Virus record (IMG/VR): IMGVR_UViG_3300037313_000092
Span: 1-49,856 of that record
Reading direction: 5' to 3' (one strand)
Source of the DNA: a virus
DNA: 49,856 nt
The notes under the pieces were generated by a model. It ran no database searches and was not told where the DNA came from. It saw only the letters and a list, made by a program, of their open reading frames with translations. This document shows positions 1-49,856 of the stretch, piece after piece (position 1 is the stretch's first letter; each line of letters starts with the position of its first letter). The position numbers and the translations under genes are program-made.

Positions 1-127
1 ACCCGACGTAAAGGATTGAGACGAAGTCCGAATGGCTTGAAAGGCCGGGTAGTTAATCTGGTTACCATTCTGGTAGACAGCACCGAAGTTAGCAGTATTA
101 GCGCCCTTGTCTCCACCACCAGCCGAG
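1..127. repeat. Left copy of exact 127-bp terminal direct repeat (identical to 49730..49856)
   Basis: Base-by-base identity of nt 1-127 with the last 127 nt of the window. This is typical of a circular contig overlap or a terminal redundancy. Confidence 0.95.
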
Positions 128-1233
128 ACAGAAAACAAACCACCCGAAGCAGCAAGAGTTAGCTTAGTCGAGTTATTAGTACCGAAGTCAATCGGGGTGT
201 TCGTCGTAGACTTAAAGAAAACATCAGATGCAGTCTGACCGATCTGCATAGTTGTAGTACTGCCAGAGATAGTAATGGAAGCGCCATCACCACTCGATGG
301 AGAGATACTTAACTGGGAATTAGTATTAGAGGTAATCGTCTGGGCTGCGGTGAAGGCATTAGCGTCAAGCACAGCCAAAGTATGCGTTCCAGACGGAGCT
401 GTAATAGTACCCGTACCGGCGCCAGCAGTCAGTGTATTACCATTCAGCTTGATCGTATTAGGACCAGCTGTATCGATGGTTTTATTAGTCAGCGTATCCG
501 TAGTTGCCCTTCCGACTAGCGTATCAGTACTGGTAGGAAGGGTGAGTGTTCCGGTATTCGAGATACTGGAAATAATCGGAGTGGTAAGAGTTTTGTTGGT
601 TAGTGTTTGAGCGGCGGCAAGAACAACAACTGTATCTGTGGTAGCCGGCAAAGTAATAACGCCACTCGCTGCTGCTGAAGCCTTAAGCGTCGTCGTACCA
701 GAACTGCTACCAGCAAGGAGGAGTTTTCCATCGTTAAAAGTCTTAACCCCCGTAAACGTATCAGTGGTACCCCGGCCCACAAGAGTATCAGTTGAATTAG
801 GGATAGTAACCGTAGCCGTACCAGCCGCGAGGCTGATAGTATTGCCATTAACAGTAAGCGTACTAGTCCCAGGGATTACGACGTTTCCAGTTAGAGTATT
901 GCTCCAAACCATATCATACGTCGTACCGGAGTTCTTCATTAAGAAGGCGTTAGTCGCACCGCCCGTGGGCACAGGAGCAATAGTACCACCACCAATTACG
1001 GTAGAAAGGTCCTGAAAACGGACAACATCGTTAGGCGATACAGGTGCAGGCAGATTGAGAATACGGTGCGAGTTCATATCGAAATCTGCACCCATTTGGT
1101 TAGGTGAGGTTCCGTCTCGCGACAACGTATTCTCTAGTGCAGCAGAAATAGCTGTCGAGTTACTATTAATCGTGTTAACAGCGGACGTTTCGTTTTGTAG
1201 ATTAGCGAGACTATTCAGTACGAGTTTTGTCAT
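1..1233 (-). CDS. Tail fibre protein, N-terminal 411 codons. The ORF leaves the window at nt 1 and continues at 49729..49346 (538 aa in total).
   Basis: ATG at 1233, directly after the TAA (1237..1235) of the upstream fibre gene. The frame is open down to nt 1. Hand translation: MTKLVLNSLANLQNETSAV..DGTSPNQMGADFDMNSHRILNLP. It has about four ~35-aa repeats related to TLP..TDTLVGR.TTDTLTNKT (two close copies, two degenerate). It is absent from the ORF track because no stop lies inside this end of the window. Confidence 0.8.
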   Translation of the reverse strand, partial: MTKLVLNSLANLQNETSAVNTINSNSTAISAALENTLSRDGTSPNQMGADFDMNSHRILNLPAPVSPNDVVRFQDLSTVIGGGTIAPVPTGGATNAFLMKNSGTTYDMVWSNTLTGNVVIPGTSTLTVNGNTISLAAGTATVTIPNSTDTLVGRGTTDTFTGVKTFNDGKLLLAGSSSGTTTLKASAAASGVITLPATTDTVVVLAAAQTLTNKTLTTPIISSISNTGTLTLPTSTDTLVGRATTDTLTNKTIDTAGPNTIKLNGNTLTAGAGTGTITAPSGTHTLAVLDANAFTAAQTITSNTNSQLSISPSSGDGASITISGSTTTMQIGQTASDVFFKSTTNTPIDFGTNNSTKLTLAASGGLFSVSAGGGDKGANTANFGAVYQNGNQINYPAFQAIRTSSQSFTSG

Positions 1234-1234
1234 C

Positions 1235-1993
1235 TTACAACTTGATCATCGCGTTAACATAACCCATCGGGTTCATAATACTATGAGCCCCGCCACCAGT
1301 ATTAGTGATTTGAACGTTGATACTACCAGAACCAATTGTACCTGTAGAAGTCAACTGAGCGATACTAGCAACCTGTTGGGACGCACCACCAGTAGCAACA
1401 GAACCGCCTCCGACACCAGTCCAGACAAGACTACCACCAGAGTTGACACTGATACTGACGTTATTAGAATTATTACCTACCATACCAGTCGGCAGTTCAC
1501 TTAGTGTCAGTGTGTGGGTTTCAGACCCGATACCTGTACCGACACTGCGAGCTTGGAGACCAGAACCCGTTCCTGCCAAGCCAAAGCCACGTCCGGTTTG
1601 AACAGGTAAGGTAAGTGTTTTGTGTGCAGCAAAATCTGCTACCGCTGAAGCACCTCGTCCACCAGAGACAGGGCACTGAGAATTATTATAAGTATTCCAA
1701 TAAAGTTGGAAGAGAGCAGTACAATCAGCATTAGCACGAACACTAGCCCCAGATGAACCATCACCGATTGTTCCATCGGCGTACATAATCCATCCGGAAT
1801 CGGCAGTATTCTTATGGGTTAGTTTAATATCCCCCGTACTCCACGAAGAATTACTAATAGCCGTGCTGGCGTCTGTCCAAGTCCCCGACCCAAGGCCGTT
1901 AGCGACATAAACGGAATTTGCCGCTGCTGTTGCGATACCCTTGGGTTCGTGAAGATCAGCTCCGGTTAGACTGGCATGAGCAACGTTAGTCAT
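1235..1993 (-). CDS. Tail fibre protein with phage tail-collar-type domain
   Basis: 252-aa ORF. Collar-domain-like motifs are SGWIMYADGT, TLTLPVQTGRGFG, GSETHTLTLSELP and GGGAHSIMNPMGYVNAMIKL. It is Gly/Ser/Thr-rich. Confidence 0.7.
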   Translation of the reverse strand: MTNVAHASLTGADLHEPKGIATAAANSVYVANGLGSGTWTDASTAISNSSWSTGDIKLTHKNTADSGWIMYADGTIGDGSSGASVRANADCTALFQLYWNTYNNSQCPVSGGRGASAVADFAAHKTLTLPVQTGRGFGLAGTGSGLQARSVGTGIGSETHTLTLSELPTGMVGNNSNNVSISVNSGGSLVWTGVGGGSVATGGASQQVASIAQLTSTGTIGSGSINVQITNTGGGAHSIMNPMGYVNAMIKL

Positions 1994-2034
1994 TTAAACT
2001 CCAAAGAAAGAGAGGGCCTTGCGACCCTCCCGTT

Positions 2035-2436
2035 TTAGATTTTGATAACCGCAAACTGAACAATCAACGTACCGTTGAAAGCCGCCGAGCCGTGAGTATT
2101 CTTGACTACCACGGAGACTGAACCAGCCGCCGGAGTAACCGAGACCACATCAGGATGACCCGTGGAGTTCGTACCGAGACCGACATTAAGCAGAACAATA
2201 TCTGCGGCCGCGATACAAGAGTTCGTCAGCGTCAATGTATACAATGCGCCCGCAGCCGTGGAAAGGCTCTCAGTCGTCACAACACCCGAAGGAGAGTTCA
2301 ACGTGGCGGCACCCGAAGATGCCGTCGCCGTCTTAGTCGTGCCGACTGCTCCAATCGCAATCTGGTCCATAACCACAAGCTGACCACGAAGATCAGTCTG
2401 GTTCTCGGGGCCGTATTTATTACTAGGAACAGTCAT
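2035..2436 (-). CDS. Virion protein, possible head decoration or Ig-like protein
   Basis: 133-aa beta-rich, Ala/Thr/Ser/Val-rich ORF two genes downstream of the capsid gene. The call rests on synteny only. Confidence 0.3.
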   Translation of the reverse strand: MTVPSNKYGPENQTDLRGQLVVMDQIAIGAVGTTKTATASSGAATLNSPSGVVTTESLSTAAGALYTLTLTNSCIAAADIVLLNVGLGTNSTGHPDVVSVTPAAGSVSVVVKNTHGSAAFNGTLIVQFAVIKI

Positions 2437-2445
2437 TGTTTATCC

Positions 2446-2967
2446 TTAGGTGAGAGGCAGGAAGTTCCAGTTAACGCGGACAGCAATACGACCCGTCTGG
2501 TAAACTGCGGTACCTTCCTTAGCGGTGATAAGACCGTTGGCAGCCAGTGCAGTACCGATGCTACCACCGGCACCCGTCGAACCCGCAGTCAACGTGAACT
2601 TCGTACCGACCGCCGTAGCGTGAAGGTCAAGGGCGTTGACAAGTGCAGTATCCGAGATGTTGGTGGACTGATCAGACTGCTTCAGACCGATCGAGACAGT
2701 GCCCGAGCCCGAAGAAGCTGCAACCACGAGGACCTCAATCTCAACGCTCTCGATGTAGGCGCCCTTCGGAATTTCGAAGTGCTGATCGAGATACTGAGCC
2801 GAAGACGTCAGGTTAGCCAAGTCCAGAAGGAACTCGGTCGTGCGGTTCGGACCAAGGGTCTTGTACTCACCACCATCGCCTGACGTACCTTCGGAGGGAC
2901 CGAAGTACACGATGAGGCCATCGGCATTACGCCAAGAACCAGCACCGAGGAATTTAAAGTTAGCCAT
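2446..2967 (-). CDS. Virion protein immediately downstream of the major capsid gene (decoration or auxiliary capsid candidate)
   Basis: 173-aa ORF starting 12 nt after the capsid stop. No motif recognised. Confidence 0.3.
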   Translation of the reverse strand: MANFKFLGAGSWRNADGLIVYFGPSEGTSGDGGEYKTLGPNRTTEFLLDLANLTSSAQYLDQHFEIPKGAYIESVEIEVLVVAASSGSGTVSIGLKQSDQSTNISDTALVNALDLHATAVGTKFTLTAGSTGAGGSIGTALAANGLITAKEGTAVYQTGRIAVRVNWNFLPLT

Positions 2968-2978
2968 TGATTATCTCC

Positions 2979-3953
2979 TTAAGCCACAGCCGTTGCGTCA
3001 GTGATAATCTGAACCCAGTTCTCAGGGCGGTACAACTTGAAGTCATAACGACAAGTCGTAACATACTCTTCGCGCTGGAGGTCCTTATTGTACTCACTGT
3101 CAACTTTAGGCGGCTGACGAATGGCACCGACGATCGGGAGAACGTCCGAAGCAGCGGAGAAGAAGATGTTCGCGACACCGTTGGTCGAAACCGAGGTGAG
3201 GTTCGGGGAACCTGCGATAGTCTCCGTCAGACCCTGCGGGAGGTTCTGCGAGATATAGACGTCGAAGCCATAGACGTTCTTCGTGAAGGTGAAGCCCTTG
3301 ACGATACCAGTATCGATGACGCCTTCCCAACGGGGGTTGTACGAGACGTTAACGAGATTGGTGAGGGTCTCAAGCTGATAGCCAACCGAAGGGTCGACGA
3401 TAGCAATCCGGTTCTCCGCCGGGACGTTCGCCTTATTCAGAGCGAAGTTCGCCATAGCGAAGTCCTTGGGCGAGATAGCCGCAAGACCTGCGACAGTACC
3501 TGAGCCAATAAACCGATGGCTCGCACCGTTAATGGCATTGAGGTTGCCCGAGGTCTGACCGGCATTACCCGTAGCCAGCATGTCGACTTCCATCGTCTTC
3601 GCAATAGCACGGTGCATCTTCGGAACGAAGCTGGAAACCAGCCTGTTCATATAGAAGCTGTCCTGCTTCATACGCTCAGTAATGAACGTCGCAGCAGACT
3701 TGTACTTATTGATCGAGAACGTGAAGTTACCAGTATCCATGCCAGTGTAGCGGATAGCCTGACCTTCAGCGTAGTCCAGGGTCTCCATCTGACCGATAGA
3801 GGGAATATTGATCGTATCGCCATCCGGGAAGTCCGTCAGGAAGTCCACGTAGCGCATGCCAATGAGCATGTCCAGCAGGACTTCTTTGAGGCGAGCCGAC
3901 CAGATATTCGAACGAACAAGATGCTCGTTGTTTGAATAGCTAAAACCAGCCAT
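2979..3953 (-). CDS. Major capsid protein
   Basis: 324-aa ORF in the portal-scaffold-capsid order. Size and N-terminus (MAGFSYSNNEHLVRSNIWSARLKEVLLD) are typical of podoviral HK97-fold coat proteins. Confidence 0.7.
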   Translation of the reverse strand: MAGFSYSNNEHLVRSNIWSARLKEVLLDMLIGMRYVDFLTDFPDGDTINIPSIGQMETLDYAEGQAIRYTGMDTGNFTFSINKYKSAATFITERMKQDSFYMNRLVSSFVPKMHRAIAKTMEVDMLATGNAGQTSGNLNAINGASHRFIGSGTVAGLAAISPKDFAMANFALNKANVPAENRIAIVDPSVGYQLETLTNLVNVSYNPRWEGVIDTGIVKGFTFTKNVYGFDVYISQNLPQGLTETIAGSPNLTSVSTNGVANIFFSAASDVLPIVGAIRQPPKVDSEYNKDLQREEYVTTCRYDFKLYRPENWVQIITDATAVA

Positions 3954-3964
3954 TTAATTATATC

Positions 3965-4666
3965 CTAGTCGCGGACGTCGAAGAAGGCTTCTCCCATGGC
4001 CATGGCGTCCTTGTACATTTTATTTTGGGTTGCCGGCTTATCGTACTCTGAGCGGTTCTCAGCCTTGAGCTTCAGATAGTGGCTCCGGGGTTGTGGCCCC
4101 GTGTTTGTAGGCTTGAAGGTTTCCGGTCGAGTACTAGTCGGCGGAGTAAACACAGCCTCGGGCTTTTCGCCACCGAGGAGCTGCATGAATGCAGCGGGAG
4201 ACTGTGCTGCGATGTTGTCGAGGAATTTCTGATCGACACCCATCTTTTCCTGAAGAGTATTAAGAGCTGTCTGGTACTGATCACCAAACTTCTTTTTCAG
4301 CTCCGCCTTGACGGCATTGACGTTAGCTTCGGCACGGGCCTTGGCATCACGCTGCTGGAGAAGTTTGAGAACATCGTCCTCAGACAAACCTTTGACTTCA
4401 ACCCGTTCCGTCGGTTCGGTAACCGGACTTTCCGTGGCTGGACGTGTATTAAGAGCATTCAATCGGTCTAGAATCTCTTGACTTCTATCTGGGACCTGAC
4501 GGGTAGTCAAATCCCTAAGGACTTCGGCTTTCTCGGCCTTGAGTTGTTCGATGAAACGATCTTTCTCAATAATGGCCTTGGCGACAGCATCAGGGTCCTT
4601 GTACTTCTTGCCTTCACCAACGAGGGCATCAAACGTTACGGGGTCACCGTTTTCAAAAAGAGACAT
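3965..4666 (-). CDS. Scaffolding protein
   Basis: 233-aa highly charged, helical or coiled-coil-looking ORF lying between the portal and capsid genes. Confidence 0.5.
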   Translation of the reverse strand: MSLFENGDPVTFDALVGEGKKYKDPDAVAKAIIEKDRFIEQLKAEKAEVLRDLTTRQVPDRSQEILDRLNALNTRPATESPVTEPTERVEVKGLSEDDVLKLLQQRDAKARAEANVNAVKAELKKKFGDQYQTALNTLQEKMGVDQKFLDNIAAQSPAAFMQLLGGEKPEAVFTPPTSTRPETFKPTNTGPQPRSHYLKLKAENRSEYDKPATQNKMYKDAMAMGEAFFDVRD

Positions 4667-4678
4667 AGTGGTCCTATG

Positions 4679-4933
4679 TTAAAAGGGAATGAGTTCTTTA
4701 AGGAGACGAAGTACGGAGAGTTGTCCATTCCGATACGCCGTCTTGTGGCTCCAATTAGGAGTGCTAAAGTCATTAAGTGATAATGACGTATTCATAACCT
4801 CAGTTTCTTTCTCCTCTGCAATCTCTTTGAGACGCTTGAGAAGACGAGTACTGTTACGGACGATTACCTCAAAGTCTTCTTTGTCTTTGTCTTTGAGATG
4901 CTTCGTCCAAGCGATATTAAGGGGTTTGGACAT
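4679..4933 (-). CDS. Hypothetical protein
   Basis: 84-aa charged ORF between portal and scaffold. It overlaps the portal stop by 17 nt. Confidence 0.4.
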   Translation of the reverse strand: MSKPLNIAWTKHLKDKDKEDFEVIVRNSTRLLKRLKEIAEEKETEVMNTSLSLNDFSTPNWSHKTAYRNGQLSVLRLLKELIPF

Positions 4934-6749
4934 TAGGCGGAGGGCCTGCTAAGTTGGGTTGTCCCTGATCCATACTATGATCATCCGGGGTAAGTCCCGA
5001 GGGCGTCATAGCTTCCATCTGGGTTTTCTCCATATGGGCCTGAGCTTCACGACGTGCGTCGGCTTCCTCAGACAATCGAATATTCTCTTGAACCAGACCG
5101 AAGTCTTTGAGGTTCAGATTGTCTTCGATGATTTTAGCCATCTGGTAACCGGAGAAGTGAACCAGAACCTGCGGGTCTTTGCCCATACCGGAATTATAGA
5201 AGTTAGCCAGATTTTGAACTAGCTCTGATTGTTCGACGAAATGACGCGCTGCAAGAGGTCTGATCTTGCCCGAACCTGTGAGGTCAGATGCGCTAAGGGT
5301 CTGGAAGATAGCGACGTCGAAGTCAGGATCGAAGACCGGAACAGAAACAGCTCGGCTGAGATTGCGTCTTGCAAGTTCGAGCATTGAGTTAAGAAGTGGC
5401 TCAAGGACTTGTTCTTCAAATTGAGATACCTTGCTCATAAAGATACGGGAGGCTGCATTCTCAAGGCGTTCAACCTCGAAGGCAGTTTTCTCGCCTGGAG
5501 TACGGAAACCCATGGCTTCCTTAGGGGACCCAGCCATGATCTCCATATTATTCATATAGAGTTCGAGTTCTTGATTATCCTCGGCGATAGTGCTGCGGGT
5601 CTCAAGGACTTCTACGTCACCATCATCGCCAACGTGGATACGGGCGAAAGGACCCCATTCGAAATCATTGACATAGCCTTTGATCTTCAGGGGCGGGAAA
5701 GCCGTAAGATCGTACTTATCTGCTTTAAGGTTCTCGATGTGATCAATTCGGTATTGCATACCAACGAGATTAGCAAGAGGACCCATAGCCCAGAGATTAC
5801 CTGGACGTTTGCGCCATCCTGCATGGAAGATCGGAGGATAGCCGAAGTAGCTGGGGTTAGGTTTCTTGAGGATAACTTTATGTCTATCGACAACGGAGAT
5901 AACGTAATTCTTCAGAAAGGTGTCTGTGTCTCGGTCGTAGAGGTCACCATAGAAAGTGAGAACCTCTGCGTAGTCGCTTTCGAGATAGGCTCGGTAACTG
6001 TGGAACCCATCCATGTTAAGGAAGGCATCTTCAACCTTGAGGTCGGTACTGCCGAGCTGTCCTGCGGTATTTCGGATGTTCTTGAGATAAGTCCAGAGTT
6101 CTTCGTAGGATTCTTTGTTCTCTGGTGTAGTTTCATTCTCTAAGATTGATTTGACTTCACCAATGGAGATTAGGCTTCTAACGATCTTCGGCACACGGGT
6201 AAAATCCGGGCCGATAGGGTTCATAACCATGTCGTATGGCGAGTATCGTTTAGCCGCCGGGCCACAATAGCCGGTTTGGGTTTTATCCGGGAGTACGACG
6301 GTTTGGTCGATCCATTCAGGAGCAGCGAAGCAATTACCAGTATCAATAAAGTCACACAGAAGTTCCTGAACAACATTCTTGAAATGAGGCTGAGTAATAA
6401 CCCAACCCATGTAATTCTCGATGGAAGCTGCCTTCTCAATCGAAGCATCGTCTTTGGAATCCCCTTCCCACTTCAACCACTTCCTCTTAGGGAACACGGC
6501 TGCCATGTAATACGCGAGAAGGTTGTCTCTGATCTGGCAGAGCTTCGGGATAGTCGTCTTATTCTTCCACGGAAGCTTGGAGTTAGTGGTCTTCGTAGTA
6601 TCAGTAGCAAAAAGATACTCACGGACTTCTTTGGTCTCCATTTCGAAGACTTGTCGAAAGGTTCTCCATTCCTGGTACCGCATAGCAATACCAACGCCGA
6701 TGCCGTCGGGCTTCCAGATTTGGCGTAGATGTAGGACTTGTCCAGCCAC
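4917..6749 (-). CDS. Portal protein
   Basis: 610-aa ORF directly downstream of the large terminase, with a GTG start overlapping the terL TAG by 1 nt. Size and position fit a portal. The start is uncertain because an internal ATG (MRYQEW) is also possible. Confidence 0.65.
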   Translation of the reverse strand: MAGQVLHLRQIWKPDGIGVGIAMRYQEWRTFRQVFEMETKEVREYLFATDTTKTTNSKLPWKNKTTIPKLCQIRDNLLAYYMAAVFPKRKWLKWEGDSKDDASIEKAASIENYMGWVITQPHFKNVVQELLCDFIDTGNCFAAPEWIDQTVVLPDKTQTGYCGPAAKRYSPYDMVMNPIGPDFTRVPKIVRSLISIGEVKSILENETTPENKESYEELWTYLKNIRNTAGQLGSTDLKVEDAFLNMDGFHSYRAYLESDYAEVLTFYGDLYDRDTDTFLKNYVISVVDRHKVILKKPNPSYFGYPPIFHAGWRKRPGNLWAMGPLANLVGMQYRIDHIENLKADKYDLTAFPPLKIKGYVNDFEWGPFARIHVGDDGDVEVLETRSTIAEDNQELELYMNNMEIMAGSPKEAMGFRTPGEKTAFEVERLENAASRIFMSKVSQFEEQVLEPLLNSMLELARRNLSRAVSVPVFDPDFDVAIFQTLSASDLTGSGKIRPLAARHFVEQSELVQNLANFYNSGMGKDPQVLVHFSGYQMAKIIEDNLNLKDFGLVQENIRLSEEADARREAQAHMEKTQMEAMTPSGLTPDDHSMDQGQPNLAGPPPNVQTP

Positions 6750-8305
6750 TAACCGATACCTCCAAACCTAGAATGGGTCATAACCTTAGCAGAGTTCATT
6801 GGGTTGCCTACCATGATTGAGGGCGGGTAAGACACGTCAATGGCTGAAGCCAGAGCATCTTTACAGTCGTCATGCGGTGGTTTAAGGACGACGAGTTCTT
6901 CTTCGAGGACTTGGCAATTCCCGCCTTGGTAATGCCACACCTGATGGTTATCGTATTTAGGCCGGAGGATGGCGTTGATACGTTCCATCTTTGTGCCTTC
7001 ATTCCGTGTGGGTCGATATTCATCGATCGATAGTGCCAGCCCATGCACACGGATATAATTCTGTTTTAGGTCTTTAACGATGACTTCCTGAGCCGCAGTC
7101 ACCTCAGCCCTGAGTTTTCGGAAATCCCACTTCCTGTGTAGGTTAAGGATTTCTTTGAAGTACTCGGAGATTTCTTGAGCCTTGAACCTTGAGATTTCTA
7201 GGACGTAGTAGTTTTGATTTCCGTCGACCCCCACGACTGCAACTGCGGTATAATCACTGCGCTTTGCAAGGCTGAATGCGAAATCGATTGCGGCAAAGAC
7301 GTTGAGGCGGGTTTGCTTGTAATACCAGTATCCGTTAGAACGGGATAGAAAGGCTTTGTCGTAATACTGGAAAGCCGATCTTGGTATACCCCCGGCAGAG
7401 ACATGGTTGGGGTCGTTGTAATATTGAGCATAGTAGTCAGCAATGTTTTCACGATACTGCGCTCGTTTTCGGGCAAGGATTTCAACATTGAATCCAAATT
7501 CACGACCATCCTTAGTACGCTGGCGAGGCCAGAGGAACTCGCCGGTTCCATCGCCTCGGTCTTCGACTTGTCGCTCGAATACTTCATAAAGTGGGTCTTC
7601 TCCAGTTAGTGTTCCTTCGCTATCGAATAGTTCAACTTTAGCTTCAAGCAAGGAACTATAAAGGTCTTGGGGGTGATATCGGGTACCAACAATAAGCTGT
7701 TCAGAATATGCACCTTCGATAGAAGCGAGATACGAATACTGAAGAGAGACTTTGGCGCGCCCCTCTTCCGTGGTTGCGTTCTCACGATCAACGACGTCAT
7801 CCATGATGATCAGGTCGGCGTGCATACCGACGATATGGGTTGTTAGCCCAGCCGCCCATACGGTAGGGTCACGGATGTATTCTTCTTTACGCTTCGGGTG
7901 ATCAACTGCGATTTCACTCTCAGTCCACTTCTCGCGTCGGCCTTCATCAAAGTTAACTAGTTCAGGCCAATACTTCCGGACCTGTGAACTAGCAAGAATG
8001 TCTTTAATAAACTTTAATTGCTTAGTAGCGAGATTAGCTGTCGCAGAGATGTAGAGAATGCGGATAGCGGGATTACGAATAATACGCCAAACAGCATAAT
8101 ACCCAGCATATGCAGACTTGCCATGGTCACGCGGCATAAGAACGAGCTGGTGGGATTTCTTGTCTTCACGGGTAATCCAGTTCATTAACTCGGAATGAAC
8201 ATTTCCGATAACTCGGCCGGGATGAACAAGACGTACTAGCGCCTCAAAGGACTGTTCAGCAGCAATGCGAACAAGATCATGTTTGTAGATATTAGAGGGC
8301 GCCAT
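6749..8305 (-). CDS. terL: Terminase large subunit
   Basis: 518 aa. Walker A-like LMPRDHGKSAY and Walker B LIIMDDVVD are present. The RNaseH-like nuclease half has AIDFAFSLAKRSDYTAVAVVGVD. Confidence 0.85.
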   Translation of the reverse strand: MAPSNIYKHDLVRIAAEQSFEALVRLVHPGRVIGNVHSELMNWITREDKKSHQLVLMPRDHGKSAYAGYYAVWRIIRNPAIRILYISATANLATKQLKFIKDILASSQVRKYWPELVNFDEGRREKWTESEIAVDHPKRKEEYIRDPTVWAAGLTTHIVGMHADLIIMDDVVDRENATTEEGRAKVSLQYSYLASIEGAYSEQLIVGTRYHPQDLYSSLLEAKVELFDSEGTLTGEDPLYEVFERQVEDRGDGTGEFLWPRQRTKDGREFGFNVEILARKRAQYRENIADYYAQYYNDPNHVSAGGIPRSAFQYYDKAFLSRSNGYWYYKQTRLNVFAAIDFAFSLAKRSDYTAVAVVGVDGNQNYYVLEISRFKAQEISEYFKEILNLHRKWDFRKLRAEVTAAQEVIVKDLKQNYIRVHGLALSIDEYRPTRNEGTKMERINAILRPKYDNHQVWHYQGGNCQVLEEELVVLKPPHDDCKDALASAIDVSYPPSIMVGNPMNSAKVMTHSRFGGIG

Positions 8306-8555
8306 TGATTTTAATTAGGACTTCTTGCCAGACTTCGCGGGAGTCATACTCAACCACGATTGGGTCAACATCACTTAGTGAAAATTCAATACAATAGAAC
8401 TTGCCCTTCCAGACCCACGATTGAAGCCCTCGAAAGAACTTCCTAGGAATATGTACATGAAGGACGTTATTCAAATAGACCTTAATAAAATCTATATTAT
8501 GTGTAACAGTAATTGAAGGGGAAGAGGCCCCCGAAGGGGCCAAATCCGTAGACAT
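8292..8555 (-). CDS. Hypothetical protein
   Basis: 87-aa ORF whose 3' end overlaps the terL start by 14 nt. Confidence 0.4.
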   Translation of the reverse strand: MSTDLAPSGASSPSITVTHNIDFIKVYLNNVLHVHIPRKFFRGLQSWVWKGKFYCIEFSLSDVDPIVVEYDSREVWQEVLIKINGAL

Positions 8556-8920
8556 TACTGGGCCGCCGGTTCTGCCGGGGCTTCTGTGGGGGCAGCTTCC
8601 GCAGGAGCCGGGGTAGGTTCAACGGGAGCAGGAGCAGGTTCGACAGGCTTAGGCATAAGTTCTGCCTTAGCTGCATCAATCATGTCAATCACAGACTGGA
8701 GGTCACCATCAGACACGCCGGTCGGCTGGGCCTTCAGGGCAGCGATCTCGTCAGAGACCTCCTGAAGCTTCGCAGCAACCTTGGCGTGGTAGTCAGCAAC
8801 ATCAGCCTTAAGATCATCAAGCTTGGACATTACATCATCCTTCATCGCGATAAGAAAAGCAAGAATGGCACTTTCGAGTTGTTCCATTCTAACCACAGTG
8901 GGGAAGAAGCGACTTAACAT
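8555..8920 (-). CDS. Coiled-coil protein with Pro/Ala-rich C-terminal tail
   Basis: ATG at 8920 is preceded by GGAGGGAGAG. The track ORF begins 18 nt upstream at a TTG. The tail reads PKPVEPAPAPVEPTPAPAEAAPTEAPAEPAAQ. Confidence 0.5.
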   Translation of the reverse strand: MLSRFFPTVVRMEQLESAILAFLIAMKDDVMSKLDDLKADVADYHAKVAAKLQEVSDEIAALKAQPTGVSDGDLQSVIDMIDAAKAELMPKPVEPAPAPVEPTPAPAEAAPTEAPAEPAAQ

Positions 8921-8934
8921 ACTCTCCCTCCTTT

Positions 8935-9117
8935 TCAACTCGGGGGGAACTTATAACCCGAGTGAATAATAAACCAAGCCAATCCGGAAGTCAGTGCCGC
9001 AGCCATCATACGTTTGAGAATATACCAACCAAACTCTGAGGCGCGCTCATCCATCCATTCTTTGATTGCTTGTTTGATAAGGTCCTTCTGCTCATTATCT
9101 GACATAGCCGAAAACAT
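8935..9117 (-). CDS. Small single-pass membrane protein
   Basis: 60 aa with one hydrophobic segment, MMAAALTSGLAWFIIHSGY. Confidence 0.4.
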   Translation of the reverse strand: MFSAMSDNEQKDLIKQAIKEWMDERASEFGWYILKRMMAAALTSGLAWFIIHSGYKFPPS

Positions 9118-9508
9118 TCACGGTGTTATTCGTATTGCCAGTACCCAAGGTTGGGCAGGAGACAGTAATAGCGGTATTGACCGCAGAAGCAGGAATTGGG
9201 AACGGGAAAGTGACGTTCAACTGCTGGTTAGCCACAGCAGCGCCAGCGGCAGCAGCATACGTAAAGGTCATTGTGCCGGACAGCGTACCCGTCACCGTAA
9301 CCGAAACAGCCAAGGCAGCCGTAGCGCCAGTACCTGTAACAGTAAACCCGGTGATGTAATTCGTCTTACCAGCAACAGCAGGAAGGCTCGCAGCAGCGGT
9401 AGCAGCAGCAATGTTACCAGAGCTTCCGGTAACTGAGACGGCCCCATCCGGAAGTTCCCATACACGGACATTAAGGGCGCCGTCACCCGAATTAGGACCA
9501 AAAGCCAT
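9095..9508 (-). CDS. Hypothetical beta-rich Ala/Thr/Gly protein
   Basis: 137-aa ORF. No motif recognised. Confidence 0.4.
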   Translation of the reverse strand: MAFGPNSGDGALNVRVWELPDGAVSVTGSSGNIAAATAAASLPAVAGKTNYITGFTVTGTGATAALAVSVTVTGTLSGTMTFTYAAAAGAAVANQQLNVTFPFPIPASAVNTAITVSCPTLGTGNTNNTVNVFGYVR

Positions 9509-10068
9509 TAGTTGATTACTCCGGAAATGCGCTCGAAGTCTTCATCGATGGACTTCCGCTCATCTGCCATCTCCCGAGCAGCCTTGGAGATTTCAGTCTT
9601 CGAGGGACGTCCTCTCTTGGTCTGGGAAGGTTCCTGCCAGCCAGAGGATACAAGGAATTTATTTGCTTGGTGAAAGTCCTTAGAGTCTGGGTTAGATGCT
9701 GAGGCTTTGATATTCCTAAGCGCCAAGGCTCTGTGTTTGATTTCTAGCTCGCGTCTCCAACGGGCAACGTACGGCTTGAACCACGTACATTCGCATAGAG
9801 TCTCCCAGTGGTCCCACCCGTCGAGGTACTGGGTAGCGAAGAGGTATTCCGTAGGATCATCCGTCTCCATGTACAGCCGATACAGCGAAGGGAAACCTTC
9901 GTGGTCACGGTCCTTCAAGGAGTAGATGCACTTAGATTTGTCCGCCAGACTGGTTTCAAAGAAGAGTTGCTTGTACTTCCTTTGGTTGGTCAGCGGATGC
10001 CGAAACTGGTTAATTATAACTATCTCCCATAGCGGTGCCATCATCTTTGAGATTGGGGCGCTGGGCAT
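9508..10068 (-). CDS. Possible small terminase or DNA-binding protein
   Basis: 186 aa, located upstream of terL. It has a basic C-terminal KRGRPSKTEISKAAREM segment. The start is uncertain (ATGs at 10044 and 10041 also possible). The call comes from position and a vague sequence resemblance only. Confidence 0.3.
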   Translation of the reverse strand: MPSAPISKMMAPLWEIVIINQFRHPLTNQRKYKQLFFETSLADKSKCIYSLKDRDHEGFPSLYRLYMETDDPTEYLFATQYLDGWDHWETLCECTWFKPYVARWRRELEIKHRALALRNIKASASNPDSKDFHQANKFLVSSGWQEPSQTKRGRPSKTEISKAAREMADERKSIDEDFERISGVIN

Positions 10069-10240
10069 TGGGCTTACGAGGGCCTGAGGCAGGATCGTCC
10101 GGGATAAGGCCGAGGAAACGCTGTTGGCGATTAATACCCGTACGCTGGTTGACAGAAGGCGTAGAGGCGTCCGGGTCCCAGCCTGCGTCTTCCACAGAGC
10201 CGAACATATCAGGGTCTGACTTGTATTTGGATTTAGTCAT
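10010..10240 (-). CDS. Hypothetical protein
   Basis: The ATG at 10240 sits inside the ATGACTAA junction with the upstream stop. 76 aa, and it looks disordered. Confidence 0.4.
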   Translation of the reverse strand: MTKSKYKSDPDMFGSVEDAGWDPDASTPSVNQRTGINRQQRFLGLIPDDPASGPRKPNAQRPNLKDDGTAMGDSYN

Positions 10241-10448
10241 CGTAATTCCAACCTTTCGGGCCAATAAGATTGGGGCGGTGAGTAGTCGTGTGGTCTAAGA
10301 CATTCCGACCTTGTCGATCTTTCATAATAGGACCGTAAGAGTAGTTATTACCTGGATGCGAGGATTGATCATCAGCTCCATTTTGCATATAGATATTGAG
10401 ATCGGTTTTAGCGTTATCCGAGGTTTGTTTATAAACATCATCAGCCAT
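10233..10448 (-). CDS. Hypothetical protein
   Basis: 71-aa ORF whose start overlaps the endolysin stop by 8 nt. Confidence 0.4.
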   Translation of the reverse strand: MADDVYKQTSDNAKTDLNIYMQNGADDQSSHPGNNYSYGPIMKDRQGRNVLDHTTTHRPNLIGPKGWNYDD

Positions 10449-11112
10449 GTAGGTGTCTTTCCAACCAGTGCCAGAGTTCTTCGAAGAAGTTCTCCTGATT
10501 GCGGTCGGGCTCAGGAGTATTGATAATGGGAGGAGATTGGGGGACGGGGGCAGGCACAGGACTTGGTGTAATCGGGCCTAAGAGAGCCGGGTCTACCTTC
10601 AGGAGACTAAGGATAAGCCCTGCGGCACCAAGCTGCTTGTCTACGACATTTGGGTCGAAGCGACCATCAGAGACGTATTTGCCTTTTTGGTACTGATCCG
10701 TTCCAGACCAGATATATGGGGAAGGCAGGCCCCGCTTGTAGTACCCAAGACCGTTATAGGCTTCCAGAGCCGTTAGGGAGGCCGGGAAGGCCCATTGCGT
10801 ATTCTTGGCTAGGTAGGGAGGGCACCGCAGGAATGCGTCGTCAGCGGCCTCCTCAAAGGATTTAAACGGCCCTCTATTCTTAGGAACATGAGTAGAGGGT
10901 TTATCCCAGGGATCGCCCTGTGCCAGACTACAAGAGAAGTTAAAGTTACTTTCCCTCATGTGGATACAGGCTGTAAGGTACCAAGGTACGCCGGTACGGA
11001 CTTCAATCTGCTTATACCGATCCTTAGCCGCGAGGACTTTGGCTAACGGGATACGATAATCGGCTGTGAGCTTGGCATGTGCCCATCGGGCATTATTGAG
11101 ATTGACTAGCAT
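10441..11112 (-). CDS. Peptidoglycan hydrolase (SLT/lysozyme-like endolysin candidate)
   Basis: 223 aa. It has the catalytic-type CIHMRESNFNF and an AYNxG-like LEAYNGLGYY. A Pro-rich linker and an amphipathic C-terminus (FFEELWHWLERHLHG) follow. No signal peptide is seen. Confidence 0.6.
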   Translation of the reverse strand: MLVNLNNARWAHAKLTADYRIPLAKVLAAKDRYKQIEVRTGVPWYLTACIHMRESNFNFSCSLAQGDPWDKPSTHVPKNRGPFKSFEEAADDAFLRCPPYLAKNTQWAFPASLTALEAYNGLGYYKRGLPSPYIWSGTDQYQKGKYVSDGRFDPNVVDKQLGAAGLILSLLKVDPALLGPITPSPVPAPVPQSPPIINTPEPDRNQENFFEELWHWLERHLHG

Positions 11113-11302
11113 GGGGAGGGGGGTGAGCGGAACTGGGGGGAGGGGTATCCCCTCTACGGACTATCGTCCTATACAAAGAAAGGTTATGAGGCAATCTAGT
11201 AAGATTTAGCTTTTTAATATCTTCTCTATAGTTTAAAAAGGTAATAGCTATCTTTCTTTGTTCTTCTTTAGTTAGTTTCTTGAAGTCTACCATATTACTC
11301 AA
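11093..11302 (-). CDS. Doubtful small ORF in the AT-rich leader
   Basis: 69 aa. The 5' two-thirds lie in DNA of about 28% GC, and the 3' end runs through C-runs that encode PPPSSAHPPPH. It may simply be the 5' leader of the late transcript. Confidence 0.25.
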   Translation of the reverse strand: MSNMVDFKKLTKEEQRKIAITFLNYREDIKKLNLTRLPHNLSLYRTIVRRGDTPPPSSAHPPPHASQSQ

Positions 11303-11411
11303 TGAGTTCTTATTCTAGGTTCTTAACACCGTAGGCCGTCTTCTTAGACGGTAGAGAATGAATACTAACATTGAGGTACCTAGAGTGCGCAAATAGAAAT
11401 TCTATATGTGT

Positions 11412-11440
11412 ATTATAACATCTTTTAAAGGGCTTGTCAA
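11412..11440 (-). promoter_or_regulatory. Consensus sigma70-type promoter for the leftward (late) arm
   Basis: On the minus strand, TTGACA (11440..11435), a 17-nt spacer and TATAAT (11417..11412). It lies about 100 nt upstream of the first leftward ORF. Confidence 0.7.
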
Positions 11441-11849
11441 GTAAAATCGTACATGCGCGATGAAATATTTTATTATCGCAGTATGCAGATGCCGACTAAA
11501 GGTATCCAGATAGTGATTATCCAATCCTGGAATTTCTATAGGAAAATCCTGAGGTGCCTTCCGCGCTCTATGACCCCCTCGACCCCCTTCATGGGGTGCT
11601 CATGGGGGTGGTCTCTGAGGGGAGGGTGATAGGAATGGGCACGTTGTGCCGATCACCTGACGTCCATCATATAATCCTACCGAATATCAGCATTTCTGAA
11701 TATCTACAAATGCTTAGCATCTAAGAGACTTACTGACTCACATACACACTAAGACAATGCAAATGCATTCACGAAGTTGTGATTAGACTTATCCTCGCCG
11801 CTGTGTTTAGCCTCTTAGCGAGCAATGCCGCTCTTGGTAGGGAAATACC

Positions 11850-12152
11850 ATGACCAACAATCAGTACAAGAACGCCTTCCTTCGCTCCAAGGTCAACGAA
11901 TGCCTGCACCAAGCCGCGTTCTACATCAAGGGTGACTGGCAGCTTCCAGAACTAGCCAAAGCTACAGCTATTGAACACCTCAATCGCGGTCTTGCCTTCG
12001 CCCGGCAGCTACCGGACATCCCAAAGAACCGGGCCATTCGAGCGCATATCGTCACGGCTATTGAATTGCTGAAGTCCAAAGATCAGGACTGCAACGTCAC
12101 GTACCTTGACGCTGACGCTGGCATTCGTGCGTGGGTGGAAACATACCGATGA
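11850..12152 (+). CDS. Hypothetical early protein
   Basis: 100-aa ORF, the first gene of the rightward arm. Confidence 0.55.
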   Translation: MTNNQYKNAFLRSKVNECLHQAAFYIKGDWQLPELAKATAIEHLNRGLAFARQLPDIPKNRAIRAHIVTAIELLKSKDQDCNVTYLDADAGIRAWVETYR

Positions 12153-12244
12153 TAGAGATTATCCAAGCGGCTTCAGACGCATGGCCGCTGATCTTGACCG
12201 CATGCGTCTTATCAATTGAGGCTATCAGGAGGCTAGGTCTATGA
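12149..12244 (+). CDS. Small hydrophobic peptide (31 aa)
   Basis: Hand-found ORF MIEIIQAASDAWPLILTACVLSIEAIRRLGL. It has ATGA overlaps with both neighbouring genes. It is below the track length cut-off. Confidence 0.3.
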   Translation: MIEIIQAASDAWPLILTACVLSIEAIRRLGL

Positions 12245-12471
12245 AGTTGATTGTAACTGCCATACCGATTTATCGTGGCAAGGTCATAGACGGTTTGTCT
12301 GTATCTTCCACACTCGAAAGCCAAAGCATACTCAACGAAGATGTTGGCCGCGTTGTCCTTCAAGTCGTCGCCAACGGACGTAAAGCCGGTTGGCATTTCG
12401 CCGACCCTGAAATATGGATAAGAGTTGAGTTCAAGCAGAGCGAAGGGAGTTCCTATCATGATCGAACGTGA
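12241..12471 (+). CDS. Hypothetical early protein
   Basis: 76 aa, with AGGAGG 8 nt upstream of the ATG. Confidence 0.55.
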   Translation: MKLIVTAIPIYRGKVIDGLSVSSTLESQSILNEDVGRVVLQVVANGRKAGWHFADPEIWIRVEFKQSEGSSYHDRT

Positions 12472-12652
12472 CGGCACCAAGTACATTGTCCGCGTCTACG
12501 GCAAGAATATATCCGACCCCAAGAACATCCGGACGTTCAACTGCCACACGCTTGATGCAGCATGGCTAATCGTTGACAAACACAAGCGGGACAGTCTCGT
12601 ACACAAAATCGAGGTGTGTGCTATCCTTGAGACCTTCACTATCACTTTGTGA
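12458..12652 (+). CDS. Hypothetical early protein
   Basis: The internal ATG at 12458 is preceded by GAAGGGAG. 64 aa (MIERDGTKYIVRVYGK...). Confidence 0.5.
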   Translation: MIERDGTKYIVRVYGKNISDPKNIRTFNCHTLDAAWLIVDKHKRDSLVHKIEVCAILETFTITL

Positions 12653-12678
12653 GAAATACACAAATCCACGCATAGAAA

Positions 12679-12709
12679 AACCCCTAGGCAAGACCTAGGG
12701 GTTCTTTTT
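12679..12709. terminator. Bidirectional rho-independent terminator
   Basis: Perfect 10-bp stem AACCCCTAGG/CCTAGGGGTT with a 5-nt loop. It has a T-run downstream and an A-run upstream, and it lies between convergent genes. Confidence 0.7.
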
Positions 12710-12722
12710 GTTTATCAGAAAG

Positions 12723-12908
12723 CTATTGTTCTCCCGGTTCCTGCTCGGCCTGTATCAATCGTCCGATCAACTCCAGTATATTAAACTTGATAGTTAATTG
12801 ACGAGCAGACTTCGGCTCGTATCGCTGGATGATATCGCGGCACTGGCGTAGCTTCTCCAATCGCTTAGCCGGACTGTGGTACGATCTACGTGTGACTAGC
12901 CTAGCCAT
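12723..12908 (-). CDS. Small basic protein (possible regulator)
   Basis: ATG at 12908 with AGGAG 5 nt upstream. 61 aa. It is transcribed divergently from the early promoter. Confidence 0.45.
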   Translation of the reverse strand: MARLVTRRSYHSPAKRLEKLRQCRDIIQRYEPKSARQLTIKFNILELIGRLIQAEQEPGEQ

Positions 12909-12919
12909 GGTCGCTCCTA

Positions 12920-13129
12920 TCACGCGCCGTTGTTCGGGGGTCCGTTGTTTGTTTCCTTGATGCGTTCTTTGTAGTCTTTCAAGGTTATGAATATTCTGTT
13001 TATCAGCATATCCACAAACGCCTTGTCCGAATTGCGTTCGGGCTTGATTAGCCTAGCCTCGGATATGGCAGCCTCTAGCAGCCTGATTACGCGATCTTGC
13101 CGTTCTGTATCTTTCACCGTCGCCTCCAT
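12920..13129 (-). CDS. Small helical protein (possible regulator)
   Basis: 69-aa ORF, the first gene of a short leftward unit opposite the early promoter. Confidence 0.45.
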   Translation of the reverse strand: MEATVKDTERQDRVIRLLEAAISEARLIKPERNSDKAFVDMLINRIFITLKDYKERIKETNNGPPNNGA

Positions 13130-13186
13130 CGGTTACAGCCCATCGTATCTTACCATTATCTCGCACTGCAAACTAATCACTCTGCA

Positions 13187-13202
13187 ATCACGAAAATGTG
13201 AT
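13187..13202. promoter_or_regulatory. Inverted repeat ATCAC-N6-GTGAT, candidate operator
   Basis: Palindrome 22 nt upstream of the -35 box of the 13224 promoter. Duplicated CTGCAA and AATCAC words flank it. Confidence 0.25.
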
Positions 13203-13223
13203 CACAAGTAACGCGATTGTTAC

Positions 13224-13252
13224 TTGACAAACTCAGCTTTCTGTAGTATACT
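13224..13252 (+). promoter_or_regulatory. Strong sigma70-type promoter (rightward)
   Basis: TTGACA (13224-13229), a 17-nt spacer and TATACT (13247-13252). Confidence 0.65.
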
Positions 13253-13408
13253 ACCCTAAGCAATGAACGTAGTATTATTCTTTTGATGCAAGCTCCGAAC
13301 GCGGGTTCAATGAGACTTTATATATGCGCGTATACGAGCACAATCGCATGGGATAATGGCCGTAGTTTGACGGACACGAAACCGTGATTGGCTCGCCCAG
13401 ATTTTGCC

Positions 13409-13436
13409 TTGACTATGGCTGCGGTTGGCGTATAAG
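13409..13436 (+). promoter_or_regulatory. Second tandem sigma70-type promoter
   Basis: TTGACT (13409-13414), a 16-nt spacer and TATAAG (13431-13436). Confidence 0.45.
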
Positions 13437-13582
13437 TGCCGGTGTTGTCGTGCCATCTCGCTACGGGGAAACCTGTTTCGGGAACGGAGGCCCGTGGATG
13501 ATTTCGGGTTTTCCTCACTAAGTGGCAGGCAGAGTATTTCGACCGGGCAATTCCGCCCATGACTAGACTAAGGAGCAAGACA

Positions 13583-14485
13583 ATGGCTACTTCCAAGGCT
13601 TCCACTCCGACGAAAGCAGGCGAAGTTCCTGCGAACATCCACCCGCATGTTTCCTATCACGACATGACCAACGCCGCAGTCGCCCGCATTGACGCCATGC
13701 TCAAAGGCGGTGTCGAGGCCGTGACGTTCATTGCATCGGCGCTGCTCGTCGGCTATCTCGCCCAAAAGACCGGGACCGGGCCAAGCACGAAGATGGATGT
13801 CATCCGCGACGAATTCAAACTTCTGCTCAAAAAGAAGGGTCTCGGAGGGACGCAATCGAACAAGTATATCGACTACGCCATGACGTCGGCGCGCAAGATG
13901 TACACGGAATGCCAGTACGGCATGGAAATGGCTGCACTCATCGCCGCGACCACTCCGGACAAGGCGCACAACGCGGTCAAGGCATGGGTGTCACGTCACT
14001 GCACGGGCAAGAAAACCGAACATGGCTTCAAGCTGTCCGATGCATTGAACAAGCTCAACGTCTATGCTGTTTTCATCGGCGCGGAGGCCGATCCTCAGAG
14101 GCCTGAAACCCTCGCCGATCCGACCAACGGCGCCGACCCCAAGGCCGCGAAGGTGAACAAGGCGCGCAAGGCGCTGGCGGCGAAGGTCGACAAAGACCCT
14201 GAAGTCCTCCGGCAGGTCTCGGCCGAAAAACTGGCGGACACCGTCTCGAAGGTGATCACGTTCGACAAGCTGATCATTCGCCACGTCCAAACCATCTCCA
14301 ACGAAAAGACGCTACGTGACGAGATGGAAGCGGTCATGGCTGCCTACAATGCGCGGCTCGCCGATCTCCGCAAGTCCATCGGCTCCGACAAGGCCAAGAA
14401 GCCTGAACCAAAGCTCGCGAACAAGCGCACGAAGACCAAGCCCGACGCCAAGGCCAAGCCGGAGCAAGAAGCCATCGCGGCGTAG
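13583..14485 (+). CDS. Early protein with Lys/Ala/Pro-rich histone-H1-like C-terminal tail (possible DNA-binding protein)
   Basis: ATG at 13583 with AAGGAG 7 nt upstream. 300 aa, GC-rich. The tail reads KAKKPEPKLANKRTKTKPDAKAKPEQEA. Confidence 0.6.
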   Translation: MATSKASTPTKAGEVPANIHPHVSYHDMTNAAVARIDAMLKGGVEAVTFIASALLVGYLAQKTGTGPSTKMDVIRDEFKLLLKKKGLGGTQSNKYIDYAMTSARKMYTECQYGMEMAALIAATTPDKAHNAVKAWVSRHCTGKKTEHGFKLSDALNKLNVYAVFIGAEADPQRPETLADPTNGADPKAAKVNKARKALAAKVDKDPEVLRQVSAEKLADTVSKVITFDKLIIRHVQTISNEKTLRDEMEAVMAAYNARLADLRKSIGSDKAKKPEPKLANKRTKTKPDAKAKPEQEAIAA

Positions 14486-14514
14486 TCCTCAAGCTACAGC
14501 CCCGAACGCCGCGC

Positions 14515-14546
14515 ACCCTAGGGGTTCATTCCCCTAGGGTTTTTTC
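14515..14546 (+). terminator. Rho-independent terminator
   Basis: Perfect 10-bp stem ACCCTAGGGG/CCCCTAGGGT with loop TTCATT, followed by T6. Confidence 0.7.
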
Positions 14547-14569
14547 ATGCCTAAAATCCGGAGATAGAA

Positions 14570-14755
14570 ATGTGCTTGATGTGTCGAGACTTGAACCCCG
14601 CGTCATGTCCCGCCTGTTCTGATAAGCGGGAGAATGTGCAGGGGGAACGTGGCAATATTGCGGTCCAATCGGATCGTGAATTTAAACTCATCGGGCGAAG
14701 TCATATCGGAAGAATGGCAAGACCCGTTGGATACGATACGCAAAGAGAATGCTGA
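14570..14755 (+). CDS. Small Zn-ribbon protein
   Basis: GGAGA 6 nt upstream of the ATG. The N-terminus MCLMCRDLNPASCPAC has CxxC...CxxC. Its 3' half overlaps the next ORF in another frame. Confidence 0.45.
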   Translation: MCLMCRDLNPASCPACSDKRENVQGERGNIAVQSDREFKLIGRSHIGRMARPVGYDTQREC

Positions 14756-14939
14756 CGCTTGCTATGCCCAATTGGAGCAATGGCAAGAGCAAGCCAAGCG
14801 TTCCTATCATGCGTCAATCACAACAATACGTGCGCCAAGCACGCCGCAAGTAACTCCGAAGGAAACGCCATTCGGATTTGATTATAGTTCGCGTCCGAGT
14901 TATGGCGCCCGTAGACATAAAATATTTTCTCGGTATTAG
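14634..14939 (+). CDS. Hypothetical protein, true start unresolved
   Basis: The 101-aa frame has protein-like sequence from about EVISEEWQDPLDTIRKENADACYAQLEQWQEQ onward. There is no good RBS at 14634, and it overlaps the previous ORF by 122 nt. Confidence 0.4.
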   Translation: MCRGNVAILRSNRIVNLNSSGEVISEEWQDPLDTIRKENADACYAQLEQWQEQAKRSYHASITTIRAPSTPQVTPKETPFGFDYSSRPSYGARRHKIFSRY

Positions 14940-14966
14940 TTCGGTCGCTTAGGCGATCCTCAAAGG

Positions 14967-15008
14967 CCCATGGTGTCCCTCTGCTCCGGGGATGCCGTGG
15001 GTCTTTTT
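14967..15008 (+). terminator. Rho-independent terminator
   Basis: 13-bp stem (CCCATGGTGTCCC/GGGATGCCGTGGG, with 3 G-U pairs) and a 9-nt loop, followed by TCTTTTT. Confidence 0.5.
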
Positions 15009-15020
15009 GCGTTTGTACAC

Positions 15021-15095
15021 AGCGGGTTAGCTTAATTGGCGAAAGCGACTGCCTTTGAAGCAGTCTAGATATCGGTTCAAGTCCGGTACCCGCTG
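15021..15095 (+). tRNA. tRNA-Gln (anticodon UUG)
   Basis: Hand-folded cloverleaf. The acceptor stem is AGCGGGT/ACCCGCT and the D stem is GCTT/AAGC with GG in the loop. The anticodon stem is ACTGC/GCAGT with loop CTTTGAA. The T arm is ATCGG-TTCAAGT-CCGGT, the discriminator is G, and CCA is encoded at 15096-15098. Confidence 0.85.
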
Positions 15096-15121
15096 CCAAA
15101 TTCCACTTAATGGAGAATACA

Positions 15122-15322
15122 ATGATTGCGAAGCATCCGGGGGAATGCAAACCCCATTTGTATCAAGACACTCGGTACGGCGAAGGTTTCCGCGTGATGA
15201 ACCCGGTCATGGTCAAGGGCAAGATCGAAGGCTGGCGTTGCACGGTGTGTTGTCCGCCGAAACTCAAGATGGTCAAGCGCGGCGGCGTCTACCAGACCAG
15301 TGAACTCAGGAGGTTGGCGTGA
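15122..15322 (+). CDS. Small Cys-containing protein (possible zinc-binding)
   Basis: ATG at 15122 with GGAGA upstream. 66 aa, with C..H...CTVCC. Confidence 0.45.
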   Translation: MIAKHPGECKPHLYQDTRYGEGFRVMNPVMVKGKIEGWRCTVCCPPKLKMVKRGGVYQTSELRRLA

Positions 15323-15786
15323 TCAAGAGGTATTGGCCGTATATCTTGATGGGTGCCATCGGCGGGCTGTTGGTTTTCATTGGTACTCTTTGCCCATGCG
15401 CTGCGATGGATCACGGCTGGCCCAAGGACGACAAGAAAACTCAATGGATGGAAGCGCAGAAAATTCCTCCTGAGTATGCCGTGTCATGCTGCGGCAAAGG
15501 CGAAGCGTACTTCGTGGATCGATACGAAGTCCTGCCCAATGGCGATCACCGTGTATGGGTTGACCACGGCGAGAGTGTAACCTTTCCCGATGGCACGGTG
15601 CGGCCGTATCTTTCACCTGAGCCATTCATCGTCCCGGCAGACAGCGTGAACAAACCCGAGGATGATCTGGACAATCCATTCGATCATTCGATTGTGTTTC
15701 TTCAGGTCACTGATGGCCGGCCTTCGGTGGCAGCCGATGGTTCGCTTACCATATACTGTTTCATTCGTCATCCAAATCTGAATTAA
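15319..15786 (+). CDS. N-terminally membrane-anchored (periplasm-facing) protein
   Basis: GTG start with AGGAGG 5 nt upstream. The hydrophobic N-terminus is YWPYILMGAIGGLLVFIGTLCPCA, followed by a soluble domain. Confidence 0.55.
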   Translation: MIKRYWPYILMGAIGGLLVFIGTLCPCAAMDHGWPKDDKKTQWMEAQKIPPEYAVSCCGKGEAYFVDRYEVLPNGDHRVWVDHGESVTFPDGTVRPYLSPEPFIVPADSVNKPEDDLDNPFDHSIVFLQVTDGRPSVAADGSLTIYCFIRHPNLN

Positions 15787-16001
15787 CTCGGGGAAGTCTG
15801 CTAGGATGTAAGCAGGCGTGTGCCAATGCCTCGGGCTATGCTGATCTCGTTGGGATAGCAGTGTTTTAAGCGCACTGGTTTGATGTGTGGATGCCAGCCC
15901 ATGCACCAATCGGACAGATCAGCGACGTTCGTCGATAGTGGAAGCACGGAATGGCTCCTATCACGGCGTCAATCAACATAGCTGGTTCAACGGAGCGAGT
16001 T

Positions 16002-16121
16002 ATGTTTGATTTAGAGATGACGCTACTAGTTTGTGGCGTGTTCGGTGTAATCAACCCTCGACTAGGGCATTTCGCCTTAGCTTTCGGAATGGGTTTAACG
16101 CTCTTGAAGGGGCATCCATGA
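16002..16121 (+). CDS. Upstream mini-ORF (39 aa, hydrophobic), translationally coupled to the next gene
   Basis: GGAG 6 nt upstream of the ATG. The peptide is MFDLEMTLLVCGVFGVINPRLGHFALAFGMGLTLLKGHP. Its TGA overlaps the next ATG (ATGA). Confidence 0.3.
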   Translation: MFDLEMTLLVCGVFGVINPRLGHFALAFGMGLTLLKGHP

Positions 16122-16459
16122 CTAAACATACGACTATATCTCGCACCCATCAGAACACTGCGGCGTGGCATTACGGCATCGCTGCCGGATGGTATGAGCG
16201 ATACCTGAAGTACCTCGATGACGACGGGCTGATGCACCCGAATGATCTGCGCAAGGCTCGATGGGCTTTGAGCAACTTTCGGCTGCACTCGCAGATCGGC
16301 GACCATTTGATGGACAAAGGCAAGCCCGTGACGCGGCGCGTCCGTCCGTACAAGCCGGAAACGAAGTTGTTTGCGGATGACTTCGAACTCGCTCTGATCC
16401 AACGTGGTCAAACGGCGCGTCAAGCCTTCATCGATGGCGGCGGCGTAATCCTGAGTTAA
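16118..16459 (+). CDS. Hypothetical protein
   Basis: ATG at 16118 preceded by GAAGGGG. 113 aa (MTKHTTISRTHQNTAAWHYG...). Confidence 0.5.
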   Translation: MTKHTTISRTHQNTAAWHYGIAAGWYERYLKYLDDDGLMHPNDLRKARWALSNFRLHSQIGDHLMDKGKPVTRRVRPYKPETKLFADDFELALIQRGQTARQAFIDGGGVILS

Positions 16460-16483
16460 TTCAAGACCTTAAGGAGCGAACTT

Positions 16484-16543
16484 ATGCTTTTGTATATCTA
16501 TTGGATGGTCATGTTTGACCAGATGTGGAAGGTGCGTCCATGA
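16484..16543 (+). CDS. Upstream mini-ORF (19 aa), coupled to the GGCT-like gene
   Basis: AAGGAG 7 nt upstream of the ATG. The peptide is MLLYIYWMVMFDQMWKVRP. Its TGA overlaps the ATG at 16540. Confidence 0.3.
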   Translation: MLLYIYWMVMFDQMWKVRP

Positions 16544-16938
16544 CCCGTGTGTTCGTATACGGCACGCTGAAGAAGGGCTACGGCAATTCTCACTTACTGA
16601 GAAACGCTGAGTTCGTCGGGCATGGCTACACCATCGAGACCTACCGGATGTTCAACGTTGGTTTCCCGATCATCCGTGAGTGCGAGGACGGCAACCCTGT
16701 ATACGGTGAGGTCTATGAGGTCGATGATCAGACCCTGAAGAACCTCGATCGCCTCGAAAATGAAGGCGTCATGTACGATCGCAAGGTCGTCAATGTCGGC
16801 CTGCCTTGCGGCAAGGACACACCAATCATCGAGCATGGTGTCTCCATCTACGTCGGCAATCCGGAGTACTGGGACAAACACACTCCGGCGCCATATACCC
16901 ACCACAATACTTACGGAGAACTCGAATGGCATCCGTGA
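16540..16938 (+). CDS. Gamma-glutamylcyclotransferase (GGCT/AIG2-like) family protein
   Basis: 132 aa. It has the N-terminal VFVYGTLKKGYGNSHLL and YGEVYEVDDQTLKNLDRLE, the family signature with the conserved acidic residue. Confidence 0.75.
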   Translation: MTRVFVYGTLKKGYGNSHLLRNAEFVGHGYTIETYRMFNVGFPIIRECEDGNPVYGEVYEVDDQTLKNLDRLENEGVMYDRKVVNVGLPCGKDTPIIEHGVSIYVGNPEYWDKHTPAPYTHHNTYGELEWHP

Positions 16939-17159
16939 CCGAAAAGATGTTCGTTGTGTACAGTATTAAACAACCCAATGAACCAAATCCGGGCGAAATC
17001 GTCATTCAGCGCGCTAGGCTCACAGCAGGCGAGGCGAGGCGAGATGTAGAAGAGTACGCCCGGAGTTGTCCCGGTGCTACATTCTATGTAGGCAGGATCA
17101 CCCCGGTCACACGATGTTCGTACAACCTCAATCCACGATTGGAGATCGATGATGTCTGA
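16926..17159 (+). CDS. Small protein of the amidoligase operon
   Basis: 77 aa. The ATG lies 13 nt inside the GGCT stop region. Confidence 0.45.
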   Translation: MASVTEKMFVVYSIKQPNEPNPGEIVIQRARLTAGEARRDVEEYARSCPGATFYVGRITPVTRCSYNLNPRLEIDDV

Positions 17160-17364
17160 CCGCACCTGCTACATCGACGGGATGCCTTGCGACTGTACGT
17201 TCCATGATGTTCTCAACGACGGCTGCCCTCGTGATGAATACGTTCACGAGGAAGATCAAGACTACTCGGACTGCGTCGATGAACCCGAACTCGAAGCCTT
17301 CATCGATCGTGAATACTACGCACAAAACCACGGAGCACATGATGACGAAACCCGCAGATTTTAA
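17149..17364 (+). CDS. Small very acidic Cys-rich protein
   Basis: 71 aa (MMSDRTCYIDGMPCDCTFHDVLNDGCPRDEYVHEEDQDYSDCVDEPELE...). It overlaps both neighbours. Confidence 0.5.
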   Translation: MMSDRTCYIDGMPCDCTFHDVLNDGCPRDEYVHEEDQDYSDCVDEPELEAFIDREYYAQNHGAHDDETRRF

Positions 17365-18202
17365 CAAGGTCAAGGACTGGCTTCACAGCCTTGCTGAGGT
17401 GAAAGAAAACTCCACGGCGCGGTATGCTACTTTCAACGCCACTCAGCAGACCACGACTTCGGGTGCGGAGGTCTGTTTCCATAACATTTCCACCCGGTGC
17501 AACGGCGCCACGATATTGGGCATTGCGTTCCAAGGCTACGGCGGTTTCCGCGAAGGCGATAGATTCCGCCCGGCGATCGAGAGTGATTTGTATACGAATA
17601 TCACTTACCCGTTCGTCAATTACTCGGGCTACCACTACAACGAGGTTTCACTCCAATGGCTGGAATGTATTCTGGACCCGGCGGGTCCGTTCAAGACGCT
17701 GCTGCCTCTGATGAACACGGCCGATCCGGTGAAAGTGCAGGAACAATACGGCTTTATCTTCCCGGATGTTTCTTCGATCCCCGCACGCCTGACGTGGTGC
17801 TTCGCGATCGCGTCTCGGCTTGGCTTTGCGAATGCCCGGGTCGTCTGGCGTTACTTGCATCTCTTGGCGAAGGGTCTGGACAAGAAGACGGCCTTCTTGA
17901 TCGCGGGTGGGTTTGAACACGAAGTCCGAGACGGTGTTCTGACCGGCAAGATCATCAAGAGCTATACCGCCGGGTTCCTCGGTGTGGATGTCACAGCCTA
18001 CGCCGGCAGGTTCTTGACGGCTACCCCAGTTGCAGATAAACCCTACCGGGAGTTTAGCCCTGGGACATACGGTTCCTCAGAAGTCTTCAAGTCCGGCAAG
18101 ATCGACATGGCGAAGCTGCGGTTCGATAGTTGGGATGAAGTCATCGAGTACACCCAGAAGCGCGGCCGCGAGCAGTCCGAGACGTTGAAGATCGCTGCCT
18201 AG
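17339..18202 (+). CDS. Unknown protein of the amidoligase operon
   Basis: ATGATG at 17339 with GGAG upstream. 287 aa. No motif recognised. Confidence 0.55.
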   Translation: MMTKPADFNKVKDWLHSLAEVKENSTARYATFNATQQTTTSGAEVCFHNISTRCNGATILGIAFQGYGGFREGDRFRPAIESDLYTNITYPFVNYSGYHYNEVSLQWLECILDPAGPFKTLLPLMNTADPVKVQEQYGFIFPDVSSIPARLTWCFAIASRLGFANARVVWRYLHLLAKGLDKKTAFLIAGGFEHEVRDGVLTGKIIKSYTAGFLGVDVTAYAGRFLTATPVADKPYREFSPGTYGSSEVFKSGKIDMAKLRFDSWDEVIEYTQKRGREQSETLKIAA

Positions 18203-18210
18203 GAGGTTCT

Positions 18211-18846
18211 ATGGTCGGACTACAAGGCTGGCGGTATCACGTCGTCGGCGGAGACAAAGACATTGAGAAGATGATGGACGAGGCATGTGCGATTTCATCA
18301 TCGCTACAGAGAGCCGAGATCGTTATCTTCTCAGGCGGCACGGATGTTGATCCATCGGTTTATGGGCAGGGGCGCCACAATAAGACGCAACCGCCTGACA
18401 CCGACCGTGATAGGATCGAGCAAGCCATATACCATGCTTGTGTCGCCAAGAAAAAGTACCTCATCGGCATCTGCCGTGGGGCACAACTCCTGAACGTACT
18501 CAACGGCGGCCAGTTGTGGCAGCATATCGATGGGCACCACGGTCCACATCCGTTGATATACTATGATGAAGGCCAGAACAAAGTCATGGTTCCGGTGACA
18601 TCGGATCATCATCAATTGATGAAACCAACGGCGGACGGACGACTGTGGGGTGTTGCGACGGAGAGCCATCGCCGTGAAAGCCCCGGTATCGTTCAGACAA
18701 CTTCCAAATACCATAACTCAGACCCCGAGATTGTCTTCTACAAGGCGACACGGAGCCTGTGTTACCAGCCCCATCCAGAGTGGGGTATCGCGAGCGATCG
18801 TGATTTGTTTATGAATTGTGTCCGGAGGCTTATGCTAGGCGGATGA
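18211..18846 (+). CDS. Class-I glutamine amidotransferase / peptidase C26-like gamma-glutamyl hydrolase
   Basis: AGGAGG RBS. The nucleophile elbow is GICRGAQLLNVLNGG. SDHHQ and QPHPE (the QFHPE equivalent) are also present. 211 aa. Confidence 0.75.
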   Translation: MVGLQGWRYHVVGGDKDIEKMMDEACAISSSLQRAEIVIFSGGTDVDPSVYGQGRHNKTQPPDTDRDRIEQAIYHACVAKKKYLIGICRGAQLLNVLNGGQLWQHIDGHHGPHPLIYYDEGQNKVMVPVTSDHHQLMKPTADGRLWGVATESHRRESPGIVQTTSKYHNSDPEIVFYKATRSLCYQPHPEWGIASDRDLFMNCVRRLMLGG

Positions 18847-18998
18847 AATATTATCAACGCTATGTTACGTTCGAGGAGGTTCCTGACCACGCGAAAGATA
18901 AGCTTTTTCAGGAGCTTCTAGACCACCTCGGTTTCAAAGTCTTGGCGGAAGAAACGCCGGATTATGATGCGTATTCGCTTGAAAAGGAAAATACTTAA
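18843..18998 (+). CDS. Small acidic protein of the amidoligase operon
   Basis: ATGA overlap upstream and TAATG overlap downstream. 51 aa (MKYYQRYVTFEEVPDHAKDKLFQELLDHLGFKVLAEETPDYDAYSLEKENT). Confidence 0.45.
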   Translation: MKYYQRYVTFEEVPDHAKDKLFQELLDHLGFKVLAEETPDYDAYSLEKENT

Positions 18999-20341
18999 TG
19001 TGCGGCATCGTCGGCGTCATGGCCGATAAACTATCGACTGGAGATATTCTTAAGTTCAAGGATATGTTCACGTTCGCCCAAGTCCGAGGCGACGATGGAG
19101 CGGGGATTATCGCTGTTCCGAAGAAGGACAACATCGGTAATGTTCGAACCCGAAAGACGTTGTGGTCCTCAGGTCACTTAGTGACAACGAAGGATTATGA
19201 CGATGTGACCAAAGGCGAGCTTAGTATCTTGATCGGCCATGCTCGTCAACCCACGAAAGGCGCATCAAAGATCGATAATGTCCACCCGCATCACTCTGGG
19301 CATATCCATCTTGTCCACAATGGTACGATGCATTACGTCGGCGGGAGTACTGTCGGTATCAATGAAAGCGACAGCAAAGTCATCTGCAAGACTATCGCCG
19401 AAAAGGGTGCGAAACACTTTGTGGAAAACTCGTCTGGAGCATACTGCCTGCTTTGGGTAGACACAGAAAAACAGACGATGAACTTCCTTCGCAACCGTGA
19501 ACGCCCTTTGTGGGTTGTTGAAGAACGTTTCACAAAGAACTCTCCGTACGTCCATCGTATGTGGTGGGCTTCTGAGTTATGGATGGTTACGATTGCCCTG
19601 AGCAGGTATGCCGGGTACGACAAGGATTGCTTCAAGGCTTTCCAACTTCCGGTAAACGATCACTATGAGTTCCCGTTGCCCAACCAGACGTACGGGCTGC
19701 GCGATCCAGTCGTCACTAAGATCGAGAAACCGACATCGTATTCATCAGGTACGATGTGGGACGGATATTTCTTCGACGACGATCAAGATGTTACAGGTAC
19801 AGGGACGGGTAAAAGTGTGGTCCCTTTTCGACTCGAAAGTTCAAAAAGTACCAGCGACAACAGCAAAAACTCCACAAGCGTCACGACAAGCGGAGGGTTT
19901 AAGTATACCCCTCCCGTGGAGCGTGTGGATGGAACTCCTCCTTTCGTCTCTCCCATGAGGGTACTCGAACGCTCGCGAGATGATGCTCGGTTGGCAACTG
20001 CAAAACAAGAGAACATCGAACGCACCAAGCAACCTTCGACGGACGAGGAAAAGGAGGCTAACCCTTCGGGTGGTACGTTTCCGCGAGGAGCCTATAACTT
20101 CTCTCAAGACACCTGTACGTCGGCAATCCGTCCGATTGAAAGCTTCGCGGAGAAAGACCGAAAGCGGGTCATGGACTTGGTATCGGGTGGCCCTTGCGTG
20201 TGGTGCAGTACCAAGCCTGTGTTTGTTGGCCCTCATACTCCTCTTATTTACCCCGTTCGTTTTACTCAAACGCGCGGTGAATACGTTTGCCACGCCTGTG
20301 TCTCGGACTTGGATGTCCAGAGAATGGTGGGGATTAACTGA
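18998..20341 (+). CDS. Class-II (Ntn) glutamine amidotransferase domain fused to a Ser/Thr-rich linker and a C-terminal Zn ribbon
   Basis: The nucleophile motif is MCGIVGV. RGDDGAG, GHARQPT, VHNG and ESDS are also present. The C-terminal part has CVWC...CHAC. No PRTase or synthetase domain is recognisable. Confidence 0.75.
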   Translation: MCGIVGVMADKLSTGDILKFKDMFTFAQVRGDDGAGIIAVPKKDNIGNVRTRKTLWSSGHLVTTKDYDDVTKGELSILIGHARQPTKGASKIDNVHPHHSGHIHLVHNGTMHYVGGSTVGINESDSKVICKTIAEKGAKHFVENSSGAYCLLWVDTEKQTMNFLRNRERPLWVVEERFTKNSPYVHRMWWASELWMVTIALSRYAGYDKDCFKAFQLPVNDHYEFPLPNQTYGLRDPVVTKIEKPTSYSSGTMWDGYFFDDDQDVTGTGTGKSVVPFRLESSKSTSDNSKNSTSVTTSGGFKYTPPVERVDGTPPFVSPMRVLERSRDDARLATAKQENIERTKQPSTDEEKEANPSGGTFPRGAYNFSQDTCTSAIRPIESFAEKDRKRVMDLVSGGPCVWCSTKPVFVGPHTPLIYPVRFTQTRGEYVCHACVSDLDVQRMVGIN

Positions 20342-20365
20342 TCCAATTGCGCTTGTAGGAGCCTC

Positions 20366-21184
20366 ATGTCTACTGTCTTTAATCTTGCTGGGATTACTAT
20401 CGGGGCAGACCCCGAACTCTTCGTTGCCCGCCGCGGTGTCATCGTCTCCGGCCACACCCTCCCTTTGGGAACAAAAGCCGAGCCCCTTAAAACCACCAAC
20501 GGTGCCGTACAAGTCGACGGGATGGCGGTGGAAATGAATATCCCCCCTACCACCGAGAAGGTAAAGTTCATCCAGAGTTGTGGCTACGTCCTCCAAGACC
20601 TTGAAAAGCTTATCAAAAAATCTGACCCGGAGATGTACCTTGTCTGCCAGCCGAGTGCTCGTTTCACGGAGACGTATCTTGCGGAGGTGCCTGAGAGTGC
20701 CAAAGAACTCGGCTGCAATCCTGATTGGGATGCGTATGATATGCAGCAGAACCCTCGGCCTAACGCTCCCGCAGGTCTTCGGACTGCTGGGGGTCACGTC
20801 CACATTGGTTGGGGTGATGGGTTTAACTGTGACAGCCTTGAGCATATCGGGCTCTGTGCTGAGGTAGCCAAGCAATTGGATTACTGCATTGGCCTTCCTT
20901 CGCTGGGATGGGACCTGGATAATGAACGCCGCAGCCTTTACGGCAAAGCCGGTGCGTTTCGCCCCAAGCCTTACGGCATGGAGTACCGGGTGTTGTCTCC
21001 TATGTGGCTAACCTCGGTGACGTATTTGTCTGTGATCTGGAGTGGATGTTTCAAAGCCCTCCGAATGATCAACGAAGGCGACATCCTTGATGAACGCTTC
21101 GACGGTACCGCCAGAAATCTCATCAATAACAATACGATTTCTTGGCGGACGCTATATCCTGACATCGAGAAGGCTATTCGATGA
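20366..21184 (+). CDS. GS/GCS-fold carboxylate-amine ligase (phiEco32-like COOH-NH2 ligase type 2 kind)
   Basis: AGGAG RBS. Motifs are GADPELFV, VQVDGMAVEMN and GGHVHIGWG. 272 aa. Confidence 0.6.
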   Translation: MSTVFNLAGITIGADPELFVARRGVIVSGHTLPLGTKAEPLKTTNGAVQVDGMAVEMNIPPTTEKVKFIQSCGYVLQDLEKLIKKSDPEMYLVCQPSARFTETYLAEVPESAKELGCNPDWDAYDMQQNPRPNAPAGLRTAGGHVHIGWGDGFNCDSLEHIGLCAEVAKQLDYCIGLPSLGWDLDNERRSLYGKAGAFRPKPYGMEYRVLSPMWLTSVTYLSVIWSGCFKALRMINEGDILDERFDGTARNLINNNTISWRTLYPDIEKAIR

Positions 21185-22170
21185 CGCTTTGGAACGTCGC
21201 ATTTAATGATACGCTCTCAGACCAGGATTTGAGTACGTTCACCGTAGGACAGGCAGCGCCCTTCCCACAACCTGTGCCTACTGCTCAACCCGGCTTCTTC
21301 GGAAGACCGCCGAGTTACTACTTCGAAGAAGAAACCCATCAAGGTGTTTTTAACGCCAATCGAAGTAGTCTACAGGCTTGGAACGCATCGCATCGTCCCG
21401 GACCGGCATGGACGGAGGCTGACGAAAATCAACTCGTCAATAAACTCTGTATGACGTGGTTCGGTGAGCCATACAACTGGAGTGATTGGACGACAGAGTA
21501 CCAACCACTGAACTTGGATAAGCTCGACCCAATCGTCAAGCGTAAACGTCCGTTGCCATCGTTCAAGATCGATTACCAGACGTACGCAGAGATCAAGCTT
21601 CGTCTGCTGAACACGATCATCTTGATCAACGGTGTTCCTTTCTACGTTGGCAAGATCAAGCAGAAAGGGGAAGACTACGTTCTCGGGGTAACCGGCGATG
21701 GTCAGTCTGGCTACTTTACAGTGAAATACTCGGATATCAAGGACCTCAGGTCTTTGCCTCCGATGTATATCACAACGTCCAAAACCGGATGGTTGGCGCG
21801 ACACCCAGGCCGTGTTTACCAACAAGGTGCTACGCGGCAGAACACCATGATGTTCAGCATCGATGGTCGAGATAGTTGGGGCATAGACAGCTCAAATATG
21901 CTGCGTGCTATAAGCCGCCGCGAAAACAGAAAGTGGAATGAGACTTTGTTAAGTCTTATGAAAAGCGGTGATCTGACCAATACTCGTTTATCTGACGAGG
22001 TTGCAGTCTTAAGATCGAGTGATAAAATCCTGGCCTGCTATAAGGCGCGGCCTTTGGGTTTTATTCAAGACAACACCGTCACACTGATTGACGAAGACGA
22101 TATACTCCAAGGCTGGATTGAAGCATCCGCCGAGGAAGTTGGTTTAGAACTCAGGGTCGGCAATGTTTAG
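21181..22170 (+). CDS. Unknown protein between the two ligases
   Basis: 329 aa with an ATGA overlap to the upstream gene. No motif recognised. Confidence 0.55.
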   Translation: MTLWNVAFNDTLSDQDLSTFTVGQAAPFPQPVPTAQPGFFGRPPSYYFEEETHQGVFNANRSSLQAWNASHRPGPAWTEADENQLVNKLCMTWFGEPYNWSDWTTEYQPLNLDKLDPIVKRKRPLPSFKIDYQTYAEIKLRLLNTIILINGVPFYVGKIKQKGEDYVLGVTGDGQSGYFTVKYSDIKDLRSLPPMYITTSKTGWLARHPGRVYQQGATRQNTMMFSIDGRDSWGIDSSNMLRAISRRENRKWNETLLSLMKSGDLTNTRLSDEVAVLRSSDKILACYKARPLGFIQDNTVTLIDEDDILQGWIEASAEEVGLELRVGNV

Positions 22171-23089
22171 CGAAAACGCCAAAATGCTTTTCCACGAACT
22201 CTGCAATAAGCAGAAGAAAGTCGCGGATGTGGGCATCGAACTCGAGATCGAAGGATTAAACCTTCCTTCGCCTGTGCCGCATTGGAACTCCAAGCCAGAA
22301 GGTAGTCTCCAGAACGGCATCGAGTATATCACAAAACCAATCAAAGCCGATGCTGTCGAGGTTTACGTGGATAACCTCAGGAAGTACATCCAGCTTTCCG
22401 GCGGTGAGATCAAGCCGAGCTATCGATGTTCGACACATATCCATGTGAATATGCTGCCTGAGGCAACGTCGGATATGCTTGGCTTCTACGTCATCTTCAT
22501 GATGTTCGAACCTCTATTCCTGACGTTGTGCGGCAATCAACGAAACGGCAATCTGTTTTGTATGTCATCGTACGATACCGGCGATGCGGTGATTTTGTTT
22601 AATACCCTCTGCCGTATCGTCCACCAAACACGAACACATGGTTTTGGGTTCAGCCGAGGGAAGTACTCCAGCCTGAATGCCGATAGGCTGAGTGATCTTG
22701 GCACACTCGAAGTCCGCTCATTTCCACTAAGTGTGGATGGGTTTACCGTGTCCAAGTGGGTCAAGTGGCTCATGAACATGAGGCAGATGGCGCGCGACGA
22801 GACGGACAAGACCTACCGTGGGTTGTGGAAACAAGTCCGGCAGAACGGGGACATCAGCGCCCTTAAGATTTTCGACAGTGATTTGTTCTCGATTTCCAAT
22901 GCCCATGAGCTTCTGGAACTCGGGACGGAAGGGGCATATGAACTCACCAAAGTCCTGAAGACGTGGTATTATGATAACCCCGAGGTGCGGAAGCCTAGGA
23001 AGAAGAAGTCGCCTCCCAGCTTCACGGTACCGACACCGTCTGATATGGACGCGGTGATTGATAGCCTTGTAGACGACACGGAGTTCTAA
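22163..23089 (+). CDS. Putative amidoligase (Amidoligase_2 kind, GS-fold carboxylate-amine ligase)
   Basis: Motifs are VGIELEIEG, EGSLQNGIEYITKP and STHIHVN. 308 aa. Confidence 0.65.
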   Translation: MFSENAKMLFHELCNKQKKVADVGIELEIEGLNLPSPVPHWNSKPEGSLQNGIEYITKPIKADAVEVYVDNLRKYIQLSGGEIKPSYRCSTHIHVNMLPEATSDMLGFYVIFMMFEPLFLTLCGNQRNGNLFCMSSYDTGDAVILFNTLCRIVHQTRTHGFGFSRGKYSSLNADRLSDLGTLEVRSFPLSVDGFTVSKWVKWLMNMRQMARDETDKTYRGLWKQVRQNGDISALKIFDSDLFSISNAHELLELGTEGAYELTKVLKTWYYDNPEVRKPRKKKSPPSFTVPTPSDMDAVIDSLVDDTEF

Positions 23090-23926
23090 ATGATCATTCA
23101 TCCGTACAAGCTCGGCAGCCGTAGCGCCAAACGCATCAGGGCGGCTGTCAATGCGTTGAGTGATAGGAAGGTCTGCTGGGTACTACAGCGCAAGCCACGC
23201 CATCCCAGAGCCCTTATAATCAATTGGGGAGGGCAGGAAATTCACTTCCCCGAAGGCCAGTGCTGGATCGTCAATCCTCCATCCGAAACCCAAGTAATGG
23301 CCGACAAGATCAAGTTCTTCGAAAGGACCAAACATGACAAAAACCTCCTGCAATGGACAACTGACCGATCTACTGCTTCCGAATGGGGAACTAAAGGAGA
23401 GAAAGTTTTCGTTCGGCACCTCACTAGAGGAAGTGGTGGACGAGGTATTGATGTATGGTCCGCTTCCGGAGGGACGGTTATTCCAATGGCACCTCTATAC
23501 ACTCGGCACCAAAAGAAAACTCACGAATACCGTGTACACATGGGTCGAGCGCTCAACGGATCAGAGTTCAGCCCGATCCTAGTTCAACGCAAAGTCTGGA
23601 GGCCAGAACTAAATGGACAGCCAAAGTCATGGGACGTACGCAGTCACGACAACGGTTTCATTTTCCAAGCTTACCCAGAGGACAAGCTCACCACACTGCC
23701 CAAAGAGATATTCCGGGTGGCTACAACGGCCATGGCTAAGTACTTCCCGGAAATGCACTTTGCGGCGTTGGATGTACTTTACCACCAACCCAGCGATACA
23801 GCAGTTATCTGCGAAGGTAACACTGCACCCGGGTTGGAGAACCATACCGTGGACGTCTACGCCAAATATTTCTTGGAGCTAGAGGCTGATTTCAAGAAAG
23901 AACGACTAAGTCCTTGGAGTAGTTAA
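23090..23926 (+). CDS. ATP-grasp ligase (RimK-like)
   Basis: It has the Gly-rich loop LTRGSGGRGIDVW, plus HEYRVH and ALDVLY...ICEGNTAPGLE (the E-x-N Mg site). 278 aa. Confidence 0.7.
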   Translation: MIIHPYKLGSRSAKRIRAAVNALSDRKVCWVLQRKPRHPRALIINWGGQEIHFPEGQCWIVNPPSETQVMADKIKFFERTKHDKNLLQWTTDRSTASEWGTKGEKVFVRHLTRGSGGRGIDVWSASGGTVIPMAPLYTRHQKKTHEYRVHMGRALNGSEFSPILVQRKVWRPELNGQPKSWDVRSHDNGFIFQAYPEDKLTTLPKEIFRVATTAMAKYFPEMHFAALDVLYHQPSDTAVICEGNTAPGLENHTVDVYAKYFLELEADFKKERLSPWSS

Positions 23927-23960
23927 GGAATAAAAATATCTCCCTGAGTGAAGATTATGC

Positions 23961-23989
23961 TTGACAAAGCACGTAGAAACGTGTATGCT
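23961..23989 (+). promoter_or_regulatory. Sigma70-type promoter upstream of the replication genes
   Basis: TTGACA (23961-23966), a 17-nt spacer and TATGCT (23984-23989). Confidence 0.6.
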
Positions 23990-24089
23990 GGCGCAATCCT
24001 TTGCCCGGGGAGATATATCTACCTATAGTCCCCGCGATGAATTTGATGTGATTGAAGTATCGCAGAACCCTAGAGGAGTATTATGGTAA

Positions 24090-25667
24090 TTGATTAGTTC
24101 TTTTAATTCATTGATTAAGTCCCATATTCCCTGCCCAGATCAGATCAATTGTAGGTCTTCTGATGCTGCTACTGATTACGGTAGCCGTATTTATTGCTTT
24201 AGTTGTAGGAAGTCATTCAAGACAGTGGATAATATTCAATCAATCAAGCAAGACGAGGATTACTCGCCTAAAGAGTTCACACTAGAGTACCTGCCTTGGC
24301 GTGGTCTCACCAAAGAAACAATGCAGTTCTTTGGTATGAAGACCCGCGTCACCCCTGAAGGTAGACCACATTCTGTTATGTATCCCTACCCGGCAGGTGG
24401 GGTGAAGAACCGTGAGTTCAGTAATCATAAGTTCTGGTCTACAGGGCCGATGTCTGCTCCGGGTTTGTTTGGGCAGGACAAGTTCCCTGCCGGGTCGGCT
24501 AAGGCAATCACCATTACAGAAGGAGAACCCGATGCGGCCTCGGCGTTTCAAATGCTTGGGTCTCAATATCCTGCTGTATCGATCCGTTCATCAGCTACAG
24601 CACGGAAAGACTGTCAGCAGGCTTTTGAGTATCTCAACTCATTCGAGCGTATCTACCTTTGCTTGGACAACGACGAAGCGGGACGGAAAGCTACTCAAGA
24701 GATCGCTTCGCTATTCGACTTCAATAAAGTCTATCATGTCAAGCTAGAAGGACATAAAGATGCCAACGCCTTCCTCGAAGCCCGCCAATCCGAACAGTTC
24801 AAGCGAATTTGGTGGAACGCTCGAAGGTACCTTCCCGAAGGTATCGTATCCTCACATTCTGAGTTTAGAAGCATCCTTGAGGCAGATGTATCCAAACCAA
24901 GCGTCCCTTACCCTTTCGATGGGCTCAACGCCAAACTCCTCGGTATCAGAACTGGTGAGTTCGTTCTTGTTACTGCTCCAGAAGGCATTGGGAAGACTGA
25001 GTTCATCCGACGAATTGAACACCATCTCCTTCGAAATACAGACGCAAGTATCGCCTGTATCCATCTCGAAGAGACAAAGGCTCGTCAACTTAAAGGATTG
25101 GCTGGACTACACCTTAGAACAGCAGCTCACCTCCCTGATGGGGCTGTATCTCTTGACGAAATAGACGGCGCGCTAAAGGAACTTACTCATGGGCGGGATG
25201 ACCGTCTTCATATCTATAGTCATTTCGGCAGTGATGACCCTGACGTTCTCATTAACTCCATCAGGTTCCTTGGTGCTGTTTGTGGTTGTAAGTATATTTT
25301 CTTGGATCATATCACAATGGTGGTCTCGGGGTTAGCAGATGAAGACGAACGAAGAACATTGGACTACCTTTCTACTAAGCTTGCGACTTTGTGTCATGAC
25401 CTTGACATCACGATTTTCTGCATCAGTCATGTCAACGATGATGGCAAAACCAGAGGATCGCGAAACATCTCTAAGGTCGCTAATCTCAGAATTGATCTTG
25501 CTAGAGACCTCGTTGCGGAACTTGAAGCAGACCGCAACAAGACATTTGTCACAGTCTCAAAGAACCGTTACGCAGGCAAGACGGGTCCCGCTGGAGTTCT
25601 GAAGTTCGACCCGGAAGAGTTCATGCTTAAGGATGACGATGGCATAGTTATGCCTCCAGTCGAATAA
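24090..25667 (+). CDS. Bifunctional primase-helicase (T7 gp4-like)
   Basis: It has the Zn finger CPDQINC...CFSC and the TOPRIM motifs ITEGEPDAASA and LDNDEAGRKA. Walker A is APEGIGKTEF and Walker B is IFLDHITM. The start is a TTG and is uncertain, because an ATG at 24083 opens only a 4-codon ORF. Confidence 0.85.
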   Translation: MISSFNSLIKSHIPCPDQINCRSSDAATDYGSRIYCFSCRKSFKTVDNIQSIKQDEDYSPKEFTLEYLPWRGLTKETMQFFGMKTRVTPEGRPHSVMYPYPAGGVKNREFSNHKFWSTGPMSAPGLFGQDKFPAGSAKAITITEGEPDAASAFQMLGSQYPAVSIRSSATARKDCQQAFEYLNSFERIYLCLDNDEAGRKATQEIASLFDFNKVYHVKLEGHKDANAFLEARQSEQFKRIWWNARRYLPEGIVSSHSEFRSILEADVSKPSVPYPFDGLNAKLLGIRTGEFVLVTAPEGIGKTEFIRRIEHHLLRNTDASIACIHLEETKARQLKGLAGLHLRTAAHLPDGAVSLDEIDGALKELTHGRDDRLHIYSHFGSDDPDVLINSIRFLGAVCGCKYIFLDHITMVVSGLADEDERRTLDYLSTKLATLCHDLDITIFCISHVNDDGKTRGSRNISKVANLRIDLARDLVAELEADRNKTFVTVSKNRYAGKTGPAGVLKFDPEEFMLKDDDGIVMPPVE

Positions 25668-25685
25668 AACATCTAAGGAGCAATC

Positions 25686-25955
25686 ATGATCGATAACTAT
25701 ACAAAGACACTGATTTTCCGGAAATTACCAGATGAACCTTGGCCTAGTCTCGTTAACCGAGAGGTCGTATTCCGAGCAGGCTTCCTTACAAAAGGGTATT
25801 GTGGGGGCTACGTAGAGTATGGTGAAGAAATGAGAATAATCCGTATGTATGTTGTCGTGACTGATAAAGGCGAACAAGAATACCATTCTTGTATGGTTCA
25901 TGACGCTGATATTTTCGAGAAAGCAGTTCAGGACTATGAATATCAACATCGGTGA
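25686..25955 (+). CDS. Hypothetical small protein
   Basis: 89-aa ORF with AAGGAG upstream. Confidence 0.5.
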   Translation: MIDNYTKTLIFRKLPDEPWPSLVNREVVFRAGFLTKGYCGGYVEYGEEMRIIRMYVVVTDKGEQEYHSCMVHDADIFEKAVQDYEYQHR

Positions 25956-26145
25956 TACGTTTTACGTCGATGACATCAGGATTGATGACTATAGTAGATA
26001 CGATGGCTCCCTAACTGTCGCTGGGTATACTTACTACCTCCCTGATTGCACCCACTATACATGCTTGACGGAGGATGGTCGTACCGTAGATGTCCATGAA
26101 GAAGACGTACGGGATTATATGGATGGGCTGCCAGATGATGACTAA
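25936..26145 (+). CDS. Hypothetical small acidic protein
   Basis: ATG at 25936. 69 aa (MNINIGDTFYVDDIRIDDY...). Confidence 0.4.
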   Translation: MNINIGDTFYVDDIRIDDYSRYDGSLTVAGYTYYLPDCTHYTCLTEDGRTVDVHEEDVRDYMDGLPDDD

Positions 26146-26311
26146 AGTAGACTTCGAGGTTGGTGAAGAAATCGGTCTCGGTAACAAGACATGTATTGTC
26201 ATGGGTTACATAATCTATGATGATAAAAATGTCTATTACGACGTTGTGGACCAGAACGATAGAGTCTACACCGAGTGTTATCTGACGGAATACAATAAGA
26301 GGCGGTCATGA
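26135..26311 (+). CDS. Hypothetical small protein
   Basis: ATGATG at 26135. 58 aa. Confidence 0.4.
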   Translation: MMTKVDFEVGEEIGLGNKTCIVMGYIIYDDKNVYYDVVDQNDRVYTECYLTEYNKRRS

Positions 26312-26535
26312 TTGAACAAAAACCCTACAATCCGGGTGAAGTCAGGCGTATTAAAGAGAGTGATTATAAGGATCGATTGGTGCTGATCTGCGGCCATATT
26401 TGGTGGCCTGTCGAAAAGGTCAACGCCTACCACTGTATCCTTCTTCAGGATGATAAACTCCCGGAAGACCCGGAGCCGAAATACATCTGGGATACCTCAC
26501 ATGGCAAGTGGGAGAAAACGGACATTGTCGTCTAA
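26308..26535 (+). CDS. Hypothetical small protein
   Basis: 75 aa with an ATGA overlap to the upstream gene. Confidence 0.5.
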   Translation: MIEQKPYNPGEVRRIKESDYKDRLVLICGHIWWPVEKVNAYHCILLQDDKLPEDPEPKYIWDTSHGKWEKTDIVV

Positions 26536-26788
26536 GCCTAAGTTCAGCCAGAAGACGATCCACGTCGGGGGTAAGATCACAATCCCCCATAGTCACATCA
26601 ATACCGGAGAAGGTGAGATCATCGCTACGACCCGGTATACGATCCTCGTCAAATACAACAAAGGAACCAAGGGTGAACAAACAGCCACCTACGGCTTCGA
26701 GTACCTCAACTACATGTACGGAGAAGAAGCCGAGCTTAACCCCAACACTGGTCGACCATCTGATCTTGATGATCCGATCCCTTTCTGA
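26525..26788 (+). CDS. Small beta-rich protein ending in an SSB-C-terminal-tail-like motif (DLDDPIPF)
   Basis: TTG at 26525 with GGGAGAAA 7 nt upstream. An alternative ATG lies at 26501. The last residues are SDLDDPIPF-stop. Confidence 0.5.
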   Translation: MSSKPKFSQKTIHVGGKITIPHSHINTGEGEIIATTRYTILVKYNKGTKGEQTATYGFEYLNYMYGEEAELNPNTGRPSDLDDPIPF

Positions 26789-26888
26789 CGAGGACTTCTA
26801 CAAGGTCCTTCGTGAGATGCATAAAAAGGGCCAGAAAATGCACGAAGCCCGTCGCGAGGCTCGTCTCAAGGATAACCCCTACGGGTGA
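26769..26888 (+). CDS. Small basic helical peptide (39 aa)
   Basis: The peptide is MIRSLSDEDFYKVLREMHKKGQKMHEARREARLKDNPYG. It has a GTGA overlap with the next ORF. Confidence 0.35.
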   Translation: MIRSLSDEDFYKVLREMHKKGQKMHEARREARLKDNPYG

Positions 26889-27061
26889 ACCTCGATCCTG
26901 ACGCCGGCCCGTACGTCCACGCCCGCCTCAAGGAGATATCAGATCAGATTGTGGACCTTAGGAAATACCTGAGTGTCGCACCCGGCAACGCCGTCATGAT
27001 ATCTGTCCTTGAGCGCGAGCGTAAATCACTAATTAAAATGTACATCAAGGAGGTTACTTGA
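26885..27061 (+). CDS. Small protein (58 aa)
   Basis: GTG start, hand-found (VNLDPDAGPYVHARLKEISDQIVDLRKYL...). Below the track cut-off. Confidence 0.35.
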   Translation: MNLDPDAGPYVHARLKEISDQIVDLRKYLSVAPGNAVMISVLERERKSLIKMYIKEVT

Positions 27062-27216
27062 TCAGGATAACTGCCCCGCATTTTGTCGCTTGTGTGATTA
27101 TGGGGAACGATATAGTTTCCAAAGCAGCGCCAATCTTACGTTATATGGTAGGGTGGCCTAAACATCAGGTTATCCTCTACAGCGAAAGGAAAGGATGGAC
27201 GGTCGAACTGTTATAA
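27058..27216 (+). CDS. Small protein (52 aa) preceding the DNA polymerase
   Basis: TTG start with AAGGAGG 4 nt upstream (IRITAPHFVACVIMGNDIVSKAAPILRYMVGWPKH...). It overlaps the polymerase start by 22 nt. Confidence 0.35.
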   Translation: MIRITAPHFVACVIMGNDIVSKAAPILRYMVGWPKHQVILYSERKGWTVELL

Positions 27217-29087
27217 TCGATATCGAGGCTAACGGCTTCAACCCGGACAAGATACATTTCATTGTATGCCGGGACTACAAGACAGACGAGATAGAGGTAT
27301 TTAGAGATGTTCACGTCAATCCAGAGCCTTTTCTGGACTTTATGGGTAGCGTCGGTTGCATCGTTGGCCATCATGTACTTGGTTACGATGCTCCTGTGCT
27401 TAAGCGCTTGGTCCCTGTATGGGTGGAGAAATCTAAGTCTCTTCGCACAATCGACACTCTTGTTCTCAGCCGCCTTCTGGACTTTAGTATTTCTGGTGGG
27501 CACAGCATTGAAGCTTGGGGTCAGCGCCTAGGCATCGAGAAGAAAGGCGTTGATATTACCGATTGGTCGATACCGACCCAACAGATGCTAGATCGGTGTA
27601 TTTCAGACACAGCGGTAAATCGCGCCCTTCTCAAGCGTTTCCAAAGGTATCTCGATAGTCCTACATGGCAATCCGCCATAGAGGTTGAACACTTCATAGC
27701 CGAACGTTGCCGTGAATTACATGACAACGGGTTTCATTTTTCCCTTGACAAGGCTCAGGGGTTATGGTATAAAATAGATGCTGAGTTAAAAGAACTTGAT
27801 CACGAACTCCTTACCGCCTTTCCGCCTAAGGCTCGGTTTATCCGAGAGGTCCATCCTAGAGTTACGAAATTTGGTACACTCCATCGACAAGATTTTAGAT
27901 GGAGAGTTGACAAAGACCTATCGGATTTCAACGGGGGACCATTTTCATTATTCGAGTACGAGGAATTTAATCCTGGCTCTACTCCACAGATTATCGAAAG
28001 GTTAAACGAGGCTGGTTGGAAGCCTACTGAGAAAACTAAAGGACATATTGAAGCTCTAAGGTCCCGTGACGAGGAACGTATTGCAAAGTTCCGTACCACT
28101 GGATGGACCGTCTCCGAAGAGAATTTAAGCACTCTTCCAGACACCGCACCTCCTGCTGCTAAGACACTGGCTCGTCGTATTCTTATCGCGTCAAGACAAA
28201 GAACTCTAACAGAATGGATCAATAACTATAACCAAGAAACACACAGAATCCATGGAAGCTTCAACAGTATTGGAGCTTGGACACACCGGATGTCCCACAC
28301 GAACCCGAATACAGGTAACATCGCTAGAGAAGATGCTGTCTTCGGACCTGAAATGCGGAGCATGTGGTCAACCCCTGAAGGGTCTTATCTGGTCGGCGTG
28401 GACGCGGAAAGCATCCAGCTCAGGGTCCTTGCGCACTACATAAACGATCCTGAGTTTACCCAATCATTACTAACAGGAAAGAAAGAGGATGGTACTGACC
28501 CGCATAGCCTTAACAAAAGAGCTTTGGGAGGCGCCTGTAAAAGTCGAAATGACGCTAAGACTTTCATCTACGCCTGGCTTCTCGGAGCAGGTGTCGGAAA
28601 AGTTGCAGGAATTTTGGGCTGCGACTATCGAACAGCTAAAGCCGCAGTTGAGCAGTTTATTGAATATTACCCCGGACTCAAGCGTCTCAAACGAGACGTA
28701 ATACCTAAGGACGCCCAGAAGGGTTTCTTCCAAGGCTTCGATGGCAGATGGGTCAAGATAGTTGGAGAAGACCAAAGTTCGCGAGAACACTTCTGTCTAG
28801 CCGGGTATCTTCAGAATGGCGAAACTACAGTAATGAAACACGCCATGATGATATGGTATCCGAAGCTAATCTCGATGGGCATTCCTTTTAAGATTGTGAA
28901 CTTCGTTCATGATGAATGGCAAACAGAAGTACCTGATTACGACACCGGATTATTGGTCGCTAATACACAAGCGAAAGCAATTGCCAGTGCCGGTGAGAAA
29001 CTTCAACTCAGATGCCCAATGGCAGGCAGCATTATCTCAGGCCATGGAACGATTGCTATTGGCTCTAACTGGTTGGAAACCCACTAA
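27195..29087 (+). CDS. Family A DNA polymerase with 3'-5' exonuclease domain
   Basis: Exo I is IIDIEANG and Exo II is HHVLGYDAPVL. Motif A is VGVDAESIQLRVLAH, motif B is RNDAKTFIYAWLLGAG and motif C is FVHDEW. 630 aa. Confidence 0.9.
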   Translation: MDGRTVIIDIEANGFNPDKIHFIVCRDYKTDEIEVFRDVHVNPEPFLDFMGSVGCIVGHHVLGYDAPVLKRLVPVWVEKSKSLRTIDTLVLSRLLDFSISGGHSIEAWGQRLGIEKKGVDITDWSIPTQQMLDRCISDTAVNRALLKRFQRYLDSPTWQSAIEVEHFIAERCRELHDNGFHFSLDKAQGLWYKIDAELKELDHELLTAFPPKARFIREVHPRVTKFGTLHRQDFRWRVDKDLSDFNGGPFSLFEYEEFNPGSTPQIIERLNEAGWKPTEKTKGHIEALRSRDEERIAKFRTTGWTVSEENLSTLPDTAPPAAKTLARRILIASRQRTLTEWINNYNQETHRIHGSFNSIGAWTHRMSHTNPNTGNIAREDAVFGPEMRSMWSTPEGSYLVGVDAESIQLRVLAHYINDPEFTQSLLTGKKEDGTDPHSLNKRALGGACKSRNDAKTFIYAWLLGAGVGKVAGILGCDYRTAKAAVEQFIEYYPGLKRLKRDVIPKDAQKGFFQGFDGRWVKIVGEDQSSREHFCLAGYLQNGETTVMKHAMMIWYPKLISMGIPFKIVNFVHDEWQTEVPDYDTGLLVANTQAKAIASAGEKLQLRCPMAGSIISGHGTIAIGSNWLETH

Positions 29088-29119
29088 GTGTAAACAAGAA
29101 GAAAAGGAATAGTATTGTA

Positions 29120-29341
29120 TTGACTGGTTATAAACTCGTTACGATTTCATATTCAGAACAAGCTACGTTGGTTGTAAAGGCAGAGACAGATGATGAAGCT
29201 CGTGAGGCGGTCCTCAAGACACTTGAATATATCCCGGGTCTTACGGTGGTATCTATTGAGGACGCTTCGGAAGACGTTGTCCGCGACGCGAAGTCAAAGG
29301 CAGCGGAGCTGATGGAACAGACGAATAGGAGTTTGAACTAA
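29120..29341 (+). CDS. Hypothetical small acidic protein
   Basis: 73 aa with a TTG start. Confidence 0.45.
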   Translation: MTGYKLVTISYSEQATLVVKAETDDEAREAVLKTLEYIPGLTVVSIEDASEDVVRDAKSKAAELMEQTNRSLN

Positions 29342-29452
29342 GTGGATAATCTGACTTGGTTCGCAGAGTTCCTTCTGGGCTTCTTTTGCATCATTACTCC
29401 TATTGCATTTATTGTTTTTCTGGCGTTTTACGCGAAAGGTTTTAAGTATTAA
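29342..29452 (+). CDS. Small transmembrane peptide (36 aa)
   Basis: The GTG start follows directly after the upstream TAA. The peptide is DNLTWFAEFLLGFFCIITPIAFIVFLAFYAKGFKY. It has a TAATG overlap with the SSB gene. Confidence 0.3.
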   Translation: MDNLTWFAEFLLGFFCIITPIAFIVFLAFYAKGFKY

Positions 29453-29910
29453 TGGCGACTAAACATTATAAGTTTACTGGCCCGGTAAAGTGGGCGAAGG
29501 TTTGGCCCGGGCAGGTCGATCGGAAATACGCTGAGGATAAGAAGGGCGGCAACTGGAGTATCATCCTTCAGCTTGGCGACCAGTTGGCGTTCTTCAATGC
29601 TCTTGGTACGAAGCTTAAGGCTGCCCGCTTGGATGACCCTGAGCGTGGTATCTCCAAGGGAGATGTCCAGTTCCGTCGGTATGAGCGTCATCCGAAGATG
29701 GGTGAGCTGGGTCCGCCTGCGGTTAAGGGTGTCGACGAAGGCACTATGATTGGTAACGGCAGTATCTGTGAGGTTGAGATTGCGGTTTATGATTACCCCG
29801 CTCCTGACGGTACTCGGGGTTTTGCTGTTCGTCTTGTTGGTGTGGATGTAAAAGAACTAATTAAATTTGAGCCAGTTAAGGCCGATACGGGAGAGGATAT
29901 TCCATTTTGA
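29452..29910 (+). CDS. Single-stranded DNA-binding protein (T7 gp2.5-like)
   Basis: 152 aa, positioned beside the polymerase and nuclease genes. The acidic C-terminal tail ends ADTGEDIPF. Confidence 0.55.
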   Translation: MATKHYKFTGPVKWAKVWPGQVDRKYAEDKKGGNWSIILQLGDQLAFFNALGTKLKAARLDDPERGISKGDVQFRRYERHPKMGELGPPAVKGVDEGTMIGNGSICEVEIAVYDYPAPDGTRGFAVRLVGVDVKELIKFEPVKADTGEDIPF

Positions 29911-30092
29911 AGCACTTTGAAGCATTTCTGAATAGTTGGGTTGGTTGGACTGATAACGAGACCACGAAGATCACCAAGAATGGTAAGATCGTGACGATCT
30001 CTAATATCTTGAAGGATCATCCGAATGGTTTGACTAAGTCCACTACGATTGTTGATCTCAGCAAGGTCGCTGCGTACGCATTCGCTGAATAG
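29907..30092 (+). CDS. Hypothetical small protein
   Basis: 61 aa, with a TTGA overlap to the upstream gene. Confidence 0.4.
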   Translation: MKHFEAFLNSWVGWTDNETTKITKNGKIVTISNILKDHPNGLTKSTTIVDLSKVAAYAFAE

Positions 30093-30102
30093 CTGTCGCT
30101 GA

Positions 30103-30930
30103 ATGAAGACACTAGATACTCTAATTGAAGACATCTACGCAGTCTTTGATAAAGACGTGACTGTACCCCCGGAGGAAATCCAAGCCTTCGGGGATAACCT
30201 CGCGAGAACACTAAGTGACAAACTCACCAAACAAGAGCCTCGTCTCAGACTTAGTAACGTTGGCAGTCCTTGCCGTCGCCGTCTGTGGTATAGTATACGG
30301 TGCCCTGAATTGGGGGAGAAACTCTCCGGTCCAGCCCGTATCAAGTTCCTTATCGGAGACATCACAGAAGCCGTCATTATCTTCTTGGCGAAGCTCGCAG
30401 GACATTGCGTTAGAGATGAGCAACAAACCGTTGAGGTCCATGGTATCCAAGGACATCTTGACGGAACCATCGACGGAGAAGTCGTTGACGTCAAGTCAGC
30501 ATCACCGGCCAGCTTCAAGAAGTTCCAAAAGGGTCTGTCCCGGGAAACGGATGGCTTCGGGTATCTATCACAAATAGGCGGATACGCCCAAGCCAAGGGG
30601 AAGAATAATGGACATTTTCTTGCAGTTGATAAAGTCCTTGGCACTCTTCACATCGATAGCCATAGCAACCTACCTGTTATTAGTCCTGATCATGCGCAGG
30701 AAATTCGTAATCTACTCGATCAAGACACCCCTCCAGATCGAGGTTTTACGGATGAGAAACAAGGTGAAAGCGGCAATCGGGCACTCGGGTTTGTATGCTC
30801 GTACTGCGAGTTCAAACACAGATGTTGGCCGGGACTACAGGTCTACCCATACGTCAAAGGTCCGGTGTACTTCACAAAAGTAGTCAAGGAGCCGGTGCTT
30901 AGAGGTAAACGTGACCAAGGCCCGGGCTAG
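30103..30930 (+). CDS. PD-(D/E)XK nuclease with Cas4/RecB-like Fe-S cysteine set
   Basis: Motifs are SPCRRRLWY, HLDGTIDGEVVDVKS, QxxxY (YLSQIGGYA) and the C-terminal CSYCEFKHRC. Confidence 0.75.
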   Translation: MKTLDTLIEDIYAVFDKDVTVPPEEIQAFGDNLARTLSDKLTKQEPRLRLSNVGSPCRRRLWYSIRCPELGEKLSGPARIKFLIGDITEAVIIFLAKLAGHCVRDEQQTVEVHGIQGHLDGTIDGEVVDVKSASPASFKKFQKGLSRETDGFGYLSQIGGYAQAKGKNNGHFLAVDKVLGTLHIDSHSNLPVISPDHAQEIRNLLDQDTPPDRGFTDEKQGESGNRALGFVCSYCEFKHRCWPGLQVYPYVKGPVYFTKVVKEPVLRGKRDQGPG

Positions 30931-31318
30931 TCATCTACGGAGGTTGTATGGCATTACGGAACAGCAATACGAAGAGGTACTTCAGAGGCAGTTGGGCAAC
31001 TGTGGCGTTTGTGGACGATCAGCTAGTCAGTTTAAAACCCGGCTCGCAGTTGACCACGATCATCATTCGGGAGAAATCCGGGGGCTTCTCTGTATCGTGT
31101 GTAATCGAAGAATTATCGGCCGTCTCCGACGAGAGCTCGGGGGTGTTGAAATTCTCAGACGAGCATCACAATACTTAGAAGGCCCGTATACTGGCTGGTT
31201 CGTACCAGAAAGGAAGAAGAAGAAACGTGTCAAGAACTCACCTCGTGGTACCAGACAGCCACGCGCATCCAGATCACGGAAACGAACGAGCAGACTGGCT
31301 AGGAGAACTCATCGCTGA
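30911..31318 (+). CDS. Endonuclease VII-type Holliday-junction resolvase
   Basis: The motif is CGVCGRS...LAVDHDHHSGEIRGLLCIVCNRRI. It has a GTG start and an Arg/Lys-rich tail that overlaps the next gene. Confidence 0.8.
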   Translation: MTKARASHLRRLYGITEQQYEEVLQRQLGNCGVCGRSASQFKTRLAVDHDHHSGEIRGLLCIVCNRRIIGRLRRELGGVEILRRASQYLEGPYTGWFVPERKKKKRVKNSPRGTRQPRASRSRKRTSRLARRTHR

Positions 31319-31994
31319 TGTCAAACCAGATGTCCTCGTGCATATCGGAGATAGTGCCGATCTACCGAGCCTCAGCTCCTATGACAAAGGAAAGCGCCAG
31401 TTTCAGGGAAGAAATTATAAGAAGGATGTCGACGCCCATCTTGATTTCCAAGACCGAATGTTCACACCAATCAAGAAACTCAAACGACGATTACCGTTTT
31501 CTGTTTTCTGTATTGGTAACCACGAACATCGTATTACTCGTGCTATTGATCTCAGTCCTGAGCTTGAAGGTACTATCGGTTTAAAAGATTTACAACTATC
31601 GGAGTGGTACGATGTGGTTGTGGATTACTCAGGGAATACCCCCGGGACTATTAATGTTGACGGTATTAATTATGCTCATTATTTTGTCGGGGGTATTGCT
31701 GGACGGCCGTTGGGAGGACTGCATTCTGGGTACTCCATCGCAACGAAGAAGTTTTCTTCAGCGACTTGCGGTCACAGCCATCTCTTCGATACTTCTTGGC
31801 ATGTTGACCTCAAAGGCAATCCTGTTATTGGCACAGTCGTAGGGTGTTACCAGGATTATGACAATGATTGGGCGGGTGAAGTAGCCCACCTTTGGAACCG
31901 TGGGGTTGTTATTAAACGGTTCGTGGACGGCAAAGGAGGCTATGATATCCAATGGATTTCATTGGATAGCCTAAGGAAAATATATGGAACGTGA
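31227..31994 (+). CDS. Calcineurin-like metallophosphoesterase
   Basis: Motifs are VVPDSHAHPD, HIGDSADL and IGNHEHR. GTG start. Confidence 0.75.
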   Translation: MSRTHLVVPDSHAHPDHGNERADWLGELIADVKPDVLVHIGDSADLPSLSSYDKGKRQFQGRNYKKDVDAHLDFQDRMFTPIKKLKRRLPFSVFCIGNHEHRITRAIDLSPELEGTIGLKDLQLSEWYDVVVDYSGNTPGTINVDGINYAHYFVGGIAGRPLGGLHSGYSIATKKFSSATCGHSHLFDTSWHVDLKGNPVIGTVVGCYQDYDNDWAGEVAHLWNRGVVIKRFVDGKGGYDIQWISLDSLRKIYGT

Positions 31995-32142
31995 TGAACT
32001 AGCTACATTAGAATTTATCAGGAGGTTGCTAGAGCTGTATACAATCGAGGAATTGTTGGAGTTTGACGATCTGCCTATCGAGGAAGCCCTCGAACTACTC
32101 GTGCAATACGGAGCTTTAGGATTTGACAACGTCCCGAGCTAA
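31984..32142 (+). CDS. Small acidic protein (52 aa)
   Basis: Hand-found ORF MERDELATLEFIRRLLELYTIEELLEFDDLPIEEALELLVQYGALGFDNVPS. Confidence 0.35.
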   Translation: MERDELATLEFIRRLLELYTIEELLEFDDLPIEEALELLVQYGALGFDNVPS

Positions 32143-32311
32143 GAAGGTAAAAACTAAGTACAAAGTAATCTCTAAAGATAATTTTATCCATGCTTTGAAT
32201 TACTATTTGGGAAGTCTATCAATCCTAGATGACGATGAGCATGTTACATTTTTCCATGAAGTTAAAGATGGTTTTGAAATTGCTATCGAAAGGATTTCAA
32301 ATGAAGACTAG
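32123..32311 (+). CDS. Hypothetical small protein
   Basis: 62 aa with a TTG start. Confidence 0.4.
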   Translation: MTTSRAKKVKTKYKVISKDNFIHALNYYLGSLSILDDDEHVTFFHEVKDGFEIAIERISNED

Positions 32312-32672
32312 GTTTTTCGCTGCTTTGATTGCTGCTTTCTCTATCGTGTCAATCCCTAATATGGTTCTGGCAGAGGATGCTCCTGTAGAAGCCCCGAAGG
32401 CTGAGTGTAAGAACCCAGAACTTGAGAAGGCCATGGCGGCTGATGGTATCAAGACTGTCCAGCTTGGCGACGAAGAGAAGAAGGCGATGGAGAGCAATCT
32501 CGGTAAGCCTCCCGGTGTCGTAGGCGATTACGATCTGTTCCTTGCTGTGCGTGGTGAGGCTGGCGTTCTGATGATGAAGCAGCAGGGTTGTATTGTTCAG
32601 ATGGCTGGTCCTGGAGACGCTAATACTATTATGCGTATCTTGACCCCGAAGGCCGACGACGGTAGTATTTAA
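32301..32672 (+). CDS. Secreted (signal-peptide) protein
   Basis: ATG at 32301 with AGGA upstream. The N-terminus MKTRFFAALIAAFSIVSIPNMVLA-EDAP looks like a Sec signal peptide with a cleavage site. Confidence 0.6.
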   Translation: MKTRFFAALIAAFSIVSIPNMVLAEDAPVEAPKAECKNPELEKAMAADGIKTVQLGDEEKKAMESNLGKPPGVVGDYDLFLAVRGEAGVLMMKQQGCIVQMAGPGDANTIMRILTPKADDGSI

Positions 32673-32908
32673 TGCCGCACCCTAATCCAAAGAAGGAAAC
32701 GGCCTATGAAGACAGCCCAGCACAAGTCAAGCGTAGAGAAGCGCGTAACCGAGCTAGAGCAAAGGCTGAACGAGCTGGAAAAGTCCACAAAGGTGATGGC
32801 CGGGAACTTGACCATGTTGGCTTCCATCGAACAGGTTCCCTTGACCATGTCCCAACAAAGGTTGTTTCCCGACATGCTAATCGTATCAGGCAGCCGAAGC
32901 GTAAATGA
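32672..32908 (+). CDS. Small basic protein, degenerate HNH-like
   Basis: 78 aa, with TAATG and ATGA coupling to its neighbours. The motif is KGDGRELDHVGFHRTGSLDHVPTKVVSRHANR. The family assignment is tentative. Confidence 0.35.
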   Translation: MPHPNPKKETAYEDSPAQVKRREARNRARAKAERAGKVHKGDGRELDHVGFHRTGSLDHVPTKVVSRHANRIRQPKRK

Positions 32909-33174
32909 AACAGAAGCATTGGATTGAACATATTGTCTGGGAAGACCACTCGGGCGGTACCGCAGGATGGACTGAAGTCGAGAATATTCAGAAGGAAGTC
33001 AATGACGAATACTTCATCCATACAGTCGGCATGGTCATCGCGGAGAACTCCAAGAGGCTCACCCTCGTCCAGAACCTCGCGAAGAACATGATGGCGGACC
33101 ATCATATGACTATTCTGAAGAATAACATTCTTAAGCGTAAGAAGCTCGCATTTATCACAGAAAGGGTGAAGTAA
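32905..33174 (+). CDS. Hypothetical protein
   Basis: 89-aa ORF. Confidence 0.5.
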   Translation: MKQKHWIEHIVWEDHSGGTAGWTEVENIQKEVNDEYFIHTVGMVIAENSKRLTLVQNLAKNMMADHHMTILKNNILKRKKLAFITERVK

Positions 33175-33461
33175 TGGATTTCACGGGATTGAAGATTACG
33201 TTGGTTTGTTTGGCTGTCGCGGGATTGGTGTTTGTCTACGAGGCTTGGAAGAACAAAGGCAAGGTTGGATTGACTTCTGATGGTCTGATCGACGAGGCCA
33301 AGATCATTGTCGCCAAGCTTGAGGACTACGTCGAGACAGAGACCAAGAAGGTCGAAGCCAACGTCGAGAAGCGGTTGGGTCTTGAGGCGGCAATCGAAAC
33401 GGCGAACGCTGATATCCAGAAGGCTAAGGACTTCGCCGATAAGGTCAAGGCTCTGTTTTGA
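33174..33461 (+). CDS. Membrane-anchored coiled-coil protein
   Basis: 95 aa. The N-terminal TM segment is LKITLVCLAVAGLVFVY. Confidence 0.5.
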   Translation: MDFTGLKITLVCLAVAGLVFVYEAWKNKGKVGLTSDGLIDEAKIIVAKLEDYVETETKKVEANVEKRLGLEAAIETANADIQKAKDFADKVKALF

Positions 33462-33610
33462 GAGTAAACACCGATAAACCGGAGTATGAGGAGTTGAAGA
33501 AAAAGTATATTGAGCTGTACCAACTCACGACCGGGCAAAATTATACATTAGAGGCTCACATGAAGCTAATTGACGAGATCGGGGCTTTGCAAAACAAGGT
33601 CATTGAATGA
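33458..33610 (+). CDS. Small helical protein (50 aa)
   Basis: TTG start in a TTGA overlap, and an ATGA overlap downstream. Hand-found. Confidence 0.35.
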   Translation: MRVNTDKPEYEELKKKYIELYQLTTGQNYTLEAHMKLIDEIGALQNKVIE

Positions 33611-34035
33611 AGTCAATCTACCTCATAGGTAGCCTCCGAAACGACAAAGTCCCTCAGGTTGGAAATCTCCTGAGGGACAACGGTTGGGATGCTTTCGATG
33701 ATTGGTATGGCGCAGGCCATGAAGCAGACGATATGTGGAGGGATTATGAGCAGACACATCGCAAGAGGTCTTTACGCGACAGTGTTTATGGTTATGCCGC
33801 TCGTCATGTTTTCGCTTTTGATAAGTACCACCTCGATCGGTGCGATCTTGCTTGCCTCGTTATGCCTGCCGGACGATCTGGGCACCTTGAGTTGGGGTAT
33901 TTCGTTGGTAGTGGCAAGCCCGGTTTTATCCTTCTTGACGGCGTTCCTGAGCGCTATGACGTTATGTGGAATTTCGCTACTGACATCTTCACGTCGCCAG
34001 AAGAACTCTTGAATGGTCTTCAGAGCTTTCGATGA
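33607..34035 (+). CDS. Nucleoside 2-deoxyribosyltransferase-like protein
   Basis: Motifs are SIYLIGSLRN and GRSGHLELGYFVGSGKPGFILL. 142 aa. Confidence 0.6.
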   Translation: MKSIYLIGSLRNDKVPQVGNLLRDNGWDAFDDWYGAGHEADDMWRDYEQTHRKRSLRDSVYGYAARHVFAFDKYHLDRCDLACLVMPAGRSGHLELGYFVGSGKPGFILLDGVPERYDVMWNFATDIFTSPEELLNGLQSFR

Positions 34036-34450
34036 TTTAATCGAGAAGTATTTAGACCGCTGTTTAGAGATTTTAAAGGAACATGGTTATTTGAAAAAGA
34101 TCTATATTGCAGGACCTATGAGTGGGTATCCGGAGTTTAACTTTCCGGCATTCTTTGGGGCACAGAAGAAACTAGAAGAAAAAGGATGGTATGTATTCAA
34201 TCCAGCGAACAAGCCCGATGAAGAGCAACTCAAACAATCCGGAAGCTTTGTCACCGGAGACGCAAAGGCAGCTATTGCTGGAGGGTTTGATTTTAGGGAA
34301 GCTTACACTTGGGATGTCACTAAGGTCATTGAAGCAGATGGTATATACATGCTTAGAGGCTGGGAACAATCCCCGGGCGCTCGCGGTGAACATGCTGTCG
34401 CAGTCGCTATGAAGAAGCATTACCCGGATTATGAAATCATCTATGAGTGA
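34013..34450 (+). CDS. DUF4406-type nucleoside deoxyribosyltransferase-like protein
   Basis: Motifs are KIYIAGPMSGYPEFNFPAF and MLRGWEQSPGARGEHAVA. Confidence 0.65.
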   Translation: MVFRAFDDLIEKYLDRCLEILKEHGYLKKIYIAGPMSGYPEFNFPAFFGAQKKLEEKGWYVFNPANKPDEEQLKQSGSFVTGDAKAAIAGGFDFREAYTWDVTKVIEADGIYMLRGWEQSPGARGEHAVAVAMKKHYPDYEIIYE

Positions 34451-34901
34451 ATACAAAGTCAAGAAGCTTACGGTGCAAGAAGCCATTAATGAAATCGGCT
34501 CTATGAGTGGGACAGCGTTCAGTGATGCATTATTCCGGGATGTTAAACAAGAGAGCCTTCGTCCCGGTGACGACATGGAGAAAGGTGGAGTAAAGTTCGA
34601 TGACGGAAAAACTCGAGACGACCTACTCCCTCCCGAACTGGAAGAGGCAGTTGCAGCAGTCCTCGCGTTCGGTGCTAAGAAGTATGCTGCGCGGAACTGG
34701 GAAATGGGAATGGATTGGTCACGCCCGTGGTCGGCGGCTCGTCGACACCTTCGAAACTGGTTTGCAAGACGGGACTTTGGCAAAGGTCCGGGTAACGACC
34801 GAGATAGTGGTTACTCCGATCTCTGGCACGCAGCCTGTAACATCGCGTTCCTCATCGCCTACGAAGCCCGAGGCAAAGGGACCGATGATCGACCTCGTTA
34901 G
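34431..34901 (+). CDS. dATP/dGTP pyrophosphohydrolase-like (MazG-associated N-terminal domain type) protein
   Basis: The motif is VKFDDGKTRDDLLPPELEEAVAAVLAFGAKKYAARNWE. An alternative ATG lies at 34443. Confidence 0.55.
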   Translation: MKSSMSEYKVKKLTVQEAINEIGSMSGTAFSDALFRDVKQESLRPGDDMEKGGVKFDDGKTRDDLLPPELEEAVAAVLAFGAKKYAARNWEMGMDWSRPWSAARRHLRNWFARRDFGKGPGNDRDSGYSDLWHAACNIAFLIAYEARGKGTDDRPR

Positions 34902-34925
34902 TGATTTGTATAGGAGACCCTACCC

Positions 34926-35030
34926 TTGATCCTCCAAGCACTAATCACAGCGGTAATCACTGTGTGTTTGTATTTCGGTTTTAAATATCTTTTGATTTGG
35001 TTCTTTCTATGGATGGGAGATAGCAGATGA
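34926..35030 (+). CDS. Small transmembrane peptide (34 aa)
   Basis: TTG start with AGGAGA 8 nt upstream. The peptide is ILQALITAVITVCLYFGFKYLLIWFFLWMGDSR. It has an ATGA overlap with the next ORF. Confidence 0.3.
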   Translation: MILQALITAVITVCLYFGFKYLLIWFFLWMGDSR

Positions 35031-35173
35031 GTTTTAAGTCAGTGGAGAATAAGATTGCCAAGAAAGAAGGCGTCTCAAAGAAAACGGCAGCTAAGGAATT
35101 GGCTGCTTCTACCCGGCGCGCGTCGCCTGCGGCGAAGAAGGCAAACCCTAATCTGAAGAAGGTTAAGGGTTAA
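35027..35173 (+). CDS. Small Lys-rich basic protein (48 aa)
   Basis: GGGAGA 7 nt upstream of the ATG. The protein is MSFKSVENKIAKKEGVSKKTAAKELAASTRRASPAAKKANPNLKKVKG. Confidence 0.4.
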   Translation: MSFKSVENKIAKKEGVSKKTAAKELAASTRRASPAAKKANPNLKKVKG

Positions 35174-35178
35174 ACTAA

Positions 35179-35212
35179 AGGCCCCTTGGAGAAATCCTTG
35201 GGGCCTCTTTTT
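35179..35212. terminator. Bidirectional terminator where the two arms converge
   Basis: A stem AGGCCCC/GGGGCCT plus inner GG/CC pairs, followed by CTTTTT. It sits between the last + gene (stop at 35173) and the last - gene (stop at 35211). Confidence 0.6.
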
Positions 35213-35660
35213 ATGTCTTTTGTTCGTAGCGTTGGTTTAACAGAAACTTCAGCCGAGCTTCTTCTGTTTCTGTGAGTTTGCCTTTGTTTATTAACCCGTC
35301 TATTTCACGACGAGCATCCCATGATTTAGAGTTGACATCATCTACAAAAGGTTGGTCTTTAATCTTAGCTCTGGTTTCTGCGTTGTCTGCCCTGTATCGA
35401 CTTATAGACGCAGCCTTACTTTCTTCGATACTGGCTTGTCTGGCTTCTTCAGTGGCATGACGGAAAGGCCGTCTGGCTCCAGAACCTAGACCTCCTGCGC
35501 CACCAGGAGTGCTAGTCATGATTTGACTTAAATCGGCAGCTCGTTGGATACCTTCTTCAGACAAAGGATCAACCTTGCCGGCTAGGACATCTCCGGGCAG
35601 AGTAACCGCACCCATGATGGTACTGCCTATTTGTTCAACCTTTTTCTGGATGCCCTTCAT
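35211..35660 (-). CDS. Hypothetical protein (last gene of the late arm)
   Basis: 149-aa charged ORF. Confidence 0.5.
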   Translation of the reverse strand: MKGIQKKVEQIGSTIMGAVTLPGDVLAGKVDPLSEEGIQRAADLSQIMTSTPGGAGGLGSGARRPFRHATEEARQASIEESKAASISRYRADNAETRAKIKDQPFVDDVNSKSWDARREIDGLINKGKLTETEEARLKFLLNQRYEQKT

Positions 35661-35695
35661 AAGATCAAGCTTTGGCGTATTTTCAGGGCCGCCGC

Positions 35696-37771
35696 CTACC
35701 GAGGGTTTTCTTTGGAGTTCTCTTCGGCTTGGACTTTATCCTGTACGGCCTTATACAACGGAGTACCCGGATCAACACCGATGATAGGAAGCAATCTGTA
35801 GACCTCCTCCATGGGTGTTTTGCCCTGAGATTTCCAGACTTCTTTCATGGAATTGATAGCGGAGTTAAGCTCGCCCAACCCACGGTTAGCACTCTGGAGC
35901 ATATTGCTCGGGGTCAAACGGTTACCCGTGTATTCGAAGTTTCCGGTTGCTGGGTTGAAACCAAGTGTGAGATTACTATTCCTCGACCATGCCTTAGCGT
36001 TTGAGTTCGCACCCATAGCCTGCGTAGCATACACAGAAGCGAAGCCTGAGTTAGCAAACTGATAAAATGTCTCCTTTGACTTCGTATCCAGCTTCTCGAC
36101 AGCACGGACCATTTGAGGTGATACAAGGTTATTGAACACCAAAGTCTGGCTGCCGGGATCACCATTAAAACTGTCAATTAACGTAGTGTTCCCCGGACCA
36201 AAGAGATGTTGGACAGCCTTCTTAGGTGCGTCTTTGTCATCAACCTTATCGGAATGGATAATCGTATTGACACCGTCCTGAAGCGCAGCCTTCCAGAGGT
36301 TAGGGTCCATCTGGCCGTTCTGCTTGAAGACATCAAACGTCTGCTTCAGACTACCACTACCAGAAGCAATCTGGCCTTGATTGAACTGACGGAAGCCTTC
36401 CATCATCGACGTAGCCAGCGGCCCGTTATACAGGTTAAGCATGATGGCGCCGTTGTCGCCGTAGAACTTCCTACCAGCCGCAACAGTGGCAGCAATAGGC
36501 GCCTGACGGAGGAAGTCGCCTTCAGCAGCCTCAAGGCGAGCTTTATTCCAGTTCACTGTCTGGGCAGCGATACCATGCTTCTCGTTGAACAGACCGTCTT
36601 CTAGGTCGGTAATCATACTCATGCCTTGGTTAACGATAGCACTTCTTTTGTTACTATCGTTGATCTTTGACGTGAGTGTTTCTGTACTGCCCTCAGCCAG
36701 TGGTTTGGTCAAGAACTTCTCGGCCTCGACAAGATACTGCTGTTTCAATTGAGCCATACTAGAAGCCACCATCTGCTTCTCATCTGGCGTCAAAGTAGCA
36801 CGTTTACCAGAGTTGATATCGTTAAACAACTGCTGGAAGTCCTGCGGCGTCCTTAAACCCATGGCATTAGTAGAACCAAGAACAAGATGCCCTGAGATAT
36901 CAGTCAACGCCTGTGTAGCAATGTCTTCGGCTTTATTAGCGACAGCCTGAGTGATACCTCGGTCCATAGCCAGTTCAGCCGTCTTAGCAGATACAGCCCA
37001 CTCTCTAGCCTTCATTTTGCCGACATTCATCTGGACTTCTTCCCACGGCGGGGCCTTACCAGCAGCCTTAAGGGCCTCGTAGTTCGGGTAAAGCTGATGG
37101 ATATACCCAGCGTCCTGATGCTCCATCGTAGCCTGTTTGTCAGCGGCAGCCTGCTGCTTAGCGTTAATTTCCTTGACGTTCTGGAGCAGAGCAGACCGCA
37201 GAGCATTAGCCGGAGTAGTCCCGGTGATCTGCTGGACCTTCTGGTCTACAACGTCTGTATACCCCGGGAACTGAGCCTTAACCTGACGGACGTAGGCTTC
37301 GAGTTTACCGTAATACGCAGTATCATCGAAGACACCCTGACGGTACGCCTCAGTCAATCCTTGGACCTTGGCACCCAGCCGGTTGACAGCTACAGGGACA
37401 TCCTTGTCTGCGCCACCCTGAGCTAGCGTTCCACCGTCAGTTGGACTAGGCATACCCTGTGCGATGTCCGCTGCCTGAGCAACACCAAAGCTGTCTCTGA
37501 TCTGATCGATACCTTTATGTAGAGTATCATCGAGTTTATTCTTGATGGCCGCGTCAGTCAGCGAGACACCGAGATCACCCAGCTTAGAGATACCTTCTAG
37601 CGCCTGACCGGCAGTCTTATTAGCCGTGTAGTCCGGAGTGTAGACACGGACACTCAGCCCCGGGACTTCTGCCAAGGGCTGTAGCTGAGCTCTATCCGTA
37701 CCTTGGGTAAAGTTATTACCCATATAGCTCGGATCGGAAGTAGGATTAACAGGTGGTGAGAAATTAGCCAT
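35696..37771 (-). CDS. Internal virion or ejection protein candidate
   Basis: 691-aa ORF directly downstream of the 1862-aa protein. Synteny resembles the T7 gp14-16 core block. Confidence 0.4.
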   Translation of the reverse strand: MANFSPPVNPTSDPSYMGNNFTQGTDRAQLQPLAEVPGLSVRVYTPDYTANKTAGQALEGISKLGDLGVSLTDAAIKNKLDDTLHKGIDQIRDSFGVAQAADIAQGMPSPTDGGTLAQGGADKDVPVAVNRLGAKVQGLTEAYRQGVFDDTAYYGKLEAYVRQVKAQFPGYTDVVDQKVQQITGTTPANALRSALLQNVKEINAKQQAAADKQATMEHQDAGYIHQLYPNYEALKAAGKAPPWEEVQMNVGKMKAREWAVSAKTAELAMDRGITQAVANKAEDIATQALTDISGHLVLGSTNAMGLRTPQDFQQLFNDINSGKRATLTPDEKQMVASSMAQLKQQYLVEAEKFLTKPLAEGSTETLTSKINDSNKRSAIVNQGMSMITDLEDGLFNEKHGIAAQTVNWNKARLEAAEGDFLRQAPIAATVAAGRKFYGDNGAIMLNLYNGPLATSMMEGFRQFNQGQIASGSGSLKQTFDVFKQNGQMDPNLWKAALQDGVNTIIHSDKVDDKDAPKKAVQHLFGPGNTTLIDSFNGDPGSQTLVFNNLVSPQMVRAVEKLDTKSKETFYQFANSGFASVYATQAMGANSNAKAWSRNSNLTLGFNPATGNFEYTGNRLTPSNMLQSANRGLGELNSAINSMKEVWKSQGKTPMEEVYRLLPIIGVDPGTPLYKAVQDKVQAEENSKENPR

Positions 37772-40700
37772 TACTGGTTGTCCTGATTAACCTGATTATG
37801 TTTCTGAATATTCTTCATGTAGTCCATATACTGAGGGGTTTGACGAAGCTGAGGCAGGTTCTGCTGCCACATACGCTCTGCCTGATCAACAAGGTCTTCA
37901 TTGCCATGCATGGCTTGTTTGAACATCTTGGCTTGGTCCTGCATACTCATGTCAGCCAATGCTGAGAGGCTCTTAGTCCTAGTCATGAAGTCCATCATAC
38001 TCTGGACATCCCCACGGGCCATGGCTTCTTGAGCAAGCTTCCAGTTCTCAAGGATTTGAGGACGAAGGCTTTCTTGGACTTGTTTCAATCCCTTGAGATA
38101 ATCCATTCTGAGAAATGCATCACTGTCTCTTTTAGGGTTCAAACCCATGCCCATCATGAAGGCTTCGAACGTATCGATGTTACTATCGATAAGCATTTCC
38201 TTCTTAGACCAAAGCTTACCTGCATGGAGACCTACTACTAGCTTCTCTAGATTATTCAAACTAGAAACATTCTCTGCAACGTTCATCAGGTCGTTAAGCT
38301 TCAGTGGGAAGTCATTCGGCTTACCCTGTAGGGCTGCCGCACCGAACCTCATAAACGGATACAGCGAAGACGCAACGTTAGCCATGAACCCACCGGAGGC
38401 ACCGACGAGAAGACTTGCGACATCTTTCTTACCGTCTAAGACATCACGAACGTTATTGAACTCAGGAGAGAACCTCTGGAGATCAGTTTCATGGCCTGTG
38501 ATGATATTAGTCAGCATCGTAGGAATGCCGTTATCAAGGGCGTCGAAGTACTTATCGTGGACGTTATAGCCGTTAGCCAGTGCGTATTTCCGGATGTCGG
38601 CGTAGTTCAATCCCGGGATGACCCCGAAACCAACACCACCCATCGTAGCAGGAATACCGTACAGAGCCGAGTACATACCAAGGACACGGGACTTCTCGCC
38701 CCAAGTCAACTGCTTGCCTAGCATCTGTTCAGTAAACCGGGCGTTCCAAGTCCAGAACTGCGTCGGGATCGAGAGAACACCTTCGTTGTATGAAGCGTTA
38801 CTGGCACGAGTCATGTTCATGCTCAGGGTGTCGAAACGGTTCAGGACATCGCCGATGGCACGGTTATCAAACACCGCAGTCGGGTTCTTCGTTCTCCAAT
38901 CCTGATACGCAGTAAAGAATGCGTTGTCTCGCACGATGGCTTCGCTTGCCTTGAAGAACAAGCGGCCTTTATCGAGAAACTTCTGTGTCCCGGACTGGAA
39001 CAGATTAGGATCACCAATCGTGGACTGAAGGGAGACTTCACCACCGATGTTATGAACGCCAGTCTTCTTCCACGCCTCCAGAGCTTCCAACCAATGGTCA
39101 CCATTCCAGCCCATAGCCTTGGCTTTCTTGGCGGCATCCTGAAGGATAGCAGCGTCTTCTGTAGCACGGTACAGCCGAGCCAGAGTACTCCCCGTCGCAC
39201 CTTTCAAGCCGTTCACGGGGCTCAAGGCTAGGACGTGGGCCAAACCCTGACCCTGCTGAATTAGTTGAACAGGATTAAACAACCCATCGACAGCATTGAA
39301 AGCAGCGGCTCGGGCGTACTGAGGGGCGTTCTTGATAGCAGGAAGGATAGTCTCTTCCAAGCGGCCCGCAGCTTTCGGACCAATCTTAGGCTCCAGCCAA
39401 TCGATGACACGCTTCTGGAGACCTTCAACAATACTACCGACTTCATCACGGGCTCCTAGGAAGTTAAGGATATTCTTACGGCTAACCATAGCCGCAGTAT
39501 ACAGTTCAGGATTGGTCAGTGCCTTTCCTGCGTCAAGATTACCAATGGCGTTGTATGTCCAGTACCAAGGGTTCTGCAGGATTTTATCTCGGGGCAGAGT
39601 ATTCTGAGGGAAGAGATGCCAGAACTCATTGACCCAACTCTCAGCGGCAGAAGTCTTGTAATCTCCCATCCATCGTTCACGGACAATCTGAGAGATACCT
39701 TTCTGAAGTGCAATATACGGATCATACAGCCGCGAGGGAACATTGGCATACTGAGGATTGCTCTCAGTGCCTCTGTTCTGGATTGTATCGAGCTGGCGGT
39801 CTCTATCGGCCAAGAACTCTTTATTATAGTTCTGGGACAGGTTATAAGACGAATACTGTTCCCTCAGGCCAGGATAAGCCTTGGCGAGTTCTTCCGAAGA
39901 TTGGAAGGTGTCTCGGCCAGCGGTCGTCAATACAAACGGGTGCTTGGTATCAACACCGAAGCTACCGCCTGTGAACCACTTCTTAAACTCAGGCGCAGTC
40001 TCAGGGAAGGTTCCTTTATCGAACATCGCCTGAAGTTCAGCCTCACGGCCGTTGAGTAAGTGTTCCCGGGCTTCGTTATATTTAGCAACCCAAGCCTCAC
40101 CTTCACGGCGGGTAGCGAACGTCTTAACAGAGATATCTCCGAAATGAGTAGGCCGACCCTTGCTGCCGATACCGATCTGTGGCATCTTCATGAAGTACGG
40201 GTCTTGGTAGATGACATGGCCGCCGGGTTCGTAAGGCATGTCTTCACCGAGGCGAATAGCCTTGTCTTCGAAAGCGTCAGTTACCACAAAGTGAATATCG
40301 TCCTTGTGGCCGGTGATCCCCATCAAGGGCTTCTCACGGGGGTTAGCCACCTGAAGGACTTGGTATTCACCGGACTTGATCTTGGCTTTCATCTCTCGAT
40401 CAAGAACCGTATCACCGAACTTCGTAGTGAACCGGCTCTCAGGGGTTACGTAAATGTTTGCATCCTGAGTATTAACAGGATCGAAGTTCTCAACCTTCTT
40501 GGCGTTGAACCAATCAGTCTTAGCGTTCGTAGGCAAGCCGACTTCATCGGTCGAAGGAATACTGACCTTGTAGTTACGGATACCCAAGCGGGCCTTGTCC
40601 CGATGCATCTGCTGCGCCCGAAGTAACCAGTCAAGGTCACTTAGGCGAACAAAGCTATCGTACCCAGCGATCTGTTTCTCCGTAGGCATCTTACCGAAGA

Positions 40701-43359
40701 CATCGTGGAAGGCGTTCTCGAAGTCCTGAGCGGTCTTGTAGAACTGACCACGTCGACCATCTTCGTGCATGAAGTCTCGGTTGATCTCAAGAATACGCTG
40801 GAGCTCATGGCGTTCATTCTGAGTGAACCCCCCCATGGCTTTGGCTGTGTCATCGATGGCTTTGTTGAGTACACTCGGCGCATGGGTCGCAACAACCCGA
40901 TTATTCATCTGGAAGTCACTCACGGTATACCGAGAGCTCCGGATGCTACTCCCCAATCCACCGAGTTTACCAGTCACAGCATTAAGCAGGCTGTTCCAGA
41001 AGCCACGAGGGGTTTCATTCTCAGAGACAATCAAACCATCACGAGCAGGCTTGAAGGTCTCGTCTACGTGCTGGAAGTGCGAGATATAGAACTTATTGCC
41101 TTCCTGTTGAACGGTAGCGGACTTACCCAAGCGATACTGAAGGTCCATAACGTTCTTGGCTTGAGCAGAGCTATCAAACAACGTACCGTCCTTCTTACCG
41201 AACTTGGTCTCCACGGCGTACGTATTGCTCTGGCCATCCCAATGAGTTACCTGATCTAGGATAGAGTTACTGGCTCGATTGTATTTATTCCTAACTATCT
41301 CCTTGACGTTGTCTACAGCCCGCGACAAAGCCTCCCCGGTCATACGCTCGACGCGCACGGGGTCCTGTAGGGCTGAGGCGAGTTCATTGACCTGACCCTG
41401 TGCCTCACTGACCAAACGGTCCTTGAGTTCACGGCTAAGGCTGGAACTATTCTGGTAAAACGTCTGAGGCGAAGTCAGACTAGGAATATTCCTACGAATG
41501 GCCTCGACATCACCACGAGGCGTCAACTCCGAAATCTTATCGCGGAGTTCCTGAACAGCAGCGCCCTTGGCGGCATTCTCCTGCTGGCCCATCTTGGTTA
41601 GGGCATCCTGAGGATGGTCTTCACCCGAGGACTTGACGATGTCAGCCAGTGCCTTACGGGTTTCGACTTCTTCCTTCGGGGCAATCAGCGTCTTATCGAA
41701 CTTAACCGAGTACGGCTGGTTCTTGTTAACACTCGTGATCCGAGAACCGAAATCCTCGAACTGGCTCTTGGTTCCCTCAGGCAGACGAACAGGATATAAG
41801 CCTTCGCGAGGCTCAGAGGAAATATCCTTAGCCTTTACGATAGTGTTAGGGACACGCTTGCCCGGGGATTGGTTATTTAGATCACCGATATGGTAATCAC
41901 CGTTATCGGCCTTGAGCAGCGTATAGTTCTTATCTTCGTCCAGTACCTGAGATAGCTTCTCGTAGTTGGCTTTATTTACATAGATCGTCGGTGAATGAAC
42001 ATCCTCACCCGGGGATTTAACACCCTCAGGAGAGAACTCATGCACACCAGTCTTAGTCGTAAAAGTATTTACGTTTTGTCCCGGTTCGACGGTAAAAGGC
42101 ACCGTCCCTTCTGTAGGAGTTCGAGACACCGGCACCTCCGTGCCATCGGGTTTGAAATACCACGGCACGCCATTGTGCACCTCAACACGTCCGAACTGCG
42201 GCTTCGCGCCCGGGAAGTTACGCACAGCCGCTTCAGGGATGTAATACCTCTGCGCAGGCGGTGTACTCGGGCTAGACAATATATCCTTCGCAACGCCCTC
42301 TGCCGCTCCTGTTGGAGTAACAGGCGGTCGGGGAGAAGTCTTAAGGACATCTTCTGCGGTTTGGAGGGCGAGGCTAGGGACTTCTCGACCACCAGCAATA
42401 CGACCAATAGCACGCATACCACCGCCGATAGGTAGAACAGTCCCGGCATTAACGATTGCGAAAGCATTATCTACATACGCATCCGAGGTTGAGAACGAAG
42501 TCGCTGCTTTGATAAAGTCCATCGCATTGGATGGAGAGGACTTCCAGAGATCACTACCCGGACCTGCGGCAGCCTTAAGAGCCGGAAGGAACTGATCCTG
42601 AGGAAGTAGATACAGATACTGGATTTGTTCGAGCTTATTGCTGCCCGGCAGAATGGAATTATTCGGGGACTGATTGACAAGATTACGCTGAAGGGCGTAC
42701 TGGCGGAAGCCCAGGCCAAGAAAGTTCTTAATCAGATCGCCGGCTTTGTCTTCCTGATCTCTATGCTCCGGATCGGTATTGAACCAAGGCGTCTGATCGT
42801 ACTGAGCCTGCACCTCTTCGAGGAAGTTCTTAGCCTGAAGGCTCCTAGAAGTCATGGCCTGACCAAGCTGGATGTTATTCCTAGTGCTGTCTGGTTGTCT
42901 CTCGAAGGCAGACTGGAAAACGAGGTTCTTCTCAGGATCGCCGATGACACCGCTAGAGACATAGTTCCTAGCGAATTTGTCTTCGATAACAGTCTCGGGG
43001 TTGGCCTCAGGCGCCTTACCGACAGCCATAAGGGTGTTGATGTCTTGTCCGGTAACCGGGGTCTTGCTCTGAACGATAGCCTTGATGCTGTTGAGCTTAG
43101 CCTGCTGGATTTCAGCATTAGCCTGCCCAGCAGCCATGGTACGGACCTGCGGCTCCTGACCACTTGCAAAGGCATCCTTGAGCTGAGGCAGACCCGGAGA
43201 CTGGTCACCCATAGCAAAGTCAGCCCTACGGGCGCGGTTAGTCACTACATCATCAGGCATAGGAGCCGGAGCACCTTGTGCAGTCAGATCAGGATTAGGA
43301 CCTTCGTTCGGTGTTTCAGTAGTAACTAGATTAGGATAGTCAGACACTAAGCACCCCAA
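37771..43359 (-). CDS. Giant internal virion/ejection protein (gp16-like by position)
   Basis: 1862-aa uninterrupted ORF. No catalytic motif recognised by eye. Confidence 0.5.
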   Translation of the reverse strand: MGCLVSDYPNLVTTETPNEGPNPDLTAQGAPAPMPDDVVTNRARRADFAMGDQSPGLPQLKDAFASGQEPQVRTMAAGQANAEIQQAKLNSIKAIVQSKTPVTGQDINTLMAVGKAPEANPETVIEDKFARNYVSSGVIGDPEKNLVFQSAFERQPDSTRNNIQLGQAMTSRSLQAKNFLEEVQAQYDQTPWFNTDPEHRDQEDKAGDLIKNFLGLGFRQYALQRNLVNQSPNNSILPGSNKLEQIQYLYLLPQDQFLPALKAAAGPGSDLWKSSPSNAMDFIKAATSFSTSDAYVDNAFAIVNAGTVLPIGGGMRAIGRIAGGREVPSLALQTAEDVLKTSPRPPVTPTGAAEGVAKDILSSPSTPPAQRYYIPEAAVRNFPGAKPQFGRVEVHNGVPWYFKPDGTEVPVSRTPTEGTVPFTVEPGQNVNTFTTKTGVHEFSPEGVKSPGEDVHSPTIYVNKANYEKLSQVLDEDKNYTLLKADNGDYHIGDLNNQSPGKRVPNTIVKAKDISSEPREGLYPVRLPEGTKSQFEDFGSRITSVNKNQPYSVKFDKTLIAPKEEVETRKALADIVKSSGEDHPQDALTKMGQQENAAKGAAVQELRDKISELTPRGDVEAIRRNIPSLTSPQTFYQNSSSLSRELKDRLVSEAQGQVNELASALQDPVRVERMTGEALSRAVDNVKEIVRNKYNRASNSILDQVTHWDGQSNTYAVETKFGKKDGTLFDSSAQAKNVMDLQYRLGKSATVQQEGNKFYISHFQHVDETFKPARDGLIVSENETPRGFWNSLLNAVTGKLGGLGSSIRSSRYTVSDFQMNNRVVATHAPSVLNKAIDDTAKAMGGFTQNERHELQRILEINRDFMHEDGRRGQFYKTAQDFENAFHDVFGKMPTEKQIAGYDSFVRLSDLDWLLRAQQMHRDKARLGIRNYKVSIPSTDEVGLPTNAKTDWFNAKKVENFDPVNTQDANIYVTPESRFTTKFGDTVLDREMKAKIKSGEYQVLQVANPREKPLMGITGHKDDIHFVVTDAFEDKAIRLGEDMPYEPGGHVIYQDPYFMKMPQIGIGSKGRPTHFGDISVKTFATRREGEAWVAKYNEAREHLLNGREAELQAMFDKGTFPETAPEFKKWFTGGSFGVDTKHPFVLTTAGRDTFQSSEELAKAYPGLREQYSSYNLSQNYNKEFLADRDRQLDTIQNRGTESNPQYANVPSRLYDPYIALQKGISQIVRERWMGDYKTSAAESWVNEFWHLFPQNTLPRDKILQNPWYWTYNAIGNLDAGKALTNPELYTAAMVSRKNILNFLGARDEVGSIVEGLQKRVIDWLEPKIGPKAAGRLEETILPAIKNAPQYARAAAFNAVDGLFNPVQLIQQGQGLAHVLALSPVNGLKGATGSTLARLYRATEDAAILQDAAKKAKAMGWNGDHWLEALEAWKKTGVHNIGGEVSLQSTIGDPNLFQSGTQKFLDKGRLFFKASEAIVRDNAFFTAYQDWRTKNPTAVFDNRAIGDVLNRFDTLSMNMTRASNASYNEGVLSIPTQFWTWNARFTEQMLGKQLTWGEKSRVLGMYSALYGIPATMGGVGFGVIPGLNYADIRKYALANGYNVHDKYFDALDNGIPTMLTNIITGHETDLQRFSPEFNNVRDVLDGKKDVASLLVGASGGFMANVASSLYPFMRFGAAALQGKPNDFPLKLNDLMNVAENVSSLNNLEKLVVGLHAGKLWSKKEMLIDSNIDTFEAFMMGMGLNPKRDSDAFLRMDYLKGLKQVQESLRPQILENWKLAQEAMARGDVQSMMDFMTRTKSLSALADMSMQDQAKMFKQAMHGNEDLVDQAERMWQQNLPQLRQTPQYMDYMKNIQKHNQVNQDNQ

Positions 43360-44144
43360 GGACGGGAGGACATGGCGTAATTATCAGTTCCACCATTATT
43401 ACCAAGAAAATAATCAGTTATTTTACCGATCGTACCACTGTTGTTACCAATAAAGGAACCAAAGCTTGTCAATCCTTGACCCAAAGCAGATTGGCCTTGG
43501 TACGATGCAGCACTAGCGTAATCCAGTGAAGCATTGCCACCGAGTTGATAAATCTGCTGTTGAGCATCCAAAGTCTTGCTCTGTAATGCCTGAGACTGTT
43601 GAACGAAAGATTTATTCTGGTCCTGAGCGTTCAGATACGTCTGAGAGATGTTCTTATTGATATTATAGATGCGATTACCAAAATCCAAATTCTGGTTAAT
43701 ACCTTGGATGTTGACATCACTCTGGCCTGCGATGTTGGCTCTGGATTGACGGGTCGCGGAGCTGCCGGGTTCATTCGCACCGGAATTAGCCGCAGCATTC
43801 AATCCTGTGCCCGCAGCAACAATACCAGTTCTGATCGCCTGACGGATACGACGAGTAGCATCCAATGAAGCAGCCTGCTGTCGGATATCATCGGCGGCCT
43901 GCTGCTGCTGGATGACTGACTTATTCGTGTCAATCTGGAGTTCCTGCTGCTTCGTAGTAAGCGCAAGCTTCTGTCTTTCCGTATCGACGTTGGCTGCTTG
44001 GATTTGAGCAATCTGCCATTGGTTCTGGGCCGCAGCGGATTGAGCTTCGGAAGCCTTCTCGCTGTTATAAATACTATACCCAGTGCCTAGGGCGGCTACG
44101 CCTAGTCCGATACCAGAAATGATTGTTGATACTGCGAAAGCCAT
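43347..44144 (-). CDS. Gln/Asn-rich internal virion protein with N-terminal TM segment
   Basis: 265 aa. The N-terminus is MAFAVSTIISGIGLGVAALGTGY, followed by a Q-rich coiled-coil-like region. Confidence 0.45.
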   Translation of the reverse strand: MAFAVSTIISGIGLGVAALGTGYSIYNSEKASEAQSAAAQNQWQIAQIQAANVDTERQKLALTTKQQELQIDTNKSVIQQQQAADDIRQQAASLDATRRIRQAIRTGIVAAGTGLNAAANSGANEPGSSATRQSRANIAGQSDVNIQGINQNLDFGNRIYNINKNISQTYLNAQDQNKSFVQQSQALQSKTLDAQQQIYQLGGNASLDYASAASYQGQSALGQGLTSFGSFIGNNSGTIGKITDYFLGNNGGTDNYAMSSRPWGA

Positions 44145-44482
44145 TCGTTGTACTCTTCTTCGGTCTTAATCAGAAAGTGATCTTCGATTGCTTTAGTGTC
44201 TGTAAGGTCTGTGCCAAGGATAGTTGTCCACACACAGTCTGTAATTGCGTATGCAATTCGTTTAGTTCCGGGAGGGCTAACCACTGTGAACGGTGCCGTG
44301 ACTTCCACGATACCATCTTCTGTAAGCACTCGCATACTTCCTTTGGACAGGATATTGAGTTGTTCGTATTTGTGGGCGTATCCGGTAAGGACACATCCAG
44401 CATAGATAGTGAGTTCTCTTGCATATACTCCAGGGGAGAAATATTCTTTGAAAGGTAGTTTGACTTGTGGTCGTTTAAGCAT
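44102..44482 (-). CDS. Small cupin-like protein in the tail module
   Basis: An ATG at 44482 avoids a 149-nt overlap with the upstream gene, whereas the track ORF starts at 44662. The sequence FSPGVYARELTIYAGCVLTGYAHKYEQLNILSKGSMRV looks like a cupin. The fold call is tentative. Confidence 0.35.
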   Translation of the reverse strand: MLKRPQVKLPFKEYFSPGVYARELTIYAGCVLTGYAHKYEQLNILSKGSMRVLTEDGIVEVTAPFTVVSPPGTKRIAYAITDCVWTTILGTDLTDTKAIEDHFLIKTEEEYNEWLSQYQQSFLVSD

Positions 44483-44513
44483 TTCTGCTTCGATACTAAA
44501 GACGTCATGAACA

Positions 44514-46664
44514 CTAGGGCGCTTGTGTTGCGGTGTCGAAAGTACTCCATCCGACAACTGAGAAAGACTTTCCTGTAACGCTAGTGATCCTGAATTGGAG
44601 GGCAACTCCGGTACCTCGGACTTTAAGTCTTCGACGGGCCGCGTCTGCGAATGTTTCATCATGCGTGATTAATTGGGTTTGTGTCCACTTCCCAGAGTTA
44701 CGGTTGTTGCTAAAATTCCATTGGGATTGGAATACATACGAGGGTTGTCCAAGCGTGGCAACGTCCTTTAGATCATTGAACAAATAAATATAATTTGACT
44801 GGAACTTGCGGATACCTTGTGTCTTCACGGAGTAGCCAGAGACAAAGAAACTATCGTAATCAATACCGCCAGTCTTTTGTTGCCAATCCAAGAAGGCCGG
44901 ATTAAAGCTTTCTGCAAACGTGAATTTATACGAACCGGCGTTGCTATAAGACGCCAGGAACTTCGTAGCCGTCTGAACCGTTGTACCCGAGAAACCATAC
45001 GTCGTCACGATATTTCCTGAACCATCAATAACCTGATCAGCTAAACTATCGATGACATTACTAGTACCAGTAACGGAGGAAGCACCTTCGATAACAACGA
45101 TGCTATTTAGGCTGACTACACTCGTGTCTACTGACCATGTATAGAAAGCACCAGACAAAAGATTAAGGCTCATGACCGAATCATACGAGTACGTCTGGGT
45201 AATCGTACCTGAGACCGCAGTTCTGTACAGCCATTGAATAGTATGCGTCCGGGGATTATACGCCCCACGAACTGTCTTCTTATTAGCGCTCGGGATGTCC
45301 TCGACGTAGAAGTCTTTGATCTTATCGTAGGTTAAGCTCTTGACATCATAGCCAGTATTACTCTGGGCAAGAACATTGATGTCACTTGTGTTCCACCAGT
45401 ACACCGAACCTTCTGCGACGACATAACTAGTACCGGCTAGGCTTCGAACGTAAGACAGATTAGCCACGTTATAGTCATCGGCAGAAAAACCAATGCCACG
45501 ACTACCTGTAATAGCCCATACACCATTGGCCCCGAACACAATAAGATTAGGTCCAAGACTAATAAGACGGTAGATAGGGCCAGCTTGAGGAATTGAGATG
45601 ACACCGCCATCCGAAGCCACGAAATCAAACAGCGTCTCACTAGTCGGATCATTCGTCGCAGCGCACCACCCGAAGTCATTCGTATCCTGCACGACACGGG
45701 TGAAGTAAATCAGTCCGTTGTATCCCTGTGCGGTAACACCGGCATACCAGACCCGGCCTGCGTGGAACTCGGTAACTGAGGGCCGCAGCGTCCCCGATGT
45801 CTGGTCGACTGTACCTGTGAGGGATAGACTAACGCCGGTCTGGGTAAGGCACGTCGCTGCCCTAGCAGTGTTCCAGGGATTGAGACGGATGAAGCCCTGA
45901 GGCGCAGGAGAACTCCCACGGTTATTGCTCGCAAGCGTCGTAGCGTTGACGACAAAGGCATTGGTACTATCCTTGAAAATCCACCAAACATCAGCATTGC
46001 TCGGGTACGCACTCGCCCCAGTATGGAACGTAGTGATATTCGTACTTGTCCAACCTTGATTTAGTAGATTGTAATTATGGTTGGCAGTCAGACTAGTCGG
46101 TCGATTGTCTACTAGAACGGCTTCGGTAATACCGTAAATATCCCTCACCGTGAAGGTAATGATACTCGCGGTAAAGGTACCGCCGCTGGGATTATATTGA
46201 ATATAGAACGGATCACAATACGGGTGGACTACGAAGAGGTAGCCCAAACCCGTAGAATACTGGCATTCGTTTTGATTGAGGTTGTCTGACGTAGAACCTG
46301 AGGCTTGGAACGATGTCAAGGACACAGTATTCGCAGACAAACCAGCAGATAGAGACAACGTGCTATTCGTATTATAAAACGATAACGTATCGCCATTCTG
46401 CTGTACGACAAGGTTAGTCAAACCGTCAGCAGAAGCATTCTTCCAGTAATAAGTGCTTTGGGCTTTCTCGGTTCTATCTTGAGTATTCGTAGTGAAGTTG
46501 TTTTCAAATTCAAACCCCAGCCGACGGCTAACCAAACCAAACTCCGTGAAGAGACAGTTATCTTGATCGATAGCTGCATTCGGAGGGAAGTTCAGAGCTG
46601 TCGCCTGTGAGACTAAACCACCAATGAAATTATTCTCAATGGTGGTATTTGAATTTCTGGGCAA
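44514..46664 (-). CDS. Tail tubular protein B / nozzle-like protein
   Basis: 716-aa beta-rich ORF downstream of the gp11-like gene. The call rests on synteny and size. Confidence 0.45.
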   Translation of the reverse strand: MPRNSNTTIENNFIGGLVSQATALNFPPNAAIDQDNCLFTEFGLVSRRLGFEFENNFTTNTQDRTEKAQSTYYWKNASADGLTNLVVQQNGDTLSFYNTNSTLSLSAGLSANTVSLTSFQASGSTSDNLNQNECQYSTGLGYLFVVHPYCDPFYIQYNPSGGTFTASIITFTVRDIYGITEAVLVDNRPTSLTANHNYNLLNQGWTSTNITTFHTGASAYPSNADVWWIFKDSTNAFVVNATTLASNNRGSSPAPQGFIRLNPWNTARAATCLTQTGVSLSLTGTVDQTSGTLRPSVTEFHAGRVWYAGVTAQGYNGLIYFTRVVQDTNDFGWCAATNDPTSETLFDFVASDGGVISIPQAGPIYRLISLGPNLIVFGANGVWAITGSRGIGFSADDYNVANLSYVRSLAGTSYVVAEGSVYWWNTSDINVLAQSNTGYDVKSLTYDKIKDFYVEDIPSANKKTVRGAYNPRTHTIQWLYRTAVSGTITQTYSYDSVMSLNLLSGAFYTWSVDTSVVSLNSIVVIEGASSVTGTSNVIDSLADQVIDGSGNIVTTYGFSGTTVQTATKFLASYSNAGSYKFTFAESFNPAFLDWQQKTGGIDYDSFFVSGYSVKTQGIRKFQSNYIYLFNDLKDVATLGQPSYVFQSQWNFSNNRNSGKWTQTQLITHDETFADAARRRLKVRGTGVALQFRITSVTGKSFSVVGWSTFDTATQAP

Positions 46665-46665
46665 T

Positions 46666-46929
46666 TTACGAAGCCTTTGCCTTTACAGGTGCGTCTTTGA
46701 GTTCAGAGATAACAGTCTGGCGTTCACGAATGTACTTCTCAGCCGCGAGCCGAGCCTGAGACCAATCACTATAAGCCCCCGTGTACGCCGCAGGCATCAT
46801 ACCCTTATCGAGGTTCAGATAAATAAAACCGTAAGGATCGGTCCTCTTGAGGTGAAGCTTATTACCATTCTCAAGCTGGTAGACACGATGATTGGCCTGA
46901 TCGTTACCGTTAAAGTCAGCGAAATCCAC
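46666..46929 (-). CDS. Hypothetical small virion-module protein
   Basis: 87-aa ORF. Confidence 0.4.
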   Translation of the reverse strand: MDFADFNGNDQANHRVYQLENGNKLHLKRTDPYGFIYLNLDKGMMPAAYTGAYSDWSQARLAAEKYIRERQTVISELKDAPVKAKAS

Positions 46930-46931
46930 TA

Positions 46932-47747
46932 TTAGTTCCTTCCGAAGATTTTAGGCCACCAACTTCCTGGGCGTCGCCCATAGTTAGGGTACCTTTCGTA
47001 ATAACTGCCCGTGTTAATACCGGGTTTACTGTCTTGTGTTTTAATCCAGTTCTGCCTCGCAGACTTCTCAGCCTTGGCGTCCGGGAGTTGTCTCATACGG
47101 GCTTGACAAGTCGCGATAGTCTCCTGAAGCCAAATCTGATGGATATCAGAATCGAATACAGGAATGAAGCTATCGGCTAGACTGAAGGTGTCGTCGAACT
47201 CGCCGTAGCACAGGGTCTTCGAAGACTGTAGCGTCGTGTCAACCTGACTATCGTAGCTGGAGAACAAAATCGTATTATCGTCAAACGTTGTATAATAGTC
47301 CGGTGACCGATCAGTGTAATACAGAACCTCAAGGGTTGTATTAGGCAGGACTAGTTCCATCGTGCCGACATTACTATCTGATGGGTTCAATCCGTCGCTT
47401 CTCTTGAGATACTCGTCGACTAGTACCGGCGTCAGCAATGTCCAACGTAGCAACGGGTCCGGCGGATCAGTCTGAATACTCCGCTTGTATTTAATCCATT
47501 CAATCGAGTTAAACTGCTTTGGCCGGTACATTACGATAGGGGTCGTATGATCAGAACTAGCTGTCAGGCTGAATAGCTGAAACTCTTCAGGCAAGTCTGC
47601 ACGATTAATGATATCGTTGTAGATTGTCTTGGCGTTGTAGGCTACCTGAAGGCTCTCTGTCGTATCCGTAATTGAATTGACTTCATCCCCATCCATAGCC
47701 GATAGGGTCAACTGAACGACATCTAGGAGGGAATACTTAGTGCTCAC
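46932..47747 (-). CDS. Tail tubular protein A / adaptor-like (gp11-like)
   Basis: 271 aa. The N-terminal pattern [23 protein letters not shown]...[11 protein letters not shown] resembles the gp11-family N-terminus. Confidence 0.45.
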
Positions 47748-48121
47748 GTCTTACGGGTCCATTTATCAATAGCGGAGTGGGCGAAGATAAAACCAACAAT
47801 AAGCATGGACATTGTGGCGACATCGCCTTTGAGGGCATCGGTTGTACCCAGGTGCAAAGCAGCATCCCAAGTCAAGCACTTACCATAATAGAAAGCCGTG
47901 GGTAGACCAAAGGCAGCAATCAAAACCTGCATAGCCTTTGACTTAGCTAAATCCATCTGGGCTTGAAAGACCTGAAGATTAGCCTGAACGAGGGCGATAT
48001 CCACCTGCCCGTCCACCTTGAACTTCTCTAGAGAGACATCTTCATGTTTCGTCAACCACAACCCAAGGACGTTAGTGATCGGAGAGATAACCCCTGAGAT
48101 AATACTAGCAATGATATCCAT
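47744..48121 (-). CDS. Multi-pass membrane protein, holin candidate (3-TM type)
   Basis: 125 aa with about three hydrophobic segments ([57 protein letters not shown]). Confidence 0.4.
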
Positions 48122-48351
48122 TACTTCTGCATACCTTTCCAGATCGAACGGAACCTAGCTACGAAAACCAATCCACCGATAACAGCTATAACCGGACCAG
48201 GGTGATCCTTGAAAACCTCCGATACCCAAGTCTTTACGTCAGGCATAAAGTCCTGGGCCTGGAAGATAATATCCAGACCAAGACCTACAGCAGCTAGGAC
48301 GTAGCTTAGAGCTACTGTTACAGAATGAAAAAACCATTTAGTTAGCGCCAT
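48121..48351 (-). CDS. Two-TM small membrane protein, holin or antiholin candidate
   Basis: 76 aa. TM segments are FFHSVTVALSYVLAAVGLGLDIIF and GPVIAVIGGLVFVARF. Confidence 0.4.
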   Translation of the reverse strand: MALTKWFFHSVTVALSYVLAAVGLGLDIIFQAQDFMPDVKTWVSEVFKDHPGPVIAVIGGLVFVARFRSIWKGMQK

Positions 48352-49346
48352 CGCGATCCATCCTCAAGAAGAATAGTATGTGCCACAGGAGTTCCACCAC
48401 CAGTAGGCGTAACCATGATGCTGCCTGTGCCGTTAACAATAACACCATTGGCAGTCAAATGAGCACCCCGGCCTGTAAACGAACCAGTGAAAGCCATACC
48501 TTGTGTATACGCTTCGCTACCGTCGATAATAAACATAGCATCATCGAAAGTAACACCGCTAAGTGTAATCGGGATAGTCCCCGTCTGGCCACCGTTATTA
48601 TTTCCAATAAAACACGAACTAGCCCCGATCTGTGCCATAGCAACAGAGTTACCGACGACATTCAAACCTCCGGCACTAACCATAAGTGTTGAGCTCATGG
48701 ATACCCCGATATGAAGGTTGTAATGACCTCCTGTGATTTGACCGGCATTGCCTAACATGACATGATCGATATCAAGCATAGAAGCGTTCATGACATCGAT
48801 GTTATCTTGGTAACTCGGGCCGCTGTCAATCAGAAAACCGAACACCTTTAGACCAGCCGTATCAGAAAGTGAAATAGCCGGTCCATTATCATCGAACGAA
48901 CCCAGGCTCCCGTAGTTACCGACTGCGATAACAGCACCAATAGGATTAGCAGGATCGCCTTGCAGGGTAAACGGGTTGTACACACCGATGTTAAACAAGG
49001 GTTTACCCGGTACTGCCTGAAGCGGAGGGAATACACCGGGCTGACCAAGCAACCTGCCACTCATCGCTACACGAGGATAGAGATACCCGATGCCTGAGCC
49101 TGGTTTACTAGCTACATAGATATTCGGAGCGTACTTTCCAGCGAAGTCCCAATCAGCGTACATCTCATCGACAGCACGTTGAATAGTAGCATAAGGGGCG
49201 GACTGAGAGCCATTACCTGTAGCGTCATTCCCAGGTACAGCAGGCACCTGAGTACTACCGACGGTCCAATACGCCCCTGTAGTAAACGAAGAACTCGGAG
49301 GAGAAATAAAACGCTGAATATTTGAAGTAGCGACTGATCGTGTCAT
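48342..49346 (-). CDS. Right-handed beta-helix (pectate-lyase-like) tail protein, possible depolymerase
   Basis: 334 aa. It has GNDATGNGSQSAPYATIQRAVD followed by Gly/Asn/Val-rich repeats. Confidence 0.5.
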   Translation of the reverse strand: MTRSVATSNIQRFISPPSSSFTTGAYWTVGSTQVPAVPGNDATGNGSQSAPYATIQRAVDEMYADWDFAGKYAPNIYVASKPGSGIGYLYPRVAMSGRLLGQPGVFPPLQAVPGKPLFNIGVYNPFTLQGDPANPIGAVIAVGNYGSLGSFDDNGPAISLSDTAGLKVFGFLIDSGPSYQDNIDVMNASMLDIDHVMLGNAGQITGGHYNLHIGVSMSSTLMVSAGGLNVVGNSVAMAQIGASSCFIGNNNGGQTGTIPITLSGVTFDDAMFIIDGSEAYTQGMAFTGSFTGRGAHLTANGVIVNGTGSIMVTPTGGGTPVAHTILLEDGSRWR

Positions 49347-49856
49347 TAAGCACCTAGATAATAAGCGACCAAACAGCTGTTGCTAGGAGCGACGGAACCA
49401 CTAAAAGAGGGTGTAGTTCCATTACAGTTTCCCCATCCTTCGATGAAGTCTGTACTACCATTCATGACAACAATTGCCGAACCTGTTAACACAGGTGCAA
49501 AAGTACCTGCGGGAAAATTCATACTTTGGAAACCACCGTTTACGGGGCTACCATTCTTAGCAATAAAAGCCTGAGCAAAACTGCCAGCAGCAAACGTTGC
49601 CGAAATCTGAAGGCAGAGACTAACGAAATACTTACCTGCGACTAAAGGTGTAAATCGGAAGTTCGTAGTATTGTCGTAGTACGTATTCGTATCAAAGATT
49701 TTGGTATCGAACTGAACCTTGGTTCCTGTACCCGACGTAAAGGATTGAGACGAAGTCCGAATGGCTTGAAAGGCCGGGTAGTTAATCTGGTTACCATTCT
49801 GGTAGACAGCACCGAAGTTAGCAGTATTAGCGCCCTTGTCTCCACCACCAGCCGAG
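49346..49856 (-). CDS. Tail fibre protein, C-terminal part of the junction-spanning ORF (C1q/TNF-like globular domain)
   Basis: Hand translation in the frame continuous with 1..1233: ...AFQAIRTSSQSFTSGTGTKVQFDTKIFDTNTYYDNTTNFRFTPLVAGKYFVSLCLQIS...SCLVAYYLGA-stop. The TAA is at 49348..49346 and shares one base with the next ATG. Nt 49730-49856 duplicate nt 1-127. Confidence 0.8.
   Translation of the reverse strand, partial: SAGGGDKGANTANFGAVYQNGNQINYPAFQAIRTSSQSFTSGTGTKVQFDTKIFDTNTYYDNTTNFRFTPLVAGKYFVSLCLQISATFAAGSFAQAFIAKNGSPVNGGFQSMNFPAGTFAPVLTGSAIVVMNGSTDFIEGWGNCNGTTPSFSGSVAPSNSCLVAYYLGA
49730..49856. repeat. Right copy of exact 127-bp terminal direct repeat
   Basis: Identical to nt 1-127. 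Confidence 0.95.

Follow-up and report, generated by a model that had tools for sequence, protein, structure and literature searches.

What does a compact run of eleven genes in a metagenomic phage genome make? The window, meaning the whole stretch of DNA analysed here (49,856 nucleotides), corresponds to a complete podovirus-like metagenomic genome of ~49.7 kb without a close sequenced relative. As the preliminary description had read it, positions 16540-23926 of the + strand carry eleven densely packed ORFs (g1 to g11, Table 1), all present and each free of internal stops. The junctions from g1 to g11 measure, in order, -13, -11, -26, +8, -4 (ATGA), -1 (TAATG), +24, -4 (ATGA), -8 and 0 nt. 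The run is located in the early/replication arm of the genome, and g11 is followed by a 163-nt gap with a promoter-like TTGACA-17-TATGCT site and then by a primase-helicase gene. Upstream, at a distance of 1.4 kb, is a tRNA-Gln gene.

Table 1. Predicted features of the cassette region, with positions in the window.
Feature	Position	Strand	Description	Basis
Leader	16484..16543	+	19-codon putative leader ORF, MLLYIYWMVMFDQMWKVRP	Sequence reading; AAGGAG Shine-Dalgarno
g1	16540..16938	+	Gamma-glutamyl(amine) cyclotransferase, GGACT/AIG2-like, 132 aa	Pfam GGACT, PHROG 2520
g2	16926..17159	+	Lineage-specific ORF, 77 aa	No Pfam/PHROG match
g3	17149..17364	+	Acidic lineage-specific ORF (pI 4.1), 5 Cys, 71 aa	No Pfam/PHROG family match
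g4	17339..18202	+	Conserved cassette protein, 287 aa	Homologue search, AF2, jackhmmer
g5	18211..18846	+	Class-I GATase-fold gamma-glutamyl hydrolase (Peptidase_C26), 211 aa	Pfam, PHROG 7218
g6	18843..18998	+	Acidic lineage-specific ORF, 51 aa	No Pfam/PHROG family match
g7	18998..20341	+	Stand-alone class-II (Ntn, Cys1) glutamine amidotransferase, low-complexity linker, C-terminal 4-Cys zinc ribbon	GATase_6, PHROG 4736
g7 zinc ribbon	20195-20299	+	Residues 400-434	Homologue alignment
g8	20366..21184	+	phiEco32-type COOH-NH2 ligase type 2, 272 aa	PF14395, PHROG 3815
g9	21181..22170	+	N-terminal extension and C-terminal ~200-aa double beta-barrel, 329 aa	PHROG 11055, AF2, jackhmmer
g9 C-domain	~21553-22170	+	Double beta-barrel (g9C)	
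g10	22163..23089	+	Amidoligase_2 carboxylate-amine ligase, 308 aa	PF12224, PHROG 7469
g11	23090..23926	+	ATP-grasp ligase, closest to RimK-type alpha-L-glutamate ligases, 278 aa	PHROG 2599

Judged by its sequence, the region represents a divergent version of the phage amidoligase cassette of the phiEco32/LUZ24/RIO-1 type and not a new system. Cassettes of the same type occur in phiEco32, LUZ24/PaP3, PA11, RIO-1/HP1 and Zobellviridae phages, and the ligase gene was found in 318 of 50,697 GenBank phage records. Gene-neighbourhood analysis revealed a conserved gene order in 40 IMG/VR contigs and in the GenBank phages GP100, Pecta, UFV-P2 and Kuravirus Paul; the 42 related loci compared below comprise the 40 contigs and two GenBank phages. 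Across the related loci an eight-gene synteny is strict, and in most of them the primase-helicase and DNA polymerase genes adjoin the cassette. The ligase family is phage-restricted and practically missing from the genomes of cells: across 185,579 species genomes, scanning yielded just 7 loci, each of them on a MAG contig that was either short or about 50 kb in length. [quoted passage not shown] In HP1, the homologous genes are expressed immediately upon infection (PMC7082346). In nearly all of the full-text literature searches, no experimentally defined product of the cassette was found, in line with the preliminary description. New here are the recognition of g4 and g9C as conserved members, the zinc ribbon of g7 and the finding that the small ORFs are not conserved.

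Three of the genes encode predicted ATP-dependent carboxylate-amine ligases that retain the conserved motif residues. The tie of g8 to the phiEco32-type family was correctly drawn: it matches PHROG 3815 at 4.6e-69 and Pfam COOH-NH2_lig (PF14395) at 7.6e-6, barely over the cut-off (25.8 vs 25 bits), and all 32 aligned homologues match PF14395. Residues D15, E17, D51, E56, H144, H146, E206 and R208 are invariant in this alignment. For g10, matches were obtained to Amidoligase_2 (PF12224, 1.4e-5; also 32/32 homologues) and PHROG 7469 (3.4e-33), with E26, E28, E30, H92, H94, N96, R127, E183 and R185 invariant among homologues. The GS-fold label of both enzymes comes from the Pfam family definition; profile searches against the PDB returned no relatives of either, and their mutual similarity by hhalign was not significant. 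The third ligase, g11, had no Pfam match on its own and was placed by PHROG 2599 (RimK-like, 1.1e-39) and by its family profile, which ranked RimK structures first (7qys, 5.7e-7; 5zct, 7e-6), followed by CdnC and Ddl. Among 29 g11 homologues, the Pfam models matched were Dala_Dala_lig_C (16), RimK (14) and R2K_2 (9).

The other three enzymes, g1, g5 and g7, are predicted to cleave amides and likewise retain their conserved residues. Matches of g1 to Pfam GGACT (9.8e-24) and PHROG 2520 were accompanied by PDB matches to YtfP (1xhs, 6.4e-13) and AIG2L1 (3jub, 7e-9), in which LDRLE aligns with LDDFE, including the catalytic Glu; Y7, G8, L10 and E73 are invariant among 12 homologues. In the case of g5, Peptidase_C26 (3.4e-22) and PHROG 7218 (4e-36) were matched, the nearest solved relatives include Lin1909 (3fij, 1.3e-6) and PuuD (6vtv, 2.7e-4), the latter a gamma-glutamyl-GABA hydrolase (NCBIfam), and C88, H188 and E190 are invariant among 30 homologues. 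The GATase_6 match of g7 (8.8e-12) is confined to its N-terminal ~290 aa, residues 1-294 match PHROG 4736 (6.6e-53), and in the PDB it matches nothing but the glutaminase domains of PurF and GlmS. All glutamine-binding residues of PurF/GlmS are retained, whereas their synthase domain is absent. Alignment of 32 homologues showed C2, R30, H81, R83, T86, N108, G109 and D125 to be invariant, as are the ribbon cysteines C400, C403, C431 and C434. Profile searches thus upheld all six enzyme assignments of the preliminary description, although the GS fold stands by family definition. The six enzymes are of soluble type, and the domains normally fused to them are missing; because the amidotransferases come without the usual synthase partners, they are not ordinary genes of purine, asparagine or hexosamine biosynthesis.

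The two larger proteins without an enzymatic assignment had been proposed as possible new components. They are conserved cassette components, and they are not new: each is a divergent representative of a family that accompanies the cassette elsewhere as well. Pfam gave nothing significant for g4 beyond a single sub-threshold DUF6505 match, while 31 metagenomic homologues (query not counted) share 45-65% identity with it. Its AF2 model is confident (pLDDT 90, pTM 0.90), and Foldseek found no fold match in the PDB (top E=1.3). Using jackhmmer, relatives of g4 were recovered as ~280-480-aa ORFs in 20 loci, with few exceptions directly 5' of the C26 gene, or of the GAT-II gene where C26 is absent. 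The family conserves C-H, R, E, H and W, except that in the clade of the window the E is replaced by A and the H by F.

For g9, no significant Pfam match was obtained, and PHROG 11055, matched at 1.7e-10, has no assigned function there. Its N-terminal extension is clade-specific (residues 1-40 disordered, 44-106 helical), and the C-domain carries an invariant loop, R207-x-P209-x-R211...Q215-G216. A g9 homologue was recovered by jackhmmer in 41 of the 42 loci, between the g8 and g10 homologues except in L033, where the order is rearranged. The AF2 model (pLDDT 85) resembles ~190-aa uncharacterised phage proteins in BFVD (TM 0.55-0.77); against the PDB it shows only a weak EF-P/eIF5A-like beta-barrel similarity (E 0.015, TM about 0.15-0.26), with no similarity to EF-P found at the sequence level. 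The g9C family spans 4,027 clusters at 50% identity, no Pfam model falls on its members among the matches listed, and its C-termini are not conserved.

Taken together, these assignments suggest a cytoplasmic pathway acting on a small amine or peptide, on which it would build, amidate, extend and trim a gamma-glutamyl conjugate joined by an amide bond, a tentative reading to which we give a probability of roughly 0.45. Gamma-glutamyl-amine chemistry is favoured because g5 lies near PuuD, g1 near YtfP and AIG2L1 (the latter being the human gamma-glutamylamine cyclotransferase), and g7 is a glutaminase without a synthase domain. Gamma-glutamylation of amines is established for GS-fold ligases, PuuA among them, although g8 and g10 belong to families other than those of PuuA and glutamine synthetase. 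In the proposed scheme, g8 and g10 would each convert a carboxylate to an acyl-phosphate and couple it to an amine, the acceptor being a metabolite (a polyamine, amino-acid or peptide amine) rather than a protein terminus. Docking through its invariant zinc ribbon, g7 would deliver glutamine-derived ammonia to one of them, turning a carboxylate into a carboxamide, and the RimK-like g11 would extend a terminal carboxylate by an amino acid in alpha linkage, probably glutamate. The PuuD-like g5 and GGACT-like g1 would free amines of their gamma-glutamyl groups, serving deprotection, recycling or control of the product. The Arg-rich barrel g9C may serve both ligases as a substrate-binding or scaffolding subunit without catalytic function, because its gene overlaps both of theirs and, wherever it was recovered except in L033, lies between them. 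The weakest step is the purpose, which may be an early rewiring of host metabolites for replication. Counting against the gamma-glutamyl conjugate, three ligases exceed the needs of simple gamma-glutamylation, the cassette comes with no oxidase, dehydrogenase or transporter, and the near-universal, non-enzymatic g9C could itself be the modified target.

The published alternative, that the cassette modifies peptidoglycan precursors (Iyer 2009, Hardies 2013), we regard as unlikely. The ligases would remake or alter gamma-Glu, diamino-acid and D-Ala-D-Ala-like stem-peptide linkages on cytoplasmic precursors, the glutaminase would amidate a stem-peptide carboxylate like MurT/GatD, and the hydrolases would trim host precursors; an altered wall could then block superinfection or ready the cell for lysis. 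This hypothesis has been put forward for homologous cassettes (PMC5498523, PMC11945000, PMC10580990), and the papers found contain no experimental test of it. The pairing of glutaminase and ligase follows MurT/GatD logic (PMC3267633), and during directed evolution of a P. aeruginosa phage the amidoligase and GAT-II genes acquired missense changes in parallel (PMC11450229). Furthermore, the GP100 copy carries the annotation D-Ala-D-Ala ligase, Ddl structures are among the g11 profile matches, and the Dala_Dala_lig_C matches of about half of the g11 homologues fit peptidoglycan equally well. However, the g11 profile ranks RimK above Ddl, and g1 and g5 are nearest to gamma-glutamyl-amine enzymes rather than muropeptide enzymes. 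The Pfam and PHROG scans gave no Mur-ligase domain, and scans gave no nucleotide-sugar-binding, racemase, peptidoglycan-binding or membrane-anchor match.

Protein conjugation resembling Pup/PafA, LysW/LysX or RimK-S6 appears improbable. Here the R-x-P-x-R...Q-G loop of g9C, or a host protein (ribosomal protein S6, for example), would receive a glutamate, gamma-glutamyl or short-peptide adduct from the ligases, with the hydrolases as deconjugases or deamidases. RimK, the nearest relative of g11, glutamylates a protein C-terminus; PafA and Dop are GS-fold enzymes, the fold assigned to g8 and g10; and EF-P/eIF5A, proteins modified on a loop, are what the model of g9C weakly recalls, a conserved protein without obvious catalytic residues set between both ligases in nearly all loci. 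Yet the EF-P likeness is weak and has no sequence-level counterpart, the g9C termini vary, the Pfam scan gave no Pup_ligase match, and g1 and g5 resemble small-molecule enzymes. A Pup/LysW-like carrier, one option of the preliminary description, is further disfavoured because g2, g3 and g6, the natural candidates, are not conserved and end unlike Pup or LysW (no GGQ/GGE, no EDWGE-type ending). Among the related loci, g2 and g6 have no homologue and g3 a single weak one (L005), all three are absent even from the closest relative (L003), and many loci consist of six or seven large genes with no small ORF.

We give little credence to a set of auxiliary metabolic genes (AMGs) for general nitrogen or amino-acid supply, in which faster host glutamine, glutamate or glutathione turnover would supply phage production. 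It was proposed for Poriferisphaera phage ZRK32, whose record contains a g8 homologue and whose preparations promoted growth with nitrate or ammonium, evidence that is correlative and not gene-level (PMC10945688), and for OM43 phages the cassette is listed as an AMG (PMC10580990). The strict synteny and two dedicated non-enzymatic proteins favour instead one specific product. Moreover, AMGs as a rule closely copy genes of the host, whereas this ligase family is hardly seen in cells. Hypermodification, in which the ligases would load phage DNA bases, nucleotides or a tRNA with amino acids or amines, is very doubtful: some viral contigs carry amidoligase and amidotransferase genes together with genes for thymidine hypermodification (PMC8989533), replication genes and a tRNA-Gln gene lie close by and the g7 ribbon could bind nucleic acid, but the scanned ORFs of the window genome include no thymidine-hypermodification genes (5-hmU DNA kinase, aGPT-Pplase, dUMP/dCMP hydroxymethylase or TET/JBP homologue), and the Pfam/PHROG scans show no nucleic-acid-binding or glycosylase-like domain in the cassette. 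The preliminary interpretation is, overall, partly supported.

Upstream of g1, a short leader ORF, uncertain as a real gene, opens with the ATG at position 16484, and its stop codon overlaps the g1 ATG.

The eleven genes make up a new and deeply diverged example of a phage cassette of the phiEco32/LUZ24/RIO-1 type. The cluster itself is already known; it is of interest for the question of its substrate, which dates back to 2009, and for two large protein families that lack annotation. The run of eleven plus-strand ORFs (g1 to g11) noted in the preliminary description was confirmed; the ORFs are tightly packed, with successive junctions of -13, -11, -26, +8, -4, -1, +24, -4, -8 and 0 nt. The cassette sits in the early/replication module of a virulent-type tailed-phage genome, with replication genes adjoining it and structural genes on the opposite strand, and no integrase was found among the window ORFs scanned. 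No sigma-70-like promoter was predicted directly 5' of the cassette. An exact direct repeat of 127 nt closes the window, as a result either of overlap in a circular assembly or of terminal redundancy in the form of direct repeats. Because this repeat is present at both ends, the window constitutes a complete genome, with a unique length of 49,729 bp. Exact copies of the 287-aa and 329-aa proteins are recorded on one JGI metagenome contig, of 49,856 bp. A megablast search of the window against known phages gave no nucleotide match.

Coordinates of the cassette and of the features discussed with it (positions in the window unless another genome is named)
Feature	Position	Strand	Remark
Direct repeat	1-127 and 49730-49856		identical copies
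Early/replication arm	~13.5 to 34.9 kb	+	contains the cassette
Gene 5' of the hairpins	13559-14485
Terminator-like hairpin	14515-14540	+	10-bp stem, then T run
Terminator-like hairpin	14962-15006	+	19-bp stem, then T run
tRNA-Gln	15021-15098	+	anticodon UUG
19-codon ORF	start 16484	+	good Shine-Dalgarno site; 5' of the eleven ORFs
Cassette, g1 to g11	16540-23926	+	eleven ORFs
287-aa protein (g4)	17339-18202	+	C-terminal end at 18191-18202
329-aa protein (g9)	21181-22170	+	C-terminal end at 22156-22170
Promoter-like site			TTGACA-17-TATGCT, in the 163-nt gap 3' of the cassette
Toprim/DnaB primase-helicase	24090-25667	+	next gene after the 163-nt gap
DNA polymerase	27195-29087
Nucleoside 2-deoxyribosyltransferase-like protein	33607-34035	+	end of the early arm
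Nucleoside 2-deoxyribosyltransferase-like protein	34013-34450	+	end of the early arm; with DUF4406
dATP/dGTP diphosphohydrolase, N-terminal domain	34431-34901	+	MazZ-like, PF18909, 2e-26
1,862-aa ORF	37771-43359	-	single ORF in the structural arm
Terminase, portal/adaptor, major capsid and tail genes		-
HNH homing endonuclease, GP100	7107-7574		inside the cassette
HNH homing endonuclease, UFV-P2	5668-6072		inside the cassette
g9C-family copy, viral contig L033	9021-9617	-
g9C-family copy, viral contig L033	11180-11737	+

Through profile searches with Pfam, PHROG and homologue profiles, all enzyme assignments of the preliminary description were found to stand. The first gene encodes a GGACT/AIG2 cyclotransferase (GGCT, g1; Pfam 9.8e-24) that is structurally nearest to YtfP of E. 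coli and to human AIG2L1; its LDRLE motif aligns with the catalytic LDDFE. The GAT-I-type enzyme g5 belongs to Peptidase_C26 (Pfam 3.4e-22) with an invariant Cys88/His188/Glu190 triad; its solved relatives include PuuD, Lin1909 and a protein of P. aeruginosa named "probable glutamine amidotransferase", and it scores 24 bits against the PuuD equivalog model, for which the cut-off is 266. In the class-II glutaminase (GAT-II, g7), Cys2, Arg30, His81, Arg83, Thr86, Asn108-Gly109 and Asp125 are invariant. Only residues 1 to ~290 match GATase_6/PurF/GlmS-type models, no synthase domain is present, and the C-terminus forms a CxxC...CxxC zinc ribbon that is invariant in all GAT-II homologues. An ordinary PurF, GlmS or AsnB enzyme, in which the glutaminase is fused to a PRTase, SIS or asparagine-synthetase domain, was rejected, as the NCBIfam purF and glmS models score just 29-44 bits (cut-offs 350-418) and extend over residues 1-112/159 alone.

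The three remaining enzymes are ligases. For g8, the Pfam match to PF14395 (COOH-NH2 ligase type 2; 25.8 bits, cut-off 25) is marginal on its own; PHROG 3815 is matched at 4.6e-69, PF14395 is matched by 32/32 aligned homologues, and the motifs D15/E17, D51/E56, H144/H146 and E206-x-R208 are invariant. The second ligase, g10, reaches 25.6 bits with PF12224 (Amidoligase_2; cut-off 22), a model that 32 of its 32 homologues also match, and its invariant motifs are E26/E28/E30, H92/H94 and E183-x-R185. Both were putatively assigned to the GS fold through the Pfam family definitions and the invariant acidic-strand, His-x-His and E-x-R motifs, and neither family profile found a sequence relative in the PDB. 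A paralogous relationship between g8 and g10 was rejected, with hhalign not significant beyond the common E-x-R motif. The ATP-grasp ligase g11 alone matched no Pfam model, ATP-grasp models included. It matched the RimK-named family PHROG 2599 at 1.1e-39, and its homologues match Ddl, RimK and R2K Pfam models, with PF08443 (RimK) found in 14/29. A 29-member g11 profile placed RimK first in the PDB (5.7e-7), ahead of CdnC and Ddl, and gave E 0.042 with ArgX (3vpb). Judging from their sequences, the six cassette enzymes look catalytically competent.

The cassette is widely distributed among phages. Searches of GenBank phage records with tblastn retrieved 287 records with g10 and 318 with g8, all at <60% identity, and the carriers comprise Pseudomonas LUZ24/PaP3/PA11-like phages, Escherichia Kuravirus (phiEco32-like) phages, Vibrio phages, Pseudoalteromonas RIO-1/HP1, Zobellviridae and others. 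The preliminary description had proposed a comparison of gene neighbourhoods; 40 IMG/VR loci were collected with g8 and set beside the loci from GenBank in tblastn, phmmer and jackhmmer searches, and one order recurs, namely a g4-family gene in variable presence, C26, GAT-II, the PF14395 ligase, the C-terminal ~200 aa of g9 (g9C), the PF12224 ligase and the ATP-grasp ligase. Many loci consist of exactly these core-order genes with nothing extra. The primase-helicase and DNA polymerase lie 3' of the cassette in most loci, and one subgroup has the primase-helicase 5' of the cassette and no polymerase inside the locus. In cellular genomes (185,579 species, one genome each) the ligase was found at seven loci only, all of them on phage-like MAG contigs, either short ones or ones of ~50 kb, and for this reason the family looks phage-restricted at this sensitivity. 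In GP100 and UFV-P2, an HNH homing-endonuclease gene falls between the GAT-II gene and a ligase gene, with the cassette gene order kept.

The six families (PF14395, PF12224, ATP-grasp, stand-alone GAT-II, C26 and GGCT) are common to the window and to the cassettes of phiEco32, LUZ24-PaP3, PA11, RIO-1-HP1 and Zobellviridae. As in the window, the phiEco32/LUZ24/RIO-1-type cassettes belong to virulent podoviruses, contain the invariant triad of ligase, ~190-aa protein and ligase, and adjoin the genes for a primase-helicase and a DNA polymerase. The gene order of the Zobellviridae GP100 and Pecta is identical to that of the window. In UFV-P2 and Kuravirus Paul, the ligase, the ~190-aa protein and the amidoligase come first, followed by GAT-II, ATP-grasp and GGCT. 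The GGCT gene is first in the window but last in LUZ24 and phiEco32. The window cassette is further set apart by identities of 25-45% to any GenBank phage, a ~120-aa N-terminal extension of g9, and three extra small ORFs.

Concerning the two large proteins, which the preliminary description had offered as possible new components, they are indeed unannotated, but the 42-locus comparison identifies g4 and g9C as recurring cassette families. A g9C homologue is present in 41/42 loci and lies between the two ligase genes in all but the viral contig L033, which has a rearranged order; the g9 gene of the window overlaps both flanking ligase genes. R207, P209, R211 and G216 are invariant across the family, and Q215, Y287 and G293 nearly so. 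In the AF2 model of g9 (pLDDT 85), a disordered N-terminal stretch is followed by a helical extension peculiar to the clade and by two beta-barrel modules. Its matches in BFVD are proteins of ~190 aa from CW02, Bjorn and Vibrio phages, none of them characterised (TM 0.55-0.77). Foldseek against the PDB gave a weak resemblance to EF-P/eIF5A/HEX-1 (E 0.015-0.1). A relationship to EF-P was rejected, with an hhalign probability of 0.1% against E. coli EF-P (an approximate sequence), and the g9C family profile had no sequence match in the PDB. Since the structural match is weak and neither profile nor hhalign supports it, the likeness is treated as a generic small-beta-barrel resemblance only.

Among 1.84 billion representatives searched by profile, 4,027 clusters at 50% identity fell into the g9C family. 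The homologues listed, namely the best 150 of the 4,027 clusters and 50 word-indexed ones, are stand-alone proteins of 136-354 aa without domain fusions; no Pfam domain was present in the 50 word-indexed homologues, which were listed with domain annotation, and NCBIfam gave no match to the window g9. Same-position proteins of LUZ24-like and Kuravirus phages are linked to g9C by weak hhalign matches (E 2.9e-4 and 8.8e-3), and the P-x-R...[KQ]-G motif and the position agree. This large unannotated phage family would merit a family definition. In L033, two g9C-family copies are found on opposite strands and the amidoligase is also inverted, so that this contig carries a rearranged or duplicated cassette.

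The g4 model (pLDDT 90, pTM 0.90) has no PDB match in Foldseek (best E = 1.3), and tblastn with g4 against known phages gave no match. With jackhmmer, g4 was tied to proteins in 20 loci, GP100 included, a grouping in which profile drift is possible and positional agreement is nearly constant. The g4-family genes lie nearly always directly 5' of C26, or of GAT-II where C26 is absent. Single hhalign runs between g4 and the ~285-320-aa proteins of UFV-P2 and GP100 were not significant. The wider family conserves a Cys-His pair, Arg, Glu, His and Trp. The window clade keeps Cys46 and Arg160 and differs from the known cassettes in that Ala and Phe replace the Glu (residue 164) and His (213), each conserved at 86% in the wider family. 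If the Cys-His pair, Glu and His form a metal or catalytic site, the activity of this clade may have been lost or changed.

In functional terms, the pathway would join carboxylates to amines three times, with one step using glutamine-derived ammonia, and the trimming enzymes of the cassette would cleave gamma-glutamyl-amine bonds. We favour a small molecule or peptide as the acceptor, because the two trimming enzymes are closest, among characterised proteins, to enzymes acting on gamma-glutamyl-amines (PuuD; YtfP/GGACT), GS-fold ligases are enzymes that gamma-glutamylate amines, and nothing like a conserved tag exists. The earlier reading of the region as a make-and-trim system is partly supported, the enzyme families being upheld by the profiles and the Pup/LysW tagging falling for want of a carrier.

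Known systems share parts of this logic. The Puu/Pau gamma-glutamyl-polyamine pathway pairs a GS-fold ligase (PuuA) with a C26 hydrolase (PuuD), as the window would; however, the window ligases come from other families assigned to the GS fold (no Gln-synt_C match), no PuuB/PuuC or other oxidoreductases were found, and an ATP-grasp ligase, a GAT-II and two unannotated proteins are added. The sole Puu/Pau part in the window is the PuuD-like C26, far below the equivalog cut-off. In butirosin biosynthesis, the ATP-grasp ligase BtrJ adds a gamma-glutamyl group that the AIG2/GGCT-fold cyclotransferase BtrG later removes, but this system depends on aminoglycoside genes and on an acyl carrier protein, of which the window has none. 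RimK, the S6/poly-alpha-L-glutamate ligase, is the best solved relative of g11, with the ATP-grasp core aligned over ~190 residues, but the likeness appears at family-profile level only, the N-terminal domain of g11 is shortened, and RimA/RimB partners are absent from the window. The lipid II amidotransferase MurT/GatD amidates a carboxylate through an ATP-dependent ligase supplied by a glutaminase on a subunit of its own (PMC3267633), and the same logic is proposed for g7 with g8 or g10. MurT has a Mur-ligase fold and GatD is a class-I GATase, whereas the window combines a class-II glutaminase bearing a zinc ribbon with ligases assigned to the GS fold.

As for the identity of the acceptor, many Pseudomonas phages are blocked in their replication when polyamines build up inside the cell (PMC9992862), which makes polyamines attractive, as a speculation. 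A serious rival is the modification of peptidoglycan precursors. Papers citing Iyer et al. 2009 (Mol Biosyst 5:1636) and Hardies et al. 2013 (J Virol 87:9189) describe a putative peptidoglycan-modification cassette (PMC5498523, PMC11945000, PMC10580990, PMC3890496), two of them stating it as a hypothesis only (PMC5498523, PMC11945000). No Pfam or PHROG match in the cassette points to a membrane or periplasmic protein. A correlative reading treats the cassette as a nitrogen AMG (PMC10945688). In addition, the HP1 cassette genes are expressed immediately upon infection (PMC7082346), and, in a directed-evolution study, both the amidoligase gene and that for GAT-II acquired missense changes in parallel (PMC11450229). 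A full-text literature search, covering the 2009 and 2013 papers through those that cite them, found no experimental substrate or product of the cassette.

We consider it unlikely that the cassette is a phage-exclusive protein-modification or counter-defence machine instead of a metabolite pathway. In the former version, by analogy with EF-P or Pup, the flanking ligases would place a gamma-glutamyl or amide group on the R-x-P-x-R...Q-G loop of g9C; in the latter, they would gamma-glutamylate host polyamines and so prevent the intracellular accumulation with which Pseudomonas brings phage replication to a halt. The defence/anti-defence libraries of PADLOC gave no match. If this reading were true, the g4 family, which has no solved-structure match, would represent a new kind of accessory enzyme. 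Genes for thymidine hypermodification (5-hmU DNA kinase, aGPT-Pplase, dUMP hydroxymethylase, TET/JBP) were not found by Pfam and PHROGs among the ORFs scanned, the small ORFs being partly covered.

Protein tagging of the Pup/LysW kind, put forward in the preliminary description as one possible role, was rejected, because the candidate carriers g2, g3 and g6 (77, 71 and 51 aa) are not conserved and lack diagnostic termini. The Pup-PafA/Dop and LysW-LysX systems do combine a GS-fold or RimK-family ATP-grasp ligase with a deamidase or hydrolase, a combination that the window may share, but the window has neither a conserved small carrier nor a Pup_ligase match, proteasome or lysine-biosynthesis genes. 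The three small ORFs end in IDDV, TRRF and KENT, without a GGQ/GGE or EDWGE terminus, and tblastn, phmmer and jackhmmer found no homologues of them in the related loci, even in the closest relative (L003), beyond one weak match to g3 in L005. The sole zinc ribbon of the cassette is fused to g7, whose tail is not conserved, and no lysine/arginine enzymes, such as LysZ/Y/J/K, lie downstream.

Few modules of several enzymes are more widespread in virulent phages than this cassette, whose carriers include candidates for phage therapy from the LUZ24 and Kuravirus groups, and it reaches a deeply diverged, uncultured podovirus lineage. That this lineage keeps all catalytic residues suggests that one particular chemistry is under strong selection. 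Any explanation has to account for the ligase/beta-barrel/ligase core in nearly every locus, the zinc-ribbon-tagged glutaminase, a C26 partner protein without a PDB match and the absence of a conserved small carrier. The identity of the product would reveal a new side of how phages take over the metabolism, the envelope or the proteome of the host cell.

In the window clade, most g9 homologues end in a single Ala (LELRA, LELSA, LNLAA), and nearly all g4 homologues end in -AA (KIAA, KLAA, KAA). At the sequence level these ends resemble ssrA/ClpX-type degrons; they are not kept in the wider g4 and g9 families.

Outside the cassette, a tRNA-Gln gene is located 1.4 kb 5' of this group of glutamine- and glutamyl-handling enzymes, a placement that is probably coincidental, since phage tRNAs are common. 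Just 5' of the tRNA gene, two strong hairpins resembling intrinsic terminators set the preceding gene apart from the block running into the cassette. At the end of the early arm, the two deoxyribosyltransferase-like proteins and the MazZ-like domain may serve nucleotide-pool editing, and no PurZ-like gene was found among the window ORFs scanned. In the structural arm, the 1,862-aa ORF presumably encodes an internal virion/ejection protein of the podovirus type, given its size and position.

Follow-up and report, generated by a model that had tools for sequence, protein, structure and literature searches.

A small phage protein with an SSB-like C-terminal tip in a T7-type replication module

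A small protein encoded among the replication genes of a virus ends in a short tail that resembles the C-terminal tip of bacterial SSB (SSB-Ct). Very probably this tail is under selection as a docking peptide akin to the SSB tip, presented on a protein-binding barrel. Relatives of the protein keep the tail by selection, and the protein is therefore probably a plug for enzymes of replication or repair. In bacteria, the C-terminal tip of SSB serves as an address label shared by the enzymes of replication, restart, recombination and repair, and it is under study as an antibacterial target.

The window, by which we mean the whole 49,856-bp stretch of DNA that was analysed, is a complete virus record with direct terminal repeats of 127 bp and a GC content of 49.5%. 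A search of sequencing runs for the window returned a single DNA run, a soil metagenome that is probably its source, and listed no RNA run.

The tail-protein gene and its replication module

The tail-protein gene is surrounded by a T7-type replication module that consists of a gp4-like primase-helicase, small genes, PolA, a gp2.5-like SSB and a Cas4-like exonuclease. The features of the module, and the parts of the tail protein, are as follows.

24090–25667, plus strand: gp4-like primase-helicase; C-terminus ...DDDGIVMPPVE, without a terminal aromatic residue
26308–26535, plus strand: small upstream gene, overlapping the tail-protein gene at its start; part of the same conserved gene string
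26525–26788, plus strand: small tail-bearing protein gene; 87 aa from TTG 26525, 95 aa from ATG 26501; stop codon TGA at 26786–26788
26540–26722, plus strand: N-terminal conserved domain of the tail protein, ~60 aa; four strands and a short helix, predicted as an SH3/Tudor/KOW-like small barrel
26723–26761, plus strand: variable, low-confidence linker EEAELNPNTGRPS, whose length and sequence vary among homologues
26762–26785, plus strand: C-terminal tip DLDDPIPF, an SSB-Ct-like octapeptide
27195–29087, plus strand: family A DNA polymerase
29452–29910, plus strand: gp2.5-like phage SSB of 152 aa, with the codons for its own tail ...GEDIPF at 29890–29907
30103–30930: Cas4-like exonuclease of the replication module

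The open reading frame (ORF) that ends at 26788 is a real gene. An earlier note on this DNA had described a protein of ~87 aa ending in SDLDDPIPF, and translation of 26525–26788 on the plus strand bears this out, giving 87 residues with SDLDDPIPF followed by TGA. The stored gene call (P0003) begins at ATG 26501 and gives 95 aa. Homologues begin M-x-F-S, which aligns to K-F-S in the window, and TTG 26525 is thus the closest start for the tail protein; the sequence GGAG is found ~10 nt upstream of it. The tail is identical with either start.

The next small ORF (26769–26888, plus strand) is read in a different frame; its ATG falls within the tail codons (GAT GAT), and it shares 20 nt with the tail gene. 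Gene overlap was considered as a cause of tail conservation and rejected, because the overlapping downstream ATG is missing in L001, a related IMG/VR contig. Among the window, L001 and a second such contig, L002, synonymous codon positions differ while the tail residues stay. The retention of residues over synonymous codon differences, together with the absence of the overlapping ATG in L001, points to selection on the tail peptide itself; as judged from these sequence comparisons, the tail is under protein-level selection.

L001 and L002 (50.6 and 49.3 kb) share the gene string of the window. Their order is primase-helicase, small genes (including the homologue of 26308–26535), tail protein, small genes, PolA, gp2.5-like SSB and Cas4-like exonuclease, and in each of the three genomes read (window, L001 and L002) the tail-protein gene sits in the interval from primase-helicase to PolA. 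The homologue of 26308–26535 is syntenic in L001, with the common segment ...CGHIWWPVEKVNAYH....

The nearest cultured relatives are the Zobellviridae roseophages Lentibacter phage ICBM2, CRP-5 and SIO1, with a polymerase identity of 36–41%. Alignment of the window polymerase with T7 gp5 shows that most of the thioredoxin-binding insert and of the front-basic-patch loop is missing. The earlier note had also put forward 29452–29910 as the phage SSB, with ADTGEDIPF as its ending, and it was right on both points: translation on the plus strand gives ADTGEDIPF followed by a stop, and an AlphaFold model (pLDDT 84) has T7 gp2.5 as its best PDB match (1je5; E 1.4e-5), with the Enc34 SSB and DUF2815 next. 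This best match is the basis for calling the protein gp2.5-like; phrog_112 matches it weakly (E 0.068).

The protein family, its barrel and its linker

A word-indexed protein search matched the tail protein only to itself. When HMMER was run exhaustively over 1.84 billion cluster representatives, with a family threshold of E ≤ 1e-3, it found 19 proteins including the window protein (18 others), which are 70–101 aa long and 34–49% identical to the window protein. No family was matched in Pfam and PHROGs scans of the tail protein or in Pfam scans of all 19 members, and a profile search against PDB sequences gave nothing below E 0.09, the best match being an intein fragment that was taken as chance. 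Among cultured phages, tblastn found no tail-protein homologue, and ICBM2 and SIO1 are without the family; no member was found in GTDB genomes. The IMG/VR scan returned only L001 and L002, the JGI metagenome scan returned the L002 contig and one spurious locus (L086), and the family is absent from 80 further polymerase relatives (L003–L082; 32–48% identity). No fused or longer forms of the family were found, a null result of little weight. Three more members lie on contigs of 16,890, 46,811 and 14,692 bp, and SSB homologues lie on contigs of identical sizes, which are presumably the same contigs. A further HMM match in the window itself, at 46116–46289 (plus strand), is weak and lies antisense within a 716-aa minus-strand ORF, and was rejected.

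The consensus of the N-terminal domain across the family is VGGKIxVP..S.VN...GEI...T..GI.V.Y.....Q..FYSF.WLN..YG. AlphaFold2 (AF2), run on the family alignment, predicts a core with a pLDDT of 86–95, a linker with a pLDDT of 57–69 and a tail of low confidence, in which there is a weak helical turn (pLDDT ~57). The modelled barrel is of the SH3/Tudor/KOW-like fold class. Its alignment by VIA-align to Tudor, KOW and SH3 domains gives Z 5.1–6.6 and rmsd 1.8–3.0 Å over 43–66 residues; the best Foldseek matches are PsaE, NdhS and KOW, with a probability of up to 0.96, and structure matches in the ESM Atlas include the Tudor domain of PcrA and the C-terminal domain of UvrD. No match at E ≤ 1e-3 came from Foldseek against PDB and BFVD. 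These fold scores are ordinary for any small barrel, and hence no function can be transferred to the barrel from its matches. The Tudor domain of PcrA/UvrD, the RNAP-interacting domain of CarD, the KOW domain of NusG/Spt5, and PsaE/NdhS all have the same general fold as the tail-protein barrel, but no sequence relationship to it. DUF5026, from the ESM Atlas feature matches, was set aside with a score of 0.84, under the level that counts.

The net charge of the barrel ranges from −3 to +4 over the family, with a mean near 0. Since the barrel is not basic, it is more likely to be a protein-binding module than a dedicated DNA-binding surface. This bears on the suggestion that the protein is a 'mini-SSB', in which the barrel would bind DNA and the tip would recruit partners, duplicating the function of SSB. 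Nucleic acids are possible ligands of SH3-like and KOW barrels, and the tail protein has the fold–linker–tip layout of SSB, but its barrel is close to neutral, it has no gp2.5-like match and the phage already has a gp2.5-like SSB. An OB fold was not found either, the AF2 model and fold searches giving SH3/Tudor/KOW; PF00436 is absent from the entire record, and the tail protein has no Pfam match at E ≤ 0.1. We regard a DNA-binding mini-SSB as most improbable.

Conservation of the C-terminal tip

The terminal motif of SSB-Ct is strongly conserved (PMC10143822, PMC5872125, PMC10164576). The octapeptide of E. coli SSB-Ct is DFDD+DIPF; its IPF is indispensable, and affinity is raised by Phe172 and the Asp residues (PMC10143822; PMC5872125). 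The earlier note had read the tail of the small protein as a mimic of this tip, and its homologues were checked for loss of the motif; the tail is conserved across the 19 representatives, with the consensus [D/E]-L-[N/D]-D-x-I-P-F. At the sequence level, the reading as a mimic is upheld by this conservation, by the low-confidence linker that precedes the tip and by the match to DFDD+DIPF at 7 of 8 positions. Counts for the last eight residues, anchored on the P-aromatic pair and taken over the 19 representatives including the window, are given below.

Position −8: D/E, 11/19
Position −7: L/W/F/M, 17/19
Position −6: N/D, 17/19
Position −5: D, 17/19
Position −4: variable, K/R in 4/19
Position −3: I/V/M, 19/19
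Position −2: P, 18/19
Position −1: F/W, 16/19

The family tip is in register with the E. coli SSB-Ct, DFDDDIPF, including the hydrophobic residue at −7; position −4 is Asp in SSB-Ct and variable in the family. The motif is the exact C-terminus in 12 of the 19 representatives, including the window, L001 and L002. The other seven, mostly the most divergent, either continue for 2–10 residues past the aromatic or have a degenerate tip.

The window and 82 related loci together contain 8021 closed stop-to-stop ORFs of at least 35 aa. An ending in [ILVM]P[FW] occurs in 24 of these, and 22 of the 24 are the tail protein, the gp2.5-like SSB or the primase-helicase. By this count, the SSB-like ending pattern on replisome-module proteins is beyond chance. 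The sole other [ILVM]PF ending in the window belongs to an 89-codon stop-to-stop ORF (4679–4948, minus strand) that ends ...LLKELIPF and is not acidic.

The tail might instead be kept for a reason that has nothing to do with SSB, as a signal for degradation or localisation, by folding back on the barrel or for an unrelated partner, in which case its likeness to SSB-Ct would be convergence. The shortness of the motif, the failure to keep position −4, the seven members of 19 that do not end at the aromatic and the weak helical turn modelled in the tail are all compatible with this. We consider it quite unlikely, given that 7 of 8 positions match SSB-Ct in register and that the [ILVM]P[FW] endings are so concentrated on the replisome proteins of this phage group.

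The likeness to bacterial SSB lies in the terminal I-P-F, the Asp residues at −5/−6, the hydrophobic −7 and a flexible linker after a folded domain. The tail protein differs from SSB in having no OB fold, PF00436 match or basic DNA-binding surface, in being an SH3/Tudor-like barrel protein of ~87 aa and in its variable −4. It resembles an SSB tip placed on a different body, and is not a member of the SSB family.

Candidate partners of the tip

The tails of the small protein, the SSB and the primase-helicase can be compared within genomes. The comparison covers three genomes read directly and three pairs matched through contigs of equal size.

Window: small protein DLDDPIPF; SSB GEDIPF; primase-helicase MPPVE
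L001: small protein DLNDKIPF; SSB DGPPVH; primase-helicase LPPMA
L002: small protein DMNDSVPF; SSB DEPPVF; primase-helicase LPPME
16,890-bp contig (paired by size): small protein PWDDPIPNFG; SSB QEGPPV
46,811-bp contig (paired by size): small protein PWDDPIPF; SSB NSEVPF
14,692-bp contig (paired by size): small protein PFDDGVPI; SSB QEGPPV

Mean column identity is 59% in the SSB family as against 34% in the small-protein family. Homologues of the gp2.5-like SSB nevertheless end variously in DIPF, GPPV, GPPF, EVPF, GPPVH, EPPVF and EGPPV, and within the clade the SSB and helicase tails drift while the small-protein tail stays D-D/N-x-[IV]-P-F.

The earlier note had offered two functions, a decoy for host SSB partners and an accessory of the phage replisome, and both find some support. 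The reading that we tentatively favour is that the tip docks in a pocket of host SSB partners, by recruitment or by competition. The tail protein would then be a three-part adaptor or competitor made up of barrel, flexible linker and tip. The SH3/Tudor-like, near-neutral barrel would presumably hold a protein partner, and the terminal Phe and its free carboxylate would plug into the pockets by which host SSB-interacting proteins read SSB. Candidate partners are exonuclease I (ExoI), RecQ, PriA, the chi subunit, RNase HI and UDG. Two outcomes can be envisaged: the tip could bring a host enzyme to the barrel's partner at the phage fork, or, by competition, it could draw SSB-interacting enzymes away from host SSB. 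That the tail docks, that the pocket is the host's and what the barrel binds are points that we infer.

A host-type target is favoured because the tail of the small protein is frozen while the tails of the phage SSB and helicase drift; a frozen tail suggests a target with which the phage cannot co-evolve, whereas a tail that docks on a co-evolving phage partner could drift. It is also favoured because the layout of fold, variable linker and tip is that of bacterial SSB. By analogy, support comes from Bas52_0087, an SSB-like phage protein that combines OB folds with an FDDDIPF tip and is genetically tied to host ExoI-dependent processes. It is a trigger of the DRT10 defence system, and it has been proposed to interfere with host ExoI-linked ssDNA processing (bioRxiv 10.64898/2026.04.29.721553). 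It resembles the tail protein as a phage protein that bears a copy of the host SSB tip, but it contains two OB folds and as a whole is like SSB, whereas the tail protein lacks an OB fold and is smaller by a factor of four or more. In a literature search, no naturally occurring protein outside the SSBs came up as a selected, stand-alone bearer of the SSB tip.

Several observations count against a host pocket. Position −4 is variable, with K/R in 4 of 19 members, where SSB-Ct has Asp, and in the seven members with extensions or a degenerate tip the free carboxylate that is read by SSB-Ct pockets would be buried. A pure decoy would also compete with the phage's own SSB, because the window SSB itself ends DIPF. 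Finally, the helicases of related phages carry similar ...DDLPF tails, which in T7 make a phage-to-phage contact.

This last point leads to an alternative that we hold to be only slightly less likely: the tip may dock on the phage DNA polymerase or primase-helicase, replacing in trans a tail that the helicase has lost. In T7, gp4 ends ...SNDTDF and gp2.5 ends ...DEDGDF (T7 record), and the polymerase is the target of both; the gp2.5 tail anchors on its front basic patch, and a DTDF peptide is bound in 6P7E (PMC12339929). The primase-helicases of relatives with ~33% polymerase identity end ...TLDDLPF, ...DSDAIPF, ...EDDVPF or ...DDKQEF, and since these distant helicases end so, the IPF-type ending serves a phage replisome subunit in the wider group. 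Helicases of the window clade are without such a tail (...MPPVE, ...LPPMA), and the tail-bearing small gene lies just downstream, between the helicase and polymerase genes in 3/3 genomes read; the window SSB has the same kind of tip. However, a pocket shared within the phage replisome predicts like tails in each genome, and L001 reads GPPVH, LPPMA and NDKIPF. The T7 docking loops (the thioredoxin-binding loop and the front basic patch K587–R591) are largely absent from the window polymerase, so the T7 precedent cannot be mapped here, although another site is possible. The tail is also not polyacidic as the T7 tails are.

Compared with T7 gp2.5 and gp4 as a system, the tail protein shares the replisome type, an aromatic-ended tail and a gene position in the helicase–polymerase interval. 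It differs in that acidic residues dominate the T7 tails (14 of the final 20 positions in gp2.5 compared with 5 of 20 in the tail protein, counted by eye), in that T7 carries these tails on its SSB and helicase rather than on a separate small protein, and in that the window polymerase has not kept the docking loops of the T7 enzyme.

Docking in a host SSB-partner pocket and docking on the phage replisome carry different implications. If the tail binds host partners, the family would offer a compact natural means of probing or blocking the SSB interactome, and would exemplify takeover of the host through motif mimicry. If it binds the phage polymerase, T7-type replisomes would be able to shift a polymerase-docking tail from the helicase to a small subunit.

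A Pro-Pro-hydrophobic ending is common to the helicases of the window clade (24090–25667 in the window; L001:618–2231; L002:3561–5153) and most of the SSBs (P0004–P0015; ...EGPPV, ...GPPF, ...EPPVF). Such PPV/PPM-type tails may be ligands of the barrel, or they may be marks of different hosts. The SH3-like fold class is known to read proline-rich peptides, and actinobacterial SSB tips read ...DDEPPF. There could thus be two orthogonal tail codes, in which the barrel binds the PPV/PPM-type tails of helicase and SSB and presents a host-type SSB tip, although we think this unlikely. If it were true, the phage fork would become a platform that recruits host SSB partners; alternatively, SSB tips would flood the cell and halt the host replication and repair processes that depend on SSB, with the phage replisome spared.

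Acidic and aromatic-ended tails are also seen on other proteins of these phages. Within L012–L056, a set of podovirus contigs, marine and other, in which polymerase identity is ~33%, the tip of the primase-helicase is SSB-like (for example L025:4328–5989, L014:4316–5986 and L012:725–2413), and in sister lineages the helicase ends ...DDKQEF, ...EDEL or ...EEII; to judge from these endings, the gp4-like helicase tail is a fast-changing acidic-hydrophobic label. ICBM2 (L088) encodes a hypothetical protein of 78 aa between primase-helicase and polymerase (4556–4792) that ends ...MPDDDEDEDY and is not homologous to the tail-protein family, its gp2.5-family protein gp13 (L088 6813–7307) ends ...DSDQDGW, and SIO1 gp16 ends ...EMEIPFG. 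An Amidoligase_2 protein in the upstream amide-ligase cassette of the window (22163–23089, plus strand) ends ...SLVDDTEF, and its L002 counterpart (1213–2328) ends ...INDDVEF; on the comparison of these two endings, this is a conserved T7-like acidic, Phe-terminated tail on a non-replication enzyme.
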